A stretch of 64,000 nt of DNA from NCBI RefSeq assembly GCF_001194135.2, contig NC_068984.1, forward strand, positions 19,388,678 to 19,452,677, written 5' to 3'. Origin of the DNA: Octopus bimaculoides (lineage: Eukaryota). Numbering within the stretch: position 1 is the stretch's first letter; the number at the start of each line of letters is the position of its first letter. Of the stretch, positions 1 to 64,000 are shown in pieces. The notes under the pieces are model-generated. The model was not told the origin of the DNA. It did no database searches and saw only the letters and a list, made by a program, of their open reading frames with translations. A program made the position numbers and the translations under genes.

Positions 1-440
1 ATATATATATATATATAGACACACGTACACAAATATATATGTGGAGTTATTGACACAAATCATCCAACAAGACATGATATTCAAAAACAAAGAAAACAAA
101 CTCAATACAAGGAAGAACTGGATGTATAGAATTTATGTAAATGAATCTCTGACAGTTGTACAAATGTTTCAATGTTATCTAAAGCTGATGATGATGATTA
201 TGATGATGACAATGAATATGTATGAATAATTTTTTTTATATAATTACATACATATATACCATTGAGTTCTGTATTTGTTAGAATATCTTTTGTGCATTTG
301 ATTATGTCTCCATTTGCTAGTATATCTAAATGCTTTGTATTTCTATTGCCCTTGAGGCAAATAAACAAACATTTAATAATAATAATAATCACCATCATCA
401 TCGTTTAACGTCCGCTTTCCATGCTAGCATTGGTTGGACA

Positions 441-486
<46 letters not shown>

Positions 487-487
487 T

Positions 488-701
488 TGGTTTCAAATTT
501 TGCTTCAAGGTCAGCTATTTTGGAGGAGGGGGCTAGTCAATTATATTGATTCCAGGGCTCAACTGGTGCTTATTCTATCAGACCCAAAAGGATGAAAGGC
601 AAATTTGACCTTGGCAGAATTTGAACTCAGAATGTGAAGATGGGAGAAATGCTGCTAAGTCATTTCACTCAGTGTACTAACGATTCTGTTAGCTCACCAC
701 C

Positions 702-704
<3 letters not shown>
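488..704 (-). mobile_element. (ATT)n-tailed SINE with CORE-like segment (family D; other copies ~12560-12750, 13000-13182, 22258-22470, 41232-41435, 55620-55760)
   Basis: Shared ggtgagctggcagaatcgttagc...ctgagttcaaattc...gcctttcatcctttcggggtcgataaaataagtaccag; here flanked by (AAT)n on both sides. Confidence 0.8.
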
Positions 705-751
<47 letters not shown>

Positions 752-2057
752 GTAACAAGGGCAGAGAGGGGAAACAAAATCACTAGAGCATGAGACAAAA
801 TACTTTGCAACATTTATTTTGGGTTTTCTGTTCTGAGTTCAATTTCCACCAAGATCAACTTTGCCTTTCATTCCTCTAGAGTCAATAAAAAGCACTGAGG
901 TGAGTGATATTGAGCCTCAAGATTGCTGGCCTAGTACTTAATCAGAAATTATTGAAGAAGCCACTGGCAGAGACCAAGGGTAAGATTTTAACTTTGAACC
1001 TATGTATAATGAGTTCAAATTTTGATGGAGTCAACTTTATTTTTAAATTACCAAAATAATTCTTACAATATGTTAGTTTCATTTCTTCAATTTTACCTCT
1101 CCACCAGAAAATTGGAGCATATTTCAATATGAAAAAATAATCACTTCCTTTAGTTAAAACTAGTACCATAGGTATGGTACTACAACAATGACTCTAATTA
1201 GCTCAATGTAATTATTATATTCATAACAGATTATATTTACATTATACGAACACCACAGGGAGCAGTTTATTATAGAGTTAGTCTGTAACCTAATTTCATG
1301 TCACAGTAAGAGCTATTTTACTTCACTAAGAGCCTCTAATGCACTTTGAGAGGCCATGAATGATCCACCACTCAACATTTCATTTTTACTTCCTCTAATA
1401 TCTCAAGTGCAGGTATGGCATACTGGTTAGGGTCTTGCACTCACGATCAGCAGATTGTAGTTTTGATTCCTAGACTAGCAGTGCATTGTGTTCTTGGGCA
1501 AAATGCTTCATTTCACATTTCTCCATTCCACTCAGCTGAAAATGAATTCCAGCAATATCTGAAGAGTTAACTCTGTGATGGACTAGCAACTCATTCAGGA
1601 GAAGTGTTGTAGAAACTGGGTTGTTGGGCCTTATGAATACTAGGGTTTATCACAGACCTAACCTAATATCAGTATGTCAGAAACGTACAAATCCTATTGT
1701 GACTAATAGTCTAGAGAGGTGTTGGTTGATTCTATGTGGCCTATTTTCTGGAACACAAGATAAACTTCATGAAATATTCCAAAGATGCTGTAGGATATAA
1801 GGCATCTGTAGCTGTTAATCAATGTTACTAAAAGTGTGGTCAGCCAAATACTTTTGTTTCTGTTTAATTTTATAACAATTATTTCTGTTTTTGAGGCTGT
1901 GAGATGAAAACGTATTTACTAAATAAAGCTGAAGGGGACACACGAACAAAAGAGAGAAAAAAACAAATCAACGAGAAATACATGTATTAAATAGGGAACA
2001 TGTAAATGTTAGAAGGAAAGAAAGAGATGGCATAGATGGATAAAAGGGCATGTTTGT

Positions 2058-2062
<5 letters not shown>

Positions 2063-2146
<84 letters not shown>
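2063..2146 (+). repeat. (GA)n microsatellite; representative of many others, e.g. (CA)n 4139-4191, (TTA)n 7372-7435, (GA)n 36765-36838, (TA)n 45935-45992, 47347-47408, 55985-56045
   Basis: Direct inspection. Confidence 0.95.
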
Positions 2147-2151
<5 letters not shown>

Positions 2152-2309
2152 ACAGGTTGAGAAAAAGAACGAAAGAGAGAAAAGCTAAAGGTACTGCAAG
2201 AATCTAAAGCATGCAGATGAAGGTGGGGCAAAGATAAAGAATGAAAAATAAATGAAAATAGTTTTAACATCAACACAAAATATCAAGGAAAAAAAATGAC
2301 TGTGCTTAC

Positions 2310-2429
2310 GTCTGTTTGAGATATGGACAGGGCAATTTTATTTTGGTCATTAAATGATTGGTTATTTTCTAGTTCTGACCACTGAACATGGAAGTCTTGC
2401 AAGATAGTCTCAAAATCGTGAAGATAACC
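2310..2429 (-). CDS. Spectrin-repeat (nesprin-like) gene exon, GYLHDFETILQDF...ISQTD, 40 aa, phase 0-0; last exon visible in window
   Basis: Not in the ORF track. Acceptor ttttttcaag|GGT, donor GAC|gtaagc, 120 nt open; continues the helix-A pattern after ...QWKDFQ of the preceding exon. Confidence 0.8.
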
Positions 2430-2859
2430 CTTGAAAAAAATGAATAATAATATATCATATATAAAATTATCAGTAACAGTAGAAAGAAAAATGGGAACAC
2501 AACTTGCTAGATTTGCAAGTGATTTTGATAAATTTCAGTTGAAACTATACACAAGAAATATTTTAACATGTATTTTTTAGTTATTTCACTGTTCCATGTT
2601 TAAATTTCACCCAGCCAAGACCTACAGTCTTACAAGCTCTATTGCTTTCTGGGATCTCCTCCATACTGCAATACATTTTCAGGACATGCAACAATGGTAT
2701 GTCCTTACACATGTCCAGTGGCAAACTTTACAAAATCTAATCAGGCTCTAATCAGGAAGATAACTAATTGTTAATGATGCTACCTTGACTTCTCCCACAG
2801 TCTGCCTTCTAGAAGCTAGTAAGTCCTCTTATATATGGTTGCTGAGAATTCAGTTTGAG

Positions 2860-3480
2860 TAGGATAGAGATCATGTTCTAAGACATCAGTGAAGTTCCTG
2901 GCATCAGTATCAATGAGAAGGAATTTTCCTATCTAGAATCAATGTTCTCTAAAAACTTGTCCCTTGCCCAGGGTACAATAGGTAGATAAGGAAAATGTTG
3001 CTGCTAAAATCCTAATCCATTATCAGTGTATTGAATGCCCTCATCTACAGTAACAGAAGCTAGAAAACATACATGTGCCAAGGACATCTCTTAAAAACTT
3101 TCATTTGCAGTAAATGCATTTGATGCTGGATATCTTCTGGAAGGATCATTTGCCAGACAAGACATATTGAACATGCATGTCCTACACAGTAGGAACATGT
3201 ATATCCTACTTGTTCCTACTGAACATGTATATCCTAATATGAGGTTTGACCAGAATGGTCACATCTCTAATTATGTCTTATATGGCCACAGAATTCCTGC
3301 CTACAGAGCATCTACTAGTGCAATACAGAAATGTTTGTGAACGTGACCTAAAAATTGATAACATCAGTGCAAGCAAATGGCCAGAGAGACTTGCACATCA
3401 TTGTAGCAATGTATCATAACTGTTAAGGAAAAGTGAGGAACGAGAAGGGAAGTTACAGCAGTGACCATTCTTCACATGTA
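2860..3480 (+). mobile_element. Highly decayed RTE-clade LINE relic (C-terminal region)
   Basis: Broken-frame translation gives VLYG...RNVCERDLKIDNISASKW, resembling the RTE VLYG...KDVCKRDLK...W motif; many stops. Confidence 0.5.
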
Positions 3481-4137
3481 GCTGCTGTGCCTTGGCACAT
3501 GGTTGTTCAGAGACTGGATTGTTCAACCAAGGACAAGATTGCTTCCGAATTTTCAACTGAGAGCATCAAGTGTTTGTCCAAATGATTGACTGGCCTCTGG
3601 TGTCACTGTTGTCATCATCAACATGTTCAGCTCTTGTTGCCATAGAGAAGAGCATTCAGAACATAGTATTGATCATAACAGCAAAGCTTTCCTTATCTGC
3701 CTGTTGCCCTCTGGAATGAGGTTGGAGTATTTTTAGAGACTGTTGTTCCTAGACAGAAGAAATCATCATCGTCATCATCATCATTAATAACAATGACAAA
3801 AGATTCACATTATTGTTTTTTTTTTTCATGCAAGCTTCACTGACTCTGTCAGAGGGCACACAGATAATTGTCTAGATCTTGTCTCTTCTTATCTGAGAGC
3901 AGTCATTTCTCTTGTACATTTTCGGTAATGCTTAACCTACCCACCTCAGCTCCCACATTCATTTGACAATACCACTATTCCACACACTTGTAGCTTCACA
4001 CTGTTGTGAGAAATCAATATTGTTTTGGAAATGGATTTCTATGTTTAATCCAATTTGCAAGACACACAAAATATATCAAGTTATTAGATAAACAAAAATG
4101 TACCGTTTCAGTTTCAACAAAACACTCACACACATGT

Positions 4138-4196
<59 letters not shown>

Positions 4197-4220
4197 CATA
4201 CAAACAAACACATAACTAAC

Positions 4221-4433
4221 CTGAAAGTCTTTCCATTGATCTATTTTCTCTTCAATGGTAGCTTGTCTCTTCTGGAGAGAGGATACAGCATTGCTAAGTC
4301 TTCCATTCAGACTCTGGAGGGATTGCTGCAATGTTTCTTTATCGTTGCAGTCAAGAGAATCCAATAGATGTTCACTGGTATCTGTCAGTATATCCATTTC
4401 ATCTTGGCAGAGACTGGCCTCTGATAAATACTC
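4221..4433 (-). CDS. Spectrin-repeat gene exon EYLSEASL...QWKDFQ, 71 aa, phase 0-0
   Basis: Within ORF 4014-4454; acceptor atttcag|GAG, donor CAG|gttagt; heptad-rich helical sequence with repeat-boundary Trp. Confidence 0.92.
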
Positions 4434-4524
4434 CTGAAATAATGAAACATTCAATAGCTAAATACTCAGTAATATTGATAGGATTGTTTATGTCTGAAAA
4501 TGGTTTTGATTTACTTATTCCCTT

Positions 4525-4890
4525 GGATAAGAATTATCAACAGATAGGACTCATAAGTCTACATAAGTAGGACACAATTATCGACACGAATAGGACAAAA
4601 TAGTTGGCAACAGTAGGATAGAATAGTCAACATCAGTACACATTAATAAATACATAAATATGACTAAACCGTGTCCATCAGTAGGACACAAAAGCTACAT
4701 TAGAAGGAAATGATAGTCTACATGAGTAGGACAAAATAGTCTATGTCTATATAACAAAATAGTTACCATGAAGAAGACATACTAGTCTATACTCAATGCA
4801 CAACAGTTTACAATTGATTGGACAAATAATCATCCTCAATAGGAAACAATAGTCTGTATAAGTAAGATACAAGTCAACATTAATAAGACA
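4525..4890 (+). repeat. Old ~24-bp minisatellite
   Basis: Recurring agtaggacaaaatagtc.acat-like units with heavy divergence. Confidence 0.6.
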
Positions 4891-5606
4891 CAATTCCAGC
4901 TTCAACAAACACCTTTTAAGTAAAAGGAATATAGTGGAGCCAAGTATTTCACCAGCAACCTAAGGCACTGGTGGACTGGATAAATAAATTACTTTCCATT
5001 TCCTGTCAAAGTTGATTTTTCTTAACTTACATCGTAAATGTTCTGCTGGTGCTGCAATATCTATTTCTTTTGCCCTTAACATCAATCTATCTCAATATTT
5101 GCTTACAAAAAACTTATAGGAAACCATTCAACTTATTCTGTCTGTGACACTTTGACAAAAATATACTGAGTTACTTTTTCGTAAATGGATGTGTTTTCTT
5201 TGTGAAAAATTATCATCTTTGGAAAAAAAGAAACTTAGTAAAGTTTTGAAATAGTACAACATAATGTATCAAAACGCTAATATATTATTCATGAAAGGAA
5301 GATGTCCAACATTTTTGATGTGGTTTATCTAACCATTTTTCAACCTCATTCTTTATTCCACTTTACATTTCTTCATGTACAGGTTTTAATGAATGACTCT
5401 ACAGTTTGGGAGCATTCCATTTAAATCCTAAATATTTTGTATAGCTGTATATTTTGTATAGCTGCATAACTGTATTCAACAGAATCTGTTTTACTTTGAA
5501 AGCATCAGTGAAATTTTTATCCCAATTCTTTATCTTCCAATCTCAAAGATGTTGTATGGTTAAATATCTAATTGGAAATTGGGGAGAAAAATTACATAAC
5601 CATGAC

Positions 5607-5895
5607 CAGAGGCAGACTGGCCAGGTGGTCAGGTTGCCAGCTTTCCCAATGGCAAGTGGGCCCCTGTGCCATTAGAATCCATATATGGGGGCCATGTTAA
5701 TATCTAAGGAGCCCATCCCCTCAAGTTTCAGAATTTTTTATTCACTCCTGGAAGAATGCATTAATTATTTCAGCCTGGCTATGTTTGTAGAGTTGAAAAG
5801 AATATTTTTAATAAAAAAAAAAATTAAATGATAGCATTGTAGTTGCAGTTCTTAGTCTTCTGGCAACCAGTATTTTTAGATACAGTCCGCTAATG
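5607..5895. mobile_element. hAT-like MITE (~290 bp), copy 1
   Basis: TIR cagaggcagactgg/acagtccgctaatg; imperfect 8-bp flanks accatgac/gtcatgac; body matches 48076-48366. Confidence 0.7.
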
Positions 5896-6398
5896 GTCAT
5901 GACTGCATGGTTAATCCAAAGCAAGCAGTAGCTTGGTTTGGGTTCAGTTCCACTGCACAGTGGGTAACATTCTTTTATTATAGTCCCAGGTCAACAAAAT
6001 GCTTTGTGAATGAACTTGGTAAGCAGAAACTGTGACAAAGTCCATTGCGTGTAGGCATGCATATATGTGTGAGTGTGTGTAGGTGTATGTGCATGTGTGT
6101 GTGTGTGTCTGTGTGTGGTGTAGGTTTATGTATATATGTGTGTGTGTATCTGCATGCTTTTGTATCCATCTCTCCAGCACTCGACACACAATATTGGTTT
6201 GTTTATGTCCCTGTAACTAAATGCTTCATTACAAAGAGACTGATAGAATAAGCACCAGACTTAAATAATAAGTACTTTGTTTGATTTATTAGGTTAAACA
6301 CCTCAAGGCAGTGCTCCAGCATGGCCAGAGTCCAATGACTGAAACAAGTAGAAAAATAATAGAATAAATGAGTAAAAGAAAAAGGAACAAATAAATAC

Positions 6399-6575
6399 CT
6401 TGTGTTCTTCAAGTTGCTGATAGAGTAGGTCAGGATCAAGATCTTCAATGAAACCAGAATCCAACAATTTCTCAGCGCCGGTCACCCAATCTGTGACTTG
6501 TTTTAGAGACAACTCAAACTGATTCCGGTTAGCTTTGGCTTCAGCAAGGTATTTCTCTTTTATCTTTGCAGCATC
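6399..6575 (-). CDS. Spectrin-repeat gene exon DAAKIKEKY...DWVTGAEKLL...LEEHK, 59 aa, phase 0-0
   Basis: Acceptor attcctag|GAT, donor AAG|gtattt; typical F..L..V.DW...E..L spectrin helix A. Confidence 0.92.
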
Positions 6576-7372
6576 CTAGGAATAATAACACTTTCATTAT
6601 ATACAGCTCTTTAATAGTATATAATAGTTAATTATGAGAATTGATGGGGGTTGGGGGCAGATATTAACGAATCTACAGACATTGGGAATCCCAGAGGGGA
6701 TGACAGGGGGCTGAGACCTCTGGTGATTTGTTGATTGAAAAGATGTGTCAAGCTAAGTAAAAAGCGTGGTTGCCCTTGCATAACAGGCTCATCTCCTGCA
6801 ACCCTCCCTAGCTGAGCAGCCCTAATCATATGAGTTCATAGGTGCTGGTGCCATGTAAAAAGCACCCAATACACTCTATAAAGTGGTTGGCATTAGGAAG
6901 GGCATCCAGTTGTAGAAACCATGCCAAAACAGACAGGGAGCCTGAACAGCCCTTCAGCTGATCAGCTCCTGTCAAACAACCCAACCCATGCCAACATGGA
7001 AAACAGATGTTAAATGATGATGATGATGATGCAGGTATGGCTGTGTGGTTAAGAAGCTTGCTTCGCAACCATGTGCTTCTAGGTTCAGTTCCACTATGTG
7101 GCACCTTGGGCAAGTGTCTTCTACCATGGCCCTGGACCAACCAATGCATTGTTAGTGAATTTGGTTGATGGAAACTGTGTGGAAGTCTCTTGTATAATGT
7201 ATGCATATGTATCCCCACCACCACCACTCGACAACTTGTGCTGGTTTGTTTCCATCCCTATAACTTAGTAGTCTAGCAAAAGGGACTGATAGAATAAGTC
7301 CAAGACTTAATAAGTACTGGGGTCAGTACTTATTATTATTGTTGTTACTGTTGCTATGATTGCTGATGTTGA

Positions 7373-7436
<64 letters not shown>

Positions 7437-8517
7437 TCATTTCATATCCTTATTCTTCTATATTTATATTATTCCACAGTGACACCATAATTTAATAATA
7501 CTCATCAATTTATCCAATAATCTCCACACCTTTCTGTACAATATTGAACTAATCTTCTTTCCTTCCATCTGGCCATTCATAATTGTCTTCTTCTATGAGA
7601 CACAACACAGAACTGAGGATGGCATTTAAGTCTTTGACAGTTCAACCTTATGGTCACTATACTAGCACTCTAATGACTCGGTCAGCTGTCATTGTCTAAT
7701 ACTAATGAAAGATAATAAACACAATGCATAATACTGTTAATTATTTCATATTTATGGTAGCTGTAACAGTTATTGCTGCTGTTTAACCCCAGGCTAGTCT
7801 TTATTGAGTATTCATATAATTGAGATAATCCAACCAATTCTTATTTGAAAACTATATCTTGAACTCATAAACCAATATATCTATCCTCTCTTTATTATTT
7901 TTAAAGATAACACAATGATGTTTTGAAGGAGACTTGGCTATTGTTTCTATGAGCAGCCATGTAAAAATCTTCCTTATTGGTGTGTCAGTTGTTATTTAGC
8001 CCAGTTCAGCCTGAATGAGTAGATCTATAATTGAATGAGTCTCCCTCATAATGCATCGTTTTTTTATTTGGTCATTTTTTTTACAAGTAGAGCAATGATT
8101 TTAAGATGATAAGCTGTGATTTCTGGGAAATTTAGTACTATTTCTAGCAAGTCAAGCAACTGCAGAAGCCCCTTCTCATTTGTAGCTCATTGTTCATAAT
8201 GGTATATTGAGCTCTAGGTCATGTTATTCAGAACATGTATCTAAGACATTATTTATCCAACATGTTCTTCATTTTTTAAACAACATTAGGGAATAATATG
8301 AGAGTTGACTGCTATATCTAGCACATTACATGACCACATACAGGTTCCCTTGTGTTAAGTACATGATAGTAGAGTTAATACTCACTTATTTCTTACCTAG
8401 ATGGCACAGATAACAATAAATGGTGAGGAAGACGAAGAAGAAAATTTAAGTAAAGAAAGGAAGGGAGGGAGTAAAAGAGAAGTTTTAAGAGTTTCTAAAA
8501 TAGTATTTATTACTTAC

Positions 8518-8655
8518 CAGAATCTTCACTTCAAGTTCTTCAATCAATACCAATTGTTGTTTTAGGTCGCTGTCAACAGATGGAGTATCATGCTCTTTGG
8601 AAAGGACTTTTTTCTTAACCATGGCAATACGATCTAGAGATTCTTGAGTGGCTTG
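8518..8655 (-). CDS. Spectrin-repeat gene exon QATQESLDR...ELEVKIL, 46 aa, phase 0-0
   Basis: Not in the ORF track. Acceptor catactag|CAA, donor CTG|gtaagt, 138 nt open, phase-compatible with neighbours. Confidence 0.85.
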
Positions 8656-9813
8656 CTAGTATGGTAGGTAAATAGGAGATAAAATATTTTTACTCAAACA
8701 TAATACACATATATATTACATATATACATACATGATATACATATACTTTAAATGTATTTAGATATATATATATACTATATCATTTATATATATATAACAG
8801 CACCAAACAGTGATTAGAAATAAACAAACTTAAGGTTTGTTAAAATATGTTTATGATATATTTTAACTTCTAAAAGCAAATTCTCTGCAGTTACCACGGG
8901 GAAAAAATTCTCTCTTATGGTAAAGATATTTCAACTGACCTAAAGTTCATTTATATATATGTATGTACACACACACACACACACACAATGTAGGTCTGTA
9001 AGTCCTGATTGAGCAGAAAATCAGTGTTTCCAATGCAGTACTCAACTTGAACTCCTGGATATCTACACTCACATTAGAATTTTGAGAGAAAGTTTTTGAG
9101 TCCACTATTTCAGGAAATTGAGGTACATTATTGATAAGAGCGGTGAGTTAGTCTTATGAAAAGTAACATATTACACAATTAAGAAGATGCAGAATGAATT
9201 TGGCACATCTCTATTATTAGTTGTAATTGTTTTGGTACCATTCTGTTTCTAATGCCCTTACATATAAATGATTTCATATGAAAATATAACAGCTCACATT
9301 TTGATTCCAGTCTGATGAAGTGCCCCTCCAATATAATCAACTGTAATTTTTCACATGAAATCATCTACATGCAATGGCATTAGAAATGGAATAGAACTGG
9401 AACAACTACAAAATCATTCTTTGTCTTCTGAATTGTATGAAAACAAGAACTTGTTCCAACCATTTCCCTTGTACTTTAAGTCCCAACTAACATACTGAGG
9501 CAACATTCTCCCTCCCTTGGTTTGTTGACTTGTAAGTTATTAAATGACCTCACTGGTGCCAATGGCATGAAAAAGCACCCAGTACACACTGAAAAGCAGT
9601 TGGCATTAGGAAGAGCATCCAGCTGTAGCAACCTTGCCAAAGCAGACAGGGACGTATGATGCAGTCCTTGACTCATTGAATCCTTGTCAAACCATCCAAC
9701 CCATGTCAACATGGAACATGGACATAAAATGAAGATGATTATGATGGTGATGATTATGATCATTGTACAAAAAAATGACAGTAAAATAAAAATAAAAAAT
9801 AGTTTAAACTTAC

Positions 9814-10140
9814 CTGATATTTTTGACTAATAGAGTCAATCTTACTTTCAGTCAAATGTAGAGGTTCAGGAGAAGACAAAAATACATATTTCTGCTCCAA
9901 CCAAACTATTGTTTCCTTTAAAGAGTTGCTCAGTTCCTTTTCATTCATTTCTTTCATCTGGCACTCTTGAATCTTTTGGTCTATATTTCTTTTGCTGGTG
10001 TTTATATCAGACTGGACAATTCTGAGTTGTGAAGTCAAAGAATTTTCATTGTTATTTGGTAGATCTAAGTCTATTTGGTTTGCTTTCTCTGCCATAGCAC
10101 CAAGACCTTTTTCACATGTCTGTAGCTCATTGTAAACAAC
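9814..10140 (-). CDS. Spectrin-repeat gene exon VVYNELQ...VWLEQK...SQKYQ, 109 aa, phase 0-0
   Basis: Within ORF 9760-10161; acceptor aattcag|GTT, donor CAG|gtaagt. Confidence 0.92.
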
Positions 10141-10294
10141 CTGAATTGGGAGAAGCCGCAAGGAAGAAAATCCTATTATATATATATATAATACACATGT
10201 TTCATTATAAACACAGTTATGTTCAAGTTTTATCTATTTCATATTAGAGTGATCATATTTTTCTATGAGAATTTTACAATTGGTATGAAACAGT

Positions 10295-10655
10295 AGTCCT
10301 AAGCAGGCTGAGTGCAGATATGAACAGCATATGGGAACCGGTATTAAGGAAGGATAGGAGAATATTAAATTTATAAGCCCTAAAATTCACTCCAGAATTG
10401 TCCACGGGCATATGGCGGGCTACTAACCCCAAGATTCTGAGTTTGATTCCAGGCAGTGACCTGAACAATAACAATAATAATAATAATAATAATAATAACA
10501 TCAAAAAATACTTTCGGAATGAGAACCCAGGTTCGAAATTTCCCCAAGACACCTGATGAAGGCTGGAGGGTATATCAGCCGAAACGTTGTGTTAACAACA
10601 AACAAGATGAGGACAAATATCCATCAATTGTAAATAATGTAAATGACGAAACAGT
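10295..10655 (+). mobile_element. Penelope-like element 3' fragment / pseudo-LTR
   Basis: ORF end SRLSADMNSIWEPVLRKDRRILNL* resembles PLE C-termini; followed by (AAT)n and the hammerhead motif. Confidence 0.6.
10548..10593 (+). ncRNA. Minimal type I hammerhead ribozyme motif (Penelope-associated type)
   Basis: gacac-CTGATGA-a-GGCTG(gagggtatat)CAGCC-GAAAC-GTT-gtgtt: catalytic core boxes, 5-bp stem II, stem I and palindromic AACGTT stem III. Confidence 0.7.
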
Positions 10656-13301
10656 AGTGTTTTCAAATCCATATCTGATATTTCTAAACCCACAGTACTG
10701 AATATATTTGGAATTTGTGTTGTTTTTTTCTTATACACTGAACTTATAGAGTATTGACCAATTGACCAAAGGATTGAGGATTTATGTTCCATACTAGTGC
10801 TGTTTGTGTTGTTTTGTTATGATTTATCATAAGTTAGTTTGTGAAGAAATGCATTGCCCACGACCTTTGCAGACCATATACTCAGACTGGTGAGATTGGA
10901 GCAGATGATGGCAAGTCCAAGCATTTGCAGGAAAAAAACATGAACAGGGAAAATATCTGGTTGTGACATTTGAAATGGAGTAAACTGAAAAAGATACTTG
11001 AGCCCAGATGGTGGTATGAAACAGGGTTGTGTGTTAGACACAACCATTAGCAAATAGATTAAATATTCTATTACCAAGTCCACTTGACAGTATGTAAGTA
11101 GTGTGAAGGAGGAATATTATATACCTTTAGAGACAACATGGCAATGTATAACACATCCATATTTTGTTAGTTTGAAATGTTGAGCACAAAATTCTCTTGT
11201 TTGTTTACTTTACAACAGAATTATGAAAAGATGTTTAATTTGTCATAGTTTATATAATGAAAACTGATATCAATATTGACTGTAAAGACTGTGATTTGTT
11301 ATAGCCAGCTTGTTAATGGTAAATGTTCTGTTGGAGCATCACGAAAGTGATATAAAGTCACTCTGAAGCAAAATATGAACTCGTGTCTGTCATATGAGTG
11401 AAACTGTGGCATCCTTCACAAATTCAGTGGCTGATCATGGAAGCTAGAGAACTCTCTCTATTAAGGAAACTGAACTCTTTGAACAAACTCATATTGAAGT
11501 CCTTATAGGGAAATGGAGGAGGAGGAGGAAGAGGAGGGCACAAACAGAGCTAAATTGATCATATTACCCAATAACATTTATTTTTCATTTTATTTTTATA
11601 ATTTGGATTGTATATTCTTCTTTGATTTTAAAAATATTATTATTATTATTATCACTGTTATTATTATTTTGCCTGTTTACTATAACTATCAATATTGCAA
11701 ATGTCATAAGTGTATTTGGTGAATTCCTGGTTCTTGACAAATTTCTTCACTGGTAAGTGTAGCTGAATTATAAAAATCTATAAAACTTTTATAAAATAGA
11801 GTCTGAATAAACTGGTGATGGTTCATGCTGGCAAAAATTATACAAAGAGAGTGTATATGCTTTTGGGGAGAAGAGGAAAATGATATATTGCTCTAATGTA
11901 TTGCACTGATCCTTTGTCTGAAGAAAATACATTATTTTTTCCCACTCAGTTTTGAAATGTCAAATTCCCTTTTCCCCTGTAGCATTGAACTTATCCAAAC
12001 TGGTGAACTTCTCTGTTCAAGACTTCTTTGCAACCTGATCAAAGCTGCTCTCAGTTTGCCAGTAAGTGATGATGGCCAGGTTGAAAATAAAAACGTGATA
12101 GCATTTGGAGTTTGTTACAATAGTTCTTAAAAGAAAATGCTCCAAGAACATTGCTTTCAGTCATGTCTTCATGCTCAAGTGAAGAATGAATAAAGTGCTA
12201 AGGAGAAAAACCTGAAGATATACTGAGTTCAGAATAACAGTTGTAGTCTCTTTTATGTGTGCATTAGGCTTCTTTGAAAGATATTATTCATTTTCCCTTT
12301 GAAAAGAAAGAACCTTTTATTCTGATCTATGAAATATCAGAAAGAAATTTTTACAATCTATCTTGCAATATTGTAAACTTTTTATTGAAAATTCTTTCAA
12401 AATATGACTATTAACATTTGTGATACCAACCTGCCTGAGACACTGCCTGGTCTTATGATACAAACTTCTTGCTTAAAGTGATATACATTACACCCTTCTG
12501 CCAAAATTTCATGTAAGTTCTTATTTCAAATACTAACTTAATACTTTTTTTCTAATTTTGGCATGAGGCTAGCAATTTGTGGGGGAAGGGAAGTTGATTT
12601 CTTCAACACCATTGATTAACTGGTACTTATTTTATTGACCCCCACAAGAATGAAAGATAAAGTTGACCTTGATGGAATTTGAACTCAGAACATAAAGAAC
12701 CAGGAAAAATTTTGTCTGGCATGCTGAAAATTTTTTCAGCTCACCATCTTAAACAACAGTTTCAGCCTTTATTTAATATTCAGATTATTTTGTCAAATGT
12801 AATACTTATTTATTCATAATGTTTTGAATAAATCATGCATTGTCTTGTAGCTTCAAGATTTTAATAATGTGAGTGTTTATTTTTAGAATGACATTGTAAG
12901 GTAAGTGTGAGAGGCTGGATCTGGCTGGTTTGAACATAAAATAGGTAGAATATTTGGGCTGGATATGGCTGATTTAAATATTAAAAGTTTAATAATGGTT
13001 TCAAATTTTGGAACAAGGCCAGCAATTTTGGGGGAGGGTAAGTCAATTACATTGACCCCAGTGTCCAACTGGCGCTTATTTTATTAACCCAGGTGGCATT
13101 TGAACTCAGAATGCAAAGCCGGAAGGAATGCCGCTAAGCATTTTGTCCAACGTGGTAACGATTTTGCCAGCTCACCACCTTAAAGCAGTTGCATGGTGAT
13201 AGTTATTTTACTGAATTTCAAAATTGAAACAAAAACAGTGTTTCAGTACATTTTAACATAAAAATGGTAAAAGAAAGAAAGAACAAAAAACAGCGACAAA
13301 C

Positions 13302-13607
13302 CTTATATTTATTCACTTTTTCAGTAGTTGGGATGTTTAGAGCTGAGACTTCATCAACTTTCAGACTAGAATCTCTAAATGAAGTTTCCAAGCTAGCAAA
13401 TTCTGTATGATATTGTTTTCGTAGAGCCACAGCAACCTTTAAACGGTTGAGTAACTGAGTTATGTGTTCATTTAACAATGAGTACTTTGTTAGAATCTGT
13501 TGTATGTTAGTCGCACTTGTAGACTGACCAGTGGTGTTGAATTTTTTAACATACTCAGTCAATTTTTCTACAATATGATTATAACTCTCCATTTCTAGGC
13601 TCAGTTC
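13302..13607 (-). CDS. Spectrin-repeat gene exon ELSLEMESYN...VNKYK, 102 aa, phase 0-0
   Basis: Extends ORF 13218-13592; acceptor ctgatatag|GAA, donor AAG|gtttgt. Confidence 0.9.
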
Positions 13608-14133
13608 CTATATCAGACAAAAAGGAAAATATTTAAGTGAAAGACAATATAAATATTTAACTAAACAAAACCTTATGAAAAATGTTTAGAAAATGGGAGA
13701 AGAGTGTGTGCTGTGAGATCCTCGTTCTTTCAAATGAAGTGGGCTTGCCAAATTATTTTTTTCTCTTTGTGGCTCACAAAATAATTTCAATTTTGTAGAT
13801 TTAATTAAGGTGCGAGTATGGTGGTGTGATCAAGAAGTTTGCTTTCCAACCATGTGGTCTTGGGTTCTGTCCCACTGCATGGAACCTTGGGCAAGTATCT
13901 TCCACTATAGCCCTGTGCTGACCAAAGCCTTATGAATGGATTAGGCAGAAGGAAACCAAAAGAATCTTGTAATGTATGTATGTATGTATGTACACATGTG
14001 TGCATTTGTGTGTACCTGTGTCTTGTCATGGCTTTAACCAAACTTCATTGGGCCAGGTAGTAATTACCTAAACATACAAAAAGGGAGGAATTCTTTTGTG
14101 ACTTGAAGTGCTTTTCACCATAGGTCTTCTCAA

Positions 14134-14253
14134 TCAAAGCTGACCAACCAAACAACAACAACAGCCACTATGCCACCACCACCACCACTCTTCTTTAAGG
14201 TCAACTTTATCATCTTGACCAGAAACTCTGAACTCAGGAGATCTACAGATTTC
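14134..14253 (-). CDS. Candidate alternative terminal (or cassette) exon EICRSPEFRVSGQDDKVDLKEEWWWWWHSGCCCCLVGQL*
   Basis: Long T-rich tract plus tttgacag|GAA acceptor in phase 0 matching the upstream exon; 39 codons to TGA. Not needed for the spectrin chain. Confidence 0.3.
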   Translation of the reverse strand, partial: EICRSPEFRVSGQDDKVDLKEEWWWWWHSGCCCCLVGQL

Positions 14254-15600
14254 CTGTCAAACAAAATAACAAAAAGTAAAAAAAAAAAAAGGAAAAGAGA
14301 ATTGTGTCTTATTTAGTCCATAGCTTTAGTTTCATATTTTATTCATTGGCTAATGAAATCATTATGGAGGAAAGACAGAGCTTGAGGGAAAACATTGTAC
14401 AGGAATATACTTCTAAATTTAACAGCCCAAGATAAGCTAATGATAGAAAATTTAGTATTGCTGAACTATATAAGGTAAAATTATGTGAATGACTGCAGAA
14501 TGTATTCCTGTCAATAACATTTAAAGAATCAGTCTTCTTACTGGACACAGGCATGGCTGTGTGGTTAAGAAGTTTGCTTTGCAACTGCATGGTTCTGGGT
14601 TCAATCTCACTGCTTGCTACCTGGATTAGCTAATGCTTTCTGAGAGGAATATGGGAGGTAGAAACTGTGCAAAGCCCATATATGTATATATATATATNNN
14701 NNNNNNNTATATATATACATATATATATTGGGAATCCCTGTAATCTACAATTCCATTCTTCACAAATTGCTATATAAAATAAATAATTGATAAATATATG
14801 AAAGTTAATAGATAAATATCAAGGAAACCAGAATATCTTACATTTTAAGAATGAATAACCCTTGATATATTTGTTCTGTAAAGAGTTACAGGCACTCTTT
14901 TGTTGTTCTTACTGTTGAAAATGTAGTGAGCCAGTGACAGGCCAACTGGAAACTTGTAATCTATAATGCTATTGTTCACAAATTGCTACATAAAATAAAT
15001 AAATATCATCATAATGATTTCATGCCCATGTTCCTTGTTTGCATGAGTTGGATGGTTCAATAGGATCCAGTGGACCCAAGGACTGCATCATGTGCTACTG
15101 TCTGTTTCTGCATGGTTTCTACACCTGGATACCGTTCTTAAATGCCAACCACTTTACAACATGCTGTGGGTGCTTTTTGCATGCCAACCAGCAGTAATGA
15201 GGATGTCATGCACTTTGTAAGACTACAATCTTTGAATAAGGAGGAGGAATTTTAATCTAGATGAATATGTGGTAGAGAGGGGTAAAGTATGAGAGAAAGG
15301 GCTGAAGCAGAACAGGATTCTTGTTGTAGTGGAGTAACATGATAACTCCCATTTTAGAAGAGAGGGTGTAGTGGGAGAGTTTGAAAATGATAAAAAAAAG
15401 TGGTGATGAGGTATCAGAGTAGACCTTCATGGTATGAAGTGGGTAGGAATGAATTTGGGCAGGGGTACCAGGAGCGAGTGGGTGGAATAGGGGATGTCTG
15501 ATAGTGTGGAGAGGTGGGTGGGTGGCAGAACAGACATAATTATACACTTAAATAAATAATGATTAAAACAGAAATATACAAAATAATTTTTGCTTTTTAC

Positions 15601-15784
15601 CTTGTAATGTAGTAAAAGTTTCTCAGCTTCCTCCACAGAACTTCCAATTGGAGTAACAAGAGATGTTTGATTCTCGATCGATTCTAAGCATATTGATAGA
15701 CTTTGAACATTGGAATCAATTTCATCATGTTGACTCAGAGATTCCTGGAGCACCTTCAAAGAGTTAGACACTTCTTCGGAAACA
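15601..15784 (-). CDS. Spectrin-repeat gene exon (S)VSEEVSNSLKVL...LLLHYK, phase 2-0
   Basis: Acceptor gttttcag|T, donor AAG|gtaaaa, 184 nt; completes the AG+T codon left by exon 18538-18680. Confidence 0.9.
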
Positions 15785-17809
15785 CTGAAAACAAAAACAC
15801 ATTATAGATCAATCACTATTGAATTTTAAATAATCAATCAATATCTATTATTTTATTGGTTTCAGTAATTAAACTACAACCATACTGGGCACTGGCTTCA
15901 AAGATTTTTCATGTTTCTAATCTGTTTTATTGACACACCCACCTCCCTAGTACTTATTTCTGCCTGGTACTTATTTTGTCAATCTCTGTTTATTGAATCT
16001 CTAAGTTACACTCTGACATAAAGAGATACAACTAGTCACATTGGTTAACACAAATTGACACCCATACATATGTATATACACACATACATTAATGACAAAC
16101 TGGATGTTATCCACATGGGTGGGTAAATAATTTCTTTTGATAGAATTAAATAGCTTGATATCATAGTTTTCATGTGAATACACTTGCATTGAAACCTCTG
16201 GTATTGGACAATTGAATGTCACACACACACACACACACACACACAATGGCCTCCAATGCAGTTTCCATCCATCAAACTCTGTTCACAAAGAACTAATTGA
16301 TCTGAGGCCACCATAGGAGAAACTTGCCCAAGTTATTGTGCAATGAGATTGATCCCAGAACCCTATACTGAGAAGCAAACTTCTTAACCATGAGGCTAAA
16401 GTCTGCACCTATATTCAACACACCTATATTTATATGCACCTATATTTATATGTTATATCATGTTGATCATTAGCTACATAAATGAAAGAAAATGTCTATT
16501 CTGAGAGTTGAAAGTTATTGCATATTTAGTTCCTGGAAAATATCACACCCCTTTTCTTTTCCTTTTTTTTTTTTTTGTTATAACTTGAATAATAGAAAGA
16601 TACAATTTTGTTTTAGAAATTTGTACTCAGTGTATATTAGAACAGTTTGAAGTTTTAGAACTTATCTTTTAAGTCTTCTACAATGATATATGAGTTTGAC
16701 ATCTGTTCCTGGTGTTGCTTTGAAATTCAGAATAGCTGACAGAACTTAAAATTTGCTCAACAGTAAGATCACTTTAAAAAGATGGTCACTTTTTTTTTCT
16801 GTTATATACTTTATATTTTTTCACTACTTTATAATTCATGACTGACAGAACTTCCATGTGACAACTAAGTTCCATTTAGTTGTCATATGGAGAGATGCTA
16901 ATAAAATAAAAAAAAGTGATTGCGTTTACAACTATTTTCCCAATGCTAATATAAGCTGGACAGATCTATGTGACTTCCTCTCATCACTTGGCTACACCAT
17001 CAGTTCTCATTCTATAAAAAGTCACATTTTTTCCTAGTTTTCTTTGGAATGTTTTCTCAAATCATCAATTAACAATATTTTCAAACACAATGTTATAAAC
17101 AATGAGGAAGCTGCTTTGTGGTCACTTAACTTACAAAAAACTGTAACCAAATTCACTCCAAACCATATCTTAAAACTGAACCAAGGAAGGGCAATATTAT
17201 CCAATATGTCACAAGAAACTGACTCAACCCAAATAAAAATATATTATATATATACACAATCTGTAAAGTAGTTAGGGTTAAGAAGGGCTTCCAGCAATAG
17301 AAACTATGCTGAAGCAGACAATTTGTTAGTTCCCATCAAAGCATTCAACCTAAGCGAGCATGAAAAACAGATGTTAAATGCTGCTGCTGATGTCAATGAG
17401 ATATTCACACACACATGCACATGGTTTTAGATTCAATCCTACTGCATGGCACCTTGAATAAGTGTCTTCTAGCATGGGCTCTGGCCCAACCAAAGCCTTG
17501 CGAGCAGGTAACGTAGACAGAAATTGAAAGAAGTGCATTGTATATATGTGTGTGTGTGTGGGTGTGTGTAGATAACAAAATGATATATATATTTCATTAT
17601 ATGTATGTAAAGTACAACCCACTAAGTAGCCAAGAAATAACCTGGAACATCTGATGGGAGCTAAAAATGCACCATCAGAAGGAACCAGCCTTGGCATTTT
17701 GCTCAGAGAAATTCAGTATCTGCCTGGATATTATATCCCTCTTCTTACTATACATATATATACATACATATACATACATACATATATATATATACACACA
17801 CAAATATCT

Positions 17810-18070
17810 GGCTTGTGCGGGTGGCACATAAAAGACACCATTTCGAGCGTGGCCGTTGCCAGTATCGCCTGACTGGCCTTTGTGCAGGTGACACGTAAAA
17901 GCACCTACTACACTCTCTGAGTGGTTGGCGTTAGGAAGGGCATCCAGCTGTAGAAACTCTGCCAAATTTAGATTGGAGCCTGGTGTTGCCATCCGGTTTC
18001 ACCAGTCCTCAGTCAAGTCGTCCAACCCATGCTAGCATGGAAAGCGGACGTTAAACGATGATGATGATGA
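17810..18070 (+). mobile_element. (GAT)n-tailed retroposon (family C; other copies ~390-440, 6640-7030, 9550-9750, 25370-25560, 38508-38690, 46140-46290, 49345-49660)
   Basis: Shared ttggcgttaggaagggcatccagctgtagaaac...ccaacccatgctagcatggaaagcggacgttaaacgatgatgatg; (GAT)n end conserved, other end variably truncated. Confidence 0.8.
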
Positions 18071-18105
18071 TATATGTATATATATATATATAAATAAATA
18101 CATAT

Positions 18106-18357
18106 NNNNNNNNNNNNNNNNNNNNNNNNNNNNNNNNNNNNNNNNNNNNNNNNNNNNNNNNNNNNNNNNNNNNNNNNNNNNNNNNNNNNNNNNNNNNNNN
18201 NNNNNNNNNNNNNNNNNNNNNNNNNNNNNNNNNNNNNNNNNNNNNNNNNNNNNNNNNNNNNNNNNNNNNNNNNNNNNNNNNNNNNNNNNNNNNNNNNNNN
18301 NNNNNNNNNNNNNNNNNNNNNNNNNNNNNNNNNNNNNNNNNNNNNNNNNNNNNNNNN
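18106..18357. other. Assembly gap (others at 14698-14707, 27238-27247, 34877-35044, 38448-38466, 62071-62290)
   Basis: Runs of n. Confidence 0.99.
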
Positions 18358-18442
18358 CTCTAGGGATGAGTTACCTATACAGCAAAGTGCTTTACTGGTG
18401 TCAAATCAATGATCACTCTCTGATCAGCCATAACAGACAACC

Positions 18443-18485
<43 letters not shown>

Positions 18486-18537
18486 ATCTACATATAAATG
18501 TATGTATGTATCTATGTATAAATATATATGTCCATAC

Positions 18538-18680
18538 CTGGTTGTTTTACTGTTTAAGTCTTTGATTTGTTCTTGTATAGTTTGGCTATCAGTTGCAGAC
18601 AGATGTGGTTGCATTGCAGTAGAGATAGTTTCTGTGTCAGACAGAAGAACAATGTTTTCTTCGCATGTTTGATTCAATTC
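18538..18680 (-). CDS. Spectrin-repeat gene exon ELNQTCEENI...NSKTT, phase 0-2
   Basis: Acceptor tttttcag|GAA, donor CAG|gtatgg, 143 nt. Confidence 0.9.
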
Positions 18681-18867
18681 CTGAAAAAAGAAGTTAGTCC
18701 TTTCATTTAAGATTCTCTAAAAAGAAATTGTGTGGGGGGAAAAAAAAACAAAAAAAGAAACATATCTTTTACTTGATTAACTCAACAAGTTATAATATTT
18801 TTTCATAAATAATGTTAACCAACAAGCAAGAAAGGAGCAAAATATTTGCAAAGATCTGTTAGCTTAC

Positions 18868-19073
18868 CTGATATTCTTCAACTTGCTTTCGAAGAACTGA
18901 TGTGGCACAATCGGTGTGGATAGGATTTGAAGATTTCATTTTTGTAGTTTTGTACCATTTCTTAAGTTGTTCACAATTTGACTCATATTTACAAAGATGG
19001 TTAAAGAACAACTCCACATCACTAAGGTATGTTGTAATTTGCTGTTTAAGTGAATTATAACGAGTCTCCAAAC
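18868..19073 (-). CDS. Spectrin-repeat gene exon (G)LETRYNSL...KKWY...VEEYQ, phase 1-0
   Basis: Acceptor tattccag|GT, donor CAG|gtaagc, 206 nt. Confidence 0.9.
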
Positions 19074-20596
19074 CTGGAATAGAGAAAAAACTTAAGGTGA
19101 CAATTTAATTCATATTATTACGAACTAGCTGTGTGGTTAAGAAGTTCACTTCCCAGACAAGTGGTATTGGATTCAGTTTCACTAGATGGCATGAGACCTT
19201 AAGCAAGTGCAACTGAACACTCTGCTATACCCTGTGTCAATCAAAGCCTTGTGTGTGTGTGGATCTGAAAGAAACATGTCTTATATATATCTATATATCC
19301 TTATCTAAATCTATCTGTCTGTCTACCTATCTATGTATGTATAGTATCTATGTATGTATGGTATCTTTCTATATATCAATAGAGTATCACACAAAATATT
19401 TTGTGGTATTTGTTCCAACTCTTTATTTTCGAAATCCTACCAAGATCAACCATGCATTTCATTCATTTGGACTCAAAAAAAAAAAAAAAAAATACCAATC
19501 TATTCCTGTGGATTGGCACAATTATAAGAATGATGAATTATATGGCTGGTGGTGGTCTGATGGTATTTCTCCTGGCTTTTTACATTCTGCATTCAAATCC
19601 TACCATGACTCATTCGGTGGCAGATTGAATTAATACCACCACCTGGCTCCTCGGTGCCTATAGCAATGTCCCCTTCATTACAAGCATTGTAACTGTCTTT
19701 AGTTTGAGGATAACTTCCTTTCTCACTCCTTCCCATCAGTTTTGGAGGCTCTGTATGGTACCATACTCTGTATGGTATCACTGTCTTCTCTTCTAAGAAA
19801 AACAATATCTTTATTTAACCCTTTATCATTTAAACTGGCCATATCTGGCCCTAACATTCTATCTGTTTTATATTCAAAGTGACCAGATCCACCCTCTCAC
19901 ACCTACCCTACAATGTCATTCTAAAAGTAAACAATAACATTATTGAAATCTCAAAGCTACAAGATAATGCATGATTAATTCAAAGCAATACCAATAAATA
20001 AGCAATACAATAGATAGAGAAACCTGAATGCTTAAGAGTTAATGAGCCTTTCTTTATAAACATGTTAAAATCATTATAATTCAGAATTAAAATTTTAGCC
20101 ACTAGTAATATGACAGTGAAGGTGCACAGCTCAGTGGTTAGGGTATTTGGTTTATGATTGTAAGGTCATGAGTTCAATACCTAGCAGTGCATCATGTCTT
20201 TGAGTAAGACACTTTATTTCACATTGTTTTAGTCAACACAGCTGGCAGAAATGAGTAGTACCTGTATTTCAAAAGGCCAGCCTTCTTACATTCTGTGCTA
20301 TGCTGAATGTCCATGCGAGTGTGTGGAGTACTCAACCATTTGCACATTAATTTCACAAGCAGGTCGTTCTATTGATCGGATCAAATGGAACGCTTGTTGT
20401 TTGTAACTGTCAGAGTGCCAGTCAATACAACACTGAATCCTCCATGATCATGGCAGGTGAGCAAGTATCTCATGGAGTTGGGAACTGGCTAGGAGATGGC
20501 TTAGAAGGTCAACTGGAGTGACCTGAGCAAAAACCAAACAAAAGGTGGATACATGCTTGACCTGACCCAACCAATATATAAACACAATTTACTCAC

Positions 20597-20717
20597 CTGA
20601 TAATTTATGCTGTAGCTCTGCCTGAGATTCAAGACAACATTGGTTACTTATGGTATTTCCTGTTTTTAAGACTGATGCCAAGGGAACTTCATATTTTTCT
20701 ATTTCCACTTTAAGTTT
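20597..20717 (-). CDS. Spectrin-repeat gene exon KLKVEIEKYEVPL...QHKLS, phase 0-1
   Basis: Not in the ORF track. Acceptor ttgttttag|AAA, donor CAG|gtgagt, 121 nt; supplies exactly the phase 1 required by exon 18868-19073. Confidence 0.88.
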
Positions 20718-21880
20718 CTAAAACAAAAAAAAACAAAAAAAAAACATAGTGATCAACTCTACCAACTTGAAATTTTGAAGAAATATGGAGAAAAGAAGTT
20801 GATTAATCCTTTAGCATTTAAACAGACCATATTCAGCCCTAATTTTCTGTCAGTTTTGTGTTCAAATCAGCCAATTCTGGCCTCGCACACCTACCCTACA
20901 ATATGAAGCTGACATAAGCAATCACATCTTCGAATAACAAAGTTACAAGATAACACATGATTTAATTCAAACCTATGTGAATAAAGAGGCATACATTTGA
21001 CAGAGTAATCTGAATACTAAGGGGTCAACAAACAAAATGTTAACCCTTTCATTATCATATTTCTAAAGAAATACATTCTGTCCATTTCAATTCATTTTGA
21101 AAATAATGAAGACTTGAGTAAAATTTATCATTGTTTAGGGTGGTGTTTAGAACATAACATGAAATTCTGATGGAAGTCTTTAATTTTTGTCACTTTAAAA
21201 CAGGAAGTTTGTTTCAAAGCACCAGGGGTAGTCTCAGGAGGGTCAGTATCAAAAGAGTTAAAATTATCAAGATAACTTAAATGTGTTTAATTCAGTATTT
21301 GTTTGAAATGAATACATAACAGATATTTTTTGTGTTACTGATGTATGCAGCATAGGAGGTGTATAAACTTTTCATATACATGAGGTTTATCAGTAGTGTA
21401 AATTTATGTCTAGTTAAATATATATAAATATTTATTTTATTGCGTGTGTGTCCGCACGCATGTGTGTATATATGTCTTGATTTGGGTTTTTTCTTTATGT
21501 CATTTAATTTACATTATATTATGTTATGACTCTATATTTGATATAATTCCATTCAAAATATTAAAATATATTTAAATTTATTGAGAAATTTGTTAAACTT
21601 TGCACAAATATGTGTTTTCATTGTTTTTGTGAAATATTACACGCACTCATACACATATGCATGTTTGTGTATATTATGTATACATGCATGAATGTATAAA
21701 TGTGTGTGTATATATGTACGTATGTATATATATATATATATATATATACACTACACACACACGCACACACATATGCAAATATGTATGTATTTTATGTATG
21801 TAGGAAGGCATGCAGTAATAAAGCCTAAGACTACATGGTAATCATACACTTTTCCAAAAAAATAATATAGATGTTAATAC

Positions 21881-22213
21881 CTTGATGCCTTCCTTTTGAC
21901 CTTCAGTTGATAAATGGTTCAAGCTGAATGTCTGGAATCTCTGGATATCCAGCTCAGTGTTCTGTAACCACCGTGTTGTGTCTTCCATGTCTTTGTTAAG
22001 AGAGATTCTTTCAGAATGGTATTTCTGCCACCTTTCTAACATTTGAACTAAACTCTCCAGCATGTTTGGATAAATAGTTTTGATGTCAGCCAGCCATTTC
22101 TTCAGTTGCTTGTGAACCTGGCTCTTTGCAGAAATGTTCTTCAGTAATATTTTGCCATTCTGACATAACTGGGTTATAGGGGCCTCTTCCTTCTTCATTT
22201 CAATTTCCAGATT
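21881..22213 (-). CDS. Spectrin-repeat gene exon NLEIEMKKEE...ERWQKY...RWLQNTE...EGIK, 111 aa, phase 0-0
   Basis: Extends ORF 21842-22198; acceptor gtcaatag|AAT, donor AAG|gtatta. Confidence 0.92.
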
Positions 22214-22510
22214 CTATTGACAGAATAATGGTTAGTAGTTACACATTGTAAAAATATTGATTTCAAATTTTTGCACAAGGCCAGCAATTTCAAGGGAAGG
22301 AGTAAGTTGATTACATCAACCCCAATTATTAACTGGTACTTATTTTACCAACCCCGAATGAATGAAAGGCAAAAAGTCAGCCTCGGCGGAATTTGAATTC
22401 AGAACATAAGGCAGACAAAATACCGCTAAGCAATGTTACCTGGTGTGCTAATGATTCTGACAGTTCGCTGCTGTACTCATTGTAAAGAAGAAAAAAATAT
22501 TGAAAAGACT

Positions 22511-22897
22511 GTTGTTGTTGGCACTCTGTTGCTTACAACATTGAGGGTTCCAGTTGATCAGATCAACGGAACAGCCTGCTCATGAAATTAACATACAAGT
22601 GGCTGAGCACTCCACAGACATGTGTACCCTTAACGTAGTTCTCGGCGATATTCAGCGTGACACAGTGTGACAAGGCTGACCCTTTGAATTACAGGCACAA
22701 CAGAAATAGGAAGTAAGAGTGAGAGAAAGTTGTGGTGAAAGAGTACAGCAGGGTTCGCCACCATCCCCTGCCGGAGCCTCATGGAGCTTTAGGTATTTTC
22801 GCTCAATAAACACTCACAACGCCCGGTCTGGGAATCGAAACCGTGATCCTATGACCGCGTGTCCGCTGCCCTAACCACTGGGCCATTGCGCCTCCAC
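22511..22897 (-). mobile_element. Young tRNA-head SINE (family E)
   Basis: A/B-box-like head ggaggcgcaatggcccagtggttagg...ggtttcgattccc, CpGs retained, 12-bp TSD attgaaaagact. Confidence 0.85.
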
Positions 22898-25639
22898 ATT
22901 GAAAAGACTATAAACAACAAAAACATATATTCAACACAAAACTTCTAATCCATCACACAGTTTAACACCTCTACGTGATCCTTGGATGTCTCTAACAAAA
23001 TATACTTTGTTACCAGTGTTCAGGCTAGATCTTTGGTTTGAGAATGTCTTACTCTTCCCACACATTATCCTTGGAAACCCTGTAAAGGGGGTCAGAGGCA
23101 TCTCTTTTCCTTCTGATTGATTGATGAAAAGAATGAAATAAATACACAAGAACATGAAAATTTTTCAAAGGAAAGCCAACTTAATTATGATTTTCAGTAT
23201 TATGGATCACAATCATGGCTTTTAAGGTAAATTAAATGATGAACAGTGATTGCTGTTGTTACATTTAGCAACAGATAAGAAGTACAGAACCAAATCATAG
23301 TTGTTCCTGATGAACGAATATAATTTGGTAACATGTCTCATGTTTTTGATAACAGGCCCCTGAGAGATGGTTAGACCTGGCAGGAATGCAATCCAGGTGC
23401 CAAAGACTGAAACAGATAGAGATCTCTCATTGCTTCCCAACCACATAATGGCTTGCTGGTTATTTGGAATAAATAGTAAAGTTCAGAATATTTTAAAATA
23501 AAAATCAGTCCAGGGAACTATAATAAAATACCCCAAGACATCAATAGTTGAAAAATAAGGCAAAAAATATACACTCAACATCATGTTCTCATCCCCAGCA
23601 TTTATTTTACTCTGAGCCTGTTTTGTCTGGCACTCTGATAACAAGAACAGAGGAATGGGAGCTCTTAGTGAAATATGATGCATATGTATGTACCATTTCT
23701 TCCTGCTCAGTCTGTCTTGTTCTCTCATATACCTGTATTTCAAAGGGCCAGCCTTGTCACATGGGTACCTGTGTTTGTACAGTGCTCAACCATTTGCATG
23801 TTAATTTCATGGGTAGGCTGTTTGGTTGATTATATCAACTGGAACACTTGTTGTAACCAACAGAGAACTAGGCCCACATATAAACATATATTATCCATAC
23901 ACACACACATACACATATATATACACAGAGATAGACAGATATATATATATGACATAAATATATTCCAAAGTAGAAAAAGAGAAAATGGGAGATTATTACA
24001 CGAATTAAAATATGAATTAAGACTGTATGAAAACCACAACCTTTTGGTCAAGTTTATATAAATTCAATCATTTAAACAGTAAACTTAACGCTTTGCAAAC
24101 ACTTGATTCTTAATTTGAATGCATGCAGTTTAACAGTTGTGATCAAACAAAGGTACAGTATATATATCCAACATAAAATGACAATAGATTTTTGTAATTA
24201 TTCAACAAACGAAGTTTAGGAACATCATTTCTCTCAGCAATTGTTAGATATTATAATTTTTATTGCTGGATTATTCAGAGAGAATTGTATTACCAATAAT
24301 TTTGGCTGATATAAAAACTTTCCTTTATTTCTTCTTGTTTTAGAAAGGCGTCACTATATCCATCTATATTTATAAAACAGTTAAAATTTTCTGGTGTCAT
24401 TCACTTCATTTTGATTAGGTGATAAACCCAATTACAAAGTGAAAGTAATTTCATTCAATTTTGGATTTTCTTAATTTTGAAACCTTATAGTTTATAATAT
24501 AGGACATGGTGTTGCAAGAGAATCACATTCCCACATTTCTATAGACCCATATGCCAACACACACACACACACATATATATTCTAGGCATTCCATTGGTTA
24601 TCACAAAGATTTCTGTTGATCTGATAAATGAAACAGCCTGCTAATGAAATTTAATGTGCAAGTGGCTGAGTATTCCACAGACATGTTAACCCTTAACGTA
24701 GATCACAGGAAGATTCAGTGTGGTATAGAATGTGACAAGGCTGACCCTTTGAATTACAGGTACAACTCATTTTTAGCAGTGAGCTGACTGGAGCAACATG
24801 AAATAAAGTTTCTTGATTAAGGAAATGTGCTACCAGGGATCGAACTCATGACTCTAGGATTGTTAGCCAAATACCCTCACTACTAAGCAAAGTACCTTCA
24901 CTATACATATACATTACCCTACCCTCTCAAAGAGTTACAATACTCTATGCTTACCTTTTCCACATCCTTACAGCCTACCTCACCTTGTCATCTTTCTTGT
25001 CCCCCTCCCCATCAGCTGTATCATTACTATCTTGCTGCTCTCTCCCCACCTGCATTCCTCTATCCTTCTCCAACCCTGAAACCCTATTCAATTTTTACAG
25101 TTGAAGGTTGCCTCCCCATCCTCTCATCTCCTGCTCCCCATACAAACTTGCAATGCTCTCCCCCACATGTCTACTCACCTTGGTTCTTGAGGGGCCACCT
25201 GCATGCCTCACCCCTAATATCTGTTCCTTAGCAGCCCCTACTAATAATTCTCTCCCTCTGCTACAAGAACCTGCTCTGTCCCCAGTCACTCAATCATAAT
25301 TTAATCCCTCATCCCCAACATAAAGCTGACCCCTGTGTCCTCCAGGTTCATAGTCTTGCAAAGTGCACGACAACCACATTACTGCTGGTGCACAAAAAAG
25401 CACCCAAGACATGGTATGAAGTGGTTAGTGTTAGGAAGGGCATCAAACTGTGGAAACCATGCCAAACAGACACTGGAGCATGATGCAGTCTTCAGCCCAT
25501 CAGATCCTGTCAATGCATCTAAACAATGTCAGCATGAAACATGGACATTAAATGATATGACAGGCTTCTTTCAGTTTTCATCTACCAAATCCACTCACAA
25601 GGCTTTGATAATGACAGAAACCGGAATAAGAGCAAAAGA

Positions 25640-25960
25640 ATAAAGATGACGATGATAATGATGATGATGGTGGTTGTGGTGGTGGTGGTGGTGATGATGG
25701 TTGTAGTGATGATGATAATAATGGCGTTAAAGTAATGATAATGATGGTGGTGTAGGTGATGGCAATGATGACGATGGTAGTTGTGGCGGTGATGATGATG
25801 ATGGTGTTGAAGTGGTGATAATGATGGTGGTGGTAATGATGGTGACAATGACGATAATGATGGTGGTGGTGGTGGTGGTAGTGTTGGTGACAAAGGTGAT
25901 GGTGAGGATGACAAAGATGTTGGTCATGATGATGACAATGATATCACTGGTGAAGAAGAA

Positions 25961-25992
<32 letters not shown>

Positions 25993-26010
25993 CGATGACA
26001 ACGATGATAT
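25640..26010 (+). repeat. Compound (GAT/GGT/GAC)n trinucleotide tract; a similar tract lies at 35500-35800
   Basis: Direct inspection; explains the spurious poly-I/T/H/V ORFs. Confidence 0.9.
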
Positions 26011-26038
26011 AGAATAGAAATAAGATGAGATTACTTAC

Positions 26039-26249
26039 TTTGATATCGTTCACCCTTTTGCTGGCATCACTGACCAGATAGGAAATATTGTTATCTTGAC
26101 TAGAAATATGATTGGACATTTCTTTGAGCCAGGCCAATATACCGTCGACTTGGTTTTTGAATTCTTGAATCGACTGATCATTGGTACTAGTGGCAAATAG
26201 CTGCTTATTGGCTCTTGTGGCCAATTCATCACACTTTTTCTCTGCACAT
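26039..26249 (-). CDS. Spectrin-repeat gene exon (R)CAEKKCDEL...LAWLKEM...VNDIK, phase 2-0
   Basis: Acceptor gttatctag|A, donor AAA|gtaagt, 211 nt. Confidence 0.9.
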
Positions 26250-26518
26250 CTAGATAACAAGAGATTTTTTGAATTATATTTTCAGCAAACTGATTGCAGT
26301 CAATTTGGTTGGATGGCTTGAAGATAAAATGCTAGCATAGGATGTTTTATAGTGTATTTCATGGTTCAGTGAATTATAGTTCTGAATTGTGTAACGGTTA
26401 ATTGTGAATGAGTTTAATCTGTCCAGTATCAATAAGATATGTATGGAAAAGAAAGGAAGTTAGAAAGAAGAGGGGAGAAAAAAGAGTGAAAGGTGGAGAA
26501 AGAGTAAAGGGGAGAGGA

Positions 26519-26646
26519 GATGAATAAGAGAGGGTGAAAGAGAAAAAGCAAGGGAAGAGGAGGAAATGAATAAGAGAGGGTGAAAGAGAAAAAGCAAGGG
26601 AGGAGGAGGAAATGAATAAGAGAGGGTGAAAGAGAAAAGCAAGGAG
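26519..26646 (+). repeat. Purine-rich ~45-bp minisatellite x3
   Basis: atgaataagagagggtgaaagagaaaaagcaaggga.gaggagga repeated. Confidence 0.85.
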
Positions 26647-26806
26647 ATAAAAGAAGTTGATTAAATGAGAAAGAGCAAAAGAGTATATAAGCAGGGTGAT
26701 ATAAAAGAGAGGGGGAAGCATAATGGAAAGAAGTAAATATGAAATAGAGAGAGGGAGTGTGATTAAAAACATGCAAGAATAGAATTTTAAATGATGCAAG
26801 GGGGGA

Positions 26807-26875
<69 letters not shown>

Positions 26876-27076
26876 AACGAATAAGAATGGATGATGAGAT
26901 ATAGAGAAAAATTAAATATAGAAGTAGTTTGTATTTATTTTGCTGGAACGGTGTAACAGTTAAGGATTCAATATGTGACCTGGATACAGCGACAGACATT
27001 GTGTAATAGGTGATATGAGCCAGTGGGAGGGGTTGTTTGTGAATAAGATTCTTGCGAGCAAAAAGAGACTGTGACA

Positions 27077-27300
27077 TACGAGGGGGTGCTGAGAAGTTTC
27101 TGGCTTTGGGTAAAAGGAAATACAGGAGGATCAGTTAATTATGATTTTATTCAACATATTCCTCTCTCAGATTCACACACTTATTGTAGTGGTCTTTCAG
27201 TTTTTCTAAGCCTTGTAAAAGAACTCAGAAGGTTGGGNNNNNNNNNNTGGGCTTCCAGCCAGGCTTTCCATGATGCCCTTAAAGCCAGCACCCCTTCGTA
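27077..27300. mobile_element. Mariner-type MITE
   Basis: TA-CGAGGGGGTGCTG ... CAGCACCCCTTCG-TA terminal inverted repeats with TA target duplication. Confidence 0.8.
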
Positions 27301-27335
27301 GAAGAGACAGTTGTTATTTTGTGAGTGATACTCAC

Positions 27336-27454
27336 CTGACTTTGTCATCCACCAGTTGTACATCATGGATGCTGAGCGTTTTAGTGATGGTTTCCTGTTT
27401 AGATTTAATTTGTTTCAGCTTGTTGCTGCTTGACTCAAGTTTATGAGATAGTTT
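27336..27454 (-). CDS. Spectrin-repeat gene exon KLSHKLESS...VDDKV, phase 0-2
   Basis: Acceptor ctttgcag|AAA, donor CAG|gtgagt, 119 nt; AG+A gives Arg at the junction with 26249. Confidence 0.88.
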
Positions 27455-28384
27455 CTGCAAAGTCAAAGTAAATAGTAACGTATAATTAATGTCATAGAAA
27501 TATCTTTAAAAATATAATAGAAACATTGTAGCAAATATTGTAACACAAGGTAGAGAGCAACAAAGAGAAGACTGTGACATACAAGGGGGTGCTGAAAAGT
27601 TTGCATATTCAGGAAAATAAATTTAAGCACCATTTTGCATACAGGAGCTGGAGAATATTTTTTGAGGCATTTTTTTTGGAAAAAAAGTACATTTTATATG
27701 CCATCAAACGTGGTATGTTCAATGCTAATATTATTTATGTACACTTCAATTATTAATGATTGTATCTATTTATGTTGTGTGAAAAATTTGAAAACCAGAA
27801 GTGGATATTTAGAATAACAAATATCAATGGAGCAAACTTGATAAGAAAATTATAGTAATTGACAAAATTTCCCTCAGCATATCTTCATGAAATTTTATCT
27901 CTGAAAATAATACATAAAATGTCTTTGAAGTTGGGCACAACAACAAAGGGTCTGAAACTAGTCTCTTCTTGTGTTTCAGAATCCAACATCTATTAATCAA
28001 CAAATATTAATGTCACCCAGTCTGTATGGCACATGATGAGATCAGGATTTGAAGTAACAACCTAGTTGGTTTGCATCTTTTGTTTCTTATAAACTTTCGG
28101 TTCCATTATGACACTCAGACACCATTTCTTGAATGGTTAATTATTAAGACCTAAACAGAAAAGGATAAGCAATAAAATTGATCTGTTTCTATGACAATGT
28201 TACCTTGAAACCAAACTAAATGGTTGAACAACTTCATTATTTGAGTTACAAAGCAATAATACTTGTCAAGCTTAATTTAAATGCTGTATAATTATCATCA
28301 ATTATTGCAGACAAAAGAATGAAATGTAGCTTTAATTATAGTTAATGGCTGATACCATTTAGAGACCTAAGCTTTTATGTTATC

Positions 28385-29030
28385 ACTGAAATAATACAGA
28401 TTGGATACAAATTTCCAATCACTAAGAATTTTCAGACCAAAATAGGTTCCAATCATATTACTTTATAGAAATCAACAATTCACTACACTAATAAACATAG
28501 TAAATAATACAGGCAAACAATTTTTAGCATCCATTTTAGTCAACCGTATTATCATGCTGACTGTTTGAAATGAAGTTTTATTGCCACAGCTTATTAGAAA
28601 CTTGTGATAATGAAGATATTCTATTGATATGGTTTAGCGATATATTGGGAAAAGTTTCATATACTAACAGGAGTAATAAAGTAAATTAAAAGTGGTCTTA
28701 ACCATGGTTTTCCCCCATCTGATTATAGCTCACTCAAATTTTGACTCCATCTCTCTTTTAAACTTGCAAGAAAATCAATTTAAGTCTTACTCTTCAAAAT
28801 TCTTACAGCCCACAACAGCTAAACATATCAAACAAAAGTCTTGAATAAAAGGAAAACAGAAATAAAATGGAAAATAAAAAGAACAATCTTTCTTTGTTTT
28901 TGCTGTTAGCATTTAGATTCAGATCAGTCCATGATTGAACAGATTTATGATTAAAGCTATTGCAGTTGTGATGATCCTTTCTTTTTGTATATCAGGGATT
29001 AAGAACTATCTTATTTAATATGACCATCCT
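28385..29030 (+). repeat. Direct repeat copy 1 (~470 bp core plus decayed flank), paired with 30378-30975
   Basis: Long colinear identity, e.g. atcactaagaattttcagac.aaaataggttccaatcatattactttatagaaatcaacaatt. Confidence 0.9.
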
Positions 29031-30377
29031 TTTTTTTTTTTTTTGATTGATAAGACTGTAAGATATGAGTCAACGAAGGCAGCACGGAGGCTTCCACCAC
29101 AAGGTTCAGTTCTTACTGAAGTGTGGTGGAGTGTGTGCTGCACTGAATCTGAGAACTATGCTAGTGAAGTGCAAGATCCTAGCAGAATCCCTCATGGTGG
29201 ACAAGTCAAAAGATAGAGGCCAGACTAATATGGATCATCTCTTCTCAGAGATAAAAATGGGTTTGCATAGGGTCAAAACCCCTACCTAGAAAAGAAGCAA
29301 AGTTACAGAAGCATCAAAGACACTTCAAAACCAACAAGACCTGAGAGAGGAAAAGATCCCAGAGTTAAGAACAGTGGTGAAAAGTTGTTGATGGCTGATG
29401 AGCCACAGGAGGAGAAAGATTTAAGCAAGTAAGTGCTGAGTCTTCTTCATTATTTCTGTAGTAATAGGTTCAGGAACAAGGTGTGTAAGTGTGGCTCCTA
29501 AAACTTTTTTTTGGAGGCAATGAAAATATTTTAAACATTCTTTTGAAAAACTGGGTTTGCACTTACATCTATAGCAGTTGTTGCTTAACCCTAGCTCAAC
29601 ACTGAGGTTGAGAAGCTGACTGATGAAAAAAATCATTTTTTCCAGTCATGACCATTCCATCATTCCAGCATCATGTCTAATATTGTATTATCTAATGTAT
29701 CTTTTCTTGTTTCAAAATGGCAGGGTGAGATTTGAGGGAAATTTGGCTGCTACTTCCAGAATGTGAAAAGATCACATAAAGGCTGCTGGATCACGGATTT
29801 ATTTTTGTAAGTACTTATTTGTGGTACACCATTTGTTTGTTCAGTGTCTTCTCTTCCGCAGTTCATGATGCACTGACAACTTTGAAATGACATTAAATAC
29901 TCGTGTCAATATAAAACAGATTTAAAGCAGAAAGTTGGTAGAATTGGCAGTATACCAGGTAAAATGGTAAGCAGAATTTTGTCTGTGAATTCAAATAGCC
30001 TTTCATCTTTCAGGGTTGATAAAATAATTACCAGTTGAGCACCGAGGTGGGGTGATATAATCGACTTACCCCTACCCCAAAATTATTGCCCTTGTGCTAA
30101 AATTTGAAACCAATATAAGACAGAAGTGGCATTACATAACTGTTGATACACACCCTAAGATCCCAGTAAACAAACTGGTGATATAACCAGGTTATTGACC
30201 CAGAAAAAAAAAGAAAAAAAGAAGAAAAAAACAAGACTCATAAAGAGAAGAAATTATTTTTAAACCATTAAGTTACTGAAACAGTTTTGTCTTCTTTGCA
30301 AAAGTGTTATTACCATATTCTGCAGAACAGAAATATTAGAGGGGATGACAAATGCAGGGAGACTCTCTTACTCTTTT

Positions 30378-30975
30378 ACTGAATCATTACAGGCTCAATA
30401 CAAATTTCCCATCACTAAGAATTTTCAGACTAAAATAGGTTCCAATCATATTACTTTATAGAAATCAACAATTCCCTGCACTAAAAAACATAGTAAATAA
30501 TACAGGCAAACAATTTTTAGCATCAGTTTTACTACAGCATTTTATCAGGCTGACTGTTTGAGATGAAGTTTTATAGCTGCAGCTTATTAGAAACTTGTGA
30601 TAATGAAGATATTCTATTGGTATAGCTTAGCGATATATTGGGAAAAATTTCATATACTACAGGAGTAATAAAGTAAATTAAAAGTGCTCTTAACCATGGT
30701 TTTTTCTCATCTGATTATAGCTCACTCAAATTTTGACTTCATCTCTCATTTAAACTTGCAAGAAAATCAATTTAAGTCTTACTCTTCAAAATTCCTACTA
30801 CACACAACTAAATATACTAAACAGGGGTCTTGAATTAAAAAAAAAAGGAAAAACAATTTTTGTTCATAACTGTTTAGATCCAAGTTAATCCTTACTGAAC
30901 AGACTAATGATATTGCAGCTGTATTGATTCATTCTTTTTCGTATATTAGAGTGTAACTACCTTATTTGATATGAA
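30378..30975 (+). repeat. Direct repeat copy 2
   Basis: Matches 28385-29030 with scattered substitutions and small indels. Confidence 0.9.
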
Positions 30976-31715
30976 CATTGAGTTAAGACCAATTGTGATT
31001 ACAAGCTGCTAAAATGGGTTTCCACTGAAAGATCTTTGGGATAATGTTACTTGACAGGGTATGTAGCTCACAAACAAAGAGTCTTTCCAGGTTGAGCTAC
31101 AACTTCTTCACATCAAGAGGTTACAATTCCAGTACTATGGATATGTGATTAGAATGTCACAAGAAAGGATCACAAAACAAGGTTCTTCAAATTGAGCCAA
31201 CCAACAAGAAACTTAAGGGTAGACCAAGAATGGGCTGATTGGATAATATTCATAGTCTCAGGCTTGGGAATCCAGCAGGAAATTGTAATGTTTACTTTTG
31301 ATAAGATCCTATGGGGGAGGTGCCTGAAGACTCTACCCCCCACCCCGAACTTTCCCCAGAGAAAATGGATGGAGTGTCAGTGAATTAGGTCAGCGTTTTG
31401 TAATGGATTTGTTGTTTGACTAATTTCTATTTTAATTTTTTTGTGTGTTACATTATTTGAGAAGCAGAATCAACATTTTCATAGCAATCCTTGTTGACAT
31501 TATCCATTTCTTTCGTGTGATCCAACACATTTCCTGAATTCTTCTTTGTGATCCTTTATAAATTCTTTATAACTTCTATTTTTCACAGAATCTCAAAATA
31601 AACAATGGTCTAAGGCATTTTTCCAAGTTGGAAATGAGATTCGTTCATTTAGTTTTACTTATTTTTTTCTTTTTTAAATCAAACCATTTCCTTCTTTTAC
31701 ACAAAAAAACAAAAC

Positions 31716-31756
<41 letters not shown>

Positions 31757-32878
31757 TAATAATAATAATAATAGTAATTTAGCCCTCAATTTCTGAAGCT
31801 ATAGCATAAATAATTTTCAGCAAATATGATCTGGGTGGGGACGGGGAGAAATTTCTTTTAAAAACATTAAATTTCATTATATCTATTTTTATTATTAGTG
31901 ATTGGTGGTATCCATATCTTCAACTGATTAAAATTGATGCTTTGAAAGAATGCAGGCTTTACACAGAAACAGGCAAACTGTTTTCTTTTGATTATGGTTT
32001 TGCTATGCCATTACAATCCCTAGCAATTGCTGAAACAGTTGCTTAGCACCAAATAGTGTTAAGTAGATGAAAGAGAAATGTCCCTCTTCATAGGGCACTA
32101 GTGTATCATAAATAATATTCCAAAAATATATGATACTTATTTCCTTCAGCTAAGTGAACTAAAACATGAAGAATTAAGTGTCCTTAGTGCATATCATAAA
32201 ATATCTACTTACAACAAGTTTAAACTCATAATTCATGGCTACATGCATTTGGAATTTGATTTTAAAAGCCCTATTTTTCTTTCTTTGCAATTAAAATTTT
32301 TTATTTTAAAATCCATTAATAAAGAATACTAAAATAGAAAAAAAACCTGATTATTTTAAGGTGGGTCAATAAAATAACTTGTTACAAAGAATAGATTCAA
32401 AACTAAATATTCTAGCTTCATTCCAAAACCACAATTTCAGATTTGAGATTGTAGTAATGATATGCATACATTATTTTCCTCCATCACCATTTATAGACAC
32501 ATTTCTATTGTATATTTCTTATTTTTTGCTTCTAATTAAAAAAAAAAATTACAGAATGGAAACTAATTCCCAAAGGGTGAACATGGAAATTACATTCAGG
32601 AATTCAATTTATTTTATTCATTGTTTCAATTTCCGATCTAATTTTCTATAGCCCAACATGCGTCAAAATGGGGAAGCTAAACATAAAGCTGATGGCAGTG
32701 AAATTATGCTGCTCTTACCACAACTGCGACTGCTGTTGATTATATCTAATCATCTTAACCAAGTTCCTTTATCTTTAGAATGATTCTCACTAATTCTCTC
32801 TCCCTTTCATCATATATCCCAAGCAACAGCTGTAATTTTGATGGCCATGGGATCAGGCATGCTAAATGACATGCATAC

Positions 32879-32971
32879 GTGATCCTTCTCTTTGATTAAA
32901 ACAAATCCCCCAGCTGGAACTAAAATGGTTTCTGAAATTTTATCATCTAGCCACTTGCAACCATCTTCCAT
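32879..32971 (-). CDS. Candidate exon MEDGCKWLDDKISETILVPAGGFVLIKEKDH, 31 aa, phase 0-0
   Basis: Donor CAC|gtatgc; AAG acceptor directly before ATG with an in-frame TAA upstream. The WL motif fits the helix A missing ahead of exon 27336-27454. Confidence 0.5.
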
Positions 32972-33365
32972 CTTTATAAATTAGCAATGATGAGCAAAAC
33001 TAAAACTGATTTATTCTTTTAATGTTTATTCTTAAATATTTAATAAAACCCCCTTAACTTCCCTACACAATCTGCCCTATCACATTTTCAACTGTATCCC
33101 TCAATTTGTTTCAACGTTGCCATTAATCCCTTCTTTCTTCCTTGCCATCCATCCCCATCCTCTCCTCTTACCCTCCTTTATCTCTCTGTCCAGAATAATT
33201 GGACACTCTCTCTTCTGTTCTCCCTCAGTTATAAGAAGGGTCCATTTAGGCCCTTAGCCTTGCAATATTACAAGGTGATCATCACTAGTGCTGGTGCTAT
33301 AAAAAGAAAGCACCCAGTACTTTCTGTAAAATGGTTGGTGTTCAGCCTTATGTAATGTATCAAAG

Positions 33366-33750
33366 TCGGAGGTGCAATGACCCAGTGGTTAGGGAAGCGG
33401 ACTCACGGTCATAGGATCGCGGTTTCAATTCCCAGACCGAGTGTTGTGAGTGTTTATTGAGCGAAAACACCTGATGCTCCACGAGGCTCCGGCAGGGGAT
33501 GGTGGCGAACCCTGATGTACTCTTTCACCACAACTTTCTCTCATTCTTACTTCCTGTTTCTGCTGTACCTGTATTTCAAAGGGCTAGCCTTGTCACACTG
33601 TGTCACGCTGAATATTCCTGAGAACTACGTTAAGGGTGCACATGTCTGTGGAGTGCTCAGCCACTTGCACGTTAATTTCACGAGCAGGCTGTTCCGTTGA
33701 TCGGATCGACTGGAACCCTTGACGTCGTAAGCGATGGAGTGCCAACAAAC
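33366..33750 (+). mobile_element. Young tRNA-head SINE (family E), opposite orientation to 22511-22897
   Basis: Colinear with the reverse complement of 22511-22897; tatcaaagt on both flanks. Confidence 0.85.
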
Positions 33751-34330
33751 AAATATATCAAAGTGGACACTGGAGTAGAGTACAATGTAGTCCTCTTACT
33801 CTTCAGGACCCACCAAGCCATTGAACCCAAGCCAGCATGGATGGCAGATATTAAATGATGATGATGATGATAGACCAGGGCTTTGATTATTTTATTCTTC
33901 ATCATTGCCAGCATCCTCCTCATTATTCTATTTCTGTTTTACCATGTTAGAATTTCACTATTTATTGTGGTCCTTTGTCACGTGGTGCACACAACAGAAA
34001 AAAATGTCAGTTTTGTTTTAGATTATGTCATGTTTCTTGTCATAGTTTTTGAATAGATAGATGTCCTTCTTATCATCAACCAAGTGGAAACATAGACTGG
34101 GTTCTAGAAGGATTGTTTGAAACAACTAGGCCCATATGTCAATATCTTTGTGAAGTTGAAGCCTATAAAATTTGAAACATTCCAAACTTTTTGGACTTCA
34201 ATCTTACAAAGGGAAATTTGGCTGCTATTTCTAACATCTTGGGCAGCCATGTAAAGGCTCCCTTATTAGCTCTGCCTATAACGTATTTCTGTGTGGTAGC
34301 TGCTCCATCCTACATACAATAGAGATACAT

Positions 34331-34558
34331 TTAACCCTTTAGCATTCAGATTACTCTATCTAATGTAATGCTTATTTATTCATATTTTTTTAATTGATCA
34401 TGCATTATCTTGTAGCTTAAAGATTTCAATGATGTGATTGCTTATTTTTCAGAACAACATTGTAAAATAGGTGTGAGAGGCCAGATTCGGTCAGTTTGAA
34501 CATAAAACAAGAAGAACATTTGGACTTGATACAAATTATTTAAATGTTAAAGGGTGAA
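34331..34558. mobile_element. piggyBac-like TTAA-flanked MITE, family 1 (other copies ~12762-12992, 19815-20042, 20803-21028, 52971-53150)
   Basis: ttaa-CCCTTTAGCATT ... AATG(C/T)TAAAGGG termini; shared body gtgtgagaggcc..at.tggc..gtttgaacataaaac. Confidence 0.7.
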
Positions 34559-34631
34559 GTTAACAACATACAAACTTGTCTCACATAAGAAATGAAACTG
34601 TCATATGGTTATAGAAGCAGATCAGCAGCTC

Positions 34632-35044
34632 ATACTCTTTACTCTTTTACTTGTTTCAGTCATTTGACTGTGGCCATGCTGGAGCACCGCCTTTAGTCAA
34701 GCAAATCGACCCCAGGGCTTATTCTTTGTAAGCCTAGTACTTATTCTATCGGTCTCTTTTTGCCAAACTGCTAAGTTACGGGGATGTAAACACACCAGCA
34801 TCGGTTGTCAAGTGATGGTGGGGGGACAAACACAGATACACAAACACACATACATACACATATATATATATATATANNNNNNNNNNNNNNNNNNNNNNNN
34901 NNNNNNNNNNNNNNNNNNNNNNNNNNNNNNNNNNNNNNNNNNNNNNNNNNNNNNNNNNNNNNNNNNNNNNNNNNNNNNNNNNNNNNNNNNNNNNNNNNNN
35001 NNNNNNNNNNNNNNNNNNNNNNNNNNNNNNNNNNNNNNNNNNNN

Positions 35045-35075
<31 letters not shown>

Positions 35076-35246
35076 CATATATATACGACGGGCTTCTTTC
35101 AGTTTCCGTCTACCAAATCCACTCACAAGGCTTTGGTTGGCCCAAGGCTATAGTAGAAGACACTTGCCCAAGGTGCCACGCAGTGGGACTGAACCCGGAA
35201 CCATGTGGTTGGTAGGCAAGCTACTTACCACACAGCCACTCCTGAG
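34632..35246 (-). mobile_element. Full-length tRNA-head SINE with internal (TA)/(TG) microsatellite and (AAAGAGT)n tail (family A; other copies ~5906-6385, 7033-7325, 13812-14030, 38092-38865, 43350-43695, 44476-44640, 47795-48712, 48905-49205, plus many fragments)
   Basis: Recurring ggctgtgtggtaag..gcttgc..ccaaccacatgg.....ggttcagtcccactg...ggcaagtgtcttctac head and gtgctccagcatggcc.cagtc.aatgactgaaacaagtaaaag tail. Confidence 0.85.
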
Positions 35247-36217
35247 CATATTTTGAGTATAAAAATACTACAAGTATGTCTTTGTAGGCATGCAGATACT
35301 ATTTAATTGAACATGGGTCTGCTTGATGACTTTGAGCTAAACAACGACAACGTTTAGTACACTTAATGAATAAGTTCCAAGCCATCTAGAAAATGTTAGC
35401 CACACTACAGGAGGTTGACTTATCTCTTAACTGAACCAGACATCAGTTCTAAGAACCACTTAATAGCTATTGGTGGCATTTAACTTTATTTAATGTTGGC
35501 TTATATTATGGTGGTGGTGGTGGTGGTGGTTGTGAAGGTAGTAGTTGTGGTAGATGTGCTAAGAGATAGTAATGGTTATGATGGTGGTGGTGGTGGTGGT
35601 GGTGACTGGGGTAGTGGTGAAGGCAATGGTGGTGGCGGCAGTGGTGACTGTAATGAGAATGGTAGTGATGGTGGTGATGATAGTGACTGCGAAGGTAATA
35701 GTTGTGGTAGTCATGATGGTGATAGTAATGATTGTAGTAGTGGTGGTGGCGGTGGTGATAAGGGTGGTTGTATTGATAGTATTGCTTATCGTAATGGTGG
35801 TTAATATACATGAGCGACACACAAATGCTGAAAGGCAAAAGGTGTACATATAGCTACAGGTATGGCTGTGTAGTTAAGAAGCTTGCTTTGTGGCCACAAG
35901 ATTTTGGGTTCAGTTTCACTTGACAGCACCTGGGGCTAGTATCTTCTACAATAACCCCTGGCCAATCAATGCCTTCTGACTGTGCAAGTGAATTCAACAG
36001 ATGGAAACTGTGTGGAAGTCTTGGCATGTAAAAGGCATCCAGCACATTGTGTGAAATGGCTGGCGCTAGGAAGATGGCGTCGGTGGTGGTGGCGGCAGCG
36101 CCACCACCACCAAAACCACAACCACCGCCGCCACCACTACCACCACCACAATCTCACTGATGATCCAATACAACCATCATTTGAAACCACATCACATCAA
36201 TGATTGAAGCTAATTGA

Positions 36218-36251
<34 letters not shown>

Positions 36252-36654
36252 ATGCACATGGATTATTTATTTCGTTTTATGTCCATATCTCCATGCGGGC
36301 ATGGGTTTGATGAATATATTGCTGAGGCATTGTTTTGCAGATAACCATTAATCTACACCAGCCCTGGGGTGCCTTTCTGAATGGCATGTCAAACAAAATA
36401 TGTTTTATGTAGTGTGGACTGCCTGATGATGAACCATGTCTCATGTGGCCCACTTCTTGGAAATGGTTCCTCATGCTTGGTTTACATTGATGAAGAATTT
36501 GTTGTGATTTATTGTTCCATTAGAGTAAAAACAGGGAGTTGAGATACGTTACAAACACACTGAACAACAATGACATTCAGAAGGGTGTGTTATTGAGAGG
36601 TCTTTTATAAACTGACATGGAAGAAAGAGAGAAAGAAAGGAAAAAAGAAAGTGG

Positions 36655-36692
<38 letters not shown>

Positions 36693-36755
36693 GAGGGTGA
36701 ATAGAGATAGAAAAAGGAAGACTTAGAATTCAGTGTTATTGAGATACCTTCCAAA

Positions 36756-36841
<86 letters not shown>

Positions 36842-37159
36842 AGGCAGAGTTTATGGATGTGAGACAGAGACAAAGTGACCTTTGCTATGCCTTATTAGAT
36901 TTTCTTGGAATGTTACCAGTACTTTGAACAGATAATGACTGAAAGTGTGTTGATCACAATTTCATTGTTGTTGTTGTTGTTGTTACTATTACTGTCGTTA
37001 TTATTATTGTTGCTGTTACTACTATTATTGTTATTAATTTGAAATGATTGAAACAAATTTAAATGTATTGATGTAGTTACAACTACAGATCCATTTTTGT
37101 CATAGCATAACATATCAGTAAAATGAACTTGTGCGCTCCTCATTATTAATGCTATATAA

Positions 37160-37192
<33 letters not shown>

Positions 37193-38402
37193 AATCATTC
37201 GTATGGTTTTACAACCATTTTCCCATGCAAGCATGGGTTGGATGAATATATTACAGAAACATTGTTTTACAGTTGGATGCCCTTCCTATCACTAACCCTT
37301 AACTGTTTTTTTTTTTAGGTAAGAATTTCAAGTCTTTAAAGGCAAAAAGCCAGTGGATAATTAGTTGACAGAAGAAATGACAACAGTCTTGGTAATTGAC
37401 TTTCATAGAACACACTCACACACACACACACACACACACATTTTCATCATGTTGAACACACACATATATTTTCAATCAAGTTGAACCGTTATTTCCTACA
37501 CATTAATTCCAACACATCCATACATTCATTTTCACCATGTTGAAGCATTAAACCCTACACGTTTGTTTTCTCTCTCCGTTTGTTTTTTTTCATTCTCTCC
37601 CTTTTTTCCCACTTAATCCTTTCTGTTGAAGAGCATAGGCTCAAAACATCAAAGACTTTTCCATTCTTCCCAAGCGTCAAACAAATACACCTGCTCATTG
37701 TTCCATCACCAGTCTTCGTCTTTTTTTGTTTCCAATAAATTTGAACTACATACATGCATACATATATAAATATGTTTATAGGCACAGGTAAGGAATTTGC
37801 TTCACAACCAAATGGATACAACTTCAATCACAGTATGTGGCACATTGTGTAAGTGTCTTCTAATATAACATCCTCCACAATTTATTGTATTGTATCATCC
37901 AAATGTGTTGCATGCAAACTAATAGAGCCCATGTGGAAGTGTTCTGATGTTTCTATTAAAACTTTATTAGTTTGCCAATAGACTCTGCTAAGTTCTCTTT
38001 ACTTTTCAGTCTTTTTCTGAATTTTTCAAATTGTAACGATAATTTACGGATAACCCGTGTGTGTGTATGTGGATATATATCTTTCTTGTTTATTTTTTAC
38101 TTGTTTCAGTCAATACACCGTGGCCATGCTGGGGCACTGCTTTGAGGAACTTTAGTCAAAACAAATCAACCCCAGTACTTGGGTTGCTTTTTTAAGCCTG
38201 GTACTTATTCTATCAAACATCTTTTGCTGAACTGCCAAGTTAGAGGACATAAACACACCAACACCAGTTGTCAAACTGTGGTGGAGGGACAAACAGACAC
38301 AAACACATACACACACATATGTACATATAAATATATATATATATAATAATATTAGGGACAAAATCCAAAATTACAGGTAAAAAACTCAATTAAAATCAAC
38401 TA

Positions 38403-38440
<38 letters not shown>

Positions 38441-39386
38441 ATATATANNNNNNNNNNNNNNNNNNNTATATATATATATATATATATATACATATATATC
38501 TATATATCATCATCATCATCATCATCGTTTAACGTCCGCTTTCCATGTTAGCATGGGTTGGACGATTTGACTGAGGACTGGTGAAACCGGATGGCAACAC
38601 CAGGCTCCAATCTAATTTGGCAGAGTTTCTACAGCTGGATGCCCTTCCTAACGCCAACCACTCAGAGAGTGTAGTGGGTGCTTTTATATATTTATATGTA
38701 TATATACAATGTGCTTCTTTCAGTTTCTGTCTACCAAATCTCCTCACAAGGCTTTGGTCAGCCCAAGGCTATGATAGAAGACACTTGCCCAAGGTGCCAC
38801 GCATGCGACTGAACCCTGAACCATGTATTTGGGAAGCAAGTTTCTTACCACACAGCCATGCCTGAACCTATATATTTGTGTACACACACACACACACACA
38901 CACTAAAAGATAAGATAGTCATCACTTGCAGGCATATATAACTTTGTAACACATGTACCTTGCTTTCACTAATTGTTTTAAGGTTCTCTGCTGTTATGGG
39001 TACACAGAGGCACCCTCTTGGCTCTCCCACCCTTGCCCCAGTGGAATATCCAACATGTAATAGCTGGAAGGAAAGAGGGATGCACACACACTAGGCTAGT
39101 TCTCATACTCAGTCAAACTGACTGAAGTATCTTGCTCAAGGATATAATGAGCTGCCTGGTTCAGGAACTGAACTCACAACCTTCTGATTACGAGCCCAAT
39201 ACCTTAACGATTAAACTATCTATCTTCAAACATGCACACACACACACACACACACACAAACATAAACAGATTGAGAAAGAGAAATATAATTATTCACCAC
39301 ATGATTATGTTAATTATGTTATAATTAATATACATTAATATTATGTTAATTATGTTATAATTAATATACGCTAATATCCCACTTAC

Positions 39387-39482
39387 TTTCCTCTTCGGTC
39401 TCCTCTTCTTCGGGGCTTGCCCAGAGGCATATCCATAGCGTGAGTGTTTCCTCTTACCTGTACAACTCTGAGCAATCCCCAT
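39387..39482 (-). CDS. Candidate first coding exon MGIAQSCTGKRKHSRYGYASGQAPKKRRPKRK, 32 aa, phase 0; second donor at 39458 (phase 1)
   Basis: Consensus donors AAA|gtaagt and CAG|gtaaga; in-frame TAA three codons before ATG; no AG in the ~60 nt upstream; locally CpG-retaining non-repetitive sequence. Confidence 0.6.
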
Positions 39483-40624
39483 CAAGATTTACGGAGGTGG
39501 CCAGAATGTGACAAATAAATGAATGAACAATAACTTAACGACCTTTTAACAACATCGTTGTCTAATACCGGCTTCCTCCTCTCACTACTCCCTACCACAC
39601 TTTTCTCCCCTCTAACACATTCATAATGTCAAACAAATTTTGCACGCATACACATGCATATACATGTGTGTATGTGTGTGTGCACGCACACGCACACACA
39701 CACACACAGATACACTTCAGAGTAGATATACATTGTTAGAAAGTTATACACAAGTGTTGACATCAACATTGATGACCCACCTTTAGTTTTGAACTTTTTG
39801 GAAAGATAGTAAATAGACTTTGGTCATTTAAATAAAACAAAAACAAAACTGTCACCACCACCACCACCACTACAACAATACAATCACTGAGTCGGTGGGT
39901 AAGGCCCTATGTATAGTTCAACATATTAGAAACAGCAGTCAAATCTAGCTCACACCACAATCTAAGTGTTAAGAAAAGAGGGATACATTGAATAATGTAA
40001 TCTGATAAAAGTATAGGATAGTCAAGGCTGGAATGACCTTTGATCAAAGATCTGCCTGCTCATGGTTGACCTGGGGTTAAACAACAACAACAACAACAAC
40101 AGTATACAATGCAATGAATGAGAGAACTTCAATATGGTTTCTTGATCTGCTAGAAACAGTAGGTGAGTCTTTAAAATTATAATCTACAGTCTTTAAAAAT
40201 TAGGAGATACTAAATAATGCTGTCTGGAATAACAGTTAAATCCCCTCTAAATCATATTCTGTCACCTTAAAAACAGGAAGGATAATTTGAATAATGTAGA
40301 TACCCCTAAAAACACAGGCTGGTCATGTTTTTTGTTTTATTATCTACACAGACAGGTGTGAAAATGCACCCAAAATCCCTTGAGACTCATTTCAACCCAA
40401 GGACACCAGATTTGTTTTGACACACTTGTTTTATAATTCTTGACTCTCATCAACATTATAACAAAACAACTAAACTTCCTTCTTCCTGGTTCTTTTCTAG
40501 AAAGCTTTAAATCTAATATTCAGATTGCATGGAGCTATTTTATGGTTTCCTACTTCCTTTTTCTATTTCTATTCTTCATGTTAATAATAATAACAATGAC
40601 GATGATGATGACGATGACGATGAT

Positions 40625-41232
40625 AAGGGAACACAAACCACCTCCAGTGCTTGAAAATGATCACATCTCACTCTTCTGGAACTTCACCATTCAAACTGAC
40701 AGAAAGATAGATGCAAATAAGCCAGACATTATATCGAAAGACTTCAGACAAAAATCATGCATCCTTATTGATATGACTGTCCCAACTGACATAAACATAT
40801 CTGTCAAAACCTACAAAAAACTGAGTATAAACATCTTGAAATAGAAACTGGCAAAATGTGGAACCTCAAGACTAAAACAATACCTGTTATCATAGATGTC
40901 CTAGGAATGATAGCAAAAGGGGCTGATTTCTACCTAGCTCAGATACCAGGAAACCCCAAAATGGTAGAAATTCAAAAGATAGTGCTCATGGGAACTGCCC
41001 ATATCCAATGTAAAATACTGTCTATGTAATCTCAAATTTTAAAACAAACTTATAATTTTCTTAAACATTCTCTAGAACAATATCATGTGCAAAACCAAAT
41101 ATATGACACTTGAGGTATAACACCAACATGAACTTCTAACTTGTTGTCTCCTGAGGTCTCTGGGTGATACTTGGAGTCAACTTGTACAAATGTAAAGCAA
41201 AAGTCGAACATATAATAATGATAATAATAATC
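40625..41232 (+). mobile_element. 5'-truncated R4/Dong-like non-LTR retrotransposon (restriction-like endonuclease domain and 3' UTR)
   Basis: VLENDHISLFWNFTIQTDRKIDANKPDI...LIDM...K..KY, then KTKTIPVII..LG; ends at a (TAA)n tail. Confidence 0.8.
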
Positions 41233-43853
41233 CTTTCTACTGGAGGCACAAAGCCTCAAATTTAGGGGGAAGGAACAAGTTGATTACATCAACCCCAGTA
41301 TACAACTGGTACTTAATCTATCAACTCTAAAAGGATGAAAAGCAAAGTCGACCTGGGAAGAATTTGAACTCAGAACATAACGGCAGACAAAATACCGCTA
41401 AGCATTTCACCTGGCATGCTAATGATTCAGCCAGCTTATTTCAGATATTGTAAATCTAAGACTACATGATCCAATGTGCTTTACCTTTTTAAGAAGGGGT
41501 GTGATTTGTGGAAGATTTTGCTTCTATATTGTAGCAGGTCAAACAATCACATACAGGCTCCTTTGCTGGCTTGTGAAGATGATGTCAGCTTGAACAGAGT
41601 AGATATATGATGAAAGTCATTCCAGTTGTGACCATCCCATAAATTTGTACATGTAAAACTGCATTGTATAATGTCCTTCCTCATTTTAAGACAGTAGTGC
41701 TTGGTGTAAAGAAAATTTGGCAGCTATTTCTAGCAGACAGAGCAACCATGCAAAGGCTCCTTTGATAGAAGTATTTAATGTCCTAATGACACTTGGTGAA
41801 AAGATATTTGCATATATAGATATACTAATATCTTTATCTGTCTGCCTTTCTCTCTCTTTACACACACACACACTCACAAGCACAAGCACACACATAACAC
41901 ACCTGTTGTTTATAATGGTTTATTGGTCAGCTGTGTCATTCACAGTTGAATGGTCAGTGATAAGCTGAATAATGTGCAATAAAAATAATTGAATGAAACC
42001 GCTGTTGCTTTCAGTGATGAGCTATTCACTCATTCCATCAATTGAATGACCTACTCTTTAAATTAATATACATGAAGTGGCTGAGTATTCCACGGGCATA
42101 CCATATATCCCTTATGTAATTCTCAGGGAGAATTTAACATGACATACCATGTGACAAAACTGGACCTTTAGATTACATATATAACCTATTTGATGGGATT
42201 TCAATAGTCTCTGTCCACCTAATTTTATTCACAAGGTTTAGGTCAACGTGAGGCTATAGAATAAGATGCATGTCAAAGACCTATTGCAATGGGATTGAAC
42301 TTGAGGCTTCATGATGGCAAAGCAAGTGTCTTAACCATTTGGCCATACTAAGTCCAGAGTAGGATGGTTATGTACAATAAAATTACCTGTTGGAATCTTG
42401 TAAGCGCCAGGTGAGAATTTTGACACTTGATAATTCAAGATCTTACTGAGCTTCCAGGTTGCTAACGAACCAACACAGACGATTTGTCTATAGGGATCAA
42501 ATGTTTGTGCAGTATGTTAGGTCACTCCTTTCATCAAATTGACATGGACTGTAAAAGTGCACGATGTGCCACAAGTCACATGTTGAAGTGATTACAGACC
42601 AAATTGAGAATATCAGGCTTGGCCTACCAACTGTAACAGTTAATACCCTAATTATCCCATCCATGGGATCCAGCAGGAAATATTAAATGTATGTTTTAAG
42701 ATGTAATATAAACTAGTGAATTATCATTTACACTTTAAATAAATATCATCATAACTTTCCCCACCACCACCACCTATCAACATGTATGTTTTAACATTCA
42801 TAACTACATGCTGGGGATGGGTCAGCTAAGAGGACCAACAGTGTTACATATCCCTGAGCAAAGCAATGCATTAGAACCTATATTTATTTCTTGACAGCAT
42901 CCATAGATTAGCAATGGGCTCCTAGACACTGATTGGTCAGTGTGCCCATGCTTTAAGATGGCACTGTTAGCCAGGTTTTTCATAGAACACACTGCTTGTT
43001 GACTCTGTCCTTTTTTTTAATATATATTTTAGTTCCTTTTATTTTGATTTCTTTTGACTTTTTGTGTTTTGGTTTCAAATTGCACCAAGGTCACCTTTAC
43101 ATTTCATACTACTTGGATTGATAAAATGAAGTACCAGTCTAGACTGGTGGATTGGTAGAATCATTAGAGCATCAGGTAGAATACTTTATTGTGACTGTTC
43201 TACCTGTTTGAGTTCTGAGTTCAAATCTTACCATGGCTTACTTTGGTGATAAATTTACTTTACCATCTGGACTCCTTCACAAAATGCAAGAATTTGGATC
43301 AGGTCTCTGATCTGAGGATACTTTTCCTCTCTCGCACCATTCTCAGACACTCTAGCTTCCCAACCACAAGGTTCCAGGTTCAATCTCACTGTGTGGAATT
43401 TTGGCAAGTGTCTTCTATTATAGCGTTAGGCTGACCAAAGTCTTGTGAGTGGATTTAGTAGACGGAAACTGAAAAAAGCCAGTCATATGTGTGTGTGTGT
43501 GTGTGTGTGTATGTGTTTGTCCTGCACCACTGCTGGACAACCAGTGCCGGTTTGTTTACATCCCTATAATGTATCGATCTTAAAAAAGTTTTGGGAGTTG
43601 ATTCGTTTGACTAAAAACTCTTCAAGGCAGTGCTCCAGCATGGCCAGAGTCTAATGACTGAAATGAGTGAAATAAAAGAAAGTAAAAGAAAAATACTGGT
43701 ATCAGATATAACCCATTCTTCCCAACTGCACAGATACCTCCCTTTGGTAGCACCCTTATCCACACCACACTAAACAGCCATTCCTATCACATGTCCCTAG
43801 CAGCACAGGCTTTTATCCAGCACCTTTCAACTGATGCCTGACTAGCTGTTTGG

Positions 43854-44079
43854 TTAACCCTTAGATACCAACCCAGCTAAAACTGCTTCTGGCTCTCTAG
43901 TACAAATGTCTTATTTTCATAAGTTCTGAATTAAAATCTTCCACCAAACCTTAGTCACAATTTATGTTCCTAACACTAGCTTAATAATTCAGTTGTTTTA
44001 CGAAATACTTTGTTATATTTAAAATTAATTGAAAGAAACACAGAGCATTTCAACAGAAATATGATAACAAAAGGGTTAA
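43854..44079. mobile_element. piggyBac-like TTAA-flanked MITE, family 2 (inverted copy at 21040-21261)
   Basis: ttaaccct...aaagggttaa termini; bodies are reverse-complement similar. Confidence 0.65.
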
Positions 44080-44654
44080 ATTACTTTTGTTGATTCTGTG
44101 TTTCAGAGATGCAATTACACTCTGTACCATGGATACTGAAACACCTTGTTAACACCCATTGTTTGCACTGTGAACACAGTAAGAAGTTTATGCTTGCTTC
44201 ATTCTTACATTCAGATCAAGACTCCTTCATAAAAGATTGCACTGAGGTTTCACACTTTTATCAGTTATTACTTGTGCTTTTGGCATGATGAGATTTAATT
44301 CTATGAAATGTAAACCAATTCTTTCAAATTTCTATAATTTTCTATGACAGTGACGGTCTCTACTATGGAAACTAAATCATTGGAATATGAAATTTGTCAA
44401 AGAAACAAGATATGGACTTTTATGTTGTCACAAAAGAAAGTTAAACAACAGAGTCTGTAGGAATTGAACACATCCAGGCATAGGAGTGACTGTGTGGTTA
44501 AGACGCTTGCTTCCCAGCCATGTGGTCTTGGGTTCAGTCTCACTGTGCAGTACCTTGGGCAAGTGTCTTCTATTATAACCCTAGGCTGACCAATGACGTG
44601 TGAGCAAATTGGGTAGATAGAAATTGAAAGAAGTCTGTAACATATATATTTTAA

Positions 44655-44989
44655 GACCCCTTTCGGTCATGAATGACCATGGGATTGCACCTAAGAAGTT
44701 ACCTGCCGATGCACAAGTCCAGGCAAGATTGTTTTATGGAGGACCAGCAGTCCCCCATGCATACCAGCCTCCCCTCCGCATGCCACTGATGTTATCCAAG
44801 GGAAAGGCAAAGACTGATACAACTTGGCACTAGTGACATCACAACTCATTTCTACAGCTGAGTGAACTGGAACAATGTGAAATAAAGTGTCTTGCTCAAC
44901 GATACAGCATACAGCCTGGTCGAGGAATTGAACTCACTACCTCATGATTGTGAGCCCAATGCTCTAACCACTGAGCCATGCGCCTTCAC
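44655..44989 (-). mobile_element. tRNA-head SINE (family F; related copies ~1420-1640, 20118-20420, 24600-24902)
   Basis: Head gtgaaggcgcatggctcagtggttagagc and core ttgagcaagacactttatttcacattgttccagttcactcagctg. Confidence 0.7.
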
Positions 44990-45034
44990 TAACATATGTG
45001 TGTGTGTGCATGTATAGATAGATATAAATACATG

Positions 45035-45080
<46 letters not shown>

Positions 45081-45179
45081 CGTACACACACACACACACA
45101 CACAAATTATCGTTTAAATTATGCAAAAATGAAAATAACACTGACATCCTATTTTAACAGATATATTTACCAAAATTAC

Positions 45180-45830
45180 ATAAAAGTATCTTGAAATACT
45201 AAACAGTAAATTTATTCAATAAAATCGCCATTGGCGTCAACCAGACGACTTTGGAATCTCCTGCAACTCTTCTGGACGTTCTCCTTGTTTAAGTTGGTGA
45301 ATGCTGCCATAATCCTTGCCTTCAGTTCATCCTTGGTGTTACAAGGAGTTTTGTTGGTCTCTCGCCCAACTGCACACCACACATAATAATCAAGGGGGTT
45401 GTGGTGTGGGGAGTTAGGTGGCCAGATGTTAGCGGTCATGTTAGGGAAATTGTTCGACAGTCATAACTGGGTTCTCCTGCTTGCCTGGCGTGGGTTAGAG
45501 TCCTGTGCCAGAAATAGGGTCTTCCAGCAGCCACCCTCTTGACCCAGGGCAGCACTACCTCCTCTACACACTTGATGTAGGCCTCGGTGTTGAGTCTGAG
45601 GCCATGTGGAAAGATGAATGGAGGCATAACTCTGCCATCACTATTGAACACTCCAAACACCCTGATGTTGACTGGATGTTTGATTTTTATCACTCTCGGT
45701 ACATGTCCTCAGATTGATACCGAAACACTATGAAATGGTCATATTGGAGCTTCTGGCACGAATACCAAGCAGTACAGCACAACGTTTCCAAATTTCTGAC
45801 AGAGTGAATTGTATCATGGTGCTGTTTTTC
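45180..45830 (-). mobile_element. Decayed Tc1/mariner transposase, maT/DD37D-like; frameshifted
   Basis: ORFs 45436-45693 (VFGVFNSDGRVMPPFIFPHGLRLNTEAYIK..EEVVLPW) and 45212-45439 (WPPNSP..NPLDYYVW...KDELKARI). Confidence 0.85.
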
Positions 45831-45931
45831 TTGCAGATGGTGCCCAACTGATCCTACTATACTGTGTAGTCAACAAAATCAAAAACAAACAAAGCACATA
45901 CACAAAATTAAAACCTCGTATATTGTTTTCC

Positions 45932-45995
<64 letters not shown>

Positions 45996-47329
45996 GTGTG
46001 TGTGTGTGTGTGTGTGATGTTTGTGTGTGTGATGTTTGTGTGTGTGTATGTACTTGTCTTGACATGTGATGATTGTAAACAAGCACCACTGTCATACAAG
46101 CTGTGTTGTTTCTTCTTGTCTTCCATAGGGAAATGTTACCTTGTTTGGAAACAGATGAGTGTTGGTGACGAGAAGGGCATCCAGCTGTAGAAAATGTGAC
46201 TCGAAAAATTTCACTTGCTTCATGGAGGCATTGAAAAGTGAACATTAAGAATGATATGATGAAAATGATGATGATGAGGATGATGATCCTTTAGTTTCTG
46301 GTGAAAATGCAAAGTTTTGTGCATTCTTAGAAATACAGTCCACCAATTTATTCTTAATCTATATTTTCCTGTTTACAGTTCCGGCTTCAAACTCATGCAA
46401 CAAGGTTTGAAGATAATAAAATATGTATCAGCACAGGCACATATATACTGCAGCCATATCATCAGATAACACAGAGAGTGGAGTAGACTGGCACAAACAT
46501 ATTGTGATAAGCTCAATGCTAATTTCTAATTGAAAAATAAGAATATCACACCATTCATGCTATAAGCAGAGAATGCAGAAAATAGAATGTACATATATGC
46601 CATACACGCGATAACCGAGAGTTTGGAATCAAACCCCCACACAATACACACATACATTCACATACATGCATAAATACATATCTATATTTACACATACATA
46701 TATATATCTATATATACACATAAGTACATACATGTATACATTCACACACACACATCTATACCTGCATATATACATGCATACATACATATATGTATGTATA
46801 TATAGGTATGTACATATGTAGGTATGTACATATATGCATGGATATATGCATATATCTATATATTTATATTATTATATGTATATATACACAGATATATACA
46901 AACAGATATACATGCAGATATATATATACACAGACACACACATACATATATATCTATATATGTAAACATACACATATTTACGTAATCACACGTACATATT
47001 TAGGCCTGTAAACAAGCAAGCAGAGAAACACACACACACACACAACTATGTAGATACAAAGAGATAGCCACAAAACACAAACGTAATTCTTAACAAGATT
47101 TATTATTTCATAATAGATTAAACAGCCAATATGCTCAGAATAAACTAATTGATTAATTAAAAAACACAAAATCTTTAGAGTTTTACAGTTTCCATAACAT
47201 AAGTATTACTATTGTCAATAATAACACAATTCTTTAAGCATTATTTACCAATAATTCTTTTATTAATCAGTTCAAACAAATGTGTATGTAATGGTAATTG
47301 AATGTATGTATTTCTGTATACATAAACAT

Positions 47330-47416
<87 letters not shown>

Positions 47417-48009
47417 GATGTATATATATACATACACATGCATGTACATATATATATATCAGGAATACTTTAAAAAAATTGGAATAAATCTCAAACAAGC
47501 ATAATTAGATCACATTCTTGTAAATATAATCTACCACAATCTTCTAAAAATATTGAAAATTCGAATTGAATGCTTCGTTTTGGAAAATTAGATACTTTCA
47601 TAAAATGAATTACAAAATAATAGAATAAAAAGAGAAAAACATAGCAATGAATATTTGAGATACTGGACTAATGACCAAGAAATGCAGGGTTCAAATTCTG
47701 ACATACACATTACGTTCTTTGTTATGTATATTATTTAATTTCTTTCAATCAATCAAGCTTCAAATAATACACATACACACATGTATATTCTTCTATTCTT
47801 TTACTCGTTTCAGTCATATGACTGTGGCCATGCTAGAGCACCACTATAAAGGATTTTTCTCGAAGAAATCAACCCTAGGACTTATTCATTGTAAGCCTAG
47901 CACTTATTCTATTGGACTCTTTTGTTGAACTGCTATGTTACAGAGATGTAAACACACCAACATTGGTTGTCAAGCAATGGTGGTTGGGACTAACACAGAC
48001 ACACAAACA

Positions 48010-48075
<66 letters not shown>

Positions 48076-48077
<2 letters not shown>

Positions 48078-48366
48078 GTGGTGGACTGGCCAGGCTGCTA
48101 GCTTGCCCCATGGCAAGTGGACCCCTGTGCCATTAGAATCTATATATGGGGGCCCATTTTAGTATCTAAGGGGCCCACCCCCTCAAATTTGAAAATTTTT
48201 TATTCACTCCTGGAAGAATGCATTAATTATTTCAGCCTGGCTGTGTTTGTAGACAGTTGAAAAGAATACTTTTAACAGAAAAAAAAATTAAATGTTAGTA
48301 CTATAGTTGTGGGTAGGCCTCCTTAGTCTCCTGGCAACCAATATTTTTAGACCCAGTCTGCCACTA
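48076..48366. mobile_element. hAT-like MITE, copy 2, inserted in (TA)n
   Basis: TIR cagtggtggactgg/ccagtctgccacta; flanks tatatata/tatacata. Confidence 0.75.
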
Positions 48367-49302
48367 TATACATATATATATATATGAGGTTAATAAAATA
48401 TGTATCAGTAAAGAAGCACACTCCAAAGAATAGAGCAGTAATTATTACATCAAAAATTTTAATTTTCTACATTGCAGATATGAGGAAATGCTCAGAAATT
48501 GAGATTTAAGTCTTAACATATAAAAACATTAATGAGGATGGGTTGTCTCTCCTGAACCAGAGGATAAAATAACTCTTATAGACCCCCCCCCCCAAAAAAA
48601 AAGCCCAAGGTTATAGTAGAAGACACTTGCTCAAAATGCCATGCAGTGGGACTGAACCGGGAACCATGTGGCTGGGAAGCATGCTTCTTTCTACACAGCC
48701 ACGCCTGTGCGTATACATGTACAAAGTGGCAATCTTTTGGTTATAATGACAGATATTCCAGTTGATCTGATCAATGGAACAGACTACTCATAAAATTAGT
48801 GGTTAGGGTGTTAGGCTCACAATCATACAGTTGAGAGTTCAATTCCTGAGCTGATTAACATGTTACATCCTTGAGCAAGGTGGTACTTTATGCTCAAGAT
48901 GCTACAGTCAATTCAGCTGGGAATTTGGTAGATGGAAAATGTGTGGAAGCATGTTGTATATGTGTATAGATAGATATGTGTATGAGTCTGTGTGTTTCTT
49001 TGTGGGGTTTTTTGTTTGCCCTGCCCCATACACTTGACAATCAATGTTGGTTTATTTACTTCCCTGTAAAGAGATTGACAGAATAAGCATCAGGCTTAAA
49101 AAGAAAAAAAAACTGGGGCTGATTTGTTTGGCTAAACTCCTTCAAGCAGTGCCCCAGCATGGCTACAGTCTAATGACTGAAACAGGTAAAAGATAAAAAA
49201 AGAATTTGGAGTTAAAGTTCAATTCATTCGAGCACCATTTTGTGTTTTCCATACTGAGCATATCTAGTTCTCATCTATTGTCTGTATATGTATGCATGTG
49301 CA

Positions 49303-49350
<48 letters not shown>

Positions 49351-51032
49351 GGGACCAAAACTCCTGGCAGTTTGCTGTGCTTGAAAAGACTTGTCAAGCT
49401 AAGTAAAAGCATGGTTGCTCTTGCATACAGGCTTATCCCTTGCAACCCTCTCTGGCTGAGCATCCTTAATCTTGTGGACTTGTAAGTGTTGGTGCCACAT
49501 AAAAAGCACCCATGCCAGTGCTGTGGAAAAGCAGCTAGTACACTCTGTAAAGTGGTTGGCATTAAGAAGGGCATCCAGCCATAGAAACCATGTCAGAACA
49601 GCCATGGAACCTGAACAGTCTTTCAGCTGGTCAGCTCCTGTCAAACCATGATGATGATGATATATATTTATATATGATTAAAAGCTCTGTTCAGATATTC
49701 AATGAAACTTTTAAAGGGTTGTAAAACTCAAGTGCTTGTAATTCCAGCACTGTATAGGAGGACTCTGAAATTTTGTCTATGCTCAGTAGAAAATATAATC
49801 AAAAATATAAGGAGTTGTGTATTACAAAACACGTGTATATTAATTTGAAAGTGAGTATACAGCTATAATTATCTCATATTTGAAAATTATTTGAAATAAA
49901 AATAAACTGAAATATTTCATTCCAGTTAAAAACAGATACATTTTTAATATGTCTTTAAAATGCCTTTCAATATGTCTGTGAATGGAATGTTTGGTTGGTT
50001 TGTGGGGATTGCAATATATTACAGGAATTTTTTAATCAGTCATTTTCTATTTAAAATTTTTTGAAATCAATATGCAGAGAGTGGAATATTTTCAGCTTTG
50101 TGGATTGAGTGAAAGAGAATAATTTTCTTGTATTTATAGACACTACCAAATACCATTGACAAAGTTTGAACTTGTGAATTTCTTGCATCGACAGTCCAAT
50201 ATCTCATATGTAATGTCATTCTGCCTACTTGATGTTATTTGTGTAACAAAAAATACCCACACATCACAAGAGTGAATAAATAAAATCATGGAAATGAATT
50301 TCTAAAATCCACAAAGGATATGAATGTCAGAATATATTAATAGTAAAATAATGTAAATTAAACACCATTCTCAGCAGTAATCAATCAAGGATAAAAGAAT
50401 TTTTGCAGAAAACATAAAATATTGATAATTGTCATAATTTTTCAACATTATGTAGAAAATCAAAGGTTTTGATGAAATTTATTTCATGTGGCATTCTAAA
50501 AATTATCAAACGACTGACTTATGTTCCACCACAAAAGGTGTTCAATAAATGATTTGAAAAATATTGTATATTGTAAAAATTAAAAACAAACAAAGAAAAA
50601 AGGTCTTAGTTTACTGCATTGAAATTAGGATCATATAACACAGAGAATTGATTTTCTATAAAATATATAGAATATTATTGTAAACAACCCTTCTAGAAAT
50701 AGAAAACAAAAATATTTCTTTACTTTTCAAGAGCATTATAAATATAAAAAAAATATTGCCATGAGTTAATAACATGCTCTTGAATGGAATGTATCATCAA
50801 CACAGTATAGATAATATTATTAGGTACCCTGTTATTGTTCTCTTACAGAGAGCAAAGGGGCCTATAAAAGCTTTGAATATAAGTTAGTAACAATAAAAGT
50901 ATCAAAATATCTCAAGTGTTCTATAAAAGACCAGGATGGAATGTTTAGACAGTAAAGTGTACTCAATTTTATCAATACACAAGTATTATATAAGTGTGTA
51001 TTCAAGTGTGTGCATATATTTATTGATATACG

Positions 51033-51064
51033 GCATATGAAAATTACAAGCTGGCCACATATTT

Positions 51065-51148
<84 letters not shown>

Positions 51149-51221
51149 CTATACATATATGGAAATTTGTGATATATATATATATATGGAAATTTGTGGC
51201 CAGTTTGTAATTTTCATATGC
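51033..51221. repeat. ~190-bp palindrome: ~40-bp inverted arms around (TA)n
   Basis: gcatatgaaaattacaagctggccacatatttccatat versus atatggaaatttgtggccagtttgtaattttcatatgc (2 mismatches). Confidence 0.9.
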
Positions 51222-51222
51222 T

Positions 51223-51490
51223 ATTGAAAATTACCTAAATTGAACCTGGCTGGAGAGTAATTTTCTAAAAATATTGAAAATTGCTGAAATATGATATGGA
51301 CGGAGAATAATTTTCATACAGTATTGTAAATTACCGACATATAATATGGACGGAGAATAATTTTCATATAATATTGTAAATTACCAAAATAAGAAATGGA
51401 TGGAGAGTAATTTTCATACATTACTGAAAATTACTAAAACAGGATGTGGACAGAGAGCAATTTTTTCATAAATGTTGGAAAAATTACCAA
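51223..51490 (+). repeat. Degenerate ~50-bp tandem repeat, about 5 units
   Basis: Unit attg(t/a)aaattacc...atggacggaga(a/g)taattttcata. Confidence 0.85.
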
Positions 51491-53979
51491 TGAAATGTTC
51501 CTGTTCTATCACAAATGATGGTACTTTTATCACTTTAGTGGGAAGTATGAAAGAAAATACCCACTTATCACAATAGAGACCCTATGAAAGAGTTGGACGG
51601 AATGTTTTATTCATAAATATATAAGATATTATCACATTCTTATAGGTTTACTTTTAATAAGTATTTGATAAAAGGTTTTAAAGAAATCATATATCTGGAA
51701 TGATTAGCAAAAGTTGATTATAAAAAATACTGAGTTATAATAATGATTTCTAATATACGTAGATGACCACAAATTTAAGCAAAGAAACAATGAATTAAGA
51801 TATTGAGGTATAACTAAATAAACGAAAATGGCAAATATTTCATAAGGTTTTGTAACACAAAATGAAACATAAATCTGACAATATTACAAGTAACTTACAA
51901 TATATACGAGACAATACTATCCAATGGGTCCTTCATATTTAAAAATGGAAAGGAGTGTGTTGAGGGGGATATAGTTGTTATTTCTAGCATGTTGAGCAAT
52001 CATGTACAGACTCCCTCAATAGCTCAAATGTAATGTGTGTCTCTGTTTGTGCAACTGACATGCAAAGAGAGGCATCTATCTGTCAATACATACACTGCAC
52101 AAATATGCAGTTTCAAGATAATATGGGAATGTGTAACTAAGAAAGGCAGAATTTATGTGGAATACCATTTACTAGATATCAAGTTGACAACTCAGAAGAT
52201 AAACTCACCATAAAAAGGTGAGGTATGATTGTTTAATGCAACATATAAGTAATATCAAGTAAATTAATATGTCAGCAGGGCATCAGTGAAAAGGTATCAT
52301 CATTTTGTATTATAAAATCTTATAGAATCCAATATCCCACATGTTAAGAAATCATTGTTTCTGAAAATCTTGCTTTAATACAGAGCTTCGTAACACAAAA
52401 CCCATTTTCCTATAGACTTCCATATTACATGACAATGAACATGGAAGTCAAAGAAAAAGTATATTTTGTATTATGGAACTCCAAGGTAACGCATAATCGA
52501 GAAGCTATGATAGTAACTCAAAAGGCCAGGATTTCATGCAAATAAACCTGCGAAACTGATAAGCTTGACAAGTGCATTCTTAAGAAACTGTTGGCTTGTG
52601 TATATGTCAAAAAGGTGTCTGATAAATTGGTGTGGTGAACAATAGTGCCTTGTAGCTCTTTATTCTAAGATGGACTTAACTATTCTCATAAACAGGGATC
52701 AATGCAACAATTACCACAGAATGTGCTAAGATTGATATATTCCTTAAAGGTAGTGCTTCAATAAGGCTGTGGTCCAATGAAACAATACTAGTAAGAAGTA
52801 AAAGAATATCTTGATTCACATAGTAAATCACAAAGATTAAGGAATACTTGTAAAACTGTGCCTTGTTGAAGCCAAAAAAAGAAGTTCCACTTTTCATTTT
52901 TATACAATGTGAATTGTTTTAGGGAAACAACGACAATTTTGAAGCCTTACAAGGGTTATCTCTCCATCATTTAGACTTTTAGCATTTAAAACCCAGCCAT
53001 ATCCGACCCAAATATTCTTCCTGTTTTATGTTCAAACAAGCCAGATCTGGCCTCTTACACCTACCCTACAATGTCGTTCCTAAAGTAAGGAGTCACATCA
53101 TTGAAATTTGCATTGCATTTGATGGAGTAATCTGAATGCTAAAAGGTTTACACTTGTTCTTCTTATCTCTAAATAATTTCTACTGAAGATCACTAATAAC
53201 CATTTCAATAATTGTGTGAAAACTATGCTATGGATAATATTATGCACCCAAACACACACATTAACATATGTGTGCTTATGTAAAGCCTTCTGTATAATGG
53301 TTTAGTCAGAGACAGAAGTGCAACAGTGCAGTGCTCAATGCCATTTATCAAGGCCTCTGGGACTTGTAGAAGGAATGAAAAAAGTTATTTACTGACTGGA
53401 ATTTTGGTCAACATGCTGGCAATAGAGTGGATTCTTTTGAAGTCAGTCAAAAGCAAGGTGATGTTATCAGATCAAATCAATGATTAAGTTTATCACCCAT
53501 GACTATGCACATGTATACACACAACACATGTATAGCTGTATGCATGTGCAAACAAGATTCTGATTCATGTTTGAGATTGTCCATTTAAAGGACAAAACCA
53601 TACTCAATTCAAAGTGAGATCAAAGAATCAACGTAAGAACTTAATAGTTAGGCATCAATTAAACCACAACTAAACCAAGTGAAAGATTCAGCCATTATGC
53701 CATTAAATAGATTTTGTTAAAGACAGATTGTAAAGAAAGGGTGTTTAAGAAAGCTCTAGAAAAACAGTCTTTGGTTTAAGAAAACTAAATTATCATACCT
53801 TTGTTATTGCAATAGTACATGTTAGCCTAATTTTTAAAATTATAGATTAAAGTTGGTAATCCAGGATGATCCAACTTAAAAGTTTTTTTTAGATTCAGAT
53901 GAAGGAGTAAATCTAAGCTGTTTCAAAATTTGCAATGGTGAGCTGGCAGAATCGTCGTCGTTGTTGTTGTTGTTGTTGG

Positions 53980-54019
<40 letters not shown>

Positions 54020-54035
54020 ATTATTATTATTATTA

Positions 54036-54252
54036 TAAGGTGGTGAGCTGGCAGAAACATTAGCATGCCGGGCAAAATGCTTAACGGAATTTTGTCTGTC
54101 TTTATATTCTGAGTTCAAATTCCGCCGAGGTTAACTTTGCCTATCATCCTTTTGGGGGTTCGATAGATTAAGTACCAGTTGCATACTGGGGTCGATCTAA
54201 TCAACTAGCCCCCTCCGCCAAAATTTCAGGCCTCGTGCCTAGTACAGAAAAG

Positions 54253-54288
<36 letters not shown>

Positions 54289-54720
54289 AAGGTGGCAAAC
54301 TGACAGAACCATTATACACCAAGCAAAATACTTAATGGCATTTCATCTGTCCTTACATTCTGAGTTTAAATTCCATCAAGGTCGACCTTGCCTTTCATCC
54401 TCTCGGGGTCAATAGAATAAGTACCAGTGGAGCACAGAGCTCAATGTAATCAACTACCCCCGTCCCACAAACTTCAAGCCTTGTACCTATAGTAGAAAAG
54501 ATTATTGACTGGCAAGCTGACAGAATTGTTAGTGCGCTGGGTAAAATGCTAAGCAGCATTTCGTTTGTCTCTGCATTGTGAGTTCAAATTCAGAAAGTTC
54601 CACTTTGCCTTTCATCCTTTTGGGGTTGATAATATAAGTACCAGTTGAGTACTGAGGTCAATGTAATCAACTTATCCCCTCCCCCAAACTTGCTAGCCTT
54701 GTGCCAAATTTTGAAACCAT
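54036..54720 (+). mobile_element. Three head-to-tail family D SINEs (54036-54252, 54288-54500, 54511-54720); a fourth at ~55038-55240
   Basis: Repeated heads taaggtgg.gagctg.cagaa and tails ending in (ATT)n. Confidence 0.85.
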
Positions 54721-54752
54721 TATTATTATTATTGTTGTTGTTGTTTTATTCA

Positions 54753-55005
54753 TATACACTCAACAGATTAAACTGTTGGAAAAGAAAAGAATACTAACAT
54801 CGGGCTACAACAAGTTGCCATAGATGTCAAGAACCCTCCTATTGGGTTACAGCAAGTAACCTTAGATGCCAAGAACCCTCCTAAGTATCCTAGCTGTCCC
54901 TAATAACACTGTTTTCTGGAGTGGTACAAATTAGGTTTTATGCCTATTTCCTCTATACATCTGTTTAGATCTTTAGGGATAATTCTCAATGCATTTATAA
55001 CTACT
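54753..55005 (-). mobile_element. 3'-terminal fragment of the same R4/Dong-like LINE
   Basis: Near-identical by eye to 61181-61395; flanked by (TTA)/(TTG) repeats. Confidence 0.8.
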
Positions 55006-55981
55006 GGGATTATTATTATTATTGTTGTTGTTGTTGTTAATAAAGCAAGCTGGCAGAATCATTACCGTGCCAAACAAAATGCTTGGCAGCATTTCATTGG
55101 TCTTTATGTTCTGAGTTAAAATCCCACTGAAGTTGAATTTGCCTTTCACCCTTTCAGAGTGGATGAAAAAAGTGGCAGTTGAGCACTGTAATTAGCTATC
55201 CCCTCCCAACAAAATTTCAGGTCTCGTGCATTTAGCAGAAAGGAACAGTGAACAGGTCGTGGTCTCAAAGTGACGAAAATATTTTGGCAAATTAAATTTA
55301 AATGTTGAAGTGAATCTAACGGTTTTTGTGTGTTTCTTAAATGGCTTATAAACACCTTCCACGCTGCAATTGTTTTTGTTCCAGCACACAATCTCAGATC
55401 AGGTCGCTTGCTATGCAAGTATATCTCCGTAATGATTATTATTATTATTATTATTAATGATTATTAATGACAATTATTTATCAATAATTTCTTACATGGT
55501 CTCAAGGCTAACAAACATATCGAGAGGACACAACTGATTAAATCAATCACAGTATATAACTAGTATATATTATATCGGTCCTGAAAGGATGAACATCAAA
55601 GTTACCATAATAATCTTTTTTACTATAGTCACAAGGCCTGAAATTTAGGGGAAGGGGGCGGGCAGTCAATTAGATTGACTCCAGTACACAACTGGTACTT
55701 TATTTATCAACTCCAAAAGGATGAAAGGCAAAGTTGACCTTGGCAGAATTTGAACTCATTTTGCACTTATTTTGCAGGAGAATATAGATAATGAGATTAA
55801 CTACAATATATGACTGGTGTATATTCTATCAACCCTGAAGGCATGAAAGGCAAAGCTGACTTTAGCAGGATATCAACTTGATGTTAAATTTCAAGGAGTA
55901 TAAAGGGACATAACCAAACAAACATTTAAACAATAATAAATGACTCTATATATGCACATATATATACATATAGATATGCAC

Positions 55982-56047
<66 letters not shown>

Positions 56048-56336
56048 TAGAAAAAAATTAGGATACAAAATATATTGATTTGAACAGATGTGAAAAGGTA
56101 CAGATAAATTTCCAAATGTATCAATGTTCAAACTGAAACTAATTTTTGTTATTGAAAGAATACTGTTCTTGAAGTTGAAGCAATATAAAGTTCTTTAATA
56201 CTGATTAAGTTTTCTTGTCAAGTGTTTGTTTTAATTGCTGCATTATATTTTATGCTCTAACATTATAATATAGTATTCTATTAGTTATTATGCTATAATA
56301 TTTTATTATAGTATAATGTAATATTATAATATAGCT

Positions 56337-58193
56337 TTACTTCAGTATTTCTTCTTTAAGTGTTTGTTTCATTTTTTCAGCAATTCTTTTAAGTTGGCGA
56401 GATTTTCTAGTCACTTTCTCAATAGCCTCATCAAGGTGGTACCTGTCCATTACAAGAGATCGTTGATCACGTCTTCGAGAAGAAAATTCATGCTGATGTC
56501 TTGGGTGACGAGCTGCAAGGTCTAAATCATCATAAGAATGCCTGGATGACCTTCTGGATTGTCTTTGAGGAAAGCCATGTGGTGTATCTGAAACCTGTTC
56601 GTTTTGGTTTGGTAGGAACTGATGTGGGGAGGAATTTGCAGAGGAAACATAAGGATTGGCGATATAAGGTGGTGGATTTGTAGGTAGTACTGGGTTCTGA
56701 GACTGAGTGGAATTTTGGGAAATGAATTGTGGTAAATTGTTTGAAAAGCCAGAATCAGTCACTGGTTCAGAAGCAACATTTCTATTAAGGGGGACTGTTG
56801 GACGGTGCATGGTTGAAAATCCCAAAGCGGTACCATTCTGCTGCTGCTGCTGATTAGAATGGAATCTTCGTAAATGTGGCTCAGGAAGTTGGTAGCTGCG
56901 CAGTCTTTCAATACGTTGACTGATATTGTTTAAATCTTGTTGAGTAACCTTCTTTCTTGAAAATACTGGCCTTGAATTTTGTGTTACAGAATTGAAAGAC
57001 GTTTGTGGTCTTTGAGGAATCAAATACATTGGTTTAGGTGGCACAAAATTAGTGTTATTTCTATACTGTGGCGAGACAAAATTTGAATTACTTTGATTAC
57101 CATTTGCTTCAGAAGTCTCCGATGAGTTGCCAGGATGCTGTGCAGTGTTATTCAATTGAATCAGTTGAGGAGATGAAACTTCATCATTCTGTTTTGATTC
57201 TGGTGATAAAAGACTGTTATTTGATACAAATTTCACATCATTCAGAATATCTTTAAGTTTTTCATGTCTAACAAAACTGACAGAGTTATCCTCACTAAAA
57301 GAAGTTTGAGTTCCTTGGTCGGTATATGTTTGGGTACTTGCATCACAAGTAAAATCTGATTGCTTAATAACACGGACATCTTTAAGGATTTCCTTGAGCA
57401 TGGTACCATTTAGAGTTGAAGAAGGAGAATAAACACTGTCAGACATTGTTGAGTTTTGGTCGATTCCTTTGTCTGTCTTTAGGCTTTTTACTTCAAACAG
57501 TATGTTTCTTAACAGATCGCTTTTTGAGCCACTCAAAGATTTTGTTTGTGCCGAAATAGAATGTAAGGAAGTATTAGAGGTTTGCATTGCTCTGCTACGT
57601 AACAGTCTTGTTTGGGTTTGGACATCATTAATGGGTAGACTACTGTTTAAAGAACTAAAGGAGTGAGCAAAAGACTCGTTAATTCCGAAATTTTTTGGAG
57701 TCTGTGTTCTAGCATTGCAATGAGTCTGAGAGCTGGTACTCCTCATCCAGCCATCAGTAGATTCATTGATATGATTACTCATAAATGAGATACTGTCATC
57801 AGAATGGCTACTGTACAAAGTTCTGGTGGAATGAAAACCTTCGAAATCAGCATCATTATCTAGAGTAACATCAAAACTAGATGCCTGCATGGTGTTTGTT
57901 TCCCCATACCCAGACTCCTCACTTTCGGATTCAAGCAGCACATTTCTACACTTTAAAGATGAATGTGGGCTGAATGTATCTAAACCATACCTCCGTTTTG
58001 AGTGTTCGCTATCTCTTGATGAAGATGGTCTTTGCTGGTAATCAGTGAAGGAAGCACCATTCGCAGAGGGAAATTTTGATGCAAATGGATCAGTATCAGA
58101 ATCGTCTTCTGAGTCGGAGGTGAGCCGAGCCCTTCTACCAGGATAGCGGGCAGATGGTTCTGAAGTTTGAGTGGAGTCACACCGCTTGGTTGG
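56337..58193 (-). CDS. Large terminal exon, 618 aa, Ser/Thr/Gln/Asn-rich disordered segment with C-terminal coiled coil; gene identity unknown
   Basis: ORF 56337-57941 extends upstream without stops to acceptor ctaccctccacag|CCA (phase 0); ends ...LKEEILK*. 1857 nt open in AT-rich DNA. Confidence 0.88.
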   Translation of the reverse strand, partial: PTKRCDSTQTSEPSARYPGRRARLTSDSEDDSDTDPFASKFPSANGASFTDYQQRPSSSRDSEHSKRRYGLDTFSPHSSLKCRNVLLESESEESGYGETNTMQASSFDVTLDNDADFEGFHSTRTLYSSHSDDSISFMSNHINESTDGWMRSTSSQTHCNARTQTPKNFGINESFAHSFSSLNSSLPINDVQTQTRLLRSRAMQTSNTSLHSISAQTKSLSGSKSDLLRNILFEVKSLKTDKGIDQNSTMSDSVYSPSSTLNGTMLKEILKDVRVIKQSDFTCDASTQTYTDQGTQTSFSEDNSVSFVRHEKLKDILNDVKFVSNNSLLSPESKQNDEVSSPQLIQLNNTAQHPGNSSETSEANGNQSNSNFVSPQYRNNTNFVPPKPMYLIPQRPQTSFNSVTQNSRPVFSRKKVTQQDLNNISQRIERLRSYQLPEPHLRRFHSNQQQQQNGTALGFSTMHRPTVPLNRNVASEPVTDSGFSNNLPQFISQNSTQSQNPVLPTNPPPYIANPYVSSANSSPHQFLPNQNEQVSDTPHGFPQRQSRRSSRHSYDDLDLAARHPRHQHEFSSRRRDQRSLVMDRYHLDEAIEKVTRKSRQLKRIAEKMKQTLKEEILK

Positions 58194-60993
58194 CTGTGGA
58201 GGGTAGATAGAGTGATGAAGTAATAACCATTGGACTCTGAATTTTACTTACTCTATATACAGGACAGAACATGAATCTACTGATATCAACTCAGCTGTGA
58301 CTATTTCATAACAATAACACTAACTCAGGTTTTAGACTGCATCACATAATTATGAAGATTTAAAATACATTTGGTGAATATAGTTTAAATATTCTTACAG
58401 TGTGAAATTTAGAAATAAAAAAAAAATGTCATTTTAACTATCAGTCTTATCATGAAGGTTAGTTTTTATTTTGGCTGAAAAAAAAATTTTGAAATCTGTT
58501 GTTTAAAGAAAATTATTAGTTTAAATATATAATTGGAGTCAGACAACATTTAGCACCTCTACTAAAAATTAGAAAATTATACAAATTTTATTCCTGCTTT
58601 CACTTCTACCAACATCTTATTTACCATTATTCTCTTTACATCATCATCACCACCATTATCATCATCATCACCATATATAATCTTCCTGCTTACCCCCAAC
58701 AAACCCCATTTTCAACAGTAAATGAACTGTTGAACAAAACTGCGTTAAGGTAGCTGCTGCACCACAAACCCCACCACCACCACCTCATTACAAGCATCGT
58801 TACAATTGTCATTATTATCAAAATTAGCATAATTATCAAAAAGAGGAGCGAGGAATATTGAAAAACAACATAATGACAAGAATCATCATCATTATCATGA
58901 ACAAAACCATTACAACCATTATCATCTTCAACTCTCATAGTTATGTACTGGGGCACAATGCAGTCCTCTGACACTGAATTCTACTGAATCATCTAAGCTA
59001 TGTTAGCATAGAAGACAGATATTAAATGATGATGATGATATCTATATCTATATACATACATATATATACAAACACACATACATATCTCTGTGTGTCTGTC
59101 TATCGGTTGTTTATATTCCAACATTTTACCATGGCATTAATTTTCTGTCTAATTTTAAATCACGTTCACAATTTTTTTTGTTTTTTGTTTTTGCGTGCTG
59201 TTTTAATTACCATTTTCCCAATAGAGCTTCTTGATGAAGGCAACAGCCATTTCCTCTGTCCCTAGTTCACAATTATATTTCATCGAAACTGATAGGAACT
59301 GTATTTCTGTGTTCTATCTACTTTTCACAAGAGTTGCACTTCATTGATCAATAATTAAAATATTAAATCTAGTTTATAGTAGTTACCAACTCAATAAATT
59401 GCTAGAATACTGAGCAAAGAGACAATAGTTCAAATTCTCTTATCAGCACAATACTCAATGCTTCAAAAAAATAAATAAAAATATCCAAACAGGTACCAAA
59501 TTTGTTAACTTGCACAGTTCAGCTAGAATTCACAGATAATCTACACTTATTTTGTCTGCTACTACAACAACGGTATCTGCTATTGAGGAGTTACAAACTT
59601 TATACCACCCAATGAGTATACTTCTGTTTCTTTTATCAGCCCTACAGGTCCTGCAGTAACCATTTTACCATAACTTGCCTGGTTGTTAGTAGAGTCTCAT
59701 GGCAACAGATCAAAGAGTGCCATTGTAATGTGAAAGGCCAGAGATCTAGCAGACTACAAAGTGCACAATGACTCACAAAGATAACAGGTAATTTCTTCAG
59801 AGTGTTTAAAGAAGTTCTGCTTTTATTGCCAATATAGATGCAATATTTACTTGGCATTTGTTTTTTAATGATCTGGTCTAGAGGAAAGAGCAATCAATGC
59901 TTATAACCTTTACATGAGATGAGAGACAGATGAAGCTCAAAGTCAGAGAGTTCTCAAATTAAATATAGCCAAATGTTTTGATATGAAGGGCAACAACACT
60001 GCTTTCACTTAAGCTATGGAAGTTAAAAAACCAACAATGTGTGACACAGCAGAATAAATCACCAGAAGAAATAACTAGTGGTTACTGAGTGAAGAAGGAA
60101 GGTTGAAGATGGCAGTTATTTAACACCATTTCCAATGTTATTCAGGAAGAACACACTGTTATGTGTTTTGAAAAGTAGAACCATATTCCTGTAGAGAGTG
60201 AAAGACTGAAGCGTTTGGTGAGGATAAAAGCAATCATTGGAGCAATGTAGCAGAAACTGAATGTCAGACTATTAACTCAATGGTTCCAAACGTTTCACAA
60301 AAGAATTAACCATATTAATTGTTACTGAAACACAATGATTTAGATTATGGTTCTAGACCATTGATCATAAAATTAATGTATTATAAAGTTTTCATTTTAA
60401 TAGGTGATTTTTGCTGCTGAAACATAGAATACACAATTGGCATCAGTTACAAGCTGTCAGGATATCATATCTGTCAAAAACACCATGTTTCCCACAATCC
60501 ACTAACACTAATTCTCTTGACCTATCTAGACACTCTTTTACTTTTTATGGCTTTTTCACAGACCACTTCTTTATCTTTCTTGTGTTTTGTTCTGTATGCA
60601 TTGCATGTATCTTTGGCTATCTAACCCATCTTTGTTTACTTATTTTACTATTGTTTTCTGTCTCCTCTTGTATCTTGTTCTAATGACTTTTTATACATCT
60701 GAGCACCATATACAATTAACTCCTTACTTAAACATTTCTACTAACATCACTTTAATTAAATATATTATTATTGTTATGATTATTGATATTATCATTATCT
60801 TTATTGTTATTTTGGTTTGGATCAGGTTCAGTCTTATTCCTGGTAGCAATTATGTGGATAATGGGTTACTATCTGTAACTTTAGGTATCCACAAGTTTTC
60901 AGCAGTCTTTCAAGTGTTTAAAACCCACCTATATTATTATTATTATTATCATCATTATTATTATTATTATTATCATTAATATTATTATTTTCA

Positions 60994-61108
60994 TATACAC
61001 ACAACAGATCAGACTGTTGGAAAAGAAAAAAACTTTAACACTGGGCTACAACAAGAAACCTTAGATGCCAAGAACCCTCCTAAGTATCCTAGCTGTCCCT
61101 AATAACAC

Positions 61109-61111
<3 letters not shown>
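60994..61111 (-). mobile_element. Short 3'-terminal fragment of the same R4/Dong-like LINE
   Basis: Shares tatacac..aacagat..actgttggaaaagaaaa...gatgccaagaaccctcctaagtatc with 61181-61300. Confidence 0.8.
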
Positions 61112-61162
<51 letters not shown>

Positions 61163-61180
61163 CATTATTATTATTATTAT

Positions 61181-62410
61181 TATACACTCAACAGATTAGA
61201 CTGTTGGAAAAGAAAAGAATCCTAACATCGGGCGATAACAAGTTAGTTGCCTTAGATGCCAAGAACCCTCCTAAGTATCTTAGCTGTCCTTAATAACACT
61301 GTTTTCTGGAGCTGTACTAAACTGGGTTTTATGCCTATTTCCTCTATCCATCTGTTCAGATCTTTAGGAATAGTTCCCAATGCACCTATAACTACCTATA
61401 ACATTTTACCCACACTTTCCATAGTGTGTCATTCAGCAGCTAGGTCCTGGTACTTTGCTATTTTTTCTATACCGCTCATATCAATTTTCTCATCATTTGT
61501 GAATGTAAAGTCAATTATCTGGCACTTTCTATTCTCTTTATCTACTACTATCAAATCAGGCCTTCTAGCTTCTATTACTCTGTCAGTCTGAATGTTAAAG
61601 TTCCACAACATCTTGTACTTCTTATATTCTAGTACTTCACTAGGTTCATGTTCTTACCATTTATCAGTATGTTCAAATCTTAGCTTTCTACATTGCTCCC
61701 AGTGAATTGCTCTCCCTATATTGTCATGTCTTTTCTTGTATTCTTTCTGTGCCAGCATGCTACATTCACTTACTGTATGAGTAACGCTTTCCTCTTTTGA
61801 TTTTCATAATCTACATTGGGAATCTACTTGGTTTTTGTCTATCTTGGCTTTTATCCTATTAGTCTTTAATGCTTGATCTTATGCAGCTACTAAGAAACTT
61901 TCTGTCTCCCTCTTAATGGGAATCTACTTGGTTTTTATCTATCTTGGCTTTTATCCAATTATCCTTAATGCTTGATCTTATGCAGCTACTAAGAAACTTT
62001 CTGTCTCCCTCTTCATTTTTTCCTTTCTGCAGCCATAACCATGTCTCACTACTACTATTTGCTGAAACTGNNNNNNNNNNNNNNNNNNNNNNNNNNNNNN
62101 NNNNNNNNNNNNNNNNNNNNNNNNNNNNNNNNNNNNNNNNNNNNNNNNNNNNNNNNNNNNNNNNNNNNNNNNNNNNNNNNNNNNNNNNNNNNNNNNNNNN
62201 NNNNNNNNNNNNNNNNNNNNNNNNNNNNNNNNNNNNNNNNNNNNNNNNNNNNNNNNNNNNNNNNNNNNNNNNNNNNNNNNNNNNNNNNNTTTTCCTTTCT
62301 GCAGCCATAACCATGTCTCACTACTACTATTTGCTGAAACTGTCTTTGGAAATCTACCATGCAATGCCTTCTGCCAGTCAGATAATTTCTGTTATTTTTT
62401 CTGATTTTTA
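61181..62410 (-). mobile_element. 5'-truncated R4/Dong-like LINE, second subfamily; spans an N gap
   Basis: LWNFNIQTDRVIEARRPDL...IIDF...EKIAKYQDL (PD-(D/E)xK nuclease) and HGRF...WLQKG...ETESFLVAA upstream; 3' end abuts (TAA)n. Confidence 0.85.
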
Positions 62411-63603
62411 AGTTCATTTGGTGTTTTGGTTTCCCTATGTCTTGCTGTGACTCTAGTAGCTTTTAATAAACTTCATATAAAGCTTATAATAATTTTTATT
62501 AAAAGCTTTATTAAAATTTTTTATTATTATTGATATTATTATAATTTTATCATTATCATTATTACTTTTCCAAGTCTATGTCATATCTTTTCTTTAGTTC
62601 TCAAATCATCCAAAGAACAAGGGTTTGGAAGTCTGAAATTGTTGGGTTTGAGAAGTAGAGAGACAATTTGAAAGACAGAAAATGCAATCAACATAATTCA
62701 TAGACGAAATTTTAACAAGAGTCAAACAATCCGCATTGTGACTCTCACTAAAGAACAAGTATAAAAACAAAAACAACAAAAAACTAGTCTGAAGAAATTG
62801 GTGGTGTTTTGTGTCAGCAAAAAAGTCATAAAGTTCATGAGTTTGGATGAGTTCATGCAGGAAGGGAAAAAGAAGAAAAAGAAGAAGAAGAAAGTTAGAT
62901 TTTCCTCTTAGATGAAGGATCAGAACATTAATATCACATTTCTCTTCTAACCATGATATACTAGCTTATGCAAAGTCACGAACTTCATTAGTTAAAGAAC
63001 AGACACTCATCTTAATTTGCATTCACATAGTCAACATAAAAAACGGTAAATGGGTGTAAAAATATGCAAAAAACAACAAAATATTGCTTAAACAATTTAC
63101 ATGAAAGTACTATACATTTACATTACTATCCAGTTTATCCATGTTAAGTTGAAAAGTTGATGTAAAATCATGAAAGGTTTGCACGATTTAAGCCATTGTG
63201 GGTATAAAAATGTCTATGATAAAACATTTTCAGAACACATGAAAATAATCATCTAAAAATCTTATCTTTATTTTGATTAATTTTGCAATTTATTGATTTT
63301 TTTTGTTTTTTATGTGATTTTCGTTTCATTCATCTTTCAATTAGACACATTAATTATTCAACAGAATATTCTGTTTACAATTTTGTTTTGTATCAGGTTT
63401 CAAAAGACCAATAATATTTGAATAATGCCAAATAATAGCTGAAGAACAAAACATAAAATAGGGAATAATGTAGAATAATATTTGAATAATATTGAAAGCT
63501 ATTTAAATATAATAGATATTATTTAAATGCCTTCTGAAGAAGCAGCAGAGAAAGAAAGGAAGAAAGAAAAAGGAAAGAGAGAGTATGTATGCATGTGTGT
63601 ATA

Positions 63604-63649
<46 letters not shown>

Positions 63650-64000
63650 TTTTCCGAATATGCAAAGGGAACTAAGTAACAGAATTCACTAGACCAAATT
63701 ATAATCAATTGTAGATAGAATTAAATTGCTCATTTGTAATCCCAGAAAGAAAGACAATATATAATGAGTGTTCAGTTAGAGAAGAAAGGCAAGTACTTAT
63801 GATCACAAAAACAGCCTTGATTCGAATGTGTACAACAGAGAGGTATTTTCTAAAGACACTCTAGATGGTGGTTTTAAACCAGGTAAATGATTAAGTCTAC
63901 ATCCTTAAAACAGGAATGGTCCTTAGACAGGCTCCCACCAACTACATTCCCTTACAAAGCTTAGGTCAACATGAGAGAGAAGATACCTGCCATGAACCTG

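Follow-up and report, generated by a model that had tools for sequence, protein, structure and literature searches.

A predicted lipid-anchored first exon ahead of a spectrin-repeat-like rod gene in Octopus bimaculoides, with a counterpart at the orthologous locus of a second genome

Results

A spectrin-repeat-like rod gene

The stretch of DNA analyzed here, 64,000 nucleotides of Octopus bimaculoides contig NC_068984.1 and hereafter the window, carries on the minus strand of its lower half a run of exons between 27454 and 4221 whose coding potential and splice sites are clear. The uppermost of these, a 119-nt exon at 27336..27454, has a phase-0 acceptor (ttgcag|AAA CTA TCT, opening KLSHKL...), and its frame is set by continuity (AG|A) with the following rod exon at 26039..26249. 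The latter encodes (R)CAEKKCDELATR...NDIK, ends in the donor AAA|GTAAGT, and is 51% identical (E 1e-21) to its equivalent in the second genome described below. Further spectrin-like rod exons, recognized as coding-potential peaks with splice sites, lie on the same strand at 22198-21881, 20717-20595, 19071-18868, 18680-18537, 15771-15601, 13604-13302, 10161-9814, 8655-8530, 6575-6399, 5091-4993, and 4451-4221. Some exons of this gene use weak donors.

The products of these exons show tryptophan-marked heptads and have the look of spectrin repeats. A Pfam Spectrin (PF00435) match reached 28.4 bits (E 2.4e-6), just under the threshold of 29.9, and across 861 amino acids of the downstream exons Pfam returned this weak Spectrin signal only, with neither a CH nor a plakin domain. 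A PDB sequence search with the octopus exons alone gave zero matches, while a two-species profile matched alpha-spectrin (E 0.004) and utrophin (E 0.06) weakly. One exon was modeled as two long helices (pLDDT 80.6), although such helices fit any helical rod. The orthologous open reading frame (ORF) carries a stored Pfam mark, 'Spectrin (faint)'. Taken together, it is reasonable to regard the host gene as encoding a spectrin-repeat-like rod protein.

The earlier note, made from the octopus sequence alone, had called this protein nesprin-like, an identity that found no support in our searches. Neither the word-indexed protein searches nor PDB yielded a named homologue; searches of the protein collection, which holds none of this gene's octopus proteins, gave no matches for the candidate peptide joined to the downstream exons or for 1,369 amino acids of exons. 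When exon 22198-21881 alone served as the query, an exhaustive HMMER search recovered two unnamed ORFs, one on a contig of ERZ21867824 and one in Logan runs ERR12370320/1, and the JGI metagenomes added no further relatives. A literature search on nesprin in octopus returned nothing relevant. Because no KASH domain was seen in the window, past whose low end the gene continues, the gene cannot be placed in the nesprin family.

The candidate first exon

Upstream of these exons, the coding part of a proposed first exon spans 39387..39482 on the minus strand and comprises 32 codons, MGIAQSCTGKRKHSRYGYASGQAPKKRRPKRK, with Gly2, Ser6, Cys7, and a KRK/basic cluster. Its ATG (39482-39480, in the codon pair ATG GGG) opens a frame that runs, exactly as the earlier note had described, into a phase-0 splice donor, GTAAGT at 39381..39386 (context AAA|GTAAGT), so that the exon ends at 39387. 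Read from the sequence, an in-frame TAA (39489..39491) lies 9 nt, or three codons, 5' of the ATG, and the stretch between the two is free of AG; the claims of an upstream stop and of no nearby acceptor thus both stand. Since the stop codon leaves no room for a 5' extension of the frame, this would be a start exon rather than an internal coding exon. A literature search with the candidate peptide found nothing, and no existing record of the octopus read-through ORF was found.

The splice and start signals are mixed. The donor at 39387 has the same sequence and the same score, 3.8 bits, as that of the real exon ending at 26039, but a competing donor within the ORF, CAG|GTAAGA (39452..39457, phase 1), scores 7.3 bits under the same generic donor matrix. 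Splicing from this stronger site at 39457 to the acceptor at 27454 leads to a stop after 4 codons and a dead-end product, which counts against the exon, as does the T at the Kozak -3 position of the ATG at 39482. The earlier note had overlooked both features, along with the stop codon that ends the large upstream exon described below. Codon usage is likewise unfavorable: with a log-likelihood ratio trained on the host gene's own exons, the 32 codons scored -10.7, against a mean of -8.6 for the non-coding null, and 98.8% of real-exon windows scored higher.

Such an arrangement could also arise by chance, where an intronic or intergenic ATG fortuitously precedes 32 open codons and a GTAAGT. ATG-initiated ORFs of at least 15 codons that run into a donor at least as good occur 47 times in the window, compared with 39 ± 8 in third-order Markov simulations, and nine with at least 20 codons lie on the plus strand, which is gene-free. 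The arrangement itself is thus common, and the non-coding-like codon usage agrees with a chance origin. Requiring Met-Gly and the PROSITE myristoylation pattern lowers the expectation to 0.33 per window, or to 0.16 with Ser/Thr at position 6, and adding six or more K/R residues brings it to about 0.01 under the Markov null, an optimistic figure, since the simulations contain purine-rich tracts like CCGAAGAAGAGGAGACCGAAGAGGAAA about 12-fold less often than the real sequence does. The basic tail of the candidate is itself such a purine-rich, low-complexity tract, and equally basic open frames occur at 16 non-exon loci of the window. Judged on the window alone, a real exon would therefore be an improbable reading of these 96 nucleotides.

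The orthologous locus in a second genome

The comparison that changes this estimate was made with one genome, represented by a 77-kb contig (ENA ERZ21867824 ctg100540l), of which 35.8 kb were read in three overlapping segments (L001-L003). Seven exons are collinear between octopus and this genome, with E values of 1e-3 to 1e-21; five of them belong to the part of the gene from 22198 to 4221. The overall amino acid identity of the collinear exons is 42%, and exon boundaries are identical wherever they could be read. The orthologue of exon 27454 likewise measures 119 nt and has a phase-0 acceptor, tttttag|AAA TTA TCA (KLSSKL...), and the same AG|GT donor. Introns and flanks of the two genomes do not align, which indicates that neutral sequence has been randomized between them. 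A reverse-transcriptase ORF on the second contig matched 1,357 transposon copies in the word-indexed protein search.

At this locus, 8.7 kb upstream of the exon 27454 orthologue and on the same strand (segment L002, position 4905), lies the ORF MGNNLSCACGNQKRKI|GTAAGT; the octopus candidate sits 12.0 kb upstream of its own exon 27454. The counterpart begins in the context gagacATGG, with the codons ATG GGT, a G at -3, and, two codons 5' of the ATG, an in-frame TGA, and it ends in ATA|GTAAGT, a phase-0 donor of 1.7 bits. It was located by a scan for ATG-GGN frames with the motif and the phase; the 20.3 kb upstream contained 11 ATGGG sites, of which this was one. The two exons share M-G-x3-S-C, with Ser6 (AGT/AGC) and Cys7 (TGT), a KRK, the upstream in-frame stop, the phase-0 GTAAGT donor, and the strand. 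The core of the earlier proposal, a first coding exon with a G2/S6/C7 lipidation motif and basic residues ahead of a spectrin-repeat rod, is supported by this counterpart. The note had suggested conservation of the peptide in other genomes as a check. The three residues and the donor are present in the second genome, but tblastn, like tblastx, of the octopus peptide against the locus gave nothing significant, and only the scan by motif and phase revealed the counterpart.

The resemblance covers part of the exon. The counterpart has 16 codons compared with 32 in octopus, and only the first ~12 octopus residues find an equivalent, which weighs against the exon. The octopus-only half, GYASGQAPKKRRPKRK, is the low-complexity purine tract, and it contains the PKKRRPKRK that had been likened to an SV40-type nuclear localization signal; since this half is absent from the second genome, that reading goes without comparative support. 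The shared KRK lies at residues 10-12 in octopus and 13-15 in the second genome, and the spliced products would continue as ...PKRK-KLSHKLESSSNKLKQIKSK and ...KRKI-KLSSKLSKSRKKIEDVKVR, respectively. The products nonetheless share a conserved basic character, since exon 27454 has a K-rich start in both genomes (KLSHKL..KLKQIKSK in octopus; KLSSKLSKSRKK in the second genome).

How often such a counterpart would appear by coincidence was estimated from 3,000 simulated 20.3-kb single strands. The myristoylation pattern followed by a phase-0 donor within 8-45 codons occurred in 4.2% of them (0.042), in 1.3% (0.013) when at least three K/R residues were added, and MGxxx[ST]C with a phase-0 donor in 0.03% (0.0003); the donor cut-off in these runs, 1.5 bits, was chosen after the counterpart's 1.7 bits was known. 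When the window and the second locus were each scanned on both strands, ~200 kb of real strand sequence in all, no match other than these two sites appeared. A chance ORF in octopus, with the MG...SC ORF of the second genome a mere coincidence, now appears unlikely: the counterpart occupies the right place, strand, and phase, with a chance probability of 0.0003 to 0.04 that comes on top of the ~1% within-window rarity. Retention of the motif amid introns and flanks that can no longer be aligned implies selection. The likelihood ratio suffices, even at the loosest chance figure, to lift the exon from improbable to quite probable.

A conserved exon could still be part of some other transcript, for instance a non-coding RNA or the product of a small nested gene, that is syntenic in both genomes but never spliced to exon 27454. 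The stronger phase-1 donor at 39457, which misfits exon 27454, would agree with this. However, neither genome has a further conserved block in the interval from the first exon to exon 27454; donor and acceptor are phase 0 in both; and the K-rich start of exon 27454 prolongs the basic cluster in both, so that we consider a separate transcript very improbable. The most likely reading is that the exon is real, because the second genome places the same start motif and splice design before the same downstream exon.

The earlier note had also observed that a phase-0 donor would fit two downstream acceptors, at 32971 and 27454. The second of these is confirmed and conserved. The exon 32971-32879 was rejected, as its acceptor is poor and it has no counterpart in the second genome.

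Flanking sequence

The exon lies in a core (39274-39657) that has no second copy inside the window and is bordered by (TG)n microsatellites at 39226-39273 and 39658-39717. Seven CpG dinucleotides fall within 39381-39640, a count that ranks among the highest 3% of 260-bp windows; the overall CpG observed/expected ratio of the window is 0.23. Unique, CpG-retaining flanks were thus correctly noted before. The part 5' of the ATG on the minus strand, 39483..39657, is the presumptive 5' UTR and proximal promoter, although the nucleotide comparison at the second site found neither flank conservation nor CpG enrichment, and the missing CpG retention there is a point against the exon.

CpG retention and the microsatellites on both sides would also suit a fragment of a young transposable element or another recent insertion. 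The other CpG-rich patches of the window are mostly transposon remnants, and a LINE fragment lies 1 kb off on the plus strand. Against this stand the single copy in the window, where Rfam gave zero matches as well, and the similarity to the second genome, which at the nucleotide level does not extend beyond the motif. Moreover, one would not expect an insertion of this kind to be found at the orthologous site of a diverged genome and to match in splice phase as well. A transposon origin was accordingly rejected as exceedingly improbable.

The large upstream exon

Farther upstream, the only other clearly coding segment is a large minus-strand exon of 618 codons (58193-56340), in which Pfam found no match. 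It ends ...EEILK-TAA, with the in-frame TAA at 56339-56337 and an AATAAA at 56307-56302, 30-35 nt past the stop. Its terminal GT (at 56340) is phase 2 and therefore cannot feed the phase-0 acceptor of exon 27454; two weak phase-0 GTs, CTT|GTAATG and AAA|GTGACT, lie slightly inside the exon end. A coding-potential scan of the minus strand from 56.3 to 27.5 kb found no other coding-like segment. The need of exon 27454 for a phase-0 donor, together with the phase-2 GT at 56340, favors the candidate exon, an argument that is suggestive only.

According to the earlier note, the exon marks an internal promoter in a nesprin whose longer form carries CH domains. The locus offers no support for this: neither a CH nor a KASH domain was seen among the exons of the window, and the upstream exon ends in a stop codon and a GT of the wrong phase. 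The large exon may instead be the last exon of a neighboring gene or an alternative 3' end, and the candidate would then open a separate gene as its principal first coding exon. The stop, the AATAAA, and the phase-2 GT all agree with this arrangement, as does the empty interval between the large exon and the Met-Gly exon. So does the second genome, where no homologue of the large exon lies within 11.5 kb upstream of the Met-Gly exon, and in neither genome is there an acceptor with a good pyrimidine tract just upstream of the ATG. Conversely, weak phase-0 GTs do occur near the end of the large exon in a gene that uses weak donors elsewhere, upstream exons could lie past the window, and AATAAA is common in AT-rich DNA. 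We rate a separate gene at close to even. It is a refinement of the preferred explanation and does not contradict it, as the candidate could equally be the gene's principal 5' end and not an internal start.

Discussion

Our analysis suggests that 39482-39387 on the minus strand is, with good probability, a genuine first coding exon that gives a spectrin-repeat protein a predicted Src-type N-terminus of myristate, palmitate, and basic residues. Existing RNA-based annotations of octopus may already contain this exon. The lipid modifications are predictions from sequence rules, of which the main ones are well established: removal of the initiator methionine and action of N-myristoyltransferase on Gly2, S-palmitoylation at the membrane, and electrostatic reinforcement by lysine and arginine. 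Both genomes present the corresponding features. A glycine of the N-myristoyltransferase (PROSITE PS00008-type) kind follows the initiator Met, and the pattern G-{EDRKHPFYW}-x(2)-[STAGCN]-{P} fits both G-I-A-Q-S-C in octopus and G-N-N-L-S-C in the second genome, each with Ser6, a favored residue at that position. Cysteines of the SH4 type occur within the first ~10 residues (Cys7 in both genomes, joined by Cys9 in the second), and an adjacent basic cluster is present in each.

From these features we propose the following route. The first exon (39482-39387) would be spliced to the phase-0 acceptor of exon 27454-27336, Met1 would be removed from the product, and N-myristoyltransferase would then acylate Gly2. 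Once on membranes, Cys7, together with Cys9 in the second genome, could be S-palmitoylated, while the K/R-rich stretch, running on into the K-rich next exon, may bind acidic lipids electrostatically. In the resulting arrangement, an SH4-type anchor would keep one end of the spectrin-repeat rod at a membrane, on its cytoplasmic side.

Provided that expression follows the prediction, fatty acids, rather than an actin-binding or transmembrane domain, would attach a long rod to a membrane in these animals. The motif has outlasted a divergence of the remaining protein to 42% identity, which speaks for membrane attachment as a core part of the protein's role. It is doubtful, though conceivable, that the gene is a KASH-bearing nesprin and that its conserved, dually lipidated, basic N-terminus attaches the distal end of the rod directly to a membrane, be it the plasma membrane or a different one. 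Were this so, the protein would tether the nucleus to that membrane with no need of an actin-binding domain, a design retained in two lineages whose rods have drifted apart to 42% identity. The locus offers a testable case for the targeting of rod-type cytolinkers. It also illustrates how splice phase and motif at the orthologous position can reveal a short, fast-evolving first exon that BLAST misses.

Among known systems, the motif resembles the SH4 domains of Src-family kinases. Lck and Fyn have dual-acylated N-termini, and Src and MARCKS combine myristate with a basic cluster. As in SH4 domains, the octopus sequence has Met-Gly, Ser6, cysteine(s) in the first ten residues, and an adjoining K/R cluster. 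Unlike the Src family, it precedes a spectrin-repeat rod and not an SH3-SH2-kinase module; homology ends with the motif, so the analogy is a functional one.

Short first exons from internal promoters are familiar among spectrin-repeat proteins, examples being nesprin-1 alpha-2 and the dystrophin forms Dp71, Dp116, Dp140, and Dp260. The candidate resembles these in that few to ~30 unique residues would be spliced in frame into spectrin-repeat exons. In contrast to the octopus candidate, the N-termini of nesprin-1 alpha-2 and of the dystrophin short forms are not known to be lipid anchors.

A comparable design occurs in dystonin-a3/b3 (BPAG1a3), where a single CH domain is preceded by an alternative first exon whose myristoylation motif is conserved but putative (PMC3352950, PMC6975176); potential palmitoylation sites have been mentioned for dystonin-a3 as well (bioRxiv 10.1101/122010). 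There, as would be the case in octopus, a dedicated 5' exon gives a spectrin-superfamily cytolinker a lipid anchor in place of a full actin-binding domain. The octopus exon differs in that it would join the rod directly, with weak Pfam Spectrin similarity and no CH or plakin domain in the 861 amino acids that follow.

The earlier note had known of no lipid-anchored N-terminus in a nesprin, but one prediction precedes it. The human nesprin-1 variant p931KASH(Nesp1) has its own 5' end, and an ELM analysis predicted N-myristoylation of its unique N-terminus (Rajgor et al. 2012, PMC3388047). It shares with the octopus candidate a spectrin-repeat rod with its own 5' end and a predicted N-myristoylated N-terminus. 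Unlike p931KASH, for which the prediction concerns a single species, the octopus motif is kept in two diverged genomes and is accompanied by cysteine and basic residues.

The design of an anchor on a rod therefore has precedents in dystonin-a3 and p931KASH, themselves putative. Were the octopus exon expressed as predicted, the reach of the putative dystonin-a3 motif and of the single-species p931KASH prediction would widen to a second phylum. The octopus case and its counterpart differ from these precedents in that two diverged genomes retain the predicted anchor, that it includes cysteine(s) as well as a basic cluster, and that it would be joined straight to the rod.

Candidate exons and flanking sequence

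The minus-strand candidate at 32879-32971 (MEDGCKWLDDKISETILVPAGGFVLIKEKDH), which the earlier note had offered as a second acceptor for the proposed lipid-anchor first coding exon (MG exon), is unsupported. It is probably not an exon, given its weak pyrimidine tract (ttataaag at the boundary), its GTATGC donor and the lack of a counterpart at the orthologous locus of the second genome (ENA ERZ21867824, contig ctg100540l).

Directly 3' of the MG exon donor lies an AT-rich 36-nt unit, self-complementary in part, that is duplicated in tandem at 39304-39375 with 94% identity between the copies. Short upstream ATGs are common to the start codons of both genomes; in octopus a 6-codon ORF (39555-39535, minus strand) stands 73 nt upstream of the MG exon ATG, and in the second genome an out-of-frame ATG 7 nt upstream (about 4898 of contig piece L002) overlaps the start. 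These ATGs are relevant only if transcription starts further upstream.

The rod gene and its neighborhood

Assembly gaps (N runs) were located at 14698-14707, 18106-18357, 27238-27247, 34877-35044, 38448-38466, and 62071-62289. The 252-nt gap at 18106-18357, which could hide sequence, falls just downstream of exon 18680-18537 of the spectrin-repeat-like rod gene, the sole such rod exon for which no orthologue was detected in the second genome. The Logan ORF P0006, a relative of rod exon 22198, diverges from genomic read-through past ..ERQKK (ELSETSPR.. versus NCQV..; alignment A2), a departure for which a spliced transcript, use of another donor, and a sequence variant are all candidate explanations.

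On the minus strand, a 618-codon Ser/Gln-rich exon (56337-58193) opens with a good phase-0 acceptor (ccacag/CCA) and is closed by an in-frame terminal TAA, with AATAAA at 56307-56302. It had no Pfam matches, and no database relatives were found. Two readings are possible for this exon: it could terminate a neighboring gene, or it could provide the rod gene with an alternative 3' end.

Repeats and transposon remnants

Several copies of a short interspersed repeat, translating to ..FLQLDALPNANH.. and ..HLPKVP.SGTEP.., occur on both strands (6826-7227, 9476-9763, 17675-17992, 38581-38865, and 49399-49644). Because CpG-rich patches overlap some of these copies, their recent insertion is suggested.

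Remnants of a LINE-type ORF2, from its C-terminal part (..FNIQTDR..ALGTIPK..), were identified at 61255-61836 (minus), at about 40640-41100 (plus), and at L002 2240-2941 in the second genome, with those of the window and the second genome being ~50% identical. A reverse transcriptase adjoining the rod gene in the ENA assembly has >1300 near-identical copies there. One of the window's CpG-rich patches comprises two adjacent minus-strand open frames (45215-45708; ..NIWPPNSPHHNPLDYYVW..) that resemble a mariner/Tc1-type transposase in its C-terminal half.

Follow-up and report, generated by a model that had tools for sequence, protein, structure and literature searches.

What is the long, QT-rich reading frame on the minus strand of a 64,000-nucleotide stretch of the Octopus bimaculoides genome (hereafter the window), and to which protein does it belong? 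Current annotation in Octopus, Dreissena, Elysia and Candidula lists the frame as an uncharacterised protein in its own right. Our reading, which would correct that annotation, is that it encodes a disordered C-terminal tail that probably serves as a multivalent client of the light chain LC8 (DYNLL), and that the exon for this tail is most likely an alternative 3′-terminal exon of a giant nesprin-like gene. The first-pass annotation, made from the letters of the window, had noted the motif array and proposed an LC8-dimerised scaffold; the probable attachment of the tail to nesprin-type spectrin repeats goes beyond it.

The tail is encoded in one large terminal exon, which also carries a conserved acidic block upstream of most of the motifs:

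56337..58193, minus strand: 3′-terminal coding exon, 618 residues plus stop, running from PTKRCDSTQT to KEEILK.
57864..57935, minus strand: conserved acidic block LESESEESGYGETNTMQASSFDVT, at residues 87-110 of the translated exon (coordinates computed from the exon start, without re-translation).

At the 5′ border a pyrimidine tract is followed by a cag acceptor in phase 0 (AG at 58195-58194), and the stop codon occupies 56339-56337. The exon translation corresponds to residues 4-621 of the UniRef entry A0A0L8I860_OCTBM; a search of the minus strand of the window did not find the ‘MWL’ first exon that the UniProt model includes. Poly(A) signals are present 30, 102, 138 and 633 nt 3′ of the stop and, because the region is AT-rich, were given no weight. 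In both Octopus and Dreissena the conserved N-terminal 100 residues of the tail, including the first QT motif (S1), lack an in-frame ATG and start exactly at the conserved acceptor. The Dreissena sequence has an in-frame stop codon two codons 5′ of the exon and no ATG before MHASSFD; S1 and the acidic block precede this methionine, yet are conserved.

A rival account makes the frame an independent gene nested at this locus, and not an alternative terminal exon of a spectrin-repeat gene. It has been annotated separately, as a protein of 412-621 residues (Dreissena DPMN_088543, Octopus A0A0L8I860), and the Elysia chlorotica model has a short 5′ exon of its own. Searching the octopus window from 58194 to 64000 by tblastn with P0031 and P0038-P0041 revealed no spectrin exon in these 5.8 kb; the upstream octopus exon is either beyond the window or within the N gap at 62071-62289. 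We nevertheless consider a nested gene unlikely, since the conserved, ATG-free N-terminal segment begins at a conserved acceptor since in the gastropod protein P0031 spectrin repeats run into the tail at this same boundary, and since the splice phases in Dreissena match. P0031 consists of 332 residues of spectrin repeats followed by RRRCRSTQTP; the spectrin-to-TQT junction rests on this single, incomplete gene model, whose type of evidence is unspecified. Its precomputed Pfam domain is PF25034 Spectrin_SYNE1, and a scan of the region before the tail likewise had this domain as its best match (E=6.5e-6; 26.4 bits, where the cut-off is 35); a PDB sequence search with the spectrin part returned weak apolipoprotein-like helical matches alone. 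In Dreissena, the TQT exon lies within the span of a same-strand gene model for a protein of 8746 residues; the upstream spectrin exon in this species ends AAG/gtaagt in phase 0 and the TQT exon opens aacag/ACA, likewise in phase 0. The contigs of P0003, P0009 and P0012 show intron-like read-through with stops upstream of the TQT exon, and so give no evidence on the junction. Elysia crispata (locus L010) has spectrin exons with no TQT exon within ~11.6 kb downstream, and no spectrin exon was found within 10 kb upstream in Elysia chlorotica (L007) or in a bivalve (L008).

Spectrin-repeat-like exons were also found downstream of the tail on the same strand:

4014..27505, minus strand: spectrin-repeat-like exons (when concatenated they match Pfam Spectrin at E=1.5e-5, short of the curated threshold), at approximately 27505-27335, 26260-25727, 22213-21845, 18677-18375, 15771-15427, 13607-13221, 10233-9763, 8655-8488, 6575-6306 and 4454-4014.

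These are probably the continuation of the giant host gene when the TQT exon is skipped. In our reading the TQT exon most probably forms an alternative 3′ end of a nesprin-like gene, and from the sequence comparisons we infer that the host is a nesprin. The likeness lies in the Spectrin_SYNE1 match of the upstream exons and in the size of the Dreissena model, which is close to that of giant human nesprin-1 (~8800 residues). Nesprin genes are known to use alternative terminal exons that cut the rod short, and to have short KASH-less isoforms. The C-terminal KASH domain and N-terminal calponin-homology domains of a full-length nesprin product would lie outside the window. We found no nesprin isoform with an array of LC8 motifs in the literature, and no SYNE gene is listed in the supplementary files of LC8Pred, which include its scan of the human proteome. 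Should the frame be an independent gene, our interpretation of the array as LC8 sites would not change.

The array comprises eight QT-centred sites, all on the minus strand and within this exon:

58161-58184, minus strand: S1, RCDSTQTS; TQT in all 14 orthologs whose sequence extends this far; PSSM score 13.1 (ortholog median 15.5).
57696..57743, minus strand: S2 and S3, a double site of RSTSSQTH (57720-57743) and CNARTQTP (57696-57719); [S/C/T]QT in 27/27 (S2) and TQT in 25/27 (S3) orthologs; PSSM scores 10.5 and 12.0.
57606..57629, minus strand: S4, NDVQTQTR; TQT in 24/27 orthologs; PSSM score 15.3.
57576..57599, minus strand: S5, RSRAMQTS; [M/L/I/V]QT in cephalopods and gastropods; PSSM score 9.2.
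57540..57563, minus strand: S6, HSISAQTK; inside the highly conserved block TSLHSIG[A/N]QT+R; PSSM score 4.4.
57300..57347, minus strand: S7 and S8, a double site of CDASTQTY (57324-57347) and TDQGTQTS (57300-57323); TQT in 25/28 (S7) and 26/28 (S8) orthologs; PSSM scores 14.1 and 18.1.

The first-pass annotation had placed eight motif strings at 57300-58180, two of their pairs closely spaced, in a disordered terminal exon. Every string is present at matching coordinates, the pairs are S2-S3 and S7-S8, the exon has its acceptor and its stop, and the AF2 model places each of the eight sites in coil of pLDDT <50, which we use as a proxy for disorder. The anchors are five TQT and one SQT, together with MQT, AQT and an overlapping VQT; the VQT and TQT registers in the ‘VQTQT’ of S4 overlap and are therefore counted as one site. 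S1 sits 3 residues past the splice acceptor and 5′ of any in-frame ATG. Two divergent sequences from cephalopods, P0003 and P0004, have lost S4 and read AQQ in its place, and S5, whose anchor is weak or non-canonical, is deleted in most bivalves. S6 has flanks like those of the ‘SIGIQV/NIGIQT’ class of LC8 motif, but carries A or N at -1.

The first-pass annotation named as grounds for its refutation that the QT cores would not be conserved above background in orthologs. Conservation was assessed in 28 orthologs from cephalopods, bivalves and gastropods, among them Octopus, other cephalopods, Dreissena, Elysia chlorotica and Candidula; an exhaustive profile search returned only 24 representatives of the tail family, the named ones all molluscan. 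Identity to octopus at motif positions -1, 0 and +1 is 0.72, 0.91 and 0.89, and falls to 0.33-0.36 at positions -5 to -2 and +2, which is background (~0.34); this drift of the flanks counts against LC8 binding. Taken together, the Q and T columns of the cores average 0.90 identity and the remaining columns within residues 4-330 average 0.34. In 100000 random draws of 8 dipeptides, no set matched the conservation of the QT cores (permutation P<1e-5). Elsewhere in the tail, Q has a mean identity of 0.15 and T of 0.31, and the QT dipeptides outside the array (Q400 and Q613), which serve as internal controls, are octopus-specific. The conservation of the anchors is thus clearly above background, and the array passes the test that the first-pass annotation had set for itself.

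Motif strength was judged with a position-specific scoring matrix (PSSM), a rough surrogate for LC8Pred that was rebuilt from the 79 binders in LC8Pred Table S4. In leave-one-out scoring, binders have a median of 14.6 and TQT-containing non-binders a median of 8.8 (AUC 0.80). Four of the octopus sites score within the range of validated binders, two are in between and two, with the MQT and AQT anchors, are low. The four sites that score at least 12 pass a cut-off that is also passed by 70% of binders and 34% of TQT-containing non-binders. An SQT anchor like that of S2 occurs among validated binders in the LC8Pred training set, which contains no validated binder with an MQT or AQT anchor (S5 and S6); the sole AQT peptide and the sole LQT peptide in that set are non-binders. 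‘Eight sites’ is therefore an upper bound. The authors of LC8Pred report that many TQT peptides fail to bind LC8, and that only 7 of 19 PSSM-predicted peptides bound (PMC6607443).

The arrangement of the two pairs is invariant. S2-S3 and S7-S8 each keep their two Q residues exactly 8 positions apart in 27/27 orthologs, which corresponds to a linker of zero residues; the other Q-to-Q spacings are 13 to 40. The shortest linker reported in a study of ASCIZ is 3 residues (PMC10046861), and because a zero linker is shorter than this, joint occupancy of both members is doubtful and each pair may not be doubly occupied. A more speculative extension, to which we give a low probability, is that molluscs possess a KASH-less nesprin-like isoform with an LC8-zippered rod end whose double TQT modules represent an undescribed mode of LC8 binding. 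Two LC8 dimers might then stack without a linker as a rigid block, or one dimer might use two registers, or LC8 might bind alongside a second light chain. If so, a spectrin-rod cytoskeletal linker would gain a switchable end for LC8-dependent dimerisation.

The invariant spacing of both pairs, below the shortest ASCIZ linker (PMC10046861), could also be explained if the QT triplets were read by another protein, such as a Tctex-type light chain or some other beta-strand-capturing domain, or if the 8-residue double motif formed one composite site for a single partner. S6 likewise is strongly conserved despite an anchor that is poor for LC8. We know of no other reader of T-Q-T triplets, however, and the isolated sites S1 and S4 show equal conservation of the triplet without a partner motif. 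TQT is moreover the best documented LC8 anchor (PMC6607443, LC8Pred training set). A different reader or a composite site is therefore distinctly improbable, and we retain LC8 as the proposed partner.

Phosphorylation offers another account of the array, in which it would be an SQ/TQ cluster domain composed of ATM/ATR/DNA-PK-type sites and not of LC8 sites. The usual working definition of such a cluster is at least 3 S/T-Q per 100 residues; S2, S3 and S4 place three within ~40 residues, and S7 and S8 add two. However, the +1 T is as conserved as the Q (0.89 versus 0.91), although an S/T-Q site does not need it, and the -1 residue is M/L/I/V at S5, A or N at S6, and C at S2 in 7/27 orthologs. 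As these residues are not S or T, S5, S6 and the C-type S2 cannot be phosphoacceptors. We regard a pure SQ/TQ cluster as very unlikely. It is compatible with LC8 binding in so far as phosphorylation of the TQT motifs could regulate that binding.

The first 310 residues contain 9 [TSMAVI]QT triplets where 0.64 are expected and 5 TQT where 0.16 are expected, which makes QT triplets ~14 times commoner than in shuffled sequence. S, T, Q and N abound in the tail, but the notion that the QT excess is a functionless by-product of this low complexity can be set aside almost entirely, since 0 of 20000 composition-preserving shuffles reached either count (P<5e-5) and the cores are far better conserved than Q or T elsewhere in the tail.

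Enrichment, anchor conservation, disorder and motif scores together make the LC8 reading well supported, and the array is best described as a set of well-supported candidate LC8 binding sites; we infer binding, its stoichiometry and dimerisation of the tail. The earlier proposal of an LC8-dimerised scaffold with up to about eight sites holds in part. Five TQT anchors and one SQT, conserved and in sequence predicted to be disordered, speak for it; the count is weakened by S5 and S6, whose anchors have no validated binder, and by the zero-linker pairs.

The disordered array is interleaved with predicted helices in the AF2 model:

57471..57524, minus strand: helix 1, KSDLLRNILFEVKSLKTD, residues 227-244; holds 4 of the 6 invariant columns of the family (L231, L235, V238 and K242).
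57360..57404, minus strand: helix 2, TMLKEILKDVRVIKQ, residues 267-281; repeats the helix-1 pattern.
57225..57278, minus strand: helix 3, SFVRHEKLKDILNDVKFV, residues 309-326; repeats the helix-1 pattern and lies 3′ of the S7-S8 pair.
56895..56942, minus strand: helix 4, QQDLNNISQRIERLRS, residues 421-436; conserved block T420, D423, R430 and L434; pLDDT ~90-95.
56343..56465, minus strand: C-terminal helix, QRSLVMDRYHLDEAIEKVTRKSRQLKRIAEKMKQTLKEEIL, residues 580-620 (41 residues); conserved in all orthologs; pLDDT ~90-96.

S6 lies 12 residues ahead of helix 1 in 23/27 orthologs, and S8 lies 16 residues from helix 3 in 21/27. Profile-profile comparison of helices 1-3 gave weak similarity (P ~1e-3 to 4e-3 versus 0.95 for the control), and they are accordingly termed repeat-like, with no duplication claimed. 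The segment ILFEV in helix 1 was considered as a Spindly-like motif and dropped as too degenerate and in the wrong context. Pfam searches with the tails of P0001, P0004, P0006 and P0017 returned sub-threshold noise alone, for example TEX12 and rpo30_N. The C-terminal helix is a candidate element for self-association or partner binding.

We propose that each TQT-type triplet, with the five residues that precede it, would form a beta-strand in one groove of an LC8 dimer, and that the other groove of the dimer would be filled by the same motif of another tail molecule. With several LC8 dimers bound, two tails would be zipped together, parallel and in register; this would bring together the C-terminal helix of 41 residues and helices 1-3, which are short and amphipathic, and would stiffen the tail. 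The tail would be spliced onto nesprin-type spectrin repeats and not exist as a free-standing protein, and the isoform would end in it instead of running on into the downstream spectrin repeats. If the tail does bind LC8, a large nesprin-type cytoskeletal linker joins the multivalent LC8 clients, and an alternative terminal exon can equip a spectrin rod with an LC8-dependent dimerisation module.

Several known LC8 clients share parts of this architecture. In Swallow, Ana2, the dynein intermediate chain and GKAP the LC8 sites adjoin a coiled coil, and the octopus tail likewise keeps S6 and S8 at a fixed short distance from helices that could pair once two chains are joined; AF2 predicts them as isolated helices in a monomer. 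In the dynein-light-chain interacting domain of yeast Nup159, closely spaced tandem LC8 motifs produce a stiff dimeric rod. In the L2 linker of KANK1, tandem LC8 motifs set close together are described as converting a disordered segment into such a rod (PMC12803091). These hosts are unrelated to the octopus protein, in which the sites are split by helices into groups of 1 + 2 + 3 + 2 and do not form one even array. The LC8-binding domain of ASCIZ/ATMIN, with 7 motifs in Drosophila and 11 in human, is also a long disordered region of many TQT-type motifs of mixed strength and mixed linkers, and its short and long linkers shape LC8 occupancy (PMC10046861). The octopus tail shows no sequence homology to ASCIZ/ATMIN, in which N-terminal zinc fingers are joined to the TQT domain: profile searches return the molluscan family alone, and Pfam identifies no zinc finger in the tail. 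It differs further from ASCIZ/ATMIN in being placed on spectrin repeats and not on a transcription factor, in the interleaving of its array with conserved helices, and in its two zero-linker pairs. With anchors kept in three molluscan classes, flanks free to vary and a fixed zero-linker spacing, the family amounts to a natural experiment in LC8 biophysics, and the spacing bears on how linker length controls occupancy and rigidity. ASCIZ/ATMIN also has QTQT-type sites of its own, SNIQTQTE and FDTQTQTD, which resemble S4 of the octopus tail.

The QT motifs of this Octopus bimaculoides window lie in one open frame on the minus strand, the TQT exon, which runs from a pyrimidine tract and cag acceptor (AG 58195-58194, phase 0) to a stop codon at 56339-56337. 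Its product, the tail, comprises 618 residues (PTKRCDSTQT to KEEILK and stop), and over the translated stretch it shows 100% identity to UniRef A0A0L8I860_OCTBM (621 residues, uncharacterised; P0001 in our numbering). The earliest in-frame ATG occurs about 100 residues in, downstream of S1 and the conserved ESESEESGYGE block. AATAAA/ATTAAA signals are found 30, 102, 138 and 633 nt past the stop codon in a very AT-rich stretch, and a long (TA)n microsatellite (~55985-56045) lies about 300 nt downstream of it. All eight strings listed by the first-pass annotation were located, with coordinates verified by translation.

QT-centred motifs of the tail: window coordinates, strand, 8-mer (-5 to +2 around the glutamine), aligned triplet in orthologs, octopus PSSM score
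S1, 58161-58184, minus, RCDSTQTS; TQT 14/14; 13.1
S2, 57720-57743, minus, RSTSSQTH; [S/C/T]QT 27/27; 10.5
S3, 57696-57719, minus, CNARTQTP; TQT 25/27; 12.0
S4, 57606-57629, minus, NDVQTQTR; TQT 24/27; 15.3
S5, 57576-57599, minus, RSRAMQTS; [M/L/I/V]QT wherever the segment is present (deleted in most bivalves); 9.2
S6, 57540-57563, minus, HSISAQTK; [A/N/S/Q]QT 26/28; 4.4
S7, 57324-57347, minus, CDASTQTY; TQT 25/28; 14.1
S8, 57300-57323, minus, TDQGTQTS; TQT 26/28; 18.1

An exhaustive profile search of 1.84 billion representatives, together with a word-indexed search, yielded a small family of 24 representatives at E≤0.001 and no matches from other phyla; all members with a name are molluscan, namely Octopus, Dreissena polymorpha (DPMN_088543), Elysia chlorotica and Candidula unifasciata. 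In our alignment of 28 molluscan sequences (A2), column identity averages 37%. Across the eight sites, mean identity to octopus is 0.72, 0.91 and 0.89 at positions -1, 0 and +1, against 0.36, 0.35, 0.33 and 0.33 at -5 to -2, 0.34 at +2 and a mean of 0.34 in the remaining columns of residues 4-330. When eight dipeptides were drawn at random 100000 times, no set matched the conservation of the QT cores, and two internal negative controls, the QT at Q400 (RPQT) and at Q613 (KQTL, within the last helix), are Octopus-only. The first-pass annotation had tied its LC8 reading to selective conservation of these cores, and by this comparison they are clearly conserved above background. The block around S6, TSLHSIG[A/N]QT+R, is among the best conserved of the tail.

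Within the initial 310 residues we observed nine [TSMAVI]QT triplets against a mean of 0.64 in composition-preserving shuffles, and five TQT against 0.16, counts equalled in 0 of 20000 shuffles. Together with core conservation relative to other columns, this excludes a composition artefact as the source of the array. An SQ/TQ phosphorylation cluster is an unlikely alternative: it accounts neither for the conserved T at +1 nor for those conserved sites whose -1 residue is M, L, I, V, A, N or C.

Because the matrices of the motif predictor LC8Pred are not published as numbers, we derived a surrogate log-odds PSSM from the 79 binder 8-mers in its Table S4, with the 32 anchor-containing non-binders as test set (PMC6607443). 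The leave-one-out binder median was 14.6 and the non-binder median 8.8 (AUC 0.80); 70% of the binders passed a cut-off of 12, as did 34% of the non-binders. On these scores, therefore, four octopus sites resemble ordinary binders, and the remaining four divide into two borderline and two weak ones. The anchor is of a validated type in six motifs; the LC8Pred set holds no validated MQT or AQT example, and its sole AQT and sole LQT peptides are non-binders (PMC6607443). In its flanks S6 is reminiscent of SIGIQV and NIGIQT, the motifs listed for GKAP and 53BP1 (PMC6607443, Table S4).

The two closely spaced pairs reported earlier are S2-S3 and S7-S8, each with a Q-to-Q distance of exactly 8 in 27/27 orthologs; that of S5-S6 is 12 in 13/13, and that of S3-S4 ranges from 13 to 40. 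LC8 motifs span 8 residues, so neither pair has any linker. In the ASCIZ study the shortest linker discussed is 3 residues, a length at which lateral LC8-LC8 contacts already form and complexes go off-register (PMC10046861). The double sites may be alternative registers used one at a time, may hold two dimers in a very compact block, or may form a composite site for something other than LC8. The earlier figure of up to about eight sites is therefore right as a count of motifs and an upper bound for sites, given the zero-linker pairs and the MQT and AQT anchors; the number of predicted sites occupied at the same time may be closer to four to six. The conserved triplets may also be bound by some other reader, or each pair may be one composite double motif; the fixed spacing of 8 is the chief support for this alternative.

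In an AlphaFold2 model built on A2 (mean pLDDT 50.9), all QT sites fall in coil segments with pLDDT <50, in agreement with the disorder expected by the first-pass annotation. Five helices are predicted.

Predicted helices (AlphaFold2, P0001 numbering) and acidic block of the tail
Helix 1, 227-244: LLRNILFEVKSLK
Helix 2, 267-281: MLKEILKDVRVIK
Helix 3, 309-326: KLKDILNDVKFV
Helix 4, 421-436, window 56895-56942, minus: VTQQDLNNISQRIERLRSYQLP
C-terminal helix, 580-620 (41 residues), window 56343-56465, minus: DRYHLDEA...LKRIAEKMKQTLKEEIL
Acidic block, exon residues 87-110, window 57864-57935 (calculated), minus: LESESEESGYGET..TMQASSFD

The tail is ordered S1, acidic block, [S2 S3], S4, S5, S6, helix 1, helix 2, [S7 S8], helix 3, a long variable P/Q-rich linker, helix 4 and C-terminal helix. 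Helices 1-3 have the pattern hL+xILx[ED]V+xhK in common; their mutual profile similarity is weak (P ~1e-3 to 4e-3 versus 0.95 for a control), and helix 1 carries 4/6 of the invariant family columns in A2. The acidic block hardly varies between octopus, bivalves and gastropods (S92, S97, Y99, G100, T102, S109, F110, D111; P0001). Helix 4 and the C-terminal helix, both conserved, confidently predicted and distant from the QT array, may be the actual elements for partner binding or self-association. The tail has no Pfam match and its family no Pfam model. In P0035, a 308-aa profile-search match, about 60 residues of the C-terminal region (FREFP.SFEDENDGFLSDESEYDGG...AAKQLR) stand amid unrelated sequence, a chimeric look that is probably a gene-model artefact.

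From the motif array observed here we infer LC8 binding, its stoichiometry and its functional consequence. By analogy with ASCIZ, Nup159, KANK1 and dynein intermediate chain, two tails would be held together by LC8 dimers that bind a given motif on both and zip them in register, which would bring the amphipathic helices close to one another, along with the long C-terminal helix, and make the segment stiffer. A spectrin-rod protein would gain an LC8-dependent dimeric end replacing the rest of its rod.

In every contig examined, conserved sequence starts at the acceptor directly before '+CRSTQT'. Dreissena has an in-frame stop two codons before the exon and no ATG ahead of MHASSFD, and four further genomic contigs give the same picture. 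The Dreissena exon starts ...ttctaacag/ACA AGA AAG (phase 0), and a spectrin-repeat exon 8.3 kb upstream ends ...GCC ATG CTT AAG/gtaagt, also phase 0. P0031 (UniParc UPI0005AE4041), a partial gastropod protein, passes from 332 spectrin-repeat residues directly into RRRCRSTQTP...ESESEESGYGD...TQTPGHVRTQT, at a junction coinciding with the exon end in Elysia crispata and Dreissena. In Pfam, the spectrin part of P0031 best matches PF25034 (spectrin repeats of nesprin-1; E=6.5e-6, below the curated cut-off), which is also its precomputed domain. A gene annotated in Dreissena with an 8746-residue product spans the TQT locus on the same strand. On the simplest reading, a nesprin-like giant gene uses the TQT exon as an alternative 3'-terminal exon; we consider this fairly likely, and go no higher because the support is one gene model and splice-site logic, not reads. 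The tail ORF is possibly an independent nested gene, which would leave the LC8 reading of the array unchanged.

DPMN_088543 (Dreissena locus L002, CM035917.1, 10001-11239) misses about 100 conserved residues, including S1, because it is annotated from an internal Met (MHASSFD); the open frame begins at an acceptor near 9687 of that locus. After the TQT exon on the same strand, the octopus window holds at 4014-27505 (minus) about ten open segments resembling divergent spectrin-repeat exons (for example 22213-21845, 13607-13221, 10233-9763, 6575-6306 and 4454-4014), with which the giant host gene probably continues. A hand-made concatenate matched Pfam Spectrin at E=1.5e-5, and one exon weakly matched Spectrin_SYNE1. 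Within the intron that precedes the TQT exon, a small exon could be concealed by an assembly gap (N run 62071-62289); other gaps lie at 14698-14707, 18106-18357, 27238-27247, 34877-35044 and 38448-38466.

Full-text literature searches found no paper linking a nesprin or spectrin-repeat protein with an LC8 motif array, and SYNE genes are not in the LC8Pred supplementary files, human proteome scan included. The tail family is best filed as a putative, taxon-restricted addition to the well-known class of multivalent LC8 clients, noteworthy for its probable attachment to a nesprin-like rod and its invariant zero-linker pairs.

The signature ...W(N/D)F.IQTDR.I.A.(R/K)PD(L/I)...K.C.(I/L)ID... is found in ORF fragments at 61255-61803 (minus) and 40440-40844 (plus). 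It resembles ORFs conserved among invertebrate retroelements, and the fragments are likely intronic remnants of transposons. A dispersed repeat, one frame of which reads ...LQLDALPNAN(H/C)..., occurs in at least four copies on both strands (~6915, 9628 and 17953, minus; 38629, plus), with further degenerate copies, and is probably a SINE-like octopus repeat.
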